A stretch of DNA of 64,000 bases from Styela clava (lineage: Eukaryota): positions 11,966,001 through 12,030,000 of the forward strand of contig NC_135264.1 in NCBI RefSeq assembly GCF_964204865.1, written 5' to 3'. Positions 1 through 64,000 of the stretch are shown here, in pieces (the stretch's first letter is position 1; each line of letters begins with the position of its first letter). Position numbers and translations under genes: made by a program. The notes beneath the pieces are model-generated. The model had not been told where the DNA came from. It was given only the letters and a program-made list of their open reading frames with translations, and searched no databases.

Positions 1-257
1 TGACCTTTTGTTTTGTTTATGAAGACACAAAACAACGCGGTCCGGCGGGTCCGCCTGTTATTCCATCTGTCCGCTGCTGATAGGTAGGGTTATACTCGCT
101 GCACACTACTTGGTAGGCTGTGCGAATTTTGAGAAAGATGGAGTATTCACATCTGTGTTGTGACAAACCCATGGAGAAACCAAGCGGATTCCGAGTGCCG
201 GTAGTATGTTTCTAATATTTAAACGTTGTTATTATATTCAGATATTGGGTTACCAAC

Positions 258-3200
258 CTTAACTGAATATCTCCCATGTATGCTTCCTGTACACAAGTAT
301 CTGGAATACACGCCATCGTTCCTACGAATGTCAGGTTCTAAAAAAAATGTTATATACATATGAGACCGAGTATGTTTTTGCATTTTGTCTAAGTTAGAAA
401 ACTAGTTTGCCTCAATCTCTTACCAGCTCCGTTGTCATATAAGTCATACGTCGAGGAACCTTCGCCTTCTTTAGCGAGCGCTGCCTCGACATGGGCCCCG
501 AGTACTGGATTGAGTCCTTGTGTTACCTTGTTTATGGAAAGTAATGAGTGAAGTATTCTTTGTTACAGATGAAAATCAGGGGTAGTCAAATTACTTTAAT
601 ATTCTACAGGCTTTACTTTAAATTGTAACAGTTTAAATTTTGGGTTCAAAGATCAGATATATAAAATCAAACGGATAAGTGACTTATTCAATGAGATCAT
701 ATATATGGGATAGAATAGGATTTACATATTTCTATCGGAGGAGAGGAAATCCGATAAGACGGCTAAACCATATGGCGAACCACGGCCTTACATCCGGTTA
801 CCATTCCATGTCGGGTATGGGATTAGGGGTCTCATGTAGTTTCTTACCTAACATACTTCTAATGGGCAGAGCATGACAATTTTTTCACGTATCAATCCTA
901 ACCCCCATCTGACTACACCATCCAAAAATTACATCATTACGACGTCACAGTGACGTAATAGAGCCCTTCAAACTATACGAACTGCCATCCAAGACGCGCA
1001 ATCGAGCACCCGAAATCGAACAGTTAGTTCTCTCGTTTTCTCGTCGCAACGATTCCAATAGGAGAGAGACCGATAACGTCAGTCAGTTCTTTATCGTCGG
1101 CGCCAATGCCATTTCGGTCGATCGTGCGTATGTTTGGCAAGCTCTATGACGTGATTGTGAGGTCGTAGTGATTTAGTTTTTGGATGGCGTAATCAGATGG
1201 GTGTTAGGATTGACATATCAAAAAATTGTTATGCTACGCCCACTAGAAGTACGTTCGGTACGAAACTAAACGAGACCCGGGATTAGTTAGTTATTTGTTT
1301 TCGGAAGCATGGATTTGAGGGTGGAGGAAGCCGTAACTGACCAGCGTTTACCTGAACCCCCTTACGGCGGCTCTACCCTATTATACACTAAGGCATTTTT
1401 GGTGATGGCGTGGGTAATATTGAAGAGTGGAGACACTTTAATAGTAAAATAATTCATTATTACCGTTGCGTATACTAAAGGACAGTAATTCTTTTGACTC
1501 AACACAGACGAGACCATAATTGGCGGAGTGTCTTTGTCTGCAGCCATCGAGGTAACAAATACAACAACGGTCTGGCTGTTGGAAGTTCTTTTTTTAACAT
1601 GACTTTCCCATGAGCCGGTCTGTAAAAAATGATATTGTAATTATCGCAGAATCCCCCTATAGCGTTTGATAGCGCCATTATGGGTTCACGGTGACAATAA
1701 TTACCTATTATTGGCAGAATATCTGGTAGTTTGAACATACACTACACCATGTAACATATTCAAGAATACGCTTCATTGGTACCAGATAAAATGGGCTTAT
1801 AGTCGCCCTTAAAATTTCGATTGTCGGTTGCATTTTAATTGTCTTAAGAAGTTTATATTTGAATTTAAGATAATTAAAACAATACCTGAGCTGTTCCCGG
1901 GATTTCAAATCGGATTGTTTTATATTCTTCAGATATTGTCGGGTTTTCGCTGCAATGGTATGATTCCTTCCGGTCTTCAGTGGTATAATTACATCCCGAA
2001 GGTGGGGATAATTCTATAATAGGGCGTTCAGCTTTGTTTCCGTAAGACCAAGTATAGGTAAAGACAGTATTGTTTCCAATTGTGTCGTCAATATCAACAA
2101 TTGTGGTATATTCATCAGTCACATCATCAATAATGAATGTTTCACTGGTCAACTAAAATGTGGATAAGATTTGTGCTTTTCGCAGTTGATTATTTGTTAA
2201 CTATTATTCACTTTTTCAACTTTGCATGATTCATTTTAGATTCTATTGACAATACTATATTACATGTAAATCACTGGGATTTGGGGCGTTACACGTTTTC
2301 TGCCAACGAAGCCAAGTCAACCAGAATTTTCTAATACAACTCCATGTTTTGGGAAGTAACAGTTTTTATCTCAATTTTGTTACATCTGAGGTAGAATGGT
2401 TTCTGAACGCGAGGTATTCACAATGCGAATGCAATGTGTCATCTTCAATTTGAAATAATAGTGAATAGACTGGTTCAAGTCAAGTCCTATTAAGTCACAC
2501 TGCAGTAAAAAATGTTACTTGTAGTGTTTTCTTCGTGTCATCTCCATCTGTTGGCTCAAGCATTTGATTATAAGATTCTACAAAAGCTTCCAAATCATGC
2601 GAAGCAGCGAAAAACCATTGACCACCACTGTCTTCCGAAAGAGAAACTAAATCTTCGTTGGCGCTGGTATATACGATTAACGATTCAACTATCACCACCT
2701 TAAGCAAATGAATGGAAAGAGCAAAATAAATAGGCAAAAGTTATTTTCATCACAGACGCAATAAATATTTCGTGTAAGTTTTCCTCTGTTTGTAAAATTT
2801 TATATGGCATTTGTTGTTGGGTTTGAGACTGAAAATATTAAGATAAAATCGAACTATTATATATATGAAGTAAAAGGTCGGTTTTAGAGCAGGAAAGTGC
2901 AAGATATGTGAATACAAAATTGTTACACTGACTCAATTTAAATACTTTGTTTAATTTATTTTCATTCGTTCCGTCGTTTTTGATAAGTTTCAGTTTGATG
3001 AAAAATTCTTTTCCAGGTCAGCATCAAATAATATTCGCATTCCGACCTCACGTCAGTGAAAAAAGTGATCAATATTTTAAATGAAAATATATACGTATTT
3101 TCTTACCTTTTCTAATACATCGTCTCTAACGTCGGCAACATGGGGTTTGGCGTTTTCTCCACCATCGGTCATAACAATTAAGTACCCTCCTTGCGCTCGT

Positions 3201-6200
3201 GCATGGTTCTCGAGTACCTGATATGAAACCATATACAATAAACAGTGTTCATTATGATCCAGAAACGTATATTAGACATGAACTTTCTATGTTTTAACTT
3301 CTCTATTTCAATATATGATATTGTTCGTTCATCCGAAATAACCCCTTGGAATGTCATGATTTGTGTGAGTTTGCTCCGCACCAAATCCGCCACCACTAAG
3401 CCCACTAATTTTGTAAAATCAGCAAAATAGAGGAAAAAAATTTTTTTAGGCATTGATACTGCAATTGTTGATAATGGCTGATCATATCACCCTTTGAGCT
3501 GCATGATCAACCGTTGAGAGTCGTCCTCGATGTTTCAATATTTTTTTATCGTTTTTTTGTATCATGTTACCTTAATTCCTTCATTGATTCCACATCCTAT
3601 GCACGTACTATCAAAAGTACGGCTAGGTAACTTTGCTGCTAACTGTTTTCGATCTTCAGGTGTCTCTAGGTGTACCAACTCGCTTACTGTTACTGCATAT
3701 GTATGAAACGTTACTATTCCGACGTATGTGCCATTGGGCACATTGGTGATGAAATAATTTGCGGAAGTTGAGATTTGTTCCAACCGGGTCTGTAAAATAT
3801 TAATGCATATCGGAAAATAGAACTAAGAAAAGTAAATTAAACTATACTGACTGAATATATCAGGAACATGACTTACCTGACCACTACCATCGGTTGAGCC
3901 CATGCTCCCAGAAATATCCATTATCAGAACAAATCGGCGACTGCCTTCTGCGTGTTTAATATTAAATACGGGAGTTGTATCGAGGATGGAAACAGGATAA
4001 TTCCCAGTTATGAAGTCGTTCGATTCCATTATAACAGTCCATGTACTTTTTCTGTTGCACAGTCGGTTCTGATCATTTGGCGCATCGGCATTGTGGAAAT
4101 TTCGGCCGTTACCGTCTTCACAAAAAGACACGATCTAAAACATATTACTATGCGTTAATAAGGAATCGCATGTTTCTGCAAATGTATCTTATGAACTTGA
4201 GCAACAGAAAAAAAATTTTGATTTTTATAACCCAATATTCTTACCGGATCTATATATTGGTAGGACATTAGTGATGCATTAAACACTCCATCGGAGTCCG
4301 ATGCATAGCATATGCAGTCTTGTGTAAACAATCCCGTAGTCGGGTCCGTGTTACAGGCCGGTCTGTTAATCTCTGAATTCGTACATTTTAAAGTTAGATT
4401 TGGATCTTCTGTGCAGCAAATTCTGATTCCCCGCGCACATCTTAATAATATGATATTACGTTAGGGTCTGTGAGTGTTGTTAAATTTGCAAAATTCGCCT
4501 AAATCTTGGTTTTAAGCAGACACCGAGAGTTACTCTTGAGGACTACCGCAAGCATTAGCCCATATTCAATGAACAGTACGTTGATGAACTTACTGAGTTT
4601 TGGTTTGGCAATTATTATAATCTTGTGGGTCGCACAATACATTTGCATCATCATCAGGATCGATGTAAAATGGATCGGTTTCCGATGTTTCATCAAAAAC
4701 GCCCCATCTGTAGTGCGCCCATTCGTGTACTATCACTTTTTCTGTAAAAAACATTCTGGTCAAAGATATCTGGCACGAAATTTATATTCTTGAAGAAGAT
4801 AAAATTATGCATACAACGAAACCATTCATATGTCTAATTGTACAATTTTGTATATAGGCCTGCCCCACATATTTCAATTCATATGCTCAATTTCTGCCGA
4901 AGACTGAACTTTGCATTATTGCTTCAAATTGAGCAAATGCCAAAAAACAAACGTTTCAATTTTTATTTCATGTTTGTACAATCTACCTCTTGGTCCATAG
5001 TTTGTTATCATGCTATCATCCAGAAAATAATTTGGAGTGAAATGAATGTATGATCCAGGTTGTCCACAACCTCCCAATTGGAGTGTATATGGTGCATCTC
5101 CATAGCTCAGATTCTCTTTTGCAATTATAACATCGGCCTGTTCAAAACAAAAACACACATAAGTAATAGTGTTTGCTTCAGCATTTGACAAATCACTGAA
5201 CGTAGTTAGTACAAAATTAGTTATTATATATATTGCAGACTCATTCTCGCTCACAAAACGCTACTCACCCCCCCCCCCCATTTACACGTCACAGTAGAGC
5301 TAATCTATCGCCTGTAATTTCAATAAATTCATGCATTTGTCGTCCTAAATATATATAAATGTCGCCTAGAGCAGGGGTGTCAAACATGCGGCCCGCGGCC
5401 GCGAGCACTTCCAATGCGACCCTCAAACGCCTAACAATATTTCTAAAATTATGTGAGTTATTTGTTATCTAAATGTAATACATTTTTCAAACCTTTTAAA
5501 GTGAAATCGATTATTCACACAGATAAACACAATTTGCTGAAAATAGTTTTAGAAAATTAAATTTTTTTTTGTTTGGAATTGCAATGGGAGTTGCAATATT
5601 TCTACATTTCTTAAAATTCTAAATCACATTGTTTAATTTGTCACATTTCCATCAGTACAATGAAAGAATACAATATAAGTATAGACATTATCAGAATAAG
5701 CTCAGCAGTCAATATAACAATTTTAAAGATCAACTTTGAACAATTTTTTTTAATATGTTTGTATATTATCATAATTATAAGGCTACCTAGTTACTGAAAA
5801 TTTATATCAATAACTCAAGCGGTCCACGTATGCCACGTTATGGTAGGAAATGTGGAGGGAAATGTCTAGTCCAGGGGTGGGCAACCTTTTTCGGCTCGCG
5901 TGCCCAAATCGGCTAAATTTAACGACAAAATTCTTCCGCGTTCCAACCAAAATTAAAAACAATGCTTGTTACTTTTAAAGCAAACATACACAATAATAAA
6001 CCTTCTAAACATGTAATCTACAGACGGATTCACTATTCGGGAAAATATCAGCCTGACAAATAGATTTGATTACTTTTCTTATTCTATACAAGTGATGCTT
6101 CTTCTGCTGCATTACCGTTGATAAAGATTTACATTGGGATTATATTTTGTAACTTTCAAAGAATAATACAAACTACTGGTTATATTTCTTTTGAAATCAA

Positions 6201-8375
6201 TTTATTTCAGTAAGTTAGCAAGTAACTCTAACCAACATGAGCTGTACAACCGTAGTAGTATATATTTACGGTACAACCTCATAAATCAATCAGAAATGAA
6301 GAAAAAAAGTGGCACAGACGAACTCAATATTACGTAACAATGAACCCCCCCCAATGAATGCTGTGTCTCGTCACAATTCGTCGAGAGCTAACTCAGTTGT
6401 TACGTCATAATGTATTTCTTTGTATATGTCATGAAAAGACAAAAAGAGTTTAAAATTGTAAATGAATAACAGATTGTTAACAAACGATAATGAATAAACA
6501 AACACCGAGTTTCATCAGATAAATCAGAGCCTCGAAACTTTTTATCTGATAGAAAATGATCTCGTTTCTGAGGCCTCGCTCGCGTGCCGAATAAATGGGC
6601 TCGCGTGCCGAGTTTGGCACGCGTGCCAGGGGTTGCCCACCCCTGGTCTAGTCCGAAAAGGTAGTCATTTGTTTGTTTACTGATCTATACATGCAATGAT
6701 AAACGTAATATTTTGTATTACTGAAATTAATCAAACATTCTCAACGATCCAGAGTAACCTATGATCATATGACCTCGTCAATTAGAGTTGGTACTGTAAA
6801 ATCATTTCATTCTGATATTAGTAAGATGGTGGCACAAAAGAGATGCCAAACGTCAGGTCATATGTAATAAAAAAAAGTTTATTCTGTAGTATGTTTGTAA
6901 ATTTTAGGCTTATATATTGAGATTAAGTATTTTTTAGTGTATATATTATTCTTTCCTTATCAGAACTTTGTTCAAAAATGTTGTACATTAAAATTTATGA
7001 TTTTTTGTGATAAATATAGTAAATTGCAATAATATTGGAATGCAAAAATTAATATGTAAATTGCATTTGAAATTCGAGAAGATACCAAAACTTCATTCGG
7101 CTGTTCAATTGCGTCAAAATATATGCCACAAACTATACCTATATAAAAATATGCCTCAAGTATACATTGTCAAAATATATCAAAAACTATTTGCGGCCCT
7201 TTGCACAATTCCTAAAATGCAATGCGGCCCTCGAAAACCCACGAGCTTGACACCCCTGGCGTAGAGGGTCCTTATGGCATATTTTGCACAATAATTTATA
7301 AAAGTACTTGTCGCGTTAACGGGAGAATAAGCTGACATTTCCACGTTCTAAAAAAAGAAAAAAATCTAGCATTCTGGTTACTTTGTCATATGTCTCATTC
7401 CCAGCTAGTTCCGCAGATGAATATGTCCAATTGCTTGGCAGAAGAATTGTTACTTCGCCAATATATGCACGATTTTTGGTTGCTGTGAATAGCGCACTGG
7501 ATGCCTCTGTCCAAGATTCCTGTAATAGATAATATAGTTTCAATGAAGCGAAAGTTTTTGTGTCCAATGAATAAATAAACAAGAGAGCAATGCTCAAATA
7601 TATGGACACGAAGGCTAAAACGAAGTAGGACCAAATCTATCCCAGCACCGGTAGTCAGATCACTGAGATGTGATCACGGAACCACGGCTCGCAACATTTA
7701 ATTTTGATGGCCTCATGACACAAAACTTTGAAGTGAAAAAACAAATGAAATAGCCTACAAGCGACAACAGCAAGCTTTAACTACTTAAAATTTCAAAGCA
7801 ATTGGTCCAGTGAAGAAAAAAGCGATTTTTTCATGACAACCTAATATAGGCTATAACAAAACGATTCGTCCTCTGAGTCTCCAAAAATCAAAGCACAAAT
7901 ATATGATCACAAATTGGGTGACGTCATATGACCTTCACCAAGGAAAATTTTTGTCTAGCGTTTGAACATTGTTCATATACACTTTTGCATACAGAAATTA
8001 AATATGTCATAATGTCAACAATACGCGATTGCAATATATATAGGCATACATCAAATATGGTACACACAAACAATATAACGAAACGAAATAATATAATGTA
8101 CTTTGGTCTTACTGATTACGTCAATATATCAAATGTTTTCCTAGAATGTATTTTGCTGCTAAGTTGAAATGAATTACGAAATATTCACCAAACATTATCA
8201 AACACGTTCTTACTATTATTGAATCTATCAAGTCATGATCTTCGGATACACTTGGATTGATAGCTATGACAATTCCAGTATATTTGTTGTTCTCAAGTTT
8301 GACGATTCCTTCACCAAGTCTATAAAGCATCATAGAAATCACGCACATCCATATTTTCTTCATTTTTGTTTTCAT
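258..8375 (-). CDS. CLCA: CLCA-family zinc metalloprotease/VWA protein, paralog A (3' end continues beyond the left edge)
   Basis: Hand-spliced GT-AG exons: 8375-8214, 7519-7382, 5137-4987, 4741-4594, 4440-4245, 4134-3877, 3789-3571, 3217-3107, 2698-2519, 2152-1886, 1619-1464, 526-424, 337-258. Signal peptide followed by [17 protein letters not shown]; [23 protein letters not shown]; intact [14 protein letters not shown] (4727-4713); [13 protein letters not shown]; VWA DISGS and MTDG; LYDNGA and [12 protein letters not shown]. Confidence 0.93.
710..1378 (-). mobile_element. 3' part of a tRNA-derived SINE, split by a foldback MITE
   Basis: Reverse complement matches the 3' half of the SINE at 42697-43025 (gccgccgtag..ggttcac, tccatgcttccgaaaa, actaatccca, aatatgtaaatcctat). 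Confidence 0.65.
827..1278. mobile_element. Foldback MITE with ~140-bp imperfect inverted arms and 8-bp TSD
   Basis: Ends gggtctc...gagaccc; arms pair over about 140 nt; gggattag on both flanks (819-826, 1279-1286). Confidence 0.8.
5372..7258. mobile_element. Non-autonomous hAT (Charlie/Buster-like) element, outer
   Basis: TIRs caggggtgtcaa...ttgacacccctg; 8-bp TSD gcctagag/gcgtagag (7/8 match). Confidence 0.85.
5872..6645. mobile_element. Non-autonomous hAT (Charlie/Buster-like) element nested in the previous one
   Basis: TIRs caggggtgggcaacc...ggttgcccacccctg; perfect 8-bp TSD gtctagtc (5864-5871, 6646-6653). Confidence 0.9.
7578..7830 (+). mobile_element. Partial copy of the Helentron/DINE-like family found at 58453
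   Basis: Shares aacaagagagc.atgctcaaatatatggacacg and aaatttcaaagcaattggtccagt..aaaagcgattttt with 58453-58650. Confidence 0.65.
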
Positions 8376-10346
8376 ATATATGTTAAATTTTTTTTCTCAA
8401 TATTCTAAAATCAAATGTTGTTCACGTTGAAAACATACTAGCTGAGAAAAAAGCTCTTGAATGCAACATATGCTAATGATTTGGTTTCTGCGAGACTAAC
8501 TACTAATCTTCTACGCTTTTGTGCCGATGGATCCGTATGCATAAAATGCAATGATGCTGTAGCAAAAGTAAAGGTAACTATCCTAAGTCAATCCAACATA
8601 CTTGCTAAATTTCAACGAGCTTCCTTTTCTAAATTATTTTATATGAATGAAGAAGACTTTGGTTCATGGGCGATCATGATTAGTATATAAGAACTAAATC
8701 ATCAGTGCAACATAGTAGTATCTATTCTTATTTGTTTATTCTTGAATGAAAACGTCACCGATCACTATAAAGCAGTGGGCTATATTCATGATATATTATA
8801 ATATATATACTGACAGAACGAGTTTTTATCAACTTAGTGAATTAAGGTTGCATTTATTCACATGAGAATTACCTCACTCATCGGAATGCTAAACTTTCAA
8901 CTGACAAAATCCTTCTACTTTTCAGAGTAGCGAAATTACAGCTGCATTAATAACGATTCAGAGTTATCGTCCAAATCTGACCTTTTTATTCAATTGTCTA
9001 TTTCTGTTTGAATCAAAACTAATTGGTGTTGCAACTTTTGTTCTCCTACGTAGTGTGCATAACTGGTATATAACATTTCATGCCTTTCATTTTCAAAGTT
9101 GTACTTGGAATCTATCTATCACATAATAGCCCTAAATATTAGAGCACACCTGTATAATCTATGAACTCGTATAGTAGTTCCGACTCCTTTCTAATAAAAA
9201 AGTATCTAGACGAAGTCTTCTGGCAATTTTGTTTGAATTTGGATTAAATAGAAAAACATCATATTCCACGGGACAATATCGGGGAACGATATACGGAAAT
9301 GCAAACTTTAAAGTGAAAGTTTGCCATCAAACAACAACGAAATTCCATTTTTTCAAAAGAGGGGTAAGTAAACGCAAGCCCCGATTTAGTTTTTTTTATT
9401 TGAAATTAATAATTAGCATGTTTACACATATAAATAGAGCAAAGCTGTGCAAACATTAGGGTTCATTTACGAGTCCATTTTCAAATCGTTTTCTTTATTC
9501 TGAAATAAAAAAATTAATTGAAGGATAACATTTTTATCCAAATGTGGTTTTCCAAGGAATTCAACTATTAAATCTTGCAGCATTCGAAATTTTACCATCA
9601 ATACTTTTATTAAACGCATTGTCCACATAGAACTCGACATACAGAAGAGCACTGACCTGGTCTTAGAAAGCAAACGTATTATTTGTTTACTCAACGGATA
9701 CTGCTTGAAACTCACCTCAGCCGCGTTCGCCTTCCCGGTCGTATATCATATATATATATATCGCCAAACAATAAAGCAAGGGTTGGGGGTCATCGTGTCC
9801 ACATCATGACTAAGAAAAATCTAATATCAAATGCTCGAAACTGTTGTTAGTCATCAACAAAGCATGTCTGAACGGAGTGTATTTCGCTTCGAGGTAGCAT
9901 CGCAACCGATTTACAAGCGCCATATTTTGACAAATATAGGTTGGAAAATAAATAATTGACCGATCGAGTATTGCGCCATTTTTTTAACACATATATACTT
10001 ATTCGCTCTTATCATTTTGCCATTAGAATGAGCAATGGAAATATTTTTGAGTATTCAAAATGATGTGTTGTCACACAGCAAACAAACTTAGACAAGTTTC
10101 ATTTTAAATGTTTAATTCAAATACACAAACCCAGAATACCACAGAATAGTATGGACAGAATCAATTCGATAAAAGAGTTGGGGTTAGAAAAAATCAATTT
10201 ATCGTTCTAGTTTGAAAAAAGACAACTATTTATCACAAGCAATTATCGAATTATTTTGTAGGGAATATTAGTTATTTGGATAACATTTATTACTACATAT
10301 AAATGCATCTTTTCAGTATATCAATTATATGAATAGTTGAAAAGAT

Positions 10347-13300
10347 ATGTGGAGTTCTCGACTACCAGTGGTAGTCTTATTTTTTCTTTTCCGTTCTTTT
10401 GTCGGATCAACAAATGTGAAATTAGAGAATAATGGATACAAAGGATTACTAATTGCTATTCATCCTACCGTTCCGGAAAGTTCAGCATTGATTCAGGAAA
10501 TAACTGTGAGTTATTGATAGAATGTCTTCCTATAAAATCTGTTAGATTAGAAAAATGGTGTATGTAAACAAATTTGACTTTAAGATTAATGTTTTTTTTC
10601 ACAGAAAATGTATATTTTTGTTCATTAGGACGCATGGACAAGCGCATCAGAAGCTTTATACAAAGCAACTAAACATCGCGCGTATTTCAATATCATTACA
10701 ATACTGGTGCCGGCAACATGGACCAAAACTTCTTATCCTATATCAACAGAAGAGACTTACAGCGAGGTAATATGATACATTCAAATCTCTTTCCTTAGTT
10801 ATATTTTGTTGTTGGTATAATTCGTCAACAAGATTTTTATCGCTTGATTCCGGCACGCTTTGCAGCCGATCCACAAGCTTATGCCTTATGTAATGCCCTC
10901 TTTCGTATATGAATTTGTGTTTTATTGCTATTTGCTGTTATGTTTAATTGCATACATGTGTCACAACCATCTTTTCAGGCCGATGTAGTGATTGAAAGCG
11001 GTTCCATATCAGCCCCTTTCACGGAACAATACGGAAGTGCATGTGGCGAGCCAGGAAGCAAAATCCATACCAGATATAACTACTATACTGACGATGACGC
11101 TGTTACAAATTTCGGTCAAAGAGGTAAATTGTAACTATAAATGATAAGGACATAGATTTTTTTAGGCTTTTTTATTCTGAACCCAAGAAAAGACAAAAGA
11201 CGATGGTACATATAGGCCGGTCTATTTGAAAACAAATGCGAGCCTGAAAGTATTAATCTAACCCTTTTCAAGTCAATTAAATAGCTTTTATTAATCTTAG
11301 CAGAAGGATTTGTCTTTTCTGCAAACTTGATAATAGTGGCCGAGATATTTAAGTACTTTTGGTCTGGTTCAAATTTTCCCTGAATAAAGTTTTAAAATTT
11401 TTGATTTTAATAACAAAACCAAATGTAAAATAGAAAGTAAAAGTAGTGCGTTTTACATTCAAGTAATTTTTAATTCCAGGTAAAGCTATTGTTCAACAAT
11501 GGGCACATTACCGATATGGCATATACGACGAGACTTCAACAGAGTATACGAAGCAAAATGGAGAACATCAAGCATCAAGGCAAATAGAATAACTTTCCTA
11601 TACATATACAGTAATTGAAATTGAAAGTGGTTAAAATTAACTAAATTTATAGTCATAGTTTTTGTGCTTCAACTCTTTTGTGTGTCTGGTGTCATAGAAA
11701 AGTAACTAAGTATATTACGATGGTACTGAACACTGAAAATTTGGGGCTCCATAAGTGTGTGCACCAATATAGATAACTAATTTTGTTTGCCTATACTTTA
11801 CATCAAGTTGTGTAAAGAGACTGAAATCTATGGGCCACTTGACTAACACAGACAGCCCCTGAACTTGTAATAGAACTAAAATAGAAAAATCGGAATCAAA
11901 TTATACCAAATCCTAACCTGGTAAACATACTACGTGGGTACCAAATATTTAACAGGGAAATCAGAAAGAAACCTGTTTGCTTCAAAGTGTTTGTGCTCTG
12001 GTGTTGGGTGTAGAATACACGCTTAATTTTTGTTTGAAAAATTAAGGTGTCCAGAATCTGTCAGTGGATTAGTTGTCAATGTTGAGAACACTGCTACGAC
12101 TTGTGCGTTTGATGAAAATACCAATACTTACACAGATGATCAGTGTGTTTTTTTACCACAAGAAAATACAGCTGGAGTTAGCACCACTCTTTCGTGTTAC
12201 CAGTATTTGGACAATGTAAATATTTTACATATTTTCAACTTATAATACTCTAAATTTTCTTTACATTCACATTTTTTGCACCTGCACCTTTGAAGTTGGA
12301 AAAAATAAACAGATAAATAAGAAATATTGTCGCAACTACCAGGACGCGTTCCTCTAGTTTATTTGATCATTTGTTTCCTTGGTAATAGCGCACCTATAAA
12401 AACTACACTGAACTCAATATCGTGTGATTTGATTAATGATGTCATTCAATAGAGATATTCTTCACAATTGCCCGATCCCCAGCAGTAAAACTTTTTATGC
12501 ACGCGCAACTATGGTGCTATAAAAAAATTATTCACATTCTAAATGGAACACATTCCAGATAAAAGCCCCAACAGTTTATGACACTCGTATAAAGTTATAA
12601 CAGAATGTAATCCACGTGATAAGATACGTCATTTTTAGGCATGGTTGGCAAGGGTCAAAGGTGACTATATCACACTATTCAGCTTTGTAATTATCGAACT
12701 CGGAATGAGGACATACTTTGAAATACAAAACTATGTTCGCTTTACTATTTTGGGCAATTATTTATCAAGTTAACAATATACACTACGTTAGTTGAATTTG
12801 ACAGTAAATATTCTTTATATTTAGGTTGTCACATTCTGTCACGACCAGGACCCAACCAATCCGAACGGTCCTAACGTCCATAATTCAAATGCAAAGAATG
12901 AACAAAATCGACTTTGTGACAGAAAAAGTTCTTGGTATCACATTTTACAACATGACGATTTCGTGAAAGGGAGTAATCTAGCAAATGATAGCATTACTGA
13001 CCTAACGCCCTCGTTCAATTTTGTCAAAATGGAAGAACATCCAAGATATGTTCTCATTATAGATGTCTCAAACAGCATGAAGGGGGTAAGACCTGAATGT
13101 TATACGACACCATTTGAAATAAATGATAAAAATATTAAAAGAGAAAGTACTAACGACACTAAGCATTTTTCCTTTTTCCCTTTGAGTAAATTATTTTTGC
13201 TAGAATATCTTGTTGCATGAAACTAATACTATCATGGTATCATCTCACATAATATCTCATCACAAAATTCCGTTGCTTTTTATTTTTAGCTCAGATTACA

Positions 13301-16300
13301 AACGTTCAGAACAGCAGCAAGAGAAATGATAATGAATTATCTACCATCAGGAAGTCGAATAGGAATTGTCGAGTTTTCTTCAAACGCTGATATATTGAGC
13401 TATCTGAAAACTATAGAAACTCAAAATGATCGTGAAGATTTTGTGAATTTGCTTCCCACCATTACTCAAGATTTCACAAGCATTGGAGATGGATTGCTTA
13501 AAGGAATTGAAGTAATTATAACACACGTTGAAATTCGCTCCCTTAATTTCTCAAATATAGATACTTGTTTGAATGACGGGGTTTTCTAGTAACTGATCGT
13601 ATTTTGATGAAAAGTATCATGATTTAGTTTCAGATTTATTGAATTTTCAGTCGAAAAATGAATAGTAGAAATATTTTAAGTTGTGACAAGATATATTTAG
13701 CGTCTTTTTGATAAGTACATTTTTAAATGGCTCAATCCAGCAGTGTGTAGTATATTGTTTGATTCAATTAGCAATTACGTAATCATTACCTAACAGGTTT
13801 TGGAGTATGGAGGTGAAAGCGCTGCAGGAGGAAATCTTATAGTCTTAGTTGATGGGAAAGAAAATGAACCGAATTTCGTCGACATGATGTTTGATAGCAT
13901 CGTAGGAAAGGTATACACATTATTTGGAAATCCCGACTTCACCATTGTTATGCGTTGCATTATTCCTAGGAAATTGTAAAACGAGCGCGTGAAATGAAAT
14001 TTCAACGGTGCTTCTTACTTGGAAATCAATGTTTACATTCAACTCGTGACTACATTTACCTTTTCTGCGTTCGTTTACATGACCTTATGGCTTATTGAGT
14101 ACTTTCAAAATTGTGGACAATGAAAGCTTTTTTGGTCTGGTTACCAAGTAACATTTGGTTTGGTTGCCGAATTTAACATTTTTTGGATGCATCAAATTTT
14201 ATTACCTATAGAACTTTTTTGCACAAAAATTTACATGACATTTCCAGGGAGTTCATGTCAGTACAATATATTATGATGAAACCGATGGAGGAAGAGAAAA
14301 AGGACTTCAACAACTTATAACAGAAACTGGTGGAAAATGGGTTTTTGTTGCCGACGAAAACGATTTAAATTCTTTGACAAACGCTTTTATTACAATGGTC
14401 CAACCAGAAGATGGTGATACTACAGCACAAGTTCTTACTGTAAAAATTTGATTATTGAAGATTATACCGTTTATAATAAAAATGAAAGCTTTCAAAAGAA
14501 GACGTACAAACCCAAACACTCATTCGATTATTCGAAAAAACACTTAAGATTTGCCAATAGCAAGCATATGGCCTAATCAATAACAATTTACATGTTACTA
14601 TATACTGAGTATGGCCTATTTTTCGTCGATTTTTGACTGTGTTCACAAATCTTCGTAGGAATACGACATACGTTGGAATACGACATGGGTATATTGAACC
14701 CTAAACTTCACAAATAATATTTGAATTTCAGATCGAAAGTTATGAGGTGAGCATACCATCAGGAGCATATCAATCATCTGTATATTTGGATCAAACAATT
14801 GGAAAGAATACTGTTTTTTCATTTTCTTGGAATTCTGGCAACCCAGATTTGAGCGTAAGACTTCAAAGCCCAGATGGTTGCGAGTTCACCCATTCAAGCA
14901 TTGGACCAACTTCGAATTGTGGAAATACCGTGAGCTCAGAAGCCAAGGGATTTAATACAATATCGTTCAATATTTCTGGTATTGCGAAGGTAATAATTAC
15001 TACACATTAAAAAACAGGTTGCTCTACTTTTCAGATTGTATTAAAGCAAATGGTATCCCATGGATTGCGACGTCTATTTACCTGCCAGACATTTTTCAGT
15101 GATCTGAATAATAAAAAATTGGGATCGAATAAAAAAAAGTAGTTTTCGATTCAGTATATAATTATTGTATGTATGAAAACGACAATTTAATCATGTAACC
15201 ATACAAATTTGAGTCGCTTTGGAATTTGTTAAAAAATATTTGCCCCGTACAATAAATGCTTTTAGTCCCTATTAAAACCAAGTATTCGAAGAATAACACT
15301 ACTTAATGACAGGAAGGAAACTGGAAATACATCATAGAACCATCCTTTGGTTCAAAGGTCAATATTCAAATATCATCTTCAGCAGCGGATCAAGATGTTG
15401 AACCAATAATGATAACGCCATTCCTAACAACATCAGAATCTAGTTCTGTAAAGGTACTGCGGGCGAAAGTAAGTGTTCATATTTTTACAATCCTTTAATT
15501 GAAGTCAATAGCTATTGTAAGTTTGTAACTTAATCACTGATTGCCGCATCACAATTTTCAGGTTTCAAAAGGGTTGCTACCTATTGCTGGGGTGAATGTT
15601 GTAGCAAAAATTTCAAAACCAGATAAAAGTGTTGTCACTATTGATCTTCTCGATAACGGAGCGGGTATGAGTAATTTCTATGGTGCTGTCTAATATATAC
15701 TGCGTCACTGAAAGTCGAATTGTTCTTGAAATTCCTTACTAAAATATTCAACTGAGAGACTCATGTCGAATGGTAAAATGGATGTGTCTTGAGAAAACAA
15801 CACGACAATCCACATTCTTCAGAATTCTGTTCTTTTTCACGTTTTTGACACAATACACTTCGATTGGCAACACTCTTTTTATTACAATAATATACCATTT
15901 GCTGAGTATCACAGTTATAGTGAATCTTTTAAGGGGCGGATCAAAAAATGGATGATGGAATATATTCAAAGTCTTTGACGGATATTACAACCATCAACGG
16001 TCGATATAGTGTAAAGGTAGTAAATATTTGGTTATAATGAATATAAATGAATTTGAAGGATATTTATACCATGTTATTCGCTTCCTGTCACATATTTTAA
16101 TTTTGAATATTAGGCCTCAGTCTGTTTGACGTTTTTCTATCGTTTTCAATTGAGGGAAGAATATATGTAAAATGTTGTCGCAAAACTCAATAATTTTTAA
16201 TATTTTTTCATATATCTAGATTGAGGCAACTGCATCAGGCACATCTGCCAAAATAAACGGAAACACGATGTCCTTTGCAAATTACAACTATGGTGTTGTC

Positions 16301-19300
16301 CTTGACGATGGTATGGCAAATTCGATATTTCACAAACATTTAGAATAAGAATTAGGCTTTATTAAAATAAGATTTGAAGCAGAAAATGCATGAATGAATT
16401 AGTTTCAGCATTGAAATCATTGCGTGTCCGGAAAACTCGCCGCATGATATTTCGCCGTAAGGGCATTTCGCTGTAAAACAAGTATTTGTGATAAAAAGAC
16501 AGTGAGGTTTATAGTGTTAGGGTATGCTCTTAAATAACGAATCTTTTCTAAATATAAAGGTACTTCAAAAACCTAACTGTTTCATTACAAATACTTGTTT
16601 CACAGCAAACTGCTCTTGCGGCGAAATTTCATGCGGCGAATTTTGCCAGAACCAAAATCATTGAGTCTCACAATCTGGTATCGTCATTAATCAATAAAAG
16701 CAAAATTTATAATGACAATTTGGTGCGGTATGCAGATGGTATGGTGCGGTAACGTTACTCATAAATTGAATATAAGAAATCATCGTTTCCCAATCATTTA
16801 GGTTCTGTGAAGTTGAATCCAAACGGCTTGCCAGATTCAGTAGAATCAAACAGTATTTCTGTTACTGAATTTAGTAGATCTCTCTCGATGGTCGGCTTCA
16901 CTCATTCTGGGTAAATATGGATAAAAAATATTCTAGTTGAAACCATTGCGAATCGTATTGATAGAATAATTTCACCCGAAAAGAAAATTGAAAAATTCAA
17001 AGATGAAGTGCTCTCACACCTTATTCAGCTTATAGCAATTAGTGTTTCTGGTTTCGACTGGTTAATTATAGTTTCGTAATAATAATTATTCATATTTTTT
17101 ACTTATATTAGTTTATATCATTTGTAGCGCATCCGGAGGACCAGATAATATATCGCCATGTAAAATTATTGATCTCGAAATCAAACAAGCAACCGAATCC
17201 ACAAACAAAATCGACATTTTATTTACTGCTCCGGGAAACGACTACGACGTAGGAAATGGTGGGTCTTGTATTATGATCAAAAATTCCAATTGAATAAAAT
17301 GCAAATTGAGTACTGTAAGTTCGAGGGTGACCACAAACTAATATTATTTTAGCATGTTATTTATTCCAAGCTGTAACTACTTTTGCGATGGGAAAAATAC
17401 AATATTAAAACGTTTTTATTTCAGCTTTTTATTATGAAATGTTTTACACATTCGAAGCATCCACCGATTTGCTTAATCTCGGTCAGTCGAGAAATGAAAC
17501 AACACGTGTGGTTTTAGAGGATGATTTCTTACAAGGAAGTTTGAAAAGTCCTAAAAAGTTTGGAGAGATTGAAACTATGAGATTGGCGCTTGTGTCTGTG
17601 CCTACTATAGAAGGATTTTACACGTAGGTTCTCATCGTGGTTAGTTTTATTGCTTTGTTTGCATTATGTGCATGTTACCCGCCCATAGTTTGCTACATAT
17701 TTGCTACGCTGCAAAGTCAAGTTACGAAGACAGAATACGAGAGAAAATAAGTACGTGACTCATGTGCGGTTCCATTCTTACCTTTTTCTTGGAACTAAAG
17801 TTGCTACATATTGTACGTTGCAAAGTCAAATGCGAACGAATGTAGGCTTATAGGGAGAGATTAGTAATTATCCGTGTTCCCACTAAAGCTATATTTAGGA
17901 CACCCATCCTAAACGCCTACGTGAATTCAAGCTGCGAATATTGAATACGAGAGAAAATAAGTACTTGCTTAACTGGCGCTCTTGTGCGAATCCATTCTTA
18001 CCTTTTTCTTGGAACTAAGTTAAACAAACAAATGCAAACAAGTGCTTTTTGCAGAGTCAGCTTAGTTGTGCGATCAGCGGACTTAGAAGGCAATGTATCG
18101 CCGATATCTAATATTGCGGCTACTGAATATGTCGTAGGTAAACCAGTAGTGATAGCAACATCGACCAATTCAGTATTTTCAACCTCCATCAAAGTAACAC
18201 CAGTATCAAAATCTACGTCGATACCGAGTAAACCAGAACCATCAAGTGAGTTTAAATTCATATAAATTTGGTTACTATTAGTATATTTTTTTAGACACAA
18301 AACTAGGATTATCAGTGGATGTGAGGTGTAATTTCTGTTTATCTTTTGTGAATCTTAAATATTCCAAATCAAGGATTTTATGAAGAAAATTTTTGCATCA
18401 CATGGAATCCTGTCTCACGCTAATCCTATTTGTCTTCAATATCAAGGACAATTAGTAGCTTTGGGGTCGAAGACAAGCTAAAGCTAATGATAAATCTGTC
18501 TGTGATAAGTCAGAGGTCGATGACCAGAAAGTTCATTTGTCATTCATCAAACGTCACAAGGCGAAGAAGACAAAATTGTCAACTATACTAATGAATTTTA
18601 AATAGAGCAAAGTGAAACTAGCTAATCAAAGTCAGTAAGATCACGTATTATTCATGAACAAACAGACGGTTTTGAAAACTTTTGAAACTAAATAGCGTGA
18701 TGTATATTGCAAAATATGCCTATAGGGTAAGGCAAAGTTCAAAACTAGTATGTTACTGCATCGATGACGACACTATTGAAGTGAATGAATGGAAGATATG
18801 AATAAAATTATGTAGAGCGTTTGTACCTTATGTTTTGATTAGTACATCGCGCGAGTTACATTAGAATTTTCTATATTTACCCTGGAGTTTTGAAGCAGTA
18901 TTACTAATCCATACCTGTTAGTTAAAAACTCACCTTTGCTAGGAAAGATTTTACACTCAAATTATTTTTAACAGATGGACTTATCATTGGACTTTCTGTT
19001 TCGATTGTAATAATTGTCATTTCCGGTAAGTAATTAAATGTTTCTTCATTCGAACTACTGACTAAATATAATATATTATTTAATATGTATATTAATTCTA
19101 GTATTTGGGGCGAATAAGTTGAGCTCATATATTATCAGAACCTAATAAATAGTCTATATGAGGCATTACTGAATCATGGGGTATCGTAGCACCATGTGAA
19201 TGTTCTTGTTTTTTCCGACTCGGAACCTCATGTGTTTAGTTCTTCTTCATATTATACATGTTTATATTCAGTTGTAGCGGTGTTATTATGGTTATGTAAA

Positions 19301-19597
19301 CGACACAACCGTAAAAAGGCAGTCAGTCCAAGGGAGAGGGTCTATCAACCAAGCGAATACGACAAGGCCACGGATCTCCCTCGTGAGTGCCCACCGGATT
19401 ATTCGACAGTCAATGCACCTTATCAACAACCTTCTTACAGGTATGAAGCATACCAACGACAACCTTATTATCAAACAAATGATTACGAATTCGCCCAAAC
19501 AAACCAATCTGCCTATGAAACTCCCATACAACAGCAATATTACGAAGATGTCGATAATGCCCCGCCGCTTCCTCCTCGTCCACCAAACCGTGGGTGA
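10347..19597 (+). CDS. CLCA: CLCA-family paralog B: membrane-anchored, HEXXH degenerate (QQWAH), long Tyr/Pro-rich cytoplasmic tail
   Basis: 20 exons: 10347-10505, 10629-10766, 10979-11123, 11480-11579 (GC donor), 12047-12215, 12825-13085, 13290-13511, 13797-13910, 14248-14439, 14732-14989, 15313-15468, 15562-15664, 15934-16016, 16220-16310, 16802-16910, 17128-17258, 17425-17623, 18055-18245, 18975-19025, 19272-19597. Frame is open throughout. Motifs: VKLENNGYKGLLIAIHP, VQQWAHYRYGIYDE, DVSNS (MIDAS), LLDNGAGAD..DDGIYS, FTAPGNDYDVG, TM segment GLIIGLSVSIVIIVISVVAVLLWLC then KRHNRKK. Confidence 0.92.
16423..16654. mobile_element. MITE with ~85-bp TIRs and 9-bp TSD
   Basis: Left arm (tcgccgcatga.atttcgccg...aaacaagtatttgt) pairs with the right arm; aaatcattg on both flanks (16414-16422, 16655-16663). 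Confidence 0.8.
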
Positions 19598-20893
19598 GGG
19601 AGTCCAGGTCTCCAGCAAATGCGGATCATTATTCAAAATAGAATAGAATAGAACACAAAATAGAGTACAATTGTAGAAGATGTAGAGTCCTGTCAAGTTC
19701 GGCGCAAAAATATAGTTCCATCGATTACTAATCTTCAAATTAGACTTATTATTTCTGAATATTCCCACGTCAAATTTCGTTTTTTGATGTATGTGGAAGC
19801 GAATGACTAAAAGAAAACCATTGTTGAAGTTATGCCTTTGTTATACATATTATTCAAAAAAAATTGGAAAAAATACCGCGTTCTGTCTGTAATTTAATGT
19901 GACTGGTATTTTGTGACGGTATCAATATAAGTGATAAATGTTTCTTAGAGTGTATTTTTACTTTCGTACAAGACAAATTTCGATAATGTCTCTTATTTTA
20001 TAGATTTTTGATTTTTTCATTTGGTAAACGCTATCTTGATATTGAATTTTAGTTATTAAATAATTAATTATTAAAAATTGCGACAGAGTGAATAATATTT
20101 TTGGTGCACATTTTTTATTCAGATAGCTATTTGTTTTACCAAACCTAGTTTATTGTAAATGTACTTTTTCAATAGTTCATTATTTAGTATGAGTCACGTC
20201 AAGTCGTTATTGGAATGGTATCTTGAATAAATTTTAGTTGTTATTCACGGTAAGTGCTCACGTAAAAGTCGGTGTTGATTACGGAATTTATTTTTGTTCT
20301 TTGAAGTTTAATCTTCGTTTTTAAGTCCACAACCCTTCAACTTTATTTCAGCACAGTTTTGTGAAAGCATTGGTGAAAAAAATCCCAAAGTACTGGTGTT
20401 TGATCATTTCCCAAATCCCAAAATGAAATTGCAAAAGAGTCAAGAGATACGGTATTATTGTGGTTCATTATATATCGGTTGACCCTATACCTGACTTCAG
20501 TTTAATGCAACACGGTGAAAAAGTACTTCACCCAAAATATAGTGCAAAAGATCTGTATAACAAAACGTTTATTGCAAATAAAGTAACTGATTAGTAATAT
20601 CCTTGCTATTTACATGTAACTCTATTATATTTAACTACACATCACAAATGTTTTCGTTGAATCACAAATTGTCCTCGTTTATAGGAGGAACATATATATA
20701 TATATTTCATAAGATTTTAGTTACACACGAGTTGCTATATATATATCAATATAAATGATAATAAAAATGAAACAGTGAGCAGTTATCAACAAAATACAGT
20801 TAAAATGAACAGTATATTGAACTAGAAAACAATACTTGTTTGTTAGAAGTGCAAGTCAGTATTGCGTGAAGTATTACTACTGAAATGTATTTA

Positions 20894-23800
20894 TTAAGCA
20901 TGTGGGTTTTTGGAATATTGCTTCTTTGTCCCAGCCTCCATTTTAGCATTGTCATCTTTAATCTTGTTGGATTTTGAGACTTTGTGTAATTTTTTCTTTC
21001 GGTGAAACCAATATGCAAGGAACCCGCCCACACCTGGTAAAATATAGATAAAGCGACGGTATTTTGAGATGAATGGATTTACATGTTTTTATCGAGTGAC
21101 TCTAACCGATTCTTATTCTAAAATCGTCATTGAATTATACATCTCGAAATGACCATTTCCAAGTAATATTTCCAAACACCAAGCTCTAATAAAAGCCGAA
21201 ATGATATACGCGGTTTTGTTAGAAGTTAAAAGTGTTCATACCTACGACTAGTACAAACACAAGTATTCCGATTCCAACGTATAATCCTGTGTTATTTTGC
21301 TGAGAAACGAATGCAGGAGGCACGTAGTAAAACTTAATCATAGCGATATTCGATACATCAGCTCTGTTCCCAGCCTCGTCTCTAGCTTTGATGGCGTAGC
21401 TGACCCTGTAATATGTGAATGTATAAAAATCAAAGCTTGATGTAATTGATAATTACTCAGAATATTTCTATTTCAAATTAAATTAGATACACAACAGAAG
21501 AACAATGCTCAAATATATTGGCAACAGTGCGGTAACATTGCGCGATGAAGATACGCCGTTCGTTGGGCATTATGTGTCGAAATCGATGAAACGAAAACTG
21601 CCGTGGTGATGGACCGACTACTTTTTTTCTCAAAAACCAGAAAAGTAGACTTAAAAAAGTTGCAGCATGAAGTTCAAATTCAATTTGAAAAAAGTTATAT
21701 ATATTTCTGCAGAAGACACTGCATATTCGACTACTGATAAATTGAAAGAGAATAATCCTCAAAAGGAAAATCGATGGTGTTTTTTACCAACAAATTCACC
21801 AAAATTATCCATAGGTCCAATTTATGTCCAATGACAAAATCTTTATTTCTTCAGAAGCCTATACAGTAGTGACTTTTATCTGATCAGACTTCTTAGTTAT
21901 GACAGGAAATATTACCTTATTGTTTTGGTATTTTTCATTGATACATTTGGTGGTTCAACAACGAGAGTTTCCACCGTACCAGCCACTGAAGGATTGGTAA
22001 TATTTCCTTGAATTACATTTTTAACCATTGTGCAGGATTCAAAATCTGTTAGTAATTTATCTGAGGTATCGGTGGTGTAACGAATATCATAGTTGAAAGC
22101 TGCAAGAGAGATAGACATGCAGTTTTGGATTGTTGTTAACAACATATTTGACTTGTCTATATATATTACCGGTGACCGTACATTTGAACCCATGTACATT
22201 TGAACCCATGCGTATATCCACGGGTTCAATCTATATGCGGGTGCTAAAACCCATGGGTTAGGGTTAGTATGGGTTTAACTATCCGTGAAACAAAAAAAAT
22301 TCCATAGGTGCAATAGCATACAGGTGCAATTATCATGGGTTCAAATGTACGTGGGTTCAAATGTAATGGAACCTATATTACCTGTTCCACTATCAAAATC
22401 GTCCCCTGGTGACGTAAAAGTAAGAACAACTCCCTTTTCATAATCAGAAAAATCACTTTGAGCCGCATTTAAATCTAGTATTCTGCTAGGTGGCAAGGTG
22501 TCTGTTCCAACACTAAAAAAAATTATTTGTTAATTTTATTACAACTCTGACGTAAAACGTAGAATCTATTTAAATTACAAACAAAGTGTATCCACATAAA
22601 AAAGGAATTATAATTCAAAACTTACCTATCAATGCTGTCTAATTCAAGCTATTAAAGACAGTTAAAGTTCAGTTACCCTGTCGATGTGTGTTCAAAAGCG
22701 CCAGCAGAAGCTTGTCTAGCAAAAGCTCCCATTGAATCAGCTGTGACTCCAAATGGAGTGTCTTTTGGAAGAAAAGTCCTCCCGTTCGGATTCGAAACAA
22801 ATTTACCTGCATAAGTGAAATGTTTTAAAGCCACTGTAATGAACCTTGCAATTGACGGAATTCAACCTAGACTTACCGTTTTCGTCTACGTATCCGCGGT
22901 TATAAACTGCCTTTGACTGTTGCATTTGAGTCAATGTCTTACTGTTAAGCGACGATTCGACATTCACCTAACAAATAAAACTATTTTTATCATAATTTTT
23001 TTGGACATACATTTCAATTTATTGGAAAAAAAATGTACCTTTACAGAATATCTCCCGGTAGACGAAAACCCAGTAATGTATCTTGAATATATTCCGTCGT
23101 TTCTACGGATATCCGGGGCTAAAAAGCATAAAAGTCGTTAAAAATCTTAAAAACTTCAGATTTCCATTCATGAGTTTGATAAATTTCCTCCATATATAAA
23201 ACAAAAATTTCAATTAATCTAAAAAATACAGCTGGTGCGGAAATATGATTTCATGTTGCCTTTGAAAGTTCCAAATGTTGGTCTTCTTTAGTTCATAATT
23301 ACCTGCGCCACGATCCAACAGCTGTATAGGCGTCCCGGTACTTCCATCGGGGTACGCGATAGCTGCCGTTACTCTGGCATCAAGAACTGGGTTTAAACCT
23401 TGTGTAACCTATAAATGAGAAATATGCCGATTTTTTTTTTATCAGACAATGTTTGCGTTTTTTAACACATTCTACAGACGAAAATGTCTTCAGCCTGGTA
23501 ATTCAAATATATATATATTGCTCAATTTTCCCAAAAAAACTGTATCTCAAATCGTCGTGCCAAAACATTGACCGTTTTACTTACTTTTGCGTAAACAAGT
23601 GGTTGACTGCCATCAGAACTTAGGGTTGACTCCACAAGTATTGGCTCCACATCAGTACCGGCAGATTGAGAAGTAACGACTATAGTTACAGTTTGTGAAT
23701 TGCCATTTGGTAACTCAACGTAACTTGACCATGTGCCATACTGTGTATATAAGATTATAGATTAAATAAAAAATACTAAAAATAAAATCTTCATCTTTAA

Positions 23801-26800
23801 ATACTGTTTAATTAAAAAGTGATTATATTTTACATTTCTGTTACACTAGTACAGGACTACTCGACTGGCCGACCACGGTCCAAATCCGGACCTTTCGAGT
23901 GCCAAATTTGGACCGCAGCTGCTTTTTGCTAAACCGCTGTGGAAAAATTGTCATTGTAATATGAGTTTCTCAGAGCATTGACTCACTAATGTGACTAATC
24001 AAGACGATTTGAATGCCGGTATAAAAACTGAAGTTTTAGTGGCTTATTGGATACATTTTTCACATATTTTTAGATATGATGGTTAACATTAGCTTGTTTT
24101 TGTAGCTTATATATATTTCACACGCGCGTCATCTCACGCGCTCGGCTTCACAACGGAAGTCCTGTCACACCGACACCGAAGCGTGATATTAAGCATTGCT
24201 CTTGTGTTTTGTCAAACGATGCATTTGTAAATTTAAAAGTTTGTGTACGGATCTTTAATGAAAATAGTTGAGTAGCCCTGCACTAGTATATGATAGAACA
24301 AACAAGAAACCTGTGCCTATTCTTCTGCCTGTTATTGTATGTCAAAAACGAGTGTATCCCGATATATATTTATTTTATTATAAACTCACCTCCGCGTTTC
24401 CAAGCTCAAACCTCATCGTCTTATATTCATTTTTGATTGTGTGAACGACATTTGTGCAAGGGTTTAAAGCAAATGAGTTCACGTTTGTATATTGACATAC
24501 ACCACTTGGTGGAGTAAGTAAAACCTTTGGAGCTACATTCCCATACGACCAAGTGTAAGTGAACACTGTATTTTTACCGATAGTGATATCAATGGGAATC
24601 GTGTTCCCAAAGTTATTATTACTGCTTTCCAATCTGACTGACTCACTGAATATCTGCAAAAATTCCAAAACGGAATATATTTTATCTATATTATTTATAT
24701 CATGTTGTTTAACTGACTATTATAAACCAGCTGAGTCGTATAGAAGGAGACTTTCGAACTATCACCATCACCATATCAGGCTCAACACTGACTAATTCAG
24801 TTTGTTCCTATTTCCCGTCACTGTCACGGTATCGTTTAGTGGTAGTTTATTTTTAAAGAATCGATGGCCAGTTTTCTCAATTAAAAGTAGAACAATTAGC
24901 TTAAAAAAGTTGTAAGCTTTCTTGCCATGCGATGCTATGTATATAGATACCAGTAAAAAAAATCTGAGCCGTGGCTCAACAACAATTTAAATTTTGCTGG
25001 TAAGTTTTGTGGATAGAAGTTACCGTTATATGAATGAAGACTTGCACTATGGAAACATTTTGTATTTAGATGTATTGCTGTAATATTACCACGGAACGTT
25101 ATCACCGTATTTTTGATAAAAGATGAGTTAGTACATCTTATGTAACCTGGAATGTTCTCTTATTGTCATCCCCATCAGTGACTTTAGACATGTCATTGTA
25201 CGCATCAACAAGAGCCAGAAAATCGTCTCCACCAGCGAAAAACCAGCTTCCTCCACTTTGAATGGAAAGATCAACTAATATCTGATTCGCTGAGGTAAAC
25301 ACGAATAACGTCTGTACGACTATTTTCTGTCAAAAATTCGTTAATATCGCTATTATTACCGGATGGCCAAATTGCCAAAGTAAGTGTATGTGAGCTCTTT
25401 GTTTGCTTATAAAACTTGAAATTAAATACAAAAGGCCCAATATTGAACATAGCTTTTCCCGTAAGAATGAATCAATTACAATCAATACCTTCTCAATAAT
25501 TTCGTCGTAAATTTCCTCGATTAAAAGGGTCGATCCAGAAGTCTCTTTACCGTCTGTCATAACAAGTAAGTATCCTCCTGCTGGATTAGAATTACCAGCT
25601 TCAAGCACCTGAAGTAATTATAGTTCCCTTTATAAAGTGAAAAATCTAGCAAATATAGTACTGAGGATTCTTGTGATGTAACGTCGATGACGGTTTAGTA
25701 AAGTCATATAATCGAGTGAATCGCTTATGTTAAGATCTATTCTGATTTAACTCAGTCAATACAAATTCAAACCTCAATTCCCTTTTGTAATCCACAACCT
25801 ATGCAAGTGCATGTGTTGCATCCTTTGCCAACGGCACTCGGCAAATTGTTTGCAAGGCTGTCACGGTCTGCTGATGACTGCACCTTCATCAAATCACTGT
25901 CTTTTCTAGATTTTTGGTCAAATTCTACGATACCAACGAGCGAACCATATGGAACTGAGTTAATAACAAAGTAGTTGGCTGCTTTCTGCATTTGATCAAA
26001 TCGAGACTGAAAATATAAGAATCAATTGCTGAAAATTGGGTGAACAGAGTAAATTGATAAAACAAAATTACACGGAAAACCTACTTCGCCTGAATCTCCA
26101 TCCACCGTAGACATACTTCCAGAAACATCTAGAACTAAGACAAATCGTTGACTTTCTTGAGCCATTTTTATTGTAAAAATTGGCCGCAATGATTCAACTG
26201 AACCCGCTGGAGGATTTTTGTTCTCTTGAAAATCGATCGAATTTTCCATGACATCCCAAACACTCATTAAATCGCAAAGTCTATTTTGATCATTTGGTGC
26301 GTTTCTGTTATGACTGTTTGCATCACAGAACTGTGTAATCTGTACAGATGAAAGTTTACATTATCGTCAATCTTTATTACACAGAGCAATATATTTTTAA
26401 TTATTCAACATCATTTCAAACCTCGTTCAAATACTGATAAGACATGAGCGATGAATCGTATTTCCCATCTGAATGTCCAGGATAACAAAAGCAGTCTTCG
26501 TCGTATAAACCAGTTTGTTTGTTAATTCTACAACTTGCGCGACCGGTTCGACAATTTTGTTGATTATCACTATTTGTGCAACAAACCGGATACTTTTTCG
26601 GACACCTGAACGGAAAGAAAAGCATATACTAAAAACTATAGCAAACGAGTGTCGAGAGATTCTAAGCAATCTTGAATATCAATACGTACAATTTCTAGAC
26701 GCCTCTAAGACGCCTAAATAACTGCTTGTTGAAACACTTTTGTACAACATTCCTATAACGTTATCAAGACCTTAGCACAACTTACTGAGTGACAGAATTT

Positions 26801-29450
26801 ATTGGTTCATTTATTTCTACATCAGTAAGAGTATTTCCATTAACATCGTCATAAAATGGGTCAGATTCACTTGTTTCGTCGAAAACTCCCCATCTGTAAT
26901 GCGCCCACTCGTGAACAATGACTTTACCTGAACATTAATTTGGAAATCAGATAAAAGCGATTTAAAATTTCAACATTATTGCTGAGGTATATACAGGTGC
27001 AGTGAATATTAAACCTAAATTTGATGATATTTTTGCTGGTGCGTTTTTTTCACAAAATTTAATGTTTTAAAAATTTATTATCAAAACATTTGAAATTCTA
27101 TGTGAAAATTTTTTAATAAAAATTCACGTTTTTATAGTTTTTCACTCAATTACTTCTGAATATCGCCATGTTATTTCTCAGTAATTTATAGTACCCTCCT
27201 GGAGAATAATTTAAATTATGCATTGTGCGTAGATAACAATTTAAATTTCAAGTTACAATGGGATTTTCCATGCCCTAACATATATCGAATTAACATATTT
27301 TAGCCTTAAAATTTATTCAATCAAGTAAGTACTATTCAGGATAATAAGCAAAAAATTATAACCATGTATTATCTTGAAATGTAGAATTTACCTCGCTTCC
27401 CGAAGTTCATAACCATATCTTCATTGACAAAATAATTTGGTGTAAAATGAATGTATGAACCTGGCGATCTACACCCGCCATACTGGACAGTGTAAGGTGC
27501 ATCTCCGTAGCTTGGATTCGGGTTTGTAACGATGACATCGGCCTACAAAAGGCAAAAATTTAGGTTGTTGTATTAGGTACCGGTAGTATAGATTCCAGTT
27601 CTCACTTATGATTTATTAATTCCACTGTAAATATAAGGTTTTGAGATATAAAATGTTAAAACGCGTTACAAATAATCAATCTCACAAATTTCAAGGGGAC
27701 CACCAGAAGTATGTGCACTAAGATGGCGCACAACCTGAACATAGTATGCGTACCAAATTAAGGTTCAGGTTGTGCGCCATCTTGGTGCACATACTTCGGG
27801 AGCGCCTTTCAAGGTAAACAACATGGTGGGCAAGATTTGTCACGAATACAAATAACACCAAGTGATACAAATGGCAGATATAAGTGCAGTGTGATATTTC
27901 AACACAGAATCGTATGTGTTCACTGTCATAAAAATGAAAGATTTAAATTTCATCAGACAATAGGAGGTGATATTTGTTCAAACATCTTTGGCAAATGATC
28001 ATTGAAGTATGATGCATTATTGAACGTACTTTAAAATACAATCCACCGATAGCTTTTCATCAGTGAGCTAGATCTTCTTTTTATTTAATATGTCATAAAA
28101 TGAACTCTTCGCAATATCTCACCGCATCATATGTTTCTCCCTCTGCTCTCTTTGATTCGATATAACCAGTCCATGTACTCGGTACAAGAATAGTTATTTC
28201 TCGAAAATAAGCCCGCCTTTTTGTTGCAACAAAAAGTGACTCCGAAGCTTCTATCCACGATTCCTAAAGCAAAAATTGCTTTTAAAAATAATTAAACGAT
28301 TTAAAAATTTATATTCTTCGTTGAATGTAAATGAGAACCCTTTTCTTTCACTGTTCAACGTCATATTTATGGTACCTAACTCAAAACATGATGTAGTGCG
28401 AAACTCAAAACATATGCATTTCAGTTCAGGGTATATGTCGTGTCATTGCCATCATAGTGACGTGTGTTTGTATTCATTACCATCAAAAGCAGAATATACA
28501 AGACTTACTATTCTTATCAAATAAAATTTTTTATTCCTATTTATTAACATGTATATCGCAACAAGTTTATACCAAAACTACTTTAAATTACATTAAAAAA
28601 CATTCCCATAGCATTATAGTCGTGCGTGGGAATATATTGAGGCATTTTAATATATTACATTGAATGATTAAACTCAAATACTTGGCTAATCTAGAAGGTT
28701 ATTATCCATAAAGCCTCCCAAATATAACAGGATAAAATATCCAATGTGCAGCATTGGTTTATAAAAGTTGTTTAAGCAAGACAAAGATATACATTTCAGG
28801 TTAGCAAACAGTCGGCTATATTCGCAAAATATGTTTTTGCCTCATGTACGTTTTCTCACAGCAAGGTGTAAAGCTCACATGTCAGTGGAAAGATTACTAA
28901 TACAAAAACATAGTTTAACTACCATTTGACAAAGATGCCAGTAGATATATATAGGTTAACACTGGACTTGCTGTATAGATGATAAATTGAATGAATCGGC
29001 ATCAAATCAAACAACTTGATCTCTTCAATTTTGTCTACCTTTATCGTCTAGCTAATTTCAAAATGTAGCGTTTTGGCAACTACGAATCTCCAGTTTAGAT
29101 TCAGAGTTGGATACAAACAAACCATTCAACAAGTGAACTAAGTGGCACAAACAAATCAAATCTATAGCCTATTTAGTAATTGCTTTTATGGAGAAGAATA
29201 GCAACTAAAATTACTCTAAACGAATTGTTTTCAATCGAATATCATTTTGATGCTCTACTATCCTAAATACCCTTCCTACCTTTATTTTGTCTATAAGATC
29301 GTTGCTTTCTGGTACTCGTGGGTTAATAGCAATAACCATTCCAGTATATTTATTATCTTTTAAAACAACTCTTGATTTTGAAATTTCGGCTTTTACACAG
29401 GAATTCCATGTCAATAACAGCGATAGAGACAACCACAATGTACACTTCAT
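20894..29450 (-). CDS. CLCA: CLCA-family paralog C, membrane-anchored, catalytic motif intact
   Basis: 19 exons: 29450-29280, 28263-28123, 27542-27392, 26927-26786, 26605-26422, 26339-26085, 26006-25773, 25608-25489, 25326-25147, 24653-24390, 23740-23585, 23408-23303, 23118-23039, 22967-22877, 22806-22677, 22512-22382, 22099-21916, 21405-21242, 21033-20894. [13 protein letters not shown] (26913-26899), [22 protein letters not shown] segment [24 protein letters not shown], Lys-rich tail. Confidence 0.93.
22171..22373 (+). mobile_element. 'gtacatttgaaccc' MITE family, copy 1
   Basis: Ends ggtgaccgtacatttgaaccc...gggttcaaatgtaatggaacc; 9-bp TSD tatattacc (22162-22170, 22374-22382). Confidence 0.9.
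23852..24280. mobile_element. Non-autonomous hAT element
   Basis: TIRs caggactactcgact...agttgagtagccctg; perfect 8-bp TSD cactagta. Confidence 0.87.
27697..27806. mobile_element. Small hairpin MITE (~110 bp)
   Basis: gaagtatgtgcactaagatggcgcacaacctgaac pairs with gttcaggttgtgcgccatcttggtgcacatacttc; tttcaagg on both flanks. Confidence 0.8.
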
Positions 29451-32142
29451 TTTGAATAAATTAATAAAACTAGATATAATGGAAAAAAAATCAGATATAA
29501 TAACCAGGCGATAAATTATTGCAGATTGCATGTACTTCCTTTTGCTTTAAGAACATATATCCATCGAATTTATTTTATAGATGTTAGTATATATATATGT
29601 ACAAAGACAATTAAAATGTAAAATCACTATAATCACATAATTAAAAGTCAAATTTATAAAATAATAATGAAAGTTATAGCTTCAAAATTCGTTCTCGTTT
29701 ATTAGCATAACTCTATCAACTACCTGGCTAAATGCGAAAAATTCTACGACAATTCTTGGAGTTGTGCTCTTGCACAATGACAAAATGTACTGAACGTGTG
29801 TCGTCCAGACAGCGATAATTTTTATTACATCTTGTTGGCATGGGAAATAAGCTCCGCCTAACTACACCCACTACGTAAAAGTTTACAGCTGACGTAGAAG
29901 CATATGTAAATGGCGAAATTATTAATTGTATATTTGCACAAACCGAGGCGTATTCTACGCACTACCTTAGGCAAATATAACTCTAGCGTATTTGTGAGTT
30001 ACGCAATGACCCTACATTAACCTTTGGTATTGTATTTGATTTAACTTATATACTAGAAAGCAATTGAAGATTCGTTTGTGTAAAAATGGTCTCAATGAAA
30101 ACCCACAATATCTGTCTCACAGGCGTGATTAATTCACCTAATATTAAAATCATGCAAAATAGGAATAAGAACACCCGATAACAAGACATGAATTATTGTC
30201 AAATTGTAAACAACGGCTAAATTTAGAGAAAAAGGTAGAGATTTTATATCTGTTTTCAATCTAAACATAGTTTCTGATGAAATTTCTTTCAATATTGACT
30301 CTCTAAAAAGGCTGTATAGTTTGCTTTTCTTTTATGAATCAACGTCCATTGAGGTATATATATTAAACCAATTTATATTATACGTCGTTCTTCCCATAAC
30401 GGTATTTCCAATGCGTATCTCACAAATAGTTATTTGTGGTATAGCAATGGCCACAGTACATCGTAATACTGGAAGTTCATCGAAATTGGAAAGAGTAAAT
30501 TGTCGCATGGCATTACTGATAGTAAATGATGGTCTTTTATCGACCATGTGTATAGCTGGCAGTGTGGACTTGAACTATCCACGTCTCTTTTCAACCGATA
30601 GCTCTCAGCTTAGCGCATCCCTGTGCCCACGTAACTTTTTTACCATTATTTTACCCGCTATTATAGTTAAAGTATCGACACTCTGTTTCTATATTTTGAC
30701 AGCTTTTACCCATTCCATTGAGTGACTTTGCTATAGTTGCTTATGCAGCTATATTTATTTTTACAACTGACGAAACTAATCATTTTAACAATGCAAATTT
30801 TCAACGTTTTATTATTAAGATGACGATGCCATTGCTTGCGGCAATAGAAACAATGCAATATATGTTGGACGTTTGCAAAGTGTTTGTCTGTAATTGTAGT
30901 TCAATAAGTGATTTCAGCCAACGCCATATATATTTACAAATTAGCCAAATTACTTGTGGGGGAACCTCATTTACACGGGATGAGGTCTTGTGTTTATTAC
31001 TAGTAAGGAAAAAATGACTCTTGTTCATGTTACTGTATACTTCAAGTTAGACATGAAAAATAAGCTGGTGCAACGTTTTAATTATGTGATTATAAGCGGT
31101 AGTCTGGTAGTCCCCCAGCATGTGGAATCCTAATCCACCATCTTCGCAGAGAATATATGGACAGAATTTTATGTTTAACTACAAAATGAACAATTATTCC
31201 TGAATATTTTTTAACATTAACGTAAGGTTCCTAGTAATATCGGGGTCGCATCGCATATTCCATGTGGGATTATCGCCATATTAGTGATGGTTAGTCAAGT
31301 GTGCAGGGAAATTTGGTGGAATATTATAATGCATCGAGTGTTGTCCCCAATACCCAATTATGCAGACAAAAAAGCCGAAGAGGTAATAATAACAAGCAGT
31401 AGTAAATGAATGAGTATAGTAGTAAGTGAGAGTTGTATCTCGCAGGCGTGATGTTTGATATTTTATGTTTGGTAGAGGTTACAGGAAAGAAATTCGCATC
31501 GGTCGCATGACAATGGATGACCCTGTCAGAATGTCGTTGCAACCGATTAGAGTTTTGTGTTTCAGATAGGCTGATGGATGTGAGGTTGGCGCGTTAAACA
31601 ATAAACTCCTTGAATACTGGTTACTGCCGGTAATTTATGCAGCCTAAAAGTTTTTGAGATGCAAATGTATGTGTATATGAGAAATCAATTAGGTGCGAAA
31701 TACTGGGGTTTTCGATTAAAGCTTCAAATATTTACGTATTTGTATATATATCTTTTTTATTTACCTGCATTTGAAATGAACCTATTGTAAAATTGCACAT
31801 ATTTGCAAACTCAAACTTGCTGAAATGTCCTTTGGGAAATTCGGGTTACAAGATTCACGTGTTTTGTGGTCTGTGTGACACGAGGGATTTTCATTAACAT
31901 TCGTCATCTTGCCTTATTTAGTGTTTGGTTATGATAAGACTAAATCGTTCGCACTAATTAGTTTTATCTTCGTAACGTAAATATTGAAAGACAAGAAATA
32001 TTATTTTCCTTAGTAGGAATGATCGGACATGTCGGATGAGTAAATACCATTATTTGTGTCAACATATTACTTCTTTTTCAAATATATATCAAAAGACGTA
32101 AACTATTAGACTATTTAGTATTTTTGTCGATTTCAAATTGAA

Positions 32143-35100
32143 ATGGATCCAATATCAATACGAAAAGATCTTGGAGTGGCAGATTATTTGTCATTTGTTC
32201 GTAAGTATATGAATTGAATCTTGATTTTACACATTGTTGGATGAAGAAAAACGAATAAAAGTAACACACAGCATTTCGATTAGATTATGGAAGTTACAGT
32301 ACACAGAAAAATCAAAATCTTTGGACCTAAAACATAGATGTACATTGAACATCATATATAACATAAATATATATATATATATTATAATATAATACATAAG
32401 TAAGATTTTTAATTCTATCTTTCTCAGTTCTCATGGCAATATCTACAATTATTGGAGTATATTTTGCATACAGGGATAGAAACGATGCCACAACTAAAAA
32501 TTACTTTTTCGGGGGAAAGCAAATGAATCCGGTAAGGTATTTTTTCTCTAAAGATGATATCTTCAAAAATAAGTTTCTTTGATTCTCATAATTTAAAAAA
32601 AAAGTGAAAAAGAGTTTATTAAAAAAAATTGGAAAAAGCGATTATATTTTCACATAGAAACTACATTTCTTGCGATATACATTTTTTTTTGGAATTATTA
32701 AATTACAAAATTTTAAACTTTTTCAGGTTGCTGTTGGCCTTTCACTTGCTGTGACATTCCAATCAGCTATTGTTGTGATTGCGACTCCCGCCGAAACTTA
32801 TATATCCGGGACTCTCATGATGTGGGAACCAATTATGCGAATTCTTGCCGTCCTAATCGTTCTTCTGTATTTAATACCGTTATATCATCGCTTACAACTA
32901 GATACAATTTACCAGGTTTGAAAAAAATAATTACATTTTATTCCCAAATTTCTAAAATAGTGGGATAATATTAAGGATTACAGTATACCAGCCAATTTGA
33001 AAACAATGAAAACTAGAAAGCACCAAAAAGAAGTAAAACCAAAAAAATTGGACAAAAAAATATTACTAGAAACTAGAGATGTTTGAAGATAATTCTTCAA
33101 TCAATGATTGTGATGACACAACATTAAATTGCTTACTGTTTGATCAGATTCTGATATCGTTAGAGTACAGCTGTAATAAATATTACCTTCAACATATACG
33201 ATATATATTTTACTATTTTGAAATTTATTATTTCAAGTACCTGGAACTGCGTTACAACTCTACAATGAGGAGAACAACATCGGCCCTTCTATCGTTAGGA
33301 ACGGTATGACAACTCTAAATTTTATTTTTCACAGCATCAAATGGTTCGTTACTCGATTCTTTTCTTCATTATTTTTCTGTGCATTTTTGAACAATCCTAC
33401 AAACTTCAAACAATTCACGACTAAGTATATTTATTTATTTCAGCTATTTTACGTCGGATCTGTTGTGTATATGCCTGCCGTGGCTCTGAACACCGTGACA
33501 CCTCTACCAATGGAATGGAGTATCATTTTAACTGGTGTAATATGTACATTGTATACAACGTTGGTAGGTAAACAATTTTATATCGAACTTAAAACGAGAA
33601 TATCGGTCAGAGACCGAAGACTTATCGATTGAAAGTTAGGGGATCCCCAAAACAGCGCTTTTACTCCATAGCGACACCTTGTGTCTCATCACTAATTAAT
33701 TAATAACTCGCTAATTATACGACATAATTCATCCAAAATCAATAGGCTTCTGGTTCGACATATGATGAATGCGCATGCAAAATCTGGAGCAGATTCGATC
33801 TCGCTTTCGTGAGATAACGCGTGCATCTAACAGACAGACAGACAAACAAGCATGCAAATACTTATCAACATACTTAACGATTAAAATCGATAAATAATAA
33901 GAGTCCTAAATAGGTAAGTATACTAGTGAGTCATGATGAAAACCCTACCCGGGCCAACATAAATTTTATCTTAATTAAAAGTTTTTGCTGTTTTGTAGTT
34001 CCAAATGAACTGATTCCTTTTTTGAAACGCGTCCTAAAATTATCCTCAAGGCTGTGTTCCGTAATAGGGAGGAATGAAAGCGGTCATTTGGACAGACGTT
34101 ATACAATCTGGCATCATGATATTGGGGATGGTCGCGGTTTTCATTAAAGGGCTCATGGTTGTTGGCGGGTTTGATGAAATGTATGGTGCAATTGAGAGAG
34201 GTGATCGGCTTACAGCTTTCAGGTAAGCTCAACTTTTATTCTACAATATTCCTACTAAGGGCTACCAACCGTCCCGGAATTGACGTCAGGTGTCCCGTGC
34301 CCCGGACTGGGATACGGTTGTCCCGGAATTAACTGACAATCGAGCGTTCTAAAATAGAAGTCCATCTAACTGTCTGTGTAAGCGTGCCGGCTTCGCGCAA
34401 ACTGGAAAAGAATGTAGCCGGATCACGCGAATATTTTTAAAAATGAAAATGATTGTTAAAGAGTGTTAATGATTGTTAAAGAGTATTATGAACGCGCTTA
34501 GGACCAAAAGTAGAAACGAGAATATCGGTCAGAGACCGAAGACTTATCGATCGAAAGTTAGGGGATCCTCCAAAACAGAAACTGCGGTTTCGATTCGAAA
34601 AATTCTGCAAACTCGAACTGGATTGTTTTGATTAGTTTTCAGCCAATATCAAAAATGTAGAAAACAATAGCCAACTACCCATGTCGTCGTCGAAATACTA
34701 CTCGAGGAAATACTTTTATAAAGAATTCTGCAAATCCGATTTGGATTGTTTCGATTAGTTTCCAGCCAATAGCCTATTTACCGATCCTTTATTTTGTGTC
34801 AAATACAACGGCGCTAACCCGGGTTGCGACGGCTATTCAAACACAGCCTAGCGATATTTTGGTGAGGAATTCTGCAATCCCCAACCTGAATGAGGGATAT
34901 GGACATTGCTTAAACTTTAAAAGAGTAATTATAAGTAACGAGATACGATCTCGCGGAGTGTATCCTTCGCTCTGACTCAATAGCATGGAAAATTTCTCGA
35001 AGGAAACTTGCGCATCGCGACGACGTCAAAGTTACAAGAGAAATATGGACAATGCTTAAAGATTAATCACGAGATACGATTTAGTGGTGTGTATCCTTCG

Positions 35101-38100
35101 CTCTGACTCACTAGCGTGAAAACTTGCGCATCGGTCACGCACACACACATTCAGCGCGTCCCGAAAATCTCTCGCTTTGTAAAAATCCAGATCTCTTCAT
35201 CACTAATTAATTAATAACTCGCTAATTATACGACACAATTCATCTAAAATCCATAGGCTTCTGGTCCGAGATATGATGAATGCACATGCAAAATTTGGAG
35301 TAGATTCAACCACGCATTCGTGAGATATCGCGTGCATCTAACAGACAAACAGACATACAGACAGACAAATACCTATCAACATACTTACCGATTAAAATCG
35401 ATAAGTAATAAAATCGATAAGTAACAAACTAAACTTTAATCTCATCAAAGTTGAACTGATGATGAAATTGAACTTTCGTACCGTAGGTCACGTAATGAGT
35501 TTATCAACAAAGACAAATAACTTCTTGGAGCGGAAAAATCACAAGAAAAATACAAATTTAGATTCCAGAAGGACTGATTATTGGGTGATTTTTGTTAAAT
35601 AAATCAAATTGCACATTACTCTTTGACGCGCAGCGGGCACTGTTGCTTTTGATGTATTTTCGTATTTCACAAGCTTCTGTTGCATCAATTTTCAAATTCA
35701 GACATTAAGGTGTCCCGGAATGGCTTAACGCTAAGTTGGCAACCCTATTCCTACTGTATACATCACATAATAAATTTAACCCATCGGTTCGTCTTTTACT
35801 CTGTTCTTTCTTAGTCTATCTTATTTTTCAAACTTTTTTCAGATTCGACTATGGTATAATATCGCGACTTTCACCAGGGGGTATTATTGCAGGAATATTT
35901 TTCATGAGTTTGGGAGGCCTTGGAGTAGAACAGGCGATTGTGCAAAGATTTCAAGCTTGTGAAACAATAGGAAAAGCCCGTTGGTAATTACGAATTTATA
36001 GCATATATCGTGTGCATCTAACAGACAGACAAATACCTATCAACATACTTACCGATTAAAATCGATAAGTAATAAGTAGTTTATAAATTGATGAGATGTT
36101 GTAAATTTCTCTTGCCAAATTTCCTTCTGCCTAAGTCATTTTATAGATTCGTACTTTATTTGAAGTTATATGCTGTTATTCTTAGTAGCAAAATGGGCAT
36201 CAATATGTTTCACAAAAAAATTTGCTATAAAAAAATAAATAACTTTTCCGTTTAATTCTCCACGCAGTGCTCTGCTGGTTTATGTGGTGCCAACAATCAT
36301 CATAGGAATGACAAGTGTCGGAAATGGGTTGATAATGTACGCATACTATGAAGGATGTGACCCTGTCAAGTCGGGAAAACTTCAAAATATAGATCAAGGA
36401 ATCCCGTATATGACTTTAGAGATTTTTGAGAATGTACCGCGGATGGCAGGACTTTTCGTTTTAACCATATTTAGCGCCAGTCTAAGGTAATATGTATAAA
36501 TTTTAAAGCGTGCATCCAACCATGGCAACCGGGCCATAATTTGCCCACCCCTGGTCTAATTTGCGTATCTTCAGATCGAGAACCCCACAGCGAACTATCA
36601 AGTGAATCTTTAACTTAAAAATAGTACAATTCAACTTACAGTTGCATATAGGTGTTATGTGCAACAAACCCAACAACTACTTTTTCAACCTTTCTTTTTA
36701 TAACACTTTTCAACGATTTTTTAGTACAATATCATCCTGTCTCAACTCATTATCTGTTTTAATATTGGAAGACTTTATTGTTGCAAAATGGCCTTCATTG
36801 ACTGAGAGAAGAAAAGTTGCTATTGGAAAAATTACCGGTGAGAAGTTTACCTTGAACGATGGATCATGAGTATTTCGAAACCGAATTTATAAATATAATT
36901 TTACACTGTGTAATTATAGGTGGAATTCTCGGGATAATTTTAATATTATTGGCATTTGGAATATCAGCATCAAAAGCGAATGCATTTGAACTTGTGTATG
37001 GATTTACCGCACTTACATATGGACCTGGTATTGCGGTGTATTTTCTAGGATTTTTCTTCCCTTGGGCGAATGCTATGGTGAGTTCTTTATATTTAGGACA
37101 TAAATATTCTTTATAACAACATAATTGACGATATATTTTCGTCACATTTTAGGGCGCAATGATTGGAATGTTAACGGGTTACATGCTACTGGCGTTGTTG
37201 TTTATAGGTGGGTTGATCAATTTTGTAAATAGTTTTACTGTTTTTATTCTAGGTGATCCAAATACTTGGCTATCTTCCATCGTCGACTTGGTTTAAAATT
37301 TAGTAATATGAATAATGGATTTTGAACATCTGTTTGAAGAAAATGCAAAAACGATTGACTGCGGTACCCAACGCAAGCGTTGTGATTATTTGTGTTATTT
37401 TTATGATGTTTTTATTTTAAAAATGTAGTGCACCATCATGCATTGGCAGAAACGCTCACCTATGGGCAATAATGAATTTATGTGCGAAATACGACTAAAA
37501 TAGTACAATAGCAATGATATAAAGCAAATTGTTTTCAGGGCGACAGTTTTTCAACCCAAATCCATATCGAGCTAATATACCCACTGTGTCAACCAACTTA
37601 TGTCCAGCAAATCATACCTTAGATGGCTTCGATTACAATGTTACAACATCAGATACGTCGACAATTACAGCTATAGAGGAAATCCAAGAGTAAAACTTTT
37701 GAATATAAAGCTTGAATTTGTAATTAAATAGAATAATGTCTTTTATATTTCACGACATAACGCTTCTTTTTCATTCAGTGCAAGATCGTTATTTTTAGGA
37801 AAAACGCTATCCCCTTGATCAGCACTCAAACCTGTGTCTTGCGTGATGCCGTTGAAACTTTTGCGTAGTTTCTAGTCAGATAATATAAAAATAAATTATA
37901 TTTTAATTTTACATGGACACTCGTTTTACCCCTTTCAACAAAAAATGATTCTTGCTCAACAGAAGAACCTTTCTCCGAGATATACACAACATCAACTTCA
38001 ATTTTCTTATGGTGATTGGCTTTGTGACTACGATTGTTGTTGGAATCATCGCCTCCTTCATTTCGGGTATTGTACCACACTAACTTATTAGTAACCTATC

Positions 38101-38867
38101 CGAAATAAATTGAGTATTTTTCTTAGCTTTTGAATTGTTATTTCGAGCGACTCTGTCGGAAATAAACGCTGAAAATTTGGAATAAATTAAGAACTTAGCG
38201 TTTTGAAATATCATTTCGGGCGACTCGTCGGAAATTACCGCTAAAAATTTGAAATAAATTGAGTACTCAGCATTTTTAAATATATATAATTTCGTGCAAA
38301 TGTGTCGGAAATTAACTATGAAAATTTGGAATAAATAGAGAACTTAGCATGTTAAATATCATTTCGGGCGACTCTGTCGGAAATTACCGCTAAAATTTGG
38401 AATAAATGGAGAACTCAGCATTTTGAAATATATATATATAATTTCGGGCAACTGTGTCGGAAATTAACGCTGAAAGTTTGGAATAAATTAAGAACTTAGC
38501 TTTTTGAAATATCGTTACGAGCGACTCGTCAGAAATTACCGCTAAAAGTTTGGAATAAATTGAGTACTCAGCATTTTGAAAATGTCGCCTGATTTGCGAT
38601 AATTTTATTTCAACGTTAGCTAGATAGAGTACTATAAACAGTCTATTTCCCGTGTCTCTAGATTTTTAATTTGCTATTCAAGGTCACACACCAGCTTCAA
38701 AAGCAGATCCAAGGTTGTTCGTTCCTATTATTGACAACAAAATATTCCCCTCAAAAGTACGAAAGTTTTTTCGGTTTGGGGTTCCGGAACTTCCAGAAGA
38801 GCGAGAAGTCGAATACAAACCAGGAGCAAGAAGTTCAATTGTCGGGGTAGACGTGAAAGAACTTTGA
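32143..38867 (+). CDS. SLC5 sodium:solute symporter, SLC5A5/A6/A8/A12 (NIS/SMVT/SMCT) branch
   Basis: 14 exons: 32143-32200, 32428-32531, 32727-32915, 33238-33303, 33444-33563, 34068-34222, 35843-35983, 36268-36486, 36725-36837, 36920-37077, 37153-37207, 37539-37689, 37963-38066, 38683-38867. Signatures: YFFGGKQM, LSLAVTFQSA, YLELRY, GGMKAVIWTDVIQ, QAIVQRF, YYEGCDP, FSASLSTISSCLNSL, LGFFFPWAN. Confidence 0.92.
33593..33899 (+). mobile_element. Helentron/DINE-1-like element, short form of the 34515 family
   Basis: Near-identical 5' and 3' ends to 34515-35424; a further 3'-end fragment lies at about 36007-36074. Confidence 0.72.
34257..35747. mobile_element. Non-autonomous hAT element in an SLC5 intron, containing a nested Helentron-like insertion
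   Basis: Ends aagggctaccaacc...gttggcaacccta; subterminal gtcccgg repeats; 8-bp TSD ttcctact (34249-34256, 35748-35755). Confidence 0.8.
34515..35424 (+). mobile_element. Helentron/DINE-1-like non-autonomous element, long form
   Basis: 5' aacgagaatatcggtcagagaccgaagacttatcgat; (ACAG)n microsatellite; 3' hairpin cttaccgattaaaatcgataag; subterminal inverted repeat cttatcgat/atcgataag; no TSD seen. The class is inferred from this structure. Confidence 0.7.
38104..38580. repeat. Minisatellite, about 6.5 copies of a ~72-80 bp unit, in the last SLC5 intron
   Basis: Unit aataaattgagtactcagcattttgaaatatcatttcgggcgactctgtcggaaattaccgctaaaaatttgg, starting near 38104, 38181, 38253, 38330, 38401, 38482 and 38554. 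Confidence 0.9.
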
Positions 38868-39678
38868 TTGTCTAGCCAAATATTACAAAATCCATTTATG
38901 CCCAATGAAATTAACTTTCGTTTTTTTGGAAAGACAAAGTTTTGAACTGACAAGATAACTACAAAGAGTAATAAAGTAAATAATTCCTGTCTACATGCAT
39001 TTTGTTTTGCTTAGAAAGCCTAGCTACGATTCTCAACTTCAGTACTCAATTTTTCCATTGTCACCTCAAATTATAATAGAAACCTCAGCTAAAAGTTGTC
39101 TATTTTATGTGTTTCAAATGTACTGAACACTACTTTAAAATAATCAGTTGTATTGCAAGTGCCTTGTTCGTAGAAACTCAAATTACCTTTTCTGATTTGA
39201 ACTTTAATAAATGTTTCCATACTGAAATGCATGTTTATTATTATATTACTTCACTTTGTATGTAAAAATAACGCAGACAATGTCGAACCCGAAAAAAACG
39301 TCTTCCGTCGTATATAATTTGATCGAACTAGGCCCTTTTCTTGACTGGAAATTATATCCATTTTATAATAGTTACATGCATTAACCTGGTCAGGGGGACT
39401 TTAGGTCAGAACATCAATTGCCACCAAGTTTTGAAATAATGTTGATACAAAAACAATAACACATCGAAGTGAGCATAAGGTTACAAAAGAGAAATTGGGT
39501 TACAAGTGATTATTACTTGACAGCAGTATAATGATTGCTGTCACGCGAAACCTAGTCTAATAAAAAGGCTAGAATGTATGCCATGGTTTCTATTCTGTTC
39601 GTCTACATTTGTTGGTCGGCCGTTGCGTTCATTTGTTTCCTTGGTTTAAATTTGTTAAGTTGATACTATTAGTTCAAG

Positions 39679-41956
39679 ATGAGTTACACACTTAGTTTTC
39701 TGTAAGTATTTAGATGTCTATTTCATTCCGCCTTTTCGTTATGATAGCAGTTTCTCGAAAGGATCGTATTAGATATAATGTAGCTAGTCAGCTTGGCTAT
39801 GCGTCGTAATATAACGATGCTCTAGTATTTACGTGGTTACATGAGTTTGCTTGTTATTTATAGATTCACTGTTATGATAGCAGTGACTTAACTGTTGTTT
39901 AACCTTTTTTTTAGTTTTTTCCTGATTGTGTCGTGTGGCGTAGACATAGGTAAGTAGCATGCTATTTCTGTTGCTAGCTTTTGTATTTTATTTTCTAATC
40001 CAAAACTGATTTTATAGGTTGCAGCTCCAACGTTCATGGATTCTCTTCTCCTACGTATTGTTCTTCAAACCTGAATCCGTGTATGAACGGTGGTGTGTGT
40101 GTCAACTATGGTGGTTCTTATAAATGTGGTTGCCCTCGTGACTGTAGTGGTGAACACTGCGAGCTCTGTGATGATGGTACGTGCTGTTCTGCAACTCGTG
40201 TACGCTAAAAATAAAATCTCATATTGGTTCACATTTGCTTTCAGGTATCGGTCCAAAAAAGGGAGCATGCTTTCCAAATCCATGCAAGCGGGATTGTAAA
40301 TGTCACGAATCGTGCCAACACGCTGGTGGATATTATTGCAGGAGTGCTTCTGGTTATCTCGGCAAAAATTGCACCATTCGTAAGTATCTGTCAATAAGTA
40401 GCCCTGGCTACGGTACGTAAATTACTCTTGGAATCCGTACTCATTCAGCAATGCCTTCTCTCCGCTGCGAGACTAATCGCATCGTGTTTTCTGTGTCGGA
40501 AAGCTTTGTCCGTGAATACGACCTTGGACTGAGAAACAGCTTCATCAACATCGTCAGAAGTCTTGGTGACACCAAAGGATGCGAAGGTATTTGTTTCGGT
40601 TTAGCAACGCAGACGTGTAAGTTAAACCGAGTACTAAAATCGCGATTTTTATTGCATTTCAGTCGCGGCCGCTGTCAATGGGTTTTACGAGATTCAAATC
40701 CCAATTCCATTTAGTACATGTGGGACGGAAATGACATCAATCGGTGGACAGGTTGTCTTCACTAATCAGATGTGGTTCAATCGTCGTCTTGCGAACTCCA
40801 TGTTCGATATGCCTATTCCTGTCGCTGAATTTCAGTGTAGATACGAAAGGCAATATAGGGTGGTGACTTCACTCCGCCCAGTGTAAGTAAAACTATTTTG
40901 GTAAAAAGTCATTACTTTGACCTACCTAAAATTTCATTATTTTCATTCAGGGTAAGCACACCAGCTGTGATAACCGGCCGCCAATCGATAACACCTAGCA
41001 TTTCGTTATGCAAGGTGCCCGCGTGTCCAAGCACTTGTCCTACAAATTTTGCTGTGAGTGGAGGGGCTGTCTACACCGTTGGAGAAATGATGCATGTTAC
41101 AATGTCACTTGATGTGAGTAGAGTTCTTCCCCAGTTCTGCAAAAAGTATTTTTTCAGTTGGAATGAGAATTATTGTTGATTTTATTTTGCAGTCCGGAAA
41201 CCAGGTCACTGGTATCGACGAAATGTATTTATCATGCAGCCCTGTGCCATCCACGGCCAATATTGTTGGAATTGTTAAATCTGGATGTGGCACCACAGCT
41301 GGGCTTCCATGTGAAATAACCACCAGCGCCGTTGGCCATACCGTTTGTGTATCGTTCCAGACCCCGAGAAGCATGTCATGCCAAGAGTTTTATATCCATG
41401 CAAAATTGATTTCCTGTGACAGAGGAAGTGTAGGCGTAAGTTTTGTTTTGTTACGTGTAGGTTACCCTTAAAGCTATGAAGCTAATCGCTGTTCGTCATT
41501 TCAGACTTGCTCGGACAATGCCAGCGTCGACAGATGCCTTCTATCGCGTAAGCGAAGAAGTGTCGATTCTGCTCCTATTGCGCTCGGACCAATTCTATTG
41601 CTGAATGGTTCGATTGGAATGCCCAACATCCACCTTAACGGTATGGAAGACGTTGAAATTCCCGATAGAAAAATTGGTCTTGTACTAAGACAAAATGATG
41701 AAGAAATGCCGAGAACCGTAGAAGCACCATCGAGTCGTCCTTTAGGTAAGATCTTCATGCCCAGAACGTTTGGGATGCATCGATCGTCATTGGCAAATTA
41801 ACTGACATTTTGTTTTTTATCGTTTTAGGTATCGACCAACCTACCCTGCTCATGATTGTCATTGGAACTGTACTCTTTGTTGTCATTGTTTCGTTGATTC
41901 TTGTTTTACTTCGTAATCGTTCTCTTGGTGTTACTTTAACGACCAACAAATCTTAA
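39679..41956 (+). CDS. EGF-EGF-ZP domain protein with furin site and C-terminal TM (vitelline-coat/uromodulin-like architecture)
   Basis: Exons 39679-39701, 39915-39949, 40018-40176, 40245-40379, 40449-40586, 40663-40882, 40951-41113, 41193-41435, 41505-41745, 41829-41956. EGF domain NPCMNGGVCVNYGGSYKCGCPRDCSGEHCE; second EGF-like domain; ZP-N motifs (FSTCGT, FQCRY); ZP-C motif FYIHAKLISC; RKRR furin site then hydrophobic patch IALGPILL; TM segment; AATAAA at 41971. Confidence 0.88.
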
Positions 41957-42208
41957 TATTGGTTTAAATGAATAAAACTAAATCTTCACGTGGCGTTTAT
42001 TGTAAATTTAAGATGGGAGCTGTTCATGTCTTTTATTCTCCGGTAAATTCGTAAAACCGGACCCCATCATGGGTCAATGTTGACTAACCTAGTTCGGTTA
42101 GAGTTTTAGTAATACAGTATTCAACTCTTATAGATATTACAATATCGAATCTAGTCGCAGACTAGTGATGATTGAGCTGCCTGATAAAAAAAAAAAAAGA
42201 CAACTTCC

Positions 42209-42485
42209 AAAGCATCACCGGGACATTTGGGCGGGGCGCGGAGCATCTTGTCAAATGCGGAACGCGTGACAAGCGCACACATGCAAGCCGACAGAGCGGA
42301 ATTCAAGAAATCGTCTATCATGAGAGTAGGCCACTGCATGCCATACAGCATTACCGGGACGTTTAAGTCCACCGGGCGGGGCAGCACGTCAAAATCTGGA
42401 CGTATGGCAAGCCCACACTTACAAGCAGACGGAACGGAATTCAAGAAATCGTTTTTTCATGACACCTGAGGGTAGGTCACTTCAT
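42209..42485. repeat. Two diverged tandem copies of a ~137-bp GC-rich unit
   Basis: agcat.accgggac, gggcggggc, cggaattcaagaaatcgt..tcatga and gtagg.cact each occur twice, about 137 bp apart. Confidence 0.7.
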
Positions 42486-42696
42486 TTTATCGTAGAGTGG
42501 GCCAATCCATGGGGAATCCTACGTGATCGTTCTAAACTTCAGAGATTGATGCTTTATTCTTATGACAATTATCCACTCTCATGAACACTTACAAGGTAAT
42601 ACGTGCAATGATCTGTCATGGCGTTATCACAATTGCAAGCCTATTATATTTATTATCCGCCTTTCGGACTTATTTCCAAGCTAAAGCCTATTATGA

Positions 42697-43025
42697 TGTG
42701 GCTCGGCGGTCTGGCGCATCGTGCTAAGCGTTAGGAATACGATCGCCACCGCATCTCTGATTAACCTCCGTGGGATTGCAGGTTCGAATCCCAATGCGGG
42801 GATGATCATGTGTGAGAGGATTGCTGGACTCCTCGCAGCCGTAGAGTGGTTCACGTAACCCCATGCGGGGATGATCCTGTGCGAGAGGATTGCTGGACTC
42901 CTCGCCGCCGTAGGGTGGTTCACCTAACCGCTTCACCATCAAGTCCATGCTTCCGAAAAAAAAAAAAAAATAACTAGCTGACTAATCCCATCCCTCTCCC
43001 CTGGGATAAATATGTAAATCCTATG
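42697..43025 (+). mobile_element. tRNA-derived SINE with an internal ~60-bp tandem duplication
   Basis: A-box-like tggcgcatcgtgctaagcg and B-box ggttcgaatccc; atgcggggatgatc..gagaggattgctggactcctcgc.gccgtag.gtggttcac occurs twice; 3' part shared with 710-1378. Confidence 0.75.
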
Positions 43026-43107
43026 TTCGAAGCAGTTCACGTCTCCCTCCAGTGTACAGTCTATTTTCACTGAAGCATTAATTTATTTTATGACATCATA
43101 TAGACTT

Positions 43108-43117
43108 CCTTATATGG
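43108..43117 (+). promoter_or_regulatory. Consensus CArG box (SRF site) upstream of the myosin regulatory light chain gene
   Basis: CCTTATATGG matches CC(A/T)6GG, about 1.5 kb upstream of the ATG, at the start of a CpG-richer stretch. Confidence 0.55.
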
Positions 43118-44626
43118 AAACGCCCGTATCCTTTGATGGCGGAGTGAGGGCGTCGAATTTTTCTGTCCGAGCGCGGCTTCGGAATATTGTTTAATTTGAT
43201 ATCGTATGTTGCTTCGTGTGTCACGATTGGTAACGATTCGAATTATAACGGGTTTAATGAAACTTCTAAATAATGTATAGATCACGAAAGTCGTATTTTG
43301 ACAATTTTGTTTTAATCCTGAATCAGTTGTTTTGTCCGTTCTGCCAATTGACGTTCAGACGTTAGCTAGATTGAACTTCTGAACTTTGTCCTAGATTGTG
43401 TGAGGAAAATTCGTTCAGCGTAATATTTATCGTATTGTTTAACCCTTTGACAAGTGGGTGTTAGATCAAATTACCAAGTACAAAACTTGACACGGGCTAT
43501 TTCTGTATTTGTTTAGTGATTTAGCAAGACTGGAATCTCAGGATGTGTGTGTTCACACAAAAATGACAAGATGCCCTAGAAATCCTGTTCTTATTTAGTA
43601 CTAGTTCAGTAGTTTATGTTCTCTTCATGTTGCTGACGTTCTGGTCAGTATAACCAATTTAGTTCTGGTGCTGTTTATAGCTACATAATGTTAGATACCG
43701 GTAGTCTACTGAAATTTGTCTTAGATTTTTAACAGCCTATTGGTTATGCTGTTTTTTCATTTATAAGATTCTTCAGTCCTGTCAGTACAGCAGTACTTAT
43801 CTTCTCATGCACAGTATAAGCGAGGCATATTAACTGTAAAATTACAATATCTGTAGTCGAAGTTGTGTTATTTTTATTTACTGTTGAAATTGGAAAAAAA
43901 ATCTAGGCTGGAGCCAAGAGAATACAGTTAAATTAAAATTTTAAATTGTTTTGAAAAAATGTGTATTAAAAGAATATTTCAAGAGTTAAAATTGTCCTTC
44001 TACATGTCCAATTTATGAAAGTAAAATTTGCTTATGCAGGAATATATAGGTTATTTTCAAATTAATTACAAATCTCGAATTCTGGAATATGATACTCCTC
44101 CACTATTCTGATATAGGCATCCCATCAATGAGTTATTTTTATTAATCTTGTCTGGCTTGGATTTGATTATCAATTAAAAATTGCTAAGTCTGTAAGTTCA
44201 GAATCGGAATATTTTATTTCCATTTACTGTTCTTCAGTTCTATGAGACTAAATTCTCAACAAATCATATTATTTCAATCTTTATACAATGATATACTTGC
44301 AATCTATTATAATATGTGATTTGAAAGCGCTATCTTTGTTCGTCATTTTTGGTTTTTAGATCTATATATTCAGATATTTAAAAAAAAACTTCAATAATTA
44401 ACATTGCTTACTGTTTAATAATAACTAAAATAAGGAAAATCGGAATGAAATTATGGCCTAACCCTAACATGGTACACATACTACGGGAGTACCGAAATTT
44501 TTATATATCACTAGAGCCAATTTTCATTTCATTTTGTGTCTTCAGAAAACCAATTTTAATTGAAATTCTGTCTTTGTATACGCAGCATATTTTATTATTA
44601 GATTTCGAAATCACTAACACTTCAAA

Positions 44627-46685
44627 ATGTCCAGTCGCACCAAAGCAAGAAAGACTAACAAGAAGCGCGCTCAGCGTGCGACTTCCAATGTCTTTGCTAT
44701 GTTCGATCAAGCTCAAATTCAAGAATTCAAAGAAGCTTTTAACATGATCGATCAAAATCGTGATGGATTTATAGATGCAGATGATTTGAAAGACATGATG
44801 GCCTCATTGGGTAAGAAATAAAACATCACTGCTCTAAGTAATGTCTTTTATTTAGAGAGTATTGTAAGAAAAACATTATGACAAAAATTTGCATACGGAG
44901 GTTAAAAGTCTTGACAATAATGAGATTTTAAAAATATGTTTTAGTCCTAGAATATGATATTTTGTTGAAAAATGGAAAATTTATTTTATTCATTTTATAG
45001 AATATTTTAAATTTTTTGATCTCTAGCATTGTGATTTATATAATTTCATAAAAGATGTTTTTTATTTTTAAAGAAATTATGATAAAAAAATGACCTTTTT
45101 TTTGTCAAAAGTTTTTTCAGTGATTACGACTCCCTTACAAGTTACAACATATTCATGTTTTAATAATTACTAATATTATATGTTGGAATCCTGCATTTTA
45201 ATTGCTTTATGTTTATGTATGAACATGTCATTGACCTGGTTTAATACAGAAAGTTGCCTCGGGCCATTTACACACTTTTTATAGATGTTTCATATCATTC
45301 TAATATGCTGTATTATTTCTTCTATGTGCCATAACTAAATCAAGCATATTATATATATATATGTTTACAGGGAAAGAAGTTACAGATAAATACATTGATG
45401 ACATGATCGGTGAAGCCCATGGTCCAATCAATTTCACAATGTTTTTGACAATGTTCGGTGAAAAATTGAACGGAACAGATCCAGAAGAAGTTATCAAAAA
45501 TGCTTTTGCATGTTTTGATGAAGAAAGCACAGGTATGCATATATATTACAGTAACTTAACGAAAAGGGGAACACTTCATTGTTTCCATTCCTTTGTTTAT
45601 TGTGATTGTGCATAGTGATTCTGTTATCAAGTTTTTCCTTCTCTCTCGCCGGCTTCTATATATATATGGTATTGGTTCAAGTTACTGATTTAAGATCTTT
45701 TTACGAATACGGCTCTTTGATATATAAAGTGTCACATTGTAATATAGCAAAAATTTAGAGACTAACCCATTTTTGAAAAGGTATAATATGGAACGTGGGT
45801 TGTTATATTTATCTTATGGTATAGCAAATGTGAGATGGCTTTGACATGTGGCAAACTACACTTATACCATGCCTATAATATAGACATGTTATTTCTTAAA
45901 ATCCTACTGTACATAAATAGGTCTATTCTTTGTTTTAAAGTTTCGGATCTATATCTAGTTGTTTGGTATTGATTTATAATTATGATGAGTATTCATCAAC
46001 ATGTGTTTAACATAATTGCATCATGTCTTCCTTCCTTTCCTGTCAGGAATTATTAATTGATGAGTCATATGTAATATCATAATGTTTTTGATGAATGCTG
46101 ACATTCTGTCTCTGTAATATGATGTAATAGTGGGGTAGATTGTAAATTTCAACATTTACCCAGCATTTATCTTGAAGCAAATTTATCGAAATACCAAAAC
46201 TTAGTTACGATTGTCAAAAAATTCTTTGTCTGATATTTTGAATTTTGTGGAATGTTAGTTCTTGAGCTCTTTTTGGTTTTAACTGTCTCCGGTATGTGGC
46301 CACAATTATTCAAATGAATCTATATTGAATTAAAACGAAAGAGCCATGACCAAATATATGGGTACTGAAAATATGAAATTGGTTGCTCCATTAGTTTCGA
46401 AAAAGGCAATTTCTTTTCAACAATAACACTGAGAATTTAGAAAATCAATCTGTATGTACACGTCAAGTCTTGAAAAATGCCATGTAAAGATCTAGTGTTA
46501 TTTTTCCAGGTAAAATAAATGAGGATTATCTGAGGGAATTGCTCATTACGATGGGTGATCGATTCACAGATGAACAGGTTGATGACATGTTCCGTGAAGC
46601 ACCAATTTCACAGAAAACTGGCGATTTCGATTACGTTGAGTTTACAAGAATTCTAAAACACGGAGCAAAAGATAATGAAAACTAG
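44627..46685 (+). CDS. MYL12: Myosin regulatory light chain, non-muscle/smooth-muscle type (MYL9/MYL12-like)
   Basis: Exons 44627-44810, 45371-45532, 46510-46685. [39 protein letters not shown] (Thr18/Ser19-equivalent phosphorylation site), [37 protein letters not shown]. Confidence 0.96.
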
Positions 46686-47671
46686 GAACTAAAGGAACTG
46701 GAAACTCGTTTATTGATTGCACAATCGCCAAATTTGTAGCTCAAATCTTATCGAGTATGGAACATGGATAAATCATACATAAATACTTGACTCGTGTATT
46801 ACCCATACTTGAGAAATCAATAAATTGTCTTTTTTCTTCTGTGAGTGGATATAGCAGTTTTCCAGCATAAGATTTTAAAATTATTATTTCAGCCACTCCC
46901 CAGCCCCGCCCACTTCTTTTTTTACATAAGATATCATTACTAGTGTTCCTGGTATCCATTTCATTACTCCAAAATAGTATTGCTTGCCATGATAGCTTGT
47001 AATCATATTTTACTATACATCTTGCACAAGAATTTTTATTCAGAAATGGTCAGTCAAGTGATTTGCTTTGTGGAATTTTGTTGCATTCACCTATTTGGTG
47101 ATTCATTTTCCAGAAGATTTTTTCCGGAAGTAGAATTATTGTCTCATGTGCCTTAGTAAGAATACATTAGTGATTTTTGTTTTAATCGAAAAACATTCCA
47201 AATTTAGTTATATAGCTTTGCAATTTTTTTTTAATGCGAAATAAAATAATGTCTTGCGTTTTGAGATACTTATAACTGAAGTAAATATGTGACATATGAG
47301 TTTTTTTCTACACTAGAAAAGGATTTTTTTTGAAATTTTTGTGGCTTGAATAGCTAAATAATCCAGATTTATTCCTAATTTTTGTTTTTTAGACACCAGT
47401 AATGCACAAATAGTACTTAACTGATCGATTAAAAATGATTTGATGTCTACACTTGTATAATGAATTCTATATACTGATTAATCAAAATTGTGATATTGTA
47501 CATATTTGAGTCTATTTTTGTTCCGCTTGTTGGATATACAGGCTGTAGCCTGTAATTATCATTTTAGTCTATAATGATTTTTAAAATTTGGCGACGAGGG
47601 TCGAACATTCCGAAATGCCTTCACCTTCCTCCTATAGCTTTTCAAAACCTGTTTGTTGATATATCAAGCTA

Positions 47672-47883
47672 GGTTCCATTACATTTGAACCCGTGTACAT
47701 TTGAACCCACGTACATTTGAACCACGTACATCTGAACCCACGACAATTGCACCTGCATACTATTGCAACTATGGAAATTTTTTTGTTTTGCGGATCTTTG
47801 AACCCATACTAACCCATGGGTTTTAGCACCTGCATATAGATTGAACCCGCGGATATACGCATGGGTTCAAATGTACGGTCACC
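47672..47883 (-). mobile_element. 'gtacatttgaaccc' MITE family, copy 2
   Basis: Same family in reverse orientation; TSD atcaagcta/gtcaagcta (8/9 match). Confidence 0.88.
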
Positions 47884-48930
47884 GTCAAGCTAGCATCGTA
47901 GTGATTAGGAATAGAAATTTTATTACATTTTTACGATAATTGGACATACAATACCGCACACGAAAAAAAAGGTTATTATATAGACTTTAGAAGTCCACAT
48001 GTCGCAACGGTTTGCAGAAATCTATTTTACCGATTTTCAGCGCCTAAATAACCACGTAACGCTGACGAAACTTGGTAAATTACTCCTGTAAAAATCGTCG
48101 CATTATGTAGTGAGTTTCTCGTTTCCGAAATGTGTATATTTGGCTTGGTAGTGCATAAAGTTTAACGACTACTGTTGTGTAGTATAGTTCGCTCTTCTGT
48201 GTCCTGGACTTTTGGCCATTACTGCATGATGAGGAATTCTGGTATTTTCTATCTACTGTTGTATAATGTGTTTCACAAACATACATAGTGAGATAGAATG
48301 CTCAATCTTGTTAGATATATGTTTAGGCTAAACATTTTGTTGAACTTCGGTCTTGTCGTACTTGGCACGTTATTTTTTGTGGCATGTTATTGTAACGTTA
48401 GGTTTACTTTTTGAGCTTGAACATCTTGTTGAGATTAAAACCGGATAGCTATTTCACCCCAACTAAGGCTTCGAATAGCCAATTACTGTTACGTTGAAAT
48501 CCCAAAATATCGTCAAACCGACTCAAGCAGAGTTGAAGTTTTAAAAACGTTTTCCAGAGCCTCTTCCCTCCCATACATCGCCGGCCGCATTCACCTAAAA
48601 AGTATTTTAAGCCGATGGCCACCAACAACGCCACTCATTTAGTGTTTATTAAAATTATTCAATAAGGATAACAGTATCAATTTTCGAGCTCCGCCTGCAG
48701 GAGATGGGTTCGTATAGTTTTGTATAAATTGACTTTCCCTCTGAACCCTATAACAACAATAATAATTCTTTTGTATTCTCTCGAGTCTATAACGCCGCGC
48801 GTTACATATATACGTCATCGATATGTTGCAACATGTTAAATACTATTTTCTTTCGTACTTTCAATGTAAGTATCTTGCCCATAGGCAGAGGGAGTTCAGG
48901 CAAGATCTGACAAATTGTGCTCGTGCACTT

Positions 48931-51387
48931 TTAAAATATGTTAGTTTTTAACATAATTCCAATAAATTCGTCTTCATCAACTGCGTCGTCGCCATTATGA
49001 TCAGCTTCTCTTATCATATCACGAATTTCTCGTTCAGTCATTCGAATTTTGTGCTCTCGACAGAGTCGTTTCAATGAAGACAAAGTGATTTTTCCGTCAC
49101 CATCTAAATTATAAACAATTCTCATATAGTACCGTGTCGAACACACCCAAATATGTTGTCCAGGAGGTAGCCTATTTCAACACAGTTCAGCATATATACT
49201 TAATATTAATAATCGACGAAAATTTGAATTGTCACAAAATGGTTGACGTCACAAAATAACTTTTGAAATACGTTTGCCATAAGGTGAATGCGTAAAATCT
49301 AAATAAGATAACAAACACGGCAAGGTCATCTCAAGGGATTTATCACGCATGAGCTTTTTATGATTTGTTCATCACGCTTATACACAATTCTGAATCTTAT
49401 CTCATCAAACGATTCATAGGTTAGTCACATCTACCCTAATGCTCACCTATATCAAATACTGTAAATGCTTGACGGATTTCTTCAAATATATCCCGAGAGT
49501 CGCTCTGTCTTTCTATTACCAGAGCAAGAAAATCGTTAAAGTTGAGACATCTGAAAAGCATATAGCTTATATATACATTGGTAAAGATCTTAGATAATTC
49601 TATCATGAATTTTTTTCACCATTAATTGAATACTTGAAAAATGTTGACTTGCAAGTTGCAATCCAGGATTGTTTGCCTTGACACAAATAGTGATGCTTTG
49701 CAATTTCACTTATTCATTTGTCCAATTAGAAATTTGAGAAGTAATTAGCATTTGTTTTGTAGCTGATATTTTATGCAATTTTAAACATGGATAAATATTT
49801 CACCTCATCTAAAGTCAACGGTGGCTGTTCAGTTAGATTCAACTCGTCTTTATTATTTTCAGAGTTTGAAAAAGGGCTATATATATATACCGTATTTCCC
49901 GGCTGATAATTCGCTTTTCTAGAGCCAATTTTGTGTCCTAATTTTGGGTGGTCGTCTTATTGGGCAGGTACGTTTAAAACATGATTTGTTTGAACCTTAT
50001 ATTTAGTTTGATATTTTTTATTATGTACTCGATGACGTCAAAGTGTCTCCGATCATAATATTTAATTGACTTTGTACTGCCAGCTGTTATCTGTCATATT
50101 CTTTTTAAAAACTTCCTTGTAGTCATAACTGACCAGAGAAACACGGCCACGGAGATGAAGTGATTTATGACCCTTCCGTTTTGCCGATTCCATGAAAAAC
50201 GACACAGACAGGAAAACACAGCTGTGAACAAACCCATGGACGTACAGTGTACTCTTTATCACACCTTATTCAGAGGTTATTTCAACGTTCGGGTCAATAG
50301 GTTGTTCAAAATGATTGCCGCTTTTTAACTCAAAATTACCGCTTTATTTTTAAGAATAGTTAATTCTGGGAGTATGAACTACCAAATAAACATGATCTGG
50401 TTCCAACCATATAAAATTGTTAGCGCATATTAGTGTTTATCTGACCAACCTGAAGCAAGTCTTGTTGGACGGCTATATGGAAAAAACGCTCTTTTTGAGT
50501 GCTAAAAATAGACATCGTCTATTTGCCGTTTAGACGTATTTGCCGGGAAATACGGTATATATTGTCGCTTGTCCATAACCTCACGTCCGGTATGATAATT
50601 TACTTTAACCTACCCGCGATTTGTTACGTCCACGTCAGCCATCATCTCTTTGACTTCTCTTCGAGTTACTCGGAATCCCAGAATTTTCATGGCTCTTCTA
50701 AGTTCCTTTAAATCGATTGTGTTTGAATTATCGACATCAAACGTGTCGAAAACAACTTTGAGGTCACGAATTTCCTGAGTCGTCAACTGTAGTTCAGAAA
50801 ATGGTTTATGATTAGATGTTATGAAATAAATGACTATCATATCAAAATTTCGGGATTGGTTACTTTAACAATATATAACACTATCAGATCAGAGTGATGT
50901 TACCGATATTTCCGAATGAACTTGAAGTACGAGAAGATATTTGAAATATGATTGAAATTTGGATTCCCTGATCATATAATAAAAGCGAGACTAAATAAGA
51001 ATGGCAATATTACTCACATGCTGAAAGATGTGCTTTGAAATTTTCATACCAAGAAACTCCTTTTCGTTCACTTCATTAGATTGGAGAGCAGCCAGAAGCT
51101 AAATAAGGAACATGTTTGTTATAAAGTACAAATTAATGACGTATATATGAATAAAGTTACAATAAAACGCAGCGATGCCAGAAAATACAAAACTATTAAA
51201 CCTATTTCGAATCTATTTTTATAATGTAATCTGTTAGATATATCAACGATCATGTTAGAATTCACACCTGGTGTCCAGTTACTGGTGGCGGAGGAACATA
51301 TTCCGGCAATGCTTCTTGTGGAAACTCAAATTTAGTCCTCGTTTTTGGTTTCACTTCAGTCGATGCCTTCTTCTTTTTCTTCGGCAT
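48931..51387 (-). CDS. Centrin/caltractin-like four-EF-hand protein with extended basic, Pro-rich N-terminus
   Basis: Exons 51387-51268, 51098-51018, 50786-50614, 49550-49447, 49103-48931. FDTFDVDNSNTIDLKELRRAMKILGF; FDIDGDGKITLSSLKR; MIREADHNGDDAVDEDEFIGIMLKTNIF* resembles the centrin C-terminus. Confidence 0.87.
49890..50555. mobile_element. Tc1/mariner (pogo/Tigger-like) non-autonomous element
   Basis: TIRs ccgtatttcccggc...gccgggaaatacgg flanked by TA. Confidence 0.85.
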
Positions 51388-51504
51388 AATTTGTTGTTTT
51401 AATTAAGGTTCACTAACTTAGTTGAATTGAATAGAAGTTGAACAATAATAAAATGAACGCTGACTTTTTATCAGTTCAAACCGAACTATCGTCAGATCGT
51501 ACAG

Positions 51505-51684
51505 GGTTCCATTACATTTGAACTCACGTACATTTGATCCCGTAATTTGCATCTGCATACTATTGCACCTATGGAAATTTGCACCTACGGATATTTGAAC
51601 CCATACTAACCCTAATGGATTTTAGCACTCGCATATAGATTGAACCCGCGGGTGCAAATTTATGGATTCAAATGTGCTGTCACC
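51505..51684 (-). mobile_element. 'gtacatttgaaccc' MITE family, copy 3
   Basis: Same family; perfect 9-bp TSD atcgtacag; about 120 bp upstream of the centrin-like ATG. Confidence 0.88.
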
Positions 51685-53190
51685 ATCGTACAGACAAGCG
51701 AAACTAAAAATAACTATGTTATCTGTAATACTATGTTTCTTGTGCTTGTTCCATTGCGGCCCTCAAAATAGTATTTCTAGAAGTCAAATTTTGACTTGAC
51801 GCGAGTGACTCCTTATGACCAGAATAGCAAATAAACTGTGTTCAATCAACTATCTGGCTATACTGCCATTACGTCGCCGACTAGTTTAATAAAGCGTTGG
51901 CGTTGCTGAGCGACCCTTGAGCAGCAGACCGAAACGAAATTTGTACACCACTCAAATATTTGACCCGTTGAAGACGAGATATGTCGTGTACCTGGTCGAA
52001 TTGCACCGTGTTATAAGCGGTGGTCACGAGATCTTCTGAATACTACGATATTAATGCCTATTTCTTGTGAAGAATGGGTGGCTAAATAGAAAAGATAATA
52101 AACCACTTCGAAAAAAATTTCTATACTACTAGACCTGAACAATATCCGCGTCTTTAGGGGTAACAATAAACTTTTAGATTTCACGGTTTGTTTGATATTG
52201 TCAACATTCCTTTTATATTTGGAATAGAAAAAAGCGTTATGTCGTCAGGCAATAAAAATTAAAAAAAAAAAGTATTGAAAACGGACAATTCTTATGCCTT
52301 GGGAGGATCTATGGGTCGATGACATATTAATAATAAAAATAAGTAGGTAATCAAACTATAACTGAATTTGAACAAAGCGATGTATTCACGCATAATCATT
52401 ATCCCCAGTCGTCAAGATGACACAAAAATAAAATCACGTGGTTACGTTTAATCAAAGTATATATTTTTGCTGAATACTAAAATAATAAAAGTTTTATCGC
52501 TTTTCGTTTGCCTTGTGAATCATTAATAGATACAATATAGTTTACATCTAGCAAAAATCCTTAGAATAACCTTAAAATAATAATGATAGCGCATTGATGA
52601 CAAAAATCAAATAGTTAATAAAAAATAACATAACAGTTTGATGTGCATTTGAAATAAAATGTAGTATCATGACTAGAATGTTTAACCCATATAAGGTTTG
52701 CATATGATCAATTTGTTGGTGTCTTATTTTGATTTACCCCAAAATTGGCTTCATTTTTTATTGTTTCATCGTCCAACAATATAGAATATACAGGTTAGTT
52801 AGTTGAACAAATACATTGTTAATTACTTGTGCTTCGCATTTCTAACTCCCCATATCGTGACGTTGTTTTATCACAGTGCAAACGAAAAGGTTTCTCAATA
52901 TTGGAGTCAATATTAGGTTTCGAAAACAAGCTTCATCCTGTAATCTTAAAATATGATTTACAGTTTCAGTTCTCTATATATGGGGAAAATATCCCTACCG
53001 AAATAGACCGACACTCTAGAATCCTGTTGTATAGATAGTGTCAAATATGTGAATTGTAATGATCTATTTTGATGTATAATAATATGATATGCTGTTAAAA
53101 ATATTATATGGTTGATGGAGTACTTGAAGCCTTCTGTCGAATAGTTATGAAAAGAATGCATTTATTCAAACAGAATACAATAATACGATA

Positions 53191-56100
53191 ATGGATTTTT
53201 TGTGCATACTCCTGTATTTACTGCTGAATTGGGGATATTTTTCTAATGCTGAAATTTCGAAATCGAATGTTATTCTGAAAGACAACAAGTATGACGGAAT
53301 TGTGATCGCCATCAATCCACATGTACCTGAAAGCAACGAGCTTATCGACAGCATCAAAGTATGTACGCAGTTGACATTGATTTTTCCTGCAATACAGTGG
53401 AATTTAATGTTAAAATTTGGTGAATTTAAAATAATAGGACACATAATAGGACTTATGTAATTTCTCTCTATATATACTATAGCTATGGGTGTGGAATCGT
53501 AATTAGGCGTATATTTCTAAAGCTATTTAGAATTTACTTATACTCGGTGTCAAAATTTCAACCCTATCCAATATCGAGATTGAATGTCTACATTTTCAAC
53601 TAAAACTGCAAAATGCTCATCAGCACTTACATTTCCGTATTAAATATTTCTTGAAGTCGGATGAAAATATCTCATCACACATTCTTCTATTACTAGTATG
53701 TTAAACTAAATTCGAAAGCAGGTGCACGACATTTCCCCATGTGTTACCTTACAAAATATCCTAAATACTTGCTTATTTTGTGATACCTTCAGGAATCGTG
53801 GAAGCAAGCGTCCACTATTTTGTTTTCTGCCACAAAACAACGAGCTTACATTGGTGAAATAACTATTCTTGTACCAAGCAATTGGACCAAATATAAAGAG
53901 ACAGCAACAGTGTCCGACGGCGAAACATATGACAAAGTAAGCGAAACTTTCATTAAAAGCTGGTAAATTCAATAAATCAATTTAAACGACAAATTTCACT
54001 TAACTTAAGATATATAATAATATCCGTAAAAGTTTTGTCGACAAACGAGAAGTTCTGCCATCATTATGTGTTGCCCACCCACCCATTTTGCGTCGTAGCT
54101 ATATAAGACTTTGTGCCGTGTATTTTCCCCACCTACAATCATCATTATCTCAGGCTGATGTCATCATTGCCAAACCAAATCCAAGCTACGGAGACGCCCC
54201 TTATACTCTTCAATATGGAGGATGTGAATCACCCGGCTCTTATATTCATTTTACACCAAATTATTTTCTGGACGAACATATGGTAACGAACTTTGGAAAA
54301 AGAGGTTTGAATTTAAATTTTTCAGCATTTTTGCGGATACATTTATTAAGTTTTCTAAAATTTCATTCCACTCATCCCTTAAAATTTTTGTTGACGCCTG
54401 CCAAAATTTAATAGTACGTCGCGAGTCATGACATCTTGAATAGAGTCACATCTGCCTTACTGCATAGATGCATGGATGGACGCTAATAGTGTTCTAAGAT
54501 TAGAAATACCTAGGGTTCTATTACACCAAATTTCCATCACTTAACCACTTTTATTGGCGTGTATATATCGACTAATATAATATTCTAACTACAGAAACAT
54601 ATATGTTAGAAAGCATTTAGGGATAAAGCTGTGGACGATTTCACTTTTCAAGGATAATATCGTTGAATTTTCTAGGCAAAGCAATTGTTCACGAATGGGC
54701 CCATTATAGATGGGGAATTTTTGATGAAACATCGGAGGCTAATCCATTCTATGATGATGTTGATGGAAATTCTTTATATGACGATAATACAGGCCAATAT
54801 CTAAATTCAGCCACGCAGTAAGTCTTGTTATTATCCAAATGACTTTAAAAGCACATAACGTCGAAATATTTGAAAATAAAATCATATTTGAATCGAATGA
54901 AATAGTAAATTATTTCATTTTTGTTTAAGATATTGAAAAAAAGTAAAAAATATCCCTTACTTTATTATTGTACCGTGTTTTACCTGTTACTCGAATCAAT
55001 GACTTATTTATAGTTTACTAATTGGCAACCGACCAGAATACTGATGGCGAAGTACGGCCCTTATATATGAATCTTGGGCCTGGTTGTGGTGACCAGCCTA
55101 AAATGAATAGCTGCTGGCGGTATTATATTACATTTTATGGCAATGCATTTGACTCGTGTAAATTAGCTCTTACCAAATCTATCTATCAATCGTGTGGTAT
55201 CAACAATATTTCTAATGATGTAACGGTGCCTCGATGATTCGCATCGCCGATATTTTATAAGTCCTCTCTGCCTTTTTGTTACGTACAATTGTTTCACTGT
55301 TTCATTACCGCAGGGCTGAGGGTTCTTGTCGAAAACCAACCCAAATTTCCATAGTGGTAATAAAACGAGGGAAGCGACACGATACTATTCCTATCGCCTA
55401 CACAACTTTCATAAGACCATAACGTGCGTCGTAGTTAGTCTCCGTATTTTTGATACTTCTATCTCTTATTACAGAGAATTCAGTCTGACAGCAGCCCTTG
55501 TTATTTGGTAAATTGCTTTCAAAGGCCATGTTCTTTCCCATCTTTAGAAAAGTTATTATTTAAAAAAGTACATTACAAACGAAGTGAAGGAGTTCTGAAA
55601 TTGTTTTCGTAACAGGTGTCCAAAAGATTTCAGGGTATGTTGTGTTGAAAACACAAACCAAGAATGTAGATTGGGTACATCCAGTTGTCAAATTGAAAAT
55701 GGGCTTTATACAGAAGATTGTATTTGCTATCTAGGAAATTCAGATGTAAGATACAATACATCCTTGATGTCTTACCAATATCACGAAGAGGTATTTTGTG
55801 TTTGAATTTTACTCTATCTGTTGTCTTTTTGTAGTATATATATTTCCGTAGATTGCAAATATTATTATATATATATACATATGTTCAGATTGTTGAATTT
55901 TGTGATGAAACTAATCATAATATGAACGCGCCAAACCAGCAGAACCGGTTGTGTGGCCTAAGAAGTGTGTGGGATGTTATTGAAGAGTCCGTTGATTTTC
56001 AAGGAAATAAAAATCCACCTACTGAAGCTTCCAACAAAGTTGATCCAATTTTCAGTGTGAAAATTGCGCAAGACTCCCAGCGATTTGTTCTCGTACTCGA

Positions 56101-59100
56101 CGTTTCGGGAAGCATGGCTGGAATTGATGGAACATCGGGGGAGGTGTGAATTCTTGATGCATTCATATGGCTATTAGCATTTTTTCCCTTTTTGTAAAGC
56201 ATTCATGTTTTCAGACTCGTTTTGATCAAATGCAGAAAGCGGCCAATTATTTTATAGTCAACTCAGCTCCTCCCGGGTCGTACATTGGCATAATAGAGTT
56301 TGACAAATCGGCAAGGAACAACAGTGGATTAGTGAAAGTAGAAACATGGAATAGTCGAGAAAATTTAGCGAAGAAACTCCCTAAAATTGTTGGAGAACGC
56401 TGCGGTTCTTGCACTTGCATCGGATGTGGGTTGAAAATGGGAATTCAGGTTTGTCATATACTGTGCGTTTTGGACGAATGACAGCTGGTACCGGTAGTCT
56501 ACTGTGACAGAATTGATAAACGTACTACGTCATTTTTGACTTAATTCAATGGAAGAATGAGGTGTTTTTAAGAACATGCATGCATTGAAATAATTTATTC
56601 AAAAACATTTAGGCCGAACTGCCCTTTAATTCTGCTTCTATAAAATCTCTGTTATTGATGAATGTAGTGGTATTTTTTTTATCAGTTAACGGTATATTTT
56701 TGCTTACTGATAAATAAATATTCAGATGCTGGAAGCTGATGGTGCTGATGCTGCTGCTGGGCAGCTGCTTGTCATGACCGATGGTATTGAAAGTTCGGGA
56801 TCAACTATATACATAAGAGATGTCGCGGATGAAATTAAATCAAAAGTAAGTCATAAAAACATTGCTTTCGTTGGTGTTGAAAATTAACAATCTCTAAAAA
56901 TTAGATATTTTTTTTCTAGAAAGTCGTAATTCAAACATTATTTGTGTACAACTCTGAGAATCAAAAACTTGCAGATCTTTCTATCGAAAGTGGGGGAAGT
57001 TGGTTTTTTGCTGGGGAGGATAATCTTCTAGCATTGCTGGACGCTTATGACCAAATGGCTGAAGTTACTGATGGGGACGACACTAAGAAAACCTTCCAGG
57101 TAATTGCATAGCAATGTAATATTGTGTCACGGACTAAAGTGTCCGTGTTTATATTGTGTGTATATACCGTATTTCCCGGCAAATAAGACAAGGCTCGTTT
57201 TTAAGCCTGAAAAAAATGGTTTTTAGCATATAACCTGCCAATAAGACGAGTGGTAAAACCTCATCAACATCGGAATCTCAAATTACCATGCGAAGGCTTT
57301 TGGGCGGTGGCCGCGTTTGCGCATTGGTTAAAATAGCCTATTATGACTTTTTCTTATAGTGTCATATTCAATACATAGCAACTACTGGTATTCGAACTGT
57401 CCTTCAATTTCAATCTAATTGTGTTCAACGTATATAAGAACATTGTCGATCTAAAATAACACAGCAATCTGCGGACATAATAATGTTGGGATACACTATA
57501 TATATACTTGATTATATTTTTTAGTTTTTATAAATAAATATACATGTAAAGTGTATATATGAAACATACATATTCATCACATGGAAATCTCTACGAAACG
57601 AAATTTGTTGCTTCATTGATTTAATTGTGATCAATTTAATTTGTGATTGGAAAAACATAAATAGTATCACTGCTCCAAATTTCCAACGCCATTCATGGAA
57701 TTAACATGTACGATTATATGTTGTTTTGATTCCTATTTTTGCAATTTAAAAACATATCTGAGCTGCAGCTGCAACAAGTCCGCTTTATCGCAATGCTGCC
57801 CCTCATTATTCTTCATGACAGGAAAAAACTCAAGTCAGCGATAATACCCCACCGAGTTAAATTTATGTTATACAAATGAATTAATTAAATATACTTTACA
57901 TTACGGTATTATACATATATCATATAGTCGGGTCAGGGGGTGCTATCGGCGAAGGTATTTTAAGGTCGTAATTGAATAATCAGGAGACACCAAAAAAAAT
58001 TAAAAATTATCATACTCGCCTAATAAGACGACTCCCCCAAAATCGGGCCAAAAATTTGGGTCTAGAAAAGCGACTTATTCGCCGGGAAATACGGTATACA
58101 GTATTTTTTATGTTTATAAACAGTTGGGTTGACCCTTATTTAATAATGTTTTTTATCGGATCTGGACTCCGACCACTCACTAGTCGTAAGAGAAAAACTG
58201 TGTCTTTCGACCTCTTTGTCCGGCCGTCGGGCTGGAGGTCGGTTGTGTTTTGTTGAGTACTCTGTTTACGCTATGTTAGGTTTATATTGTGAAGTTGCCG
58301 TCAAATAAACAATCAATTCGGAACTCTTGAGTCTTCTGATTCTTTCAACACATAGAACCAACAAAAACAACTATCTGTGACAATTGCGAAAGAGGTAAAA
58401 TGACTCTTTTATTACTTTCAATCGTGATTCTTTTCCCACTTTCATATATACTAACAAGAGAGCTATGCTCAAATATATGGACACGTAGCGCCACCCAGTG
58501 GGAATAATTTTGATGACGTCATAGCGAGAAAAAAAAGTAATAGCCTTCTGGAGAAAAATTTTGTCTTTAACCAGTGAAAATTTCAAAGCAATTGGTCCAG
58601 TATTCGAAGAGAAAAGCGATTTTTTAAAAATGGAGACGGAGACAAATAACAACAAGAGAGCTATGCTCAAATATATGGACACGTAGCGCCACCCAGTGGC
58701 AATAATTTTGATGACGTCATAGCAAGAAAAAAAAATAATAGCCTTCTGAAGAAAAATTTTATCTTTAACCACTGAAAATATCAAAGCAATTGGTCCAGTA
58801 TTCGGAGAGAAAAGCGATTTTTCAAAAATGGAGACGGAGACAAATAACAATAATAACAATAACAACAATAACAATAACAACAAAATTTTGAAACGATCGT
58901 TATGGCCACTAAACGTGTCCAATAACAATAACAACAAAATTTTGAAACGATCGTTATGTCCACTTCGTGTCCAATAAATAACCCGAGAATTATTTGTTTC
59001 CAGATTCTCAGTGAGTCCTGCAGATTAGAAAGCAGTGACAGCAGTTTTATAAACAATATTATAATAGATGAAACTATTGGGAGAAACACTGTTTTCACAT

Positions 59101-62100
59101 ATACATGGTCGTACGGCGATATTGCTCCAAGCGTTTTGCTGACTCCACCCTATGGAAATTGCTTTTACACCAACGATAAATCTATGACTGCGAATCCTTG
59201 TCCAGATGTACATTCTATCAACGTGGATTATAAAACGTTAAGATTCGGACTCGACAACACAGCGGTAAGGATAATATTTGTAAAGTAACAGCAAGGGTTG
59301 TTTGAATTCTTTACTAATACTGATAGCCTAGCTGTAAATCTCATTCCATAGGAGTACTAACAAGTCATCGATTTCTTTGCAGTATGGAACGTGGGCAAGT
59401 TATGTGGAAAAACCAGATATCAATTCTCAGACAATAACAGTTGTAGTGACATCAATGGCTGCAAGCGATGAAGTAGAACCGATCATTGTTGAGTCAATCT
59501 TGAGCTTTGAACGAGGCCAACCGCTTGTTTATGCAAAGGTAGGAACGATATTGGTTACCGGTACTTTTCTTGGTCGCACGAAATCGGGGTTTGTGAGGGC
59601 GCATTGGGGCGGTAAATACGAAGACTAGTGGATCAGGAGCACTGTTAAAGTGACCATTATTAGTGACAATTAATTTAATCTATATCAGACCACTGACAAA
59701 TTCCTCCATTCGAAACGCAAATATCAGAGATTTTACAAAATATTGATTAACTTGTATTGTAAGAAGCACTAATTACGGAAACTAATTCACAAACTTCAAA
59801 TTTACAATGCCGGTAACATGAAATGTACGATTTTGTAAGGTTTCGCAAGGTTTGAATCCGGTACTAGGAGCAACAGTAATAGCAACTGTTGTGAAGCCTG
59901 ACGGTGAAAATAGCTCCCCCATTCAACTTTGGGATCGTGGTGCAGGTACGTATTTATTTTTATTTAATTGCCTTCGTAGGCAGAACTACTCATTAAAACT
60001 GAATTTTTACTTTAGAGCCGGATGTGCGTATAAATGATGGAATATATTCAAGGTTCTTGACGGGATTTTCGGACACGGGAAAATATTCAGTTAAGGTATT
60101 CTAATATGATATATTTGAACGTTTTATTTTGTTTTCTAAATATCTTCTTATCAAACAGGTAAAGGTACAATCCGATTTTCTGGGATACGACACTTCTAGT
60201 GTGGTAAGACTCTCTACAGCAGCCTATAATCCAGGATACGTAAATGAAAACGGTAATATTTAAAAAATATTTGCATTTGTTCGTCATTTGAATTTGTTTG
60301 AATTCTCTTTTTTATTACAGGAACGATTATTCCAAACCCAAATGGACCAACATTGCAGCCAAAAAATACAACGTTTGGTATATCAGCGGAATCATTGGGA
60401 AATTTTACTCGTCAGATTTCAGCTGGATCTTTTGATTACGTTCCGACTTCTGGGTAGGAGTGTATCAATTTACCTTTAAAATATTAATAATATTTTGTCA
60501 TGATTATGAATAGAATACACAACATGATAAAATTTTGCGTGGCTTCGTAAGTTTTATAAAAATTATGTCTCGTGTCACAAATTCACAGTAACTACATTTT
60601 GTATTCTTTTAACTCTCAATTTAAAATACGTAGATATGAAATATTATATACATAATCAGCGTCTTCGCACTGCTATAAATAAATTTCGGTTATGAAACTC
60701 ACCATGTCTCTACGCTATCATTGCATTTTTATGAATGACTTGTTTTACAGTGGAGGGTCACACACTGACGTATTGGCTCCCAGTAAAGTGATGGATTTGA
60801 AAGCAACTCAGAAAAATTTCAACGATTACACACAAGGTGTTGTGCTCGTTTTCACATCGCCAGGAGACGATTTTGACAGCGGAAAAGGTATATTGCCTAG
60901 TTGCACGAAGGCCTAGTTCCAGCAGACAAGACGCCTACCGTATCCCAAGTATCTCATATAAATAACATTATCTAATTCTAATATAAAGAATTGGAATACC
61001 AATATATGTAGTGTATTTGGTGAACGTACATTTGAACCCACGTACATTTGAACCCATACATTTGCACCTGTATATCCGCGGGTTTAATCTATATGATGGT
61101 GCTAAAATCCATGGGTTAGGGTTAGTATGAGTTCAAATATCGGAAAAAAGGTGCAATTGTATGCAGATGCAATTTTCGTGGGTTCAAATGTACGGGGGTT
61201 CAAATATAATGAAACCAGTGTATTTGAGTGTAACTTGCGCGTCCAGGCACTTCGTGTGTAATCCTAGCTAATACCCGCTATGTAAGGCGTCCATACGTGC
61301 CCCAGCAAAGACTTCAAGGAAAAGCGTTTAATTCTATTTATTTCAAATAGCATCAGAATATGATATTCGTTACATTATGGGGGATGTCAACAAGCTTCTG
61401 ACTAATTATGAAACATGCCTGAAGATTGACGATGCTAGCGTCATTGAAGGAAACATTTCTAATCCCTCAGAAGCGGGAAGTACCCAAACCATTGTAGTTC
61501 AAACACCATATGTTACGGATGAAAACGTAACGACTGTAAGGTAATTGTTTGTGTTGAGATGCATTCTGTTAAATTATTAGTGCAGTAAATGAACAGAAAC
61601 TACAATTCAACATAAATTATAAATATACAGAAAAGTCTTCATTTGAATAGGATAAAATGTGGCAACATCAAAAAACAATGGCGTGATCACGCTGGATAAT
61701 ATTATATTACCGATATTAATATAGCCCATAAATTTCGCGTAATTTACTTAGACAAGAGTTGCGATGTGCAAGGTGAAGTATTTTCATTCATTCATTTTAA
61801 AAATTGTTGCGCAAATAGATTTATTGTTATTATTAAAAAGTTCCATTTTTATGTTTTGCTCTGCAGCTTTGGTTATGCAGTGAAAGCTATTGACGAATCT
61901 GGCAACGTTGGAGAAATATCAAATATAGCAATTTTAAACTATTATTTTGAACCACCTGTTTTTGCTGTTCCAACGACCACAGCAAGTTCTTCTACAGCAG
62001 CTTACATGAGTACGTCAGCTAATTTGACCGACGATACAATCACGAGCAGTATTTCAACAACATCTCCTGACGCAAAAACCATGGTGGTCACAAGCTCGGT

Positions 62101-62622
62101 TCTGTCATCCACAACAAATAGACAAAACAGTATTTCAACAACATCTCCTGACGCAAAAACCATGGTGGTCACAAGCTCGGTTCTATCATCCACAACAAAT
62201 ACAAATAGACAAAATTTGTATATTGGAATTGGAACCTTGCTGCTGATACTAACGGCAAGCCTCGGTGGGTACAAATTTAAATTATGTTCTGAAAGTATGG
62301 AAAAAGGTCTAAAAATAGTCGTGAAATATTCCGCCATTTTGTTCCATAAAGTGCGTCCAACAAGTGAAGTCTGGAATATTTACTGCGGATTGTGTGATTG
62401 GACACGTATAGTCTTACTCGTCAGTAGGCCTATCACACGATTTTGATTGTTAGCTTCTTTGCATAGCATACTGTATACTGAAAATGCCTTCTAAAGTATT
62501 TTTGTTTGTTTTTAGCAACTGCAGTGATTATACTCTCGTGTTGGCTATGCGAAATTAGACAAAGTAAGATGTACGAGCACGCCGTTTACAAGAACACATA
62601 TTCAGACGATTATATACTTTAA
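53191..62622 (+). CDS. CLCA: CLCA-family paralog D, membrane-anchored with Ser/Thr mucin-like stalk, catalytic motif intact
   Basis: 19 exons: 53191-53358, 53793-53936, 54154-54304, 54676-54817, 55616-55790, 55889-56143, 56215-56448, 56726-56845, 56920-57099, 59004-59264, 59383-59538, 59840-59945, 60016-60095, 60159-60252, 60321-60453, 60751-60887, 61351-61540, 61867-62264, 62516-62622. [13 protein letters not shown] (54690-54704), [18 protein letters not shown] segment [28 protein letters not shown], short tail ending YSDDYIL*. Confidence 0.93.
57125..58382 (+). mobile_element. Solo LTR (Gypsy-like) interrupted by a pogo-like MITE
   Basis: Termini TGTCAC...GTGACA, 4-bp TSD attg (57121-57124, 58383-58386), internal AATAAA near 58304; about 330 bp once the MITE is removed. 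Confidence 0.75.
57167..58094. mobile_element. Tc1/mariner (pogo/Tigger-like) non-autonomous element, same TIR family, opposite orientation
   Basis: Same TIRs with TA flanks; subterminal sequence matches the 49890 element in reverse. Confidence 0.87.
58453..58976 (+). mobile_element. Helentron/DINE-like element containing a second copy of itself
   Basis: 5' half twice (58453, 58651), (AACAAT)n microsatellite, then the 3' end (caaaattttgaaacgatcgttatg.ccact..cgtgtccaataa) twice; subterminal inverted repeat ggacacg/cgtgtcc. Confidence 0.75.
61019..61216 (+). mobile_element. 'gtacatttgaaccc' MITE family, copy 4
   Basis: Same family; perfect 9-bp TSD agtgtattt. Confidence 0.88.
62048..62200 (+). 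repeat. 81-bp coding tandem duplication in the CLCA-D mucin-like stalk
   Basis: [24 protein letters not shown] encoded twice (starts at 62048 and 62129), with one synonymous difference (CTG/CTA) over the aligned part. Confidence 0.92.
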
Positions 62623-63266
62623 ACAAATTAGAATATACATATCTAACTCCAAGTTATTTTTTTAAATGTATGCATTGTTGATTTATTGGTGATTTTATTT
62701 TATAAAATATTAGAGTAACGCTCGTTTGAGAAAAAAGCGTGGAGCCTTGTGTTTAGTATTTCTCTGAAGGAAGAATCGGATCAGCAATATACGATTTAAG
62801 CTTCTCGTATTATGGCGCTTAAACTTCTATATGTGCAAGACATTGTTAAATATATTTGACATGACCCAAAAATATACAGTAGAATACCAAAATATGAACT
62901 GAAGCTAAACAACATGCATTAACAAAAAATAGTTTGGCCCAAGTTGTGTTACCCGGAGTCGAAATCGACGTTTCTAGGCTTTAACTATATTTATTCAATA
63001 AGCTGAATCAGCATCGTAGGTGTCGCTGCTTGAAGACCTTTTGAAGTCTCTCGCGACTCCTGTCACACATATGATATTCGTCTCTTTTCATTTACTTTAT
63101 ATCTTGCAATATTTCCGTGATATATTTATATTGATTGTGTTGGCGAATAAATGACGATTGATTGATTGATTCTAAACCTGTACTCGAGATGAAAAAAATG
63201 TTGTTAACACGAATTAAAAGCTGGAATCGGGTGGTTTTCTTAGCAATTAGACTGCGCATACGCTTG

Positions 63267-64000
63267 AGTTCAATTACCCATCTGACTGTACTGCCATTAC
63301 TTACTTCGCCGACTCGTTTAACAAAAGCGTTAGCTTTGCTGAGCGACCCTTGAGCGGCAGACCGAAACGTAATTTGTACGGTGACCGTACATTTGAACCC
63401 ATCCGTATATCCACGGGTTCAATCTATATGCGGGTGCTATAAAACCCATGGGTTAGGGTTAGTATGGGTTTAACTACCCGTGAAACAAAAAAAAATTCCA
63501 TAGGTGCAATAGCATACAGGTGCAATTGTCATGGGTTCAAATGTAATGGAACCAATTTGTACACCACTCAAATATTTGACCCATTGAAGACGAGATATGT
63601 CGTGTACCTGGTCGAATTGCACCATGTTATAAGCGGTTGTCACGGCATCTTCTGAATGCTAGGATATTGATGCTTACTTCTTACGAAATATGGGTGACCA
63701 AAGAGAAAAGATAATAAACTACTTTTAATAAATGTTCCATACTATTCTTTTAGTTGAACATGAAAATACCAACGTTTTTAGTGGTAGCAATAAAATTCGA
63801 TTTGACCATTTGTTTGAAATTGCAATCATTACCTTGTGTATTTTAAATAGAAATTAAAAAAAGTTTTTTTTGAAGTATTTGGAAAGAGATATTTTTTATA
63901 CCTTTGAGGGTCTCTGGGTCGACGATGACTTTATTAGTCATAAAAATAAGTAGGTGAACAAACTAGAATTTAATTTGAAAAAAGCGATGTATTCACGCAA
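63267..64000 (+). repeat. Diverged direct duplicate of the CLCA-D upstream region 51838-52392
   Basis: Colinear similarity from gttcaat..actgccattac through gctgagcgacccttgagc, aagacgagatatgtcgtgtacctggtcgaattgcacc to aaagcgatgtattcacgca at the window end. Confidence 0.9.
63380..63553 (+). mobile_element. 'gtacatttgaaccc' MITE family, copy 5
   Basis: Same family; perfect 9-bp TSD aatttgtac; the empty site is present in the paralogous region near 51938-51946. Confidence 0.9.

What the first reader, a model, noticed from the sequence alone, without database searches (positions are those of the whole stretch)
10347..19597. Receptor-like CLCA pseudoprotease beside active CLCA proteases: a candidate protease/sensor system
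Seen in sequence: CLCA-B has an open 20-exon frame, signal peptide, VWA MIDAS motif DVSNS, FN3 domain and a TM segment. It alone lacks the catalytic motif and alone has a long motif-rich cytoplasmic tail. It lies head-to-head with CLCA-A (start codons about 2 kb apart) and tail-to-tail with CLCA-C, both of which keep HEWAH. Established: mammalian CLCAs are self-cleaving zinc metalloproteases, secreted or TM-anchored with short tails, linked to mucus processing and TMEM16A regulation. Inference: one paralog has become a non-catalytic surface receptor or adhesion sensor, possibly cleaved in trans by or oligomerising with its active neighbours, as with iRhoms or inactive ADAMs. I do not know of a described CLCA of this type, but I cannot search the literature.
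Basis: partly seen in the sequence, partly recalled or inferred. Interest (0 to 1): 0.85.

Follow-up and report, generated by a model that had tools for sequence, protein, structure and literature searches.

The report
Catalytically dead membrane CLCA paralog
One gene in a tandem cluster of CLCA zinc-protease genes of a sea squirt (Styela clava or a very close relative) has lost its catalytic residues yet is still spliced, transcribed and under selection; "dead" CLCAs were described as a class in 2013, so this is a new example, not a new kind.

Summary
Gene B (10347-19597, + strand) is a 20-exon open CLCA gene of 1053 or 1065 codons. It reads QQWAH where its neighbours A, C and D, and E just beyond the window, read HEWAH. 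It keeps a complete VWA MIDAS site, a 25-residue membrane segment and a 99-residue tail rich in Pro, Tyr and Gln.

RNA-derived contigs from four runs in two studies remove 12 GT..AG introns exactly. They carry the transcript through the membrane and tail exons into the 3'UTR. Variants in those contigs give pN/pS of about 0.33 (p 0.008). B is therefore not a decaying pseudogene.

The loss is wider than the motif. Seven of 43 protease-domain columns that are invariant in 19 other CLCAs are changed, and the Met-turn Met is Ser. All six conserved cysteines and the cleavage loop remain.

- CLCAs with substituted catalytic sites are already published (Lenart et al. 2013).
- This genome has a second one (RQWAK, another chromosome).
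- Long tails also occur on active CLCAs.
- The tail has no detectable homolog.
- Adjacency to active paralogs is tandem duplication, not evidence of a protease/sensor system.

Transcription of exons 1-5, which include the QQWAH exon, could not be checked. No ortholog was found. The scan had already noted the motif and the tail on this same window.

The parts
10347..10505 (+). Exon 1: start codon, signal peptide, start of the CLCA_N domain
   Evidence: Pfam PF08434 positions 1-29, E 1.9e-6. Homologous to the first exons of A, C and D. GT donor. No RNA check.
10629..10766 (+). Exon 2, CLCA_N
   Evidence: PF08434 positions 33-76, E 1.8e-8. AG/GT sites. No RNA check.
10979..11123 (+). Exon 3, CLCA_N. 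Carries Y118F and T135R, changes at otherwise invariant columns.
11480..11579 (+). Exon 4, with QQWAH (11494-11508) in place of HEWAH. The downstream H, G, D and E of the zinc motif are kept. The donor is either GC at 11580 (preferred) or GT at 11544; both keep the frame.
   Evidence: No RNA check of this exon.
12047..12215 (+). Exon 5: cysteine-rich part of the protease domain. The Met-turn Met is replaced by Ser (TTLSCYQY, 12183-12206).
12825..13085 (+). Exon 6: end of CLCA_N and start of VWA, with the MIDAS motif DVSNS at 13062-13076
   Evidence: Its length plus that of exon 7 equals the 483 nt that precede 13797 in the spliced contig of run X1.
13290..13511 (+). Exon 7: VWA, with the MIDAS Thr (FTSIG, 13473-13487)
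   Evidence: PF00092 E 2.4e-5.
13797..13910 (+). Exon 8: VWA, with the MIDAS Asp (LVDGKEN, 13845-13865)
   Evidence: RNA junction 13910|14248.
14248..16016 (+). Exons 9-13 (14248-14439, 14732-14989, 15313-15468, 15562-15664, 15934-16016): end of VWA and the beta-sheet-rich region
   Evidence: All junctions are GT..AG in RNA contigs of X1, some also in X2 and X3.
16220..16310 (+). Exon 14: counterpart of the autocleavage/inhibitory loop (MSF|ANYNYG, 16268-16294)
   Evidence: RNA junctions. Alignment to the G694|A695 site of mammalian CLCA1.
16802..18245 (+). Exons 15-18 (16802-16910, 17128-17258, 17425-17623, 18055-18245): FnIII-like region (FTAPGNDYD at 17222-17248) and a Ser/Thr-rich stalk
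   Evidence: RNA junctions. Alignment to other CLCAs. Pfam fn3 not detected.
18975..19025 (+). Exon 19: first half of the membrane segment
   Evidence: Junctions 18245|18975 and 19025|19272 in X1, X2 and X8.
19272..19597 (+). Exon 20: second half of the membrane segment, the 99-aa cytoplasmic tail (19298-19594; PPDY 19391-19402, PPLPPRPP 19562-19585) and the stop codon
   Evidence: Contigs of X1, X2, X3 and X8 cover it with no differences and run on into the 3'UTR to at least 19749.
19441..19441 (+). Minor alternative acceptor (19025|19441). It shifts the frame and gives a 1025-aa product without the tail.
   Evidence: One contig of one run, with 29 nt on one side. Weak.

Best explanation
Gene B encodes a type-I membrane glycoprotein of the CLCA family. 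It keeps the family's fold and its metal-dependent binding module (a VWA domain with a full MIDAS site) but has lost zinc-protease activity. It is therefore a pseudoprotease.

Shown:
- The first zinc ligand and the general base are both Gln.
- The Met-turn Met is Ser, and several cleft-lining residues that are invariant elsewhere are changed.
- The six conserved cysteines, the MIDAS residues and the cleavage-loop region are kept.
- The mRNA is spliced through the membrane and tail exons.
- Coding variants show purifying selection.

Inferred:
- The protein cannot cleave itself and stays as a single membrane-anchored chain, unless another protease cuts it.
- It acts through binding, by VWA/MIDAS to a surface or matrix partner or by CLCA-CLCA oligomerisation, not through catalysis.
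- The Pro/Tyr/Gln-rich tail (one PPxY, one PxxPxR, two YxxPhi) most likely couples it to WW/SH3 adaptors and the endocytic machinery, and so sets its surface level or turnover. A dedicated phosphotyrosine signalling role is less likely.

B arose by an old duplication within tunicate CLCAs and has evolved about 1.5 times faster than its closest paralogs.
For: - Motif and context.
- Open 20-exon frame with all acceptors AG.
- Family membership: Pfam CLCA_N and VWA on single exons.
- Transcription: twelve GT..AG junctions and coverage through the stop codon into the 3'UTR, in contigs of four runs from two studies.
- Selection: 11 synonymous and 12 nonsynonymous variants over 374 and 1252 sites give pN/pS of about 0.33, binomial p 0.008; no variant in the 326-nt tail exon.
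- Extent of the loss: 8 of 86 columns invariant in 19 other deuterostome CLCAs are changed, 7 of them among the 43 in the protease domain (Fisher p 0.03), against 0-2 for nine full-length control CLCAs.
- Met238 is Ser; six of six conserved Cys are kept.
- MIDAS D-S-S, T and D are kept, and the cleavage loop aligns.
- Identity per domain is only slightly below that of control paralogs, and closest to them in VWA.
- Established knowledge: His156, His160 and Asp167 bind the zinc, Glu157 is the general base and Met238 forms the Met-turn in CLCA1 (bioRxiv 10.1101/2025.10.18.683246). E-to-Q in the motif abolishes CLCA2 self-cleavage (PMC10669480).
Against: - Transcription of exons 1-5, including the QQWAH exon, was not checked.
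- The donor of exon 4 is ambiguous (GT at 11544 or GC at 11580).
- No ortholog was found, so conservation of QQWAH and of the tail across species is unknown.
- pN/pS rests on 23 variants listed by one tool output.
- The zero variants in the tail may only reflect shared haplotypes.
- The tail motifs are short and occur by chance at appreciable rates in Pro/Tyr-rich sequence.
- No binding partner, location or tissue is known.
Confidence: 0.62

Rival explanations
1. Protease/sensor pair. B is a surface receptor whose ectodomain is cut in trans by the neighbouring active CLCAs A or C. The cut, or ligand binding, is passed on through tyrosine phosphorylation and SH2/SH3/WW docking on the tail.
For: - B keeps a loop that aligns with the CLCA autocleavage site and has the conserved Ala at P1'.
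- Catalytically dead CLCA2 E165Q is cleaved in trans by wild type and co-precipitates with it (PMC10669480).
- The tail has PPDY, PPLPPR and 13 Tyr.
- B and A are head to head with about 2 kb between their first exons.
Against: - Adjacency is explained by tandem duplication: five genes here, and at least 12 in the genome.
- By the tree, B is not a recent copy of its neighbours.
- P1 is Phe, whereas most CLCAs have a basic residue there (preprint 10.1101/2025.10.18.683246).
- No homolog of the tail was found.
- There is no canonical ITAM, ITIM, NPxY or Grb2 site.
- Long tails also occur on active CLCAs.
- Co-expression was not tested.
Confidence: 0.12
2. Decoy or dominant-negative partner. B joins the oligomers formed by active CLCA paralogs, or occupies their substrates through its dead cleft. 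It tunes their activity without signalling on its own.
For: - CLCA precursors self-associate, and the E165Q mutant still does so (PMC10669480).
- CLCA1 forms large oligomers (preprint 10.1101/2025.10.18.683246).
- Lenart et al. 2013 propose decoy or accessory roles for inactive zincins (PMC3650047).
- The fold-defining cysteines are kept.
Against: - The cleft is degraded beyond the catalytic pair (Y118F, F175 lost, T135R, M238S). That argues against retained substrate binding.
- B is only about 35% identical to its paralogs, so hetero-oligomerisation is uncertain.
- Nothing was tested.
Confidence: 0.15
3. Gene on its way to decay. B is a redundant duplicate that lost activity and is drifting, and its transcripts are noise.
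For: - B has the longest terminal branch in the tree, 1.45 against a median of 0.59.
- There are several hits to catalytic residues.
- A GC in place of GT lies at the ancestral donor of exon 4.
- No B-like protein was found in the protein databases.
Against: - An open frame of 3.2 kb across 20 exons with intact splice sites.
- Correct splicing in four runs.
- pN/pS 0.33, p 0.008.
- All conserved Cys and the MIDAS residues are kept.
- The divergence is old, so a neutral gene would have accumulated stop codons.
Confidence: 0.07
4. B is still a hydrolase with a non-canonical centre: the remaining His, Asp and Glu plus water, or another metal.
For: His160, Gly164, Asp167 and Glu168 are kept.
Against: - The general base and one of three zinc ligands are lost together with the Met-turn.
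- The single E-to-Q change alone abolishes cleavage in CLCA2 (PMC10669480).
Confidence: 0.03

Closest known systems
CLCA family members with substituted catalytic sites (Lenart, Dudkiewicz, Grynberg and Pawlowski 2013, PMC3650047)
   Same: CLCA_N domain with the HExxH positions replaced; the remaining architecture (VWA, C-terminal beta domains) is kept; loss is independent and lineage-specific; function unknown. E-to-Q and H-to-Q are single-nucleotide changes of the type that paper lists.
   Different: The QQ pair with the second His retained is not among the patterns that paper stresses for CLCA_N (first His to Arg, second His to Lys). Here the loss is shown together with loss of the Met-turn, RNA evidence and a within-species signal of selection. 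No tunicate case is mentioned there.
Human CLCA2, a type-I membrane CLCA (PMC10669480)
   Same: Signal peptide, CLCA_N, VWA, beta-sheet region, FnIII-like region, one membrane segment, cytoplasmic tail. B naturally carries the E-to-Q change that, as the laboratory mutant E165Q, abolishes self-cleavage while the mutant is still cleaved in trans and co-precipitates with wild type.
   Different: CLCA2 is catalytically active, and its activity is required for its effect on store-operated calcium entry. B's 99-aa tail is the longest in its own cluster (A about 60, C about 36, D about 23 aa). B is about 31-33% identical to the vertebrate CLCAs retrieved.
Annotated but unstudied dead CLCAs with long tails in other phyla: Lingula anatina XP_013385433.1 (HHWGH, tail about 166 aa), Pinctada imbricata KAK3102098.1 (HQWGR, 64-aa tail with PPNY), Acanthaster planci XP_022080598.1 (YEWGQ, 52 aa)
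   Same: Substituted motif, a membrane segment and a longer than usual cytoplasmic tail. One of them also has a PPxY motif.
   Different: The losses are independent, with different substitutions and unrelated tail sequences. None is characterised.
Non-catalytic ADAMs (such as ADAM22/23) and iRhoms, as functional analogies only
   Same: Membrane-anchored relatives of proteases that lost catalytic residues and act by binding.
   Different: Different families and folds. No evidence here for any comparable ligand or client. This rests on my own knowledge and on the analogy drawn in PMC3650047.

Membership tests
CLCA family (Pfam CLCA_N PF08434 plus VWA architecture) | N-terminal CLCA_N domain | tested here: met
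   Exons 1-6 match PF08434 positions 1-29, 33-76, 78-125, 128-155 and 230-264. Exons 1 and 2 pass the gathering score on their own.
CLCA family (Pfam CLCA_N PF08434 plus VWA architecture) | VWA domain with a MIDAS site (DxSxS, T, D) | tested here: met
   PF00092 on exon 7. DVSNS, FTSIG and VDG align with the MIDAS residues of other CLCAs.
CLCA family (Pfam CLCA_N PF08434 plus VWA architecture) | C-terminal beta-sheet-rich and FnIII-like regions | tested here: inconclusive
   Colinear tblastn and MAFFT alignment with full-length CLCAs to about residue 900. Pfam fn3 not detected on single exons.
CLCA family (Pfam CLCA_N PF08434 plus VWA architecture) | Conserved cysteines of the protease domain | tested here: met
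   Six of six columns with conserved Cys keep Cys in B.
Active CLCA metalloprotease (metzincin-like, HEXXHXXXGXXDE plus Met-turn) | First zinc-ligand His and general-base Glu | tested here: not met
   Both are Gln, QQWAH at 11494-11508.
Active CLCA metalloprotease (metzincin-like, HEXXHXXXGXXDE plus Met-turn) | Second His, Gly, and Asp/Glu of the extended motif | tested here: met
   H160, G164, D167 and E168 are kept.
Active CLCA metalloprotease (metzincin-like, HEXXHXXXGXXDE plus Met-turn) | Met-turn methionine (Met238 of CLCA1) | tested here: not met
   Ser in B; Met in 18 and Leu in 1 of 19 other CLCAs.
Active CLCA metalloprotease (metzincin-like, HEXXHXXXGXXDE plus Met-turn) | Self-cleavage at the inhibitory loop | not testable with these tools
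   The loop is present (SF|ANYNYG). Cleavage needs an expression experiment.
Signalling receptor with a docking tail | Tail motifs conserved in relatives | tested here: inconclusive
   No homolog of the tail exon among proteins of 59-187 aa. The Atlas gave nothing. Orthologs not found.
Signalling receptor with a docking tail | Canonical phosphotyrosine modules (ITAM, ITIM, NPxY, YxN) | tested here: not met
   None present. Only PPxY, PxxPxR, YxxPhi and YxxP patterns were found.
Signalling receptor with a docking tail | Ligand-dependent phosphorylation or adaptor binding | not testable with these tools
   Needs biochemistry.

The most novel reading that the evidence does not exclude
B is the receptor half of a CLCA protease/pseudoprotease pair. 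An active neighbouring CLCA cuts B's retained cleavage loop at the cell surface. The freed or rearranged ectodomain changes what the VWA/MIDAS site binds. The Pro/Tyr-rich tail then reports this through WW/SH3/SH2 adaptors. That would be a signalling mode not known for any CLCA.
Probability: 0.08. Interest if true: 0.7.

Novelty: new member of a known kind. Interest (0 to 1): 0.3.

Why it matters
CLCAs are linked to mucus processing and ion-channel regulation, and their non-proteolytic functions are still debated. A naturally dead, membrane-anchored, expressed and constrained CLCA with an intact MIDAS site separates binding from catalysis without any engineering. In a tunicate, which is open to experiment, it could be used to ask what a CLCA does without its protease. 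The value is that of a well-documented example. The class is already published, and nothing here shows a new mechanism.

Tried and rejected
(1) Orthologs of B.
- phmmer of exon 6 against 1.84 billion representatives gave a best hit of only 59% identity, a 93-aa fragment that is barely closer to B than to A, C or D.
- A full-length search with the Clavelina protein P0006, and a search restricted to its N-terminal region, returned no B-like protein.
- Conservation of QQWAH and of the tail across species therefore remains untested.

(2) Tail homologs. There were none among proteins of 59-187 aa. The ESM Atlas gave only unnamed clusters below 0.9. Pfam gave nothing.

(3) Scaffold alignment. An alignment of P0006 plus all B exons (A1) was meant as a profile query. 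MAFFT scattered the fragments, so I did not use it.

(4) Link between motif loss and long tails. It looked significant in a redundant sample. It weakened on the 50%-identity representatives: Mann-Whitney p 0.06, and Fisher p 0.23 at a 60-aa threshold. I do not claim it.

(5) Rfam on the whole window: no match.

(6) Steps left out.
- The joined 20-exon protein has no reference, so it was not sent to any database search, structure prediction or complex prediction. I assembled it only inside the sandbox from the window file, for frame checks, local BLAST against proteins already fetched, alignments and a tree.
- The careful tree did not finish, so the quick tree is reported.

(7) Reads were laid on 13750-19749, so the 5' exons, the exon 4 donor and any HEWAH allele are unchecked.
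Full report
WHAT IS THERE

The window is AT-rich (about 35% G+C) and intron-rich. Six-frame comparison shows four CLCA genes in it:
- A on the minus strand, from about 8396 leftwards and off the window.
- B on the plus strand, 10347-19597.
- C on the minus strand, about 29546 to 20900.
- D on the plus strand, from 53128 to about 62600.

A search of the whole assembly with Pfam CLCA_N places the window at contig C19:11966001-12030000 of a 377-Mb genome. It finds a fifth gene (E) just to the right, and further CLCA loci on contigs C9, C10 and C17. At least 12 genes have a readable motif exon. NCBI proteins of Styela clava map to several of these loci at 97-100% identity, and to E at 95-100%. The genome is therefore S. 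clava or a very near relative.

THE GENE MODEL

Homology to the paralogs and to full-length tunicate CLCAs is colinear across B. I spent the one read-laying run on 13750-19749. Contigs of four runs from two studies, labelled with the species of the assembly, skip 12 intervals that all begin GT and end AG. One 2161-nt contig joins exons 8 to 18. Contigs of X1, X2 and X8 join exon 18 to exon 19 to exon 20 and continue past the stop codon to at least 19749.

The runs are only guessed to be RNA, but removal of a dozen introns shows that the contigs derive from spliced transcripts. In the long contig, 483 nt precede position 13797. That is exactly the summed length of my exons 6 and 7. It supports those two exons, and it also suggests that the contig breaks at the exon 5/6 boundary.

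With homology-based exons 1-5 the model has 20 exons, AG at every acceptor and no internal stop.

One ambiguity remains at exon 4. The only in-frame GT donor after the motif is at 11544 (1053 aa). The position that corresponds to the paralogs' donor is AAG|GCAAAT at 11580, a plausible GC donor. It also keeps the frame (1065 aa) and restores a good alignment to the conserved segment that ends in "RCP". I prefer the GC version but could not test it.

A minor alternative acceptor at 19441 appears in one contig of one run. It would shift the frame and remove the tail. I give it little weight.

IS IT A CLCA, AND IS IT DEAD?

Pfam CLCA_N matches exons 1-6 in order, and VWA matches exon 7. At the catalytic motif the paralogs read HEWAHYRWG(V/I)FDE. 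B reads QQWAHYRYGIYDE.

According to the CLCA1 cryo-EM preprint (10.1101/2025.10.18.683246), His156, His160 and Asp167 hold the zinc, Glu157 is the general base and Met238 forms the Met-turn. B has lost His156 and Glu157. In an alignment with 19 deuterostome CLCAs it also has Ser at the Met-turn position, where the others have Met in 18 cases and Leu in one.

Of 86 columns invariant in those 19 proteins, B changes eight. Seven of the eight lie among the 43 invariant columns of the protease domain: Y118F, T135R, H156Q, E157Q, W163Y, loss of F175 and S236T (Fisher p 0.03). Nine full-length control CLCAs put through the same test change 0-2.

By contrast, all six conserved cysteines are kept, as are the three MIDAS elements and a loop that aligns with the autocleavage site (SF|ANYNYG against, for example, SR|ANYKPG). 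Identity per domain is only a little below that of control paralogs. So the scaffold is maintained while the catalytic cleft has been let go.

The laboratory E-to-Q mutant of human CLCA2 does not self-cleave (PMC10669480). B carries that change and more.

IS IT ALIVE?

Three lines of evidence argue that it is:
- The frame is open over 3.2 kb and 20 exons.
- It is spliced correctly in independent samples.
- The differences between the contigs and the assembly within exons 8-18 are 11 synonymous and 12 nonsynonymous, over about 374 and 1252 sites. This gives pN/pS of about 0.33, and the binomial p for this excess of synonymous changes is 0.008.

The tail exon shows no difference in any of the four runs (Poisson p about 0.01 at the rate of the other exons). 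Shared haplotypes could explain that.

In a quick maximum-likelihood tree, B sits inside the tunicate CLCAs, near S. clava P0157 and the C/E pair (SH-aLRT 82). It has the longest terminal branch, 1.45 against a median of 0.59. B is thus an old, faster-evolving duplicate, not a recent copy of its neighbours.

THE TAIL

After a 25-residue membrane segment split over exons 19 and 20 (the same split as in A, C and D) come 99 residues with 15 Pro, 13 Tyr and 11 Gln. They contain one PPxY (PPDY), a PxxPxR (PPLPPR), two YxxPhi (YSTV, YEDV) and two YxxP. There is no ITAM, ITIM, NPxY or YxN.

It is the longest tail in the cluster but not the only sizeable one: A about 60 aa (its end fetched from outside the window), C about 36 and D about 23. 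The tail has no Pfam match, no homolog among proteins of comparable length and no informative Atlas neighbour.

COMPARISON WITH WHAT IS KNOWN

Lenart et al. 2013 (PMC3650047) state the following:
- Only 72% of CLCA_N domains carry HExxH.
- The loss happened about five times independently.

In my own sample of homologs, 15 of 94 had a substituted motif. This genome has a second one, RQWAK on contig C10. Another note of this scan (s1-829417) probably refers to that gene.

Some dead CLCAs of other phyla also have long tails: Lingula 166 aa, Pinctada 64 aa with a PPNY, Acanthaster 52 aa. On the non-redundant representatives, however, the association of motif loss with tail length is only a trend (median 55 against 28 aa, p 0.06), and nine active CLCAs have tails of 60-139 aa. 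No paper on tunicate CLCAs turned up in the library.

MECHANISM

The best-supported reading is a non-catalytic, membrane-anchored CLCA. It acts through binding by VWA/MIDAS or by CLCA-CLCA contacts, and its tail most likely governs trafficking or adaptor docking.

Trans-cleavage and co-precipitation of a dead CLCA2 with the wild type are published (PMC10669480), and B keeps the loop. But the only evidence specific to this locus is adjacency, which tandem duplication explains.

LIMITS
- Exons 1-5 are unverified by RNA.
- The donor of exon 4 is unresolved.
- No orthologs were found.
- The joined protein was never sent to a search, fold or complex tool because it has no reference. It was built only in the sandbox for local checks.

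VERDICT

The thing is a new, well-supported member of an already described class of catalytically substituted CLCAs. The receptor/sensor reading remains a low-probability hypothesis.

Noticed in passing
window 16432-16644 (intron 14 of B): Inverted repeat with 65-nt arms, 86% complementary and 83 nt apart. It lies in a stretch where RNA-contig depth jumps to 300 or more in all four runs, with many loose ends. It looks like a multi-copy MITE-like element.
   Followed up: partly
G000:C10:17451097-17451399 (L002; L032/L033): A second CLCA of this genome has a substituted motif, RQWAKLRWGVYDE. Its membrane segment is followed by a very basic stretch (KKYRKKKREKKERKERE). It is probably the gene of scan note s1-829417 (HExxH lost, RKRR gained); I did not check the RKRR claim.
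   Followed up: partly
G000:C19:12031151-12040000 (L034), just right of the window: Fifth gene of the tandem cluster (E). It keeps HEWAH and is 95-100% identical to the S. clava protein P0159. D in the window is its close copy (about 90%).
   Followed up: partly
window 61700-62443 (+), gene D: Ser/Thr-rich, mucin-like stalk before the membrane segment, containing a near-perfect direct repeat of about 27 residues. B has a shorter Ser/Thr-rich stalk.
   Followed up: no
window 11580: The position that matches the paralogs' exon 4 donor is GC, not GT, in B, and a cryptic in-frame GT lies 36 nt upstream. Which one is used changes the protein by 12 residues next to the dead active site.
   Followed up: partly
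window 19025|19441: Minor alternative acceptor seen in one contig of run X1. It would give a 1025-aa isoform with a shortened membrane segment and an out-of-frame C-terminus in place of the tail.
   Followed up: partly
window 34001-36000 and 40001-44000: Stretches with higher G+C (0.39-0.43 against about 0.34) between genes C and D. Not examined.
   Followed up: no

What the first reader, a model, noticed from the sequence alone, without database searches (positions are those of the whole stretch)
11494..11508. HEXXH zinc motif replaced by QQWAH in CLCA-B
Codons CAA CAA TGG GCA CAT give QQWAH where the three paralogs have HEWAH (4727-4713, 26913-26899, 54690-54704). Both the first zinc-binding His and the catalytic Glu are replaced. 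E-to-Q at this position is the standard inactivating mutation in human CLCA1 (E157Q). The neighbouring WAHYR.G..DE is kept, suggesting the fold is retained without activity. Two separate substitutions make a single sequencing error unlikely.
Basis: partly seen in the sequence, partly recalled or inferred. Interest (0 to 1): 0.8.

Follow-up and report, generated by a model that had tools for sequence, protein, structure and literature searches.

The report
Catalytically dead CLCA paralog, sea squirt
One of four neighbouring CLCA-type protease genes in the sea squirt Styela clava has lost the residues it needs to cut proteins, yet it is still transcribed, spliced and kept by selection; such dead CLCA copies were already described in 2013.

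Summary
Window 11494-11508 reads CAA CAA TGG GCA CAT (QQWAH) in exon 4 of a CLCA-like gene (B, + strand, 10347-19597). Paralogs A, C and D read HEWAH at the stated coordinates. The genome is Styela clava.

Gene B is not a wreck. RNA-like contigs from another sample splice 11 of its introns precisely. The listed differences between that sample and the assembly are 14 synonymous and 14 non-synonymous (pN/pS about 0.28).

B has also lost the Met-turn methionine (Met to Ser, 12192-12194). It keeps His160, Gly164, Asp167, Glu168, the Cys/His ligands of the second zinc site, the VWA MIDAS residues, a cleavage-loop homolog and a membrane anchor.

Best reading: a functional, catalytically inactive, membrane-anchored CLCA pseudoprotease.

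This is a new member of a known kind. Lenart et al. 2013 reported that only 72% of CLCA_N domains carry HExxH and inferred at least five independent losses. Here 15 of 93 representative homologs are substituted, and a second dead copy (RQWAK) lies on another chromosome.

Caveats:
- The two amino-acid changes come from two adjacent nucleotides.
- The RNA-like contig has two unplaced differences in this exon.
- No ortholog was found.
- The spliced protein was not joined, searched or folded.

The parts
10347..19597 (+). CLCA-like gene B. Signal peptide, metallohydrolase-like domain, VWA, beta-sheet-rich region, cleavage-loop homolog, FnIII-like region, TM helix, cytoplasmic tail.
   Evidence: ATG at 10347 and exons 1-2 read. 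Exons 2-13 are joined by spliced X5 contigs. 3' exons are placed by homology to the gene C protein P0151 and by open frames only. Stop at 19595-19597 (ORF 19190-19594).
11480..11579 (+). Exon 4, the catalytic-motif exon. Peptide: (G)KAIVQQWAHYRYGIYDETSTEYTKQNGEHQAS(R).
   Evidence: X5 joints 11121>11478 and 11576>12044, resolved to AG|11480 and 11579|GC. Pfam CLCA positions 128-153, 18.6 bits, below the 25.6 cut-off for this 35-aa piece.
11494..11508 (+). QQWAH in place of HEWAH. His156-equivalent is Gln (CAA), Glu157-equivalent is Gln (CAA), His160-equivalent is kept (CAT).
11518..11532 (+). Retained Gly-turn and third zinc ligand: G-I-Y-D-E (Gly164, Asp167 and Glu168 equivalents).
   Evidence: Ligand roles are taken from passages of bioRxiv 10.1101/2025.10.18.683246.
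11580..12046 (+). Intron 4, with GC-AG ends. It contains a high-copy repeat at about 11679-12072.
12047..12215 (+). Exon 5. It keeps the Cys187-equivalent (first codon after the split codon) and other framework cysteines.
   Evidence: X5 record 11 covers 12044-12215 with a single difference (12142).
12192..12194 (+). Met-turn position: Ser (TCG) where 71 of 74 canonical and 14 of 14 substituted homologs have Met (B reads TLSCYQY against SLMSYQY).
   Evidence: The X5 RNA-like contig is identical here, because the one difference of that piece is at 12142.
12825..13085 (+). Exon 6: end of the metallohydrolase domain (Cys250 and His255 equivalents kept) and start of the VWA domain.
13062..13076 (+). 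VWA MIDAS motif D-V-S-N-S (DxSxS kept).
13290..13910 (+). Exons 7 and 8 (13290-13511, 13797-13910): rest of the VWA domain, with the MIDAS Thr (FTSIG) and Asp (VDGKE).
   Evidence: Pfam VWA PF00092 27.8 bits, above the 23.8 cut-off. Also.
16220..16345 (+). Open frame holding the homolog of the self-cleavage/inhibitory loop: ...NTMSF|ANYNYGVV. The P1' Ala is kept (16277-16279). P1 is Phe (16274-16276) instead of Lys/Arg/Thr. No R-x-[KR]-R site.
   Evidence: Exon ends are not RNA-verified.
4713..4727 (-). HEWAH of paralog A.
26899..26913 (-). HEWAH of paralog C (protein P0151 = XP_039257971.2).
54690..54704 (+). HEWAH of paralog D.

Best explanation
Gene B is a functional, catalytically inactive member of the CLCA family in Styela clava. 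It is a type-I membrane protein whose metzincin-like domain has lost one catalytic-zinc ligand (His to Gln), the general base (Glu to Gln) and the Met-turn methionine (Met to Ser). The rest of the fold is kept.

Shown here:
- the substitutions;
- transcription and correct splicing;
- purifying selection;
- retention of the Cys framework, the second-zinc ligands, the MIDAS residues and the cleavage-loop homolog.

Inferred:
- B cannot cleave itself.
- It acts through binding (VWA MIDAS, ectodomain), not hydrolysis.
- It either stays uncleaved at the cell surface or is cut in trans by an active CLCA, as wild-type human CLCA2 cuts its E165Q mutant.
For: Motif and paralogs.

Transcription and splicing: 11 GT/GC..AG joints in X5 contigs across exons 2-13, with near-zero X5 depth in several intron bins.

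Frames: every RNA-supported exon has an open frame that continues the paralog alignment.

Selection: 28 listed X5-versus-window differences fall in exons 3-12, 14 synonymous and 14 non-synonymous, over 374 synonymous and 1339 non-synonymous sites. pN/pS is 0.28. The binomial p is 0.0009 against the neutral share of 0.218, and 0.02 against a share of 0.30.

Met-turn loss. The X5 contig is identical there.

Retained residues: His160, Gly164, Asp167, Glu168, Cys187, Cys250 and His255 equivalents, and MIDAS D, S, S, T, D.

Published effect of E-to-Q, and trans-cleavage of the dead mutant: passages read in PMC3861482 and PMC10669480.

Substituted-site CLCAs as a known class: PMC3650047 passages.
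Against: No enzyme assay exists.

Gln could in principle still contact a metal, and His160 and Asp167 remain.

The X5 run is labelled RNA only as a guess; splicing is my argument that it is RNA.

Two of the three X5 differences in the motif exon are not placed. X5 has one unlisted C>G and three unlisted A>C somewhere in the 5.9 kb laid. An HE allele in that sample is therefore not formally excluded.

pN/pS rests on listed differences only. At least four differences are unlisted.

No ortholog with the same motif was found, so the age and conservation of the loss are unknown.

No protein of gene B turned up in the protein collections.

3' exon boundaries beyond 16200 are by homology only.
Confidence: 0.75

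Rival explanations
1. B is a decaying, non-functional gene copy that merely still looks intact and is still transcribed.
For: B is the most divergent of the four window copies, at 30-49% identity to D per exon outside the 20-aa motif hit, where A and C mostly reach 40-80%. It has a long branch in the exon-6 tree, 0.98 against a median of 0.35. It departs at several near-invariant columns: Met-turn, A-P-N to A-K-N, W-x-V to W-x-H. No protein for it was found in the collections searched.
Against: Frames are open in all 12 RNA-supported exons, and frame-compatible splice pairs exist for all later junctions. Splicing is precise. pN/pS is 0.28. Framework Cys, second-zinc ligands and MIDAS are conserved. 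The divergence from the paralogs is old, yet there are no stops.
Confidence: 0.08
2. The QQ reading is an assembly or sequence error, or only one allele, and other Styela clava haplotypes carry HE.
For: Both amino-acid changes come from two adjacent bases (11496-11497). The only clearly different sample (X5) has two unplaced differences in this 103-nt piece. X1 may be the assembly's own sample. The species is very polymorphic: an older database version of gene A's protein, P0157, differs from the window's gene A at 6 of the first 40 residues.
Against: The X1 contig covers 926 bases with 0 differences. The surrounding exon is divergent at many other codons (W to Y, V to I, F to Y). The Met-turn Met is also lost, and this is confirmed in X5. 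There is no second copy or haplotig in the assembly. A>I RNA editing cannot turn CAA into a His or Glu codon (genetic code).
Confidence: 0.05
3. B is still a protease that uses a non-canonical site, with the remaining His160 and Asp167 plus Gln or water.
For: His160, Asp167 and Glu168, the Gly-turn and the cleavage-loop homolog with its P1' Ala are kept.
Against: E-to-Q alone abolishes cleavage in CLCA1 and CLCA2. Here the first His and the Met-turn Met are gone as well.
Confidence: 0.04

Closest known systems
CLCA_N proteins with substituted HExxH sites (Lenart, Dudkiewicz, Grynberg and Pawlowski 2013, PMC3650047; passages read)
   Same: A CLCA_N homolog in which the critical His/Glu/His positions are replaced. 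E to Q and H to Q are among the typical single-nucleotide replacements the paper lists. The loss is lineage-specific and sits beside active paralogs.
   Different: This Styela clava gene is not named in the passages I read ('Ciona' and 'tunicate' each occur 0 times in the main text; supplements were not seen). New here are evidence of splicing and purifying selection, the extra loss of the Met-turn Met, and the position inside a tandem array of active copies.
Human CLCA2 (type I membrane CLCA) and its engineered E165Q mutant (PMC10669480; abstract and passages read)
   Same: Same domain order with a C-terminal TM helix and cytoplasmic tail. The E-to-Q mutant is uncleaved on its own, is cleaved in trans by the wild type, and associates with it.
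   Different: CLCA2 is naturally active. B is naturally dead, lacks the first His and the Met-turn Met as well, and has Phe rather than a basic residue at the aligned P1.
Human CLCA1 E157Q (PMC3861482) and the CLCA1 cryo-EM description (bioRxiv 10.1101/2025.10.18.683246; passages read)
   Same: Same motif frame, HEXXHXXXGXXDE. The residue roles (H156, H160 and D167 on zinc; E157 as base; M238 in the Met-turn; E168, C187, C250 and H255 at the second zinc) map onto B through the alignment.
   Different: CLCA1 is secreted and active. The mapping used non-human mammalian homologs from the database, not the structure itself. The PDB copy held only the VWA domain, 6PYO.
Second dead CLCA of the same genome (C10:17451xxx, locus L011; earlier scan finding s1-829417)
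   Same: A CLCA-like gene with the motif substituted (RQWAK), WG-x-x-DE kept and a DxSxS MIDAS kept.
   Different: It lies on another chromosome and is far more divergent. It carries a basic R-K-S-R-K-R-R stretch in the linker after the GRY-x-VKV motif. B has no R-x-[KR]-R site in the three translated linker-region segments scanned (15936-16019, 16220-16345, 16765-16911).
Catalytically inactive ADAM family members (as cited in PMC3650047)
   Same: Membrane-anchored metzincin-type ectodomains with HQxxH or LQxxL sites that act without proteolysis.
   Different: A different metzincin family with a different domain set. The analogy is functional only.

Membership tests
CLCA family (Pfam CLCA_N PF08434 plus VWA) | N-terminal CLCA_N (metallohydrolase) domain homology | tested here: met
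   Exon pieces hit PF08434 at 18.6 and 20.7 bits, each below the 25.6 whole-protein cut-off because they are single exons. tblastn with the annotated Styela clava CLCA protein P0151 aligns along the B locus, from 7e-12 at best to non-significant for several short exons (motif exon 6e-5, Met-turn exon E = 1.0). Exon 6 alone finds 150 CLCA-type proteins at E<=0.001.
CLCA family (Pfam CLCA_N PF08434 plus VWA) | VWA domain with MIDAS following the N-terminal domain | tested here: met
   PF00092 27.8 bits, above the 23.8 cut-off, on exon 7. D-x-S-x-S, Thr and Asp are kept.
CLCA family (Pfam CLCA_N PF08434 plus VWA) | Cleavage loop about 700 residues in, followed by an FnIII-like domain | tested here: inconclusive
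   A homolog of the loop is present (NTMSF|ANYNYG against QQSK|AVYNRGY in gene C and RQQQNK|ALYIPGY in mammals). Whether it is cut cannot be told from sequence.
Active metzincin-type CLCA protease | HExxH: two zinc-binding His and the general-base Glu | tested here: not met
   QQWAH. Only the second His remains.
Active metzincin-type CLCA protease | Third zinc ligand Asp in G-x-x-D-E | tested here: met
   G-I-Y-D-E at 11518-11532.
Active metzincin-type CLCA protease | Met-turn methionine (Met238 of CLCA1) | tested here: not met
   Ser (TCG, 12192-12194). Met is present in 71 of 74 canonical and 14 of 14 substituted homologs.
Active metzincin-type CLCA protease | Zinc-dependent self-cleavage | not testable with these tools
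   Needs expression and immunoblot.
Pseudopeptidase: inactive homolog kept for a non-catalytic role | Catalytic residues replaced in an otherwise conserved fold | tested here: met
   The fold itself was not modelled, because the joined protein was left out.
Pseudopeptidase: inactive homolog kept for a non-catalytic role | Gene expressed and under purifying selection | tested here: met
   Spliced contigs in X5. pN/pS 0.28 on the 28 listed differences.
Pseudopeptidase: inactive homolog kept for a non-catalytic role | Substitution conserved in orthologs | tested here: inconclusive
   No ortholog carrying the motif region was found.

The most novel reading that the evidence does not exclude
B is not just a dead copy. 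It would be the dedicated non-catalytic partner of the active CLCA proteases encoded on either side of it. As a membrane-anchored substrate, decoy or sensor, its conserved cleavage loop (P1' Ala kept) would be cut in trans by A, C or D. That cut would release its MIDAS-competent ectodomain and leave a stub with a long cytoplasmic tail that signals. This would be a genomically linked protease/pseudoprotease module in a chordate.
Probability: 0.12. Interest if true: 0.5.

Novelty: new member of a known kind. Interest (0 to 1): 0.25.

Why it matters
It gives a natural, expressed and selected equivalent of the laboratory E157Q/E165Q mutants, in an invertebrate chordate and next to active paralogs. 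That makes it a convenient system for two questions: what CLCA ectodomains do without proteolysis, and whether trans-cleavage between family members is physiological. It also shows that a CLCA can shed the Met-turn as well as the HExxH residues while keeping the second-zinc ligands and MIDAS.

The general phenomenon has been in print since 2013 and is frequent in the family, so a specialist would not be surprised.

Tried and rejected
Sequencing error in an otherwise HE-type exon: rejected. The exon and gene are divergent throughout, and the X1 contig is identical.

Alternative exon supplying HExxH: none found in the B locus by tblastn with D exon peptides or with the gene C protein at E<=10.

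Haplotig or second copy: none.

RNA editing as a rescue: rejected from the genetic code.

Recent duplicate of a neighbour: rejected. In the exon-6 tree the A/C/D/fifth-gene/C9a clade excludes B with 95/84 support.

Clavelina protein P0010 as a B ortholog: rejected. Its N-terminus resembles B's, but it groups with the Clavelina paralogs.

Searches that led nowhere:
- PDB searches with exons 4 and 5 gave only chance hits. With P0151 the PDB copy gave only the VWA domain, 6PYO.
- The search for homologous proteins with the exon-3 open frame found no candidate.
- A metagenome scan for the motif stretch found 0 matches.
- A paper search for Styela clava plus CLCA found 0 papers.
- The pseudopeptidase review PMC11266112 showed 0 occurrences of 'CLCA' in the search listing; I did not read it.
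- Hi-C raw reads (X10) gave no depth over the motif, and X8 (another organism label) did not cover it.

Not done:
- Supplements of PMC3650047 (trees, tables) were not seen and may list tunicate sequences.
Full report
WHAT IS THERE

The window is G000:C19:11966001-12030000 of a 377-Mb genome. The genome is Styela clava. The database protein P0151 (XP_039257971.2, 'calcium-activated chloride channel regulator 3A-1-like [Styela clava]') lies on a contig of 18,707,400 bases, which is the length of C19. Its motif stretch matches window gene C.

Open frames and tblastn show four CLCA-like genes in the window:
- A, - strand, about 8396 down to about 400
- B, + strand, 10347-19597
- C, - strand, about 29546 down to about 21200
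- D, + strand, from 53128

A fifth copy lies just beyond the window end.

THE OBSERVATION

Window 11494-11508 reads CAA CAA TGG GCA CAT, which is QQWAH.

Compared with CAC GAA in A and D, B differs at two adjacent bases, 11496-11497. One tandem event could therefore explain both amino-acid changes.

The QQ reading nevertheless sits in an exon that differs from the paralogs at many other codons (YRYGIYDE against YRWGVFDE). The gene as a whole is only 30-49% identical to D per exon.

No second E4-like exon exists in the locus. No second copy exists in the assembly.

Run X1 is DNA contigs and may be the assembly's own sample. It matches 10878-11803 with 0 differences.

Run X5 comes from another sample and study and is labelled RNA only as a guess. 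Its contigs skip 11 introns at GT..AG boundaries, or GC..AG after exon 4. Its depth is near zero in several intron bins. I therefore take X5 to be RNA, and conclude that B is transcribed and correctly spliced.

The RNA-supported exons are:
- 10979-11123
- 11480-11579
- 12047-12215
- 12825-13085
- 13290-13511
- 13797-13910
- 14248-14439
- 14732-14989
- 15313-15468
- 15562-15664
- an exon starting at 15934

The end of exon 2 at 10766 is also supported. Each exon has an open frame that continues the family alignment. Exon 1 (10347-10505) encodes a signal-peptide-like start.

Limits of the read evidence:
- The X5 piece over the motif exon (11478-11580) has 3 differences, of which only 11526 (synonymous) is listed.
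- No X5-only difference nearer than 31 letters to a piece end was listed anywhere. The QQ codons are 17-22 letters from the piece start.
- By the table of change kinds, X5 has one unlisted C>G and three unlisted A>C somewhere in the stretch.
- X5 therefore does not prove CAA CAA in that sample.
- X10 (Hi-C raw reads) gave no depth over the motif, and X8 did not cover it.

SELECTION

Of the 28 listed X5-versus-window differences in exons 3-12, 14 are synonymous and 14 are non-synonymous. The exons hold 374 synonymous and 1339 non-synonymous sites, which gives pN/pS 0.28. The binomial p is 0.0009 against the neutral share of 0.218, and 0.02 if the share is set to 0.30. At least four differences are unlisted, so the figure is approximate.

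Frame-compatible splice pairs exist for every later junction. Those 3' exons rest on homology only.

THE ACTIVE SITE

The roles of the residues come from passages of bioRxiv 10.1101/2025.10.18.683246:
- His156, His160 and Asp167 hold the catalytic zinc.
- Glu157 is the general base.
- Met238 forms the Met-turn.
- Glu168, Cys187, Cys250 and His255 hold a second zinc.
- The self-cleavage site is Gly694|Ala695, in a loop that occludes the site.

I mapped these residues through a non-human mammalian homolog, P0224. In that protein, residues 187, 238, 250 and 255 are C, M, C and H.

B has Gln, Gln and Ser at the His156, Glu157 and Met238 positions. It keeps His160, Gly164, Asp167, Glu168, Cys187, Cys250 and His255.

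The Met-turn Met is present in 71 of 74 canonical and 14 of 14 substituted homologs in the alignment of 88, so B is more thoroughly remodelled than most dead relatives. The X5 contig over exon 5 has a single difference, at 12142, so the Ser codon at 12192-12194 is confirmed in that sample.

The VWA MIDAS residues D, S, S, T and D are kept.

The cleavage-loop homolog reads NTMSF|ANYNYGVV. Gene C reads QQSK|AVYNRGY and mammals read RQQQNK|ALYIPGY. The P1' Ala is kept, P1 is Phe, and there is no furin-type site.

A TM-like stretch and a long tail close the protein. I did not analyse the tail further.

HOW IT MOST LIKELY WORKS

E-to-Q alone stops cleavage in CLCA1 and in CLCA2 (passages read). B lacks two more site elements, so I take it to be catalytically dead.

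It is expressed and constrained, so it has a non-catalytic role. That role probably runs through the VWA/MIDAS domain and the rest of the ectodomain.

Wild-type CLCA2 cleaves its E165Q mutant in trans and co-precipitates with it, and the mutant depresses store-operated calcium entry below control. By analogy, B could be cut by active neighbours or could act as a non-cleavable partner or decoy. These last steps are inference.

HOW COMMON THIS IS

In this genome I examined 12 motif exons. Ten are HEW[AG]H and two are substituted: B, and a copy on C10 that reads RQWAK.

The C10 copy is a divergent CLCA-like gene with a DxSxS MIDAS and a basic R-K-S-R-K-R-R stretch in its linker. It matches the earlier scan finding s1-829417.

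B's own motif exon fell below the genome scan's threshold, so the count of dead copies is a lower bound.

Among the 150 best representative proteins found with exon 6, my pattern found the motif region in 93. The other 57 were mostly fragments or lacked the region. Of the 93, 78 read HE..H and 15 are substituted: HEWAK twice, HHWGH, HNWAH, QQWDR, HQWAR, REWGH, KEWAK, HNWAQ, QEWAK, YEWGQ, HQWAH, MEWAR, AQHMP and TYGPA. One more substituted protein, P0043, was seen by eye. Named examples come from Daphnia, Lottia, a hagfish and a spider.

The 113 new proteins found with the active gene C protein were canonical in 112 cases. One had no recognisable region. That set is biased towards active-type relatives.

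COMPARISON WITH PRINT

Lenart et al. 2013 (PMC3650047, passages read) state three relevant things. First, 72% of CLCA_N domains possess HExxH. [quoted passage not shown] Third, the site was lost 'most likely independently five times'. They list E to Q and H to Q among the typical single-nucleotide replacements.

The phenomenon is therefore known. No paper in the library holds both 'Styela clava' and 'CLCA'.

ORIGIN OF B

A tree on exon 6 alone (35 rows, 84 columns) places A, C, D, the fifth gene and a C9 copy in one clade with 95/84 support, and that clade excludes B. B is an unresolved long branch, 0.98 against a median of 0.35. B is therefore not a recent copy of its neighbours.

Its nearest relative is a 93-aa fragment from an unnamed Logan assembly, 56-59% identical.

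VERDICT

The finding is a new member of a known kind, of modest interest.

Structure modelling of the site is therefore left open.

Noticed in passing
L011 (G000:C10:17450000-17459999), motif at about 1107-1337, basic stretch at about 8618: A second catalytically substituted CLCA-like gene on another chromosome. The motif reads RQWAK-LRWGVYDE, DISSSM MIDAS is kept, and R-K-S-R-K-R-R lies in the linker after GRYNVKV. It matches earlier scan finding s1-829417.
   Followed up: partly
window 11679-12072 (intron 4 of gene B): A high-copy repeat. Summed depth reaches thousands to tens of thousands in all four runs, including the run labelled as another organism (X8), with many loose ends. Probably a transposable element family.
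   Followed up: no
window 11580-12046: Intron 4 of gene B has GC-AG ends, supported by one X5 contig with 25 letters on the short side.
   Followed up: partly
window 58340-58900 (inside gene D's span): Internal direct repeats of about 200 bases (58455-58574 against 58653-58772, 90% at protein level). Asn- and Leu-run open frames lie on the two strands.
   Followed up: no
window 8124-8396 (- strand, first exon of gene A) against P0157: An older database version of gene A's protein (P0157, UniRef/nr, Styela clava) differs from the window's translation at 6 of the first 40 residues. X5 differs from the window by about 2-3% in B exons. Together these suggest very high haplotype divergence in this species.
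   Followed up: no
window 32600-37200 (+), 40000-41800 (+), 45300-50900 (both strands): Between genes C and D, open frames look like a multi-pass transporter, a Cys-rich extracellular protein, and EF-hand proteins of calmodulin or light-chain type. This was read from translations only and not searched.
   Followed up: no
proteins P0036, P0055, P0106, P0091, P0072, P0070, P0141: Several substituted-site CLCA homologs share a distinct signature, [HQKM][EQ]WA[KR]...GV[FY]EE.G[YH][PTS]G. P0091 is from Daphnia and P0072 from Lottia. This hints at one or more old, conserved pseudoprotease subfamilies.
   Followed up: no
window 15933-16021 and 16220-16345: In the aligned self-cleavage loop the predicted-active Styela copies read K|A, T|A and R|A, while B reads F|A. 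The P1' Ala and the following Tyr are conserved in all.
   Followed up: partly
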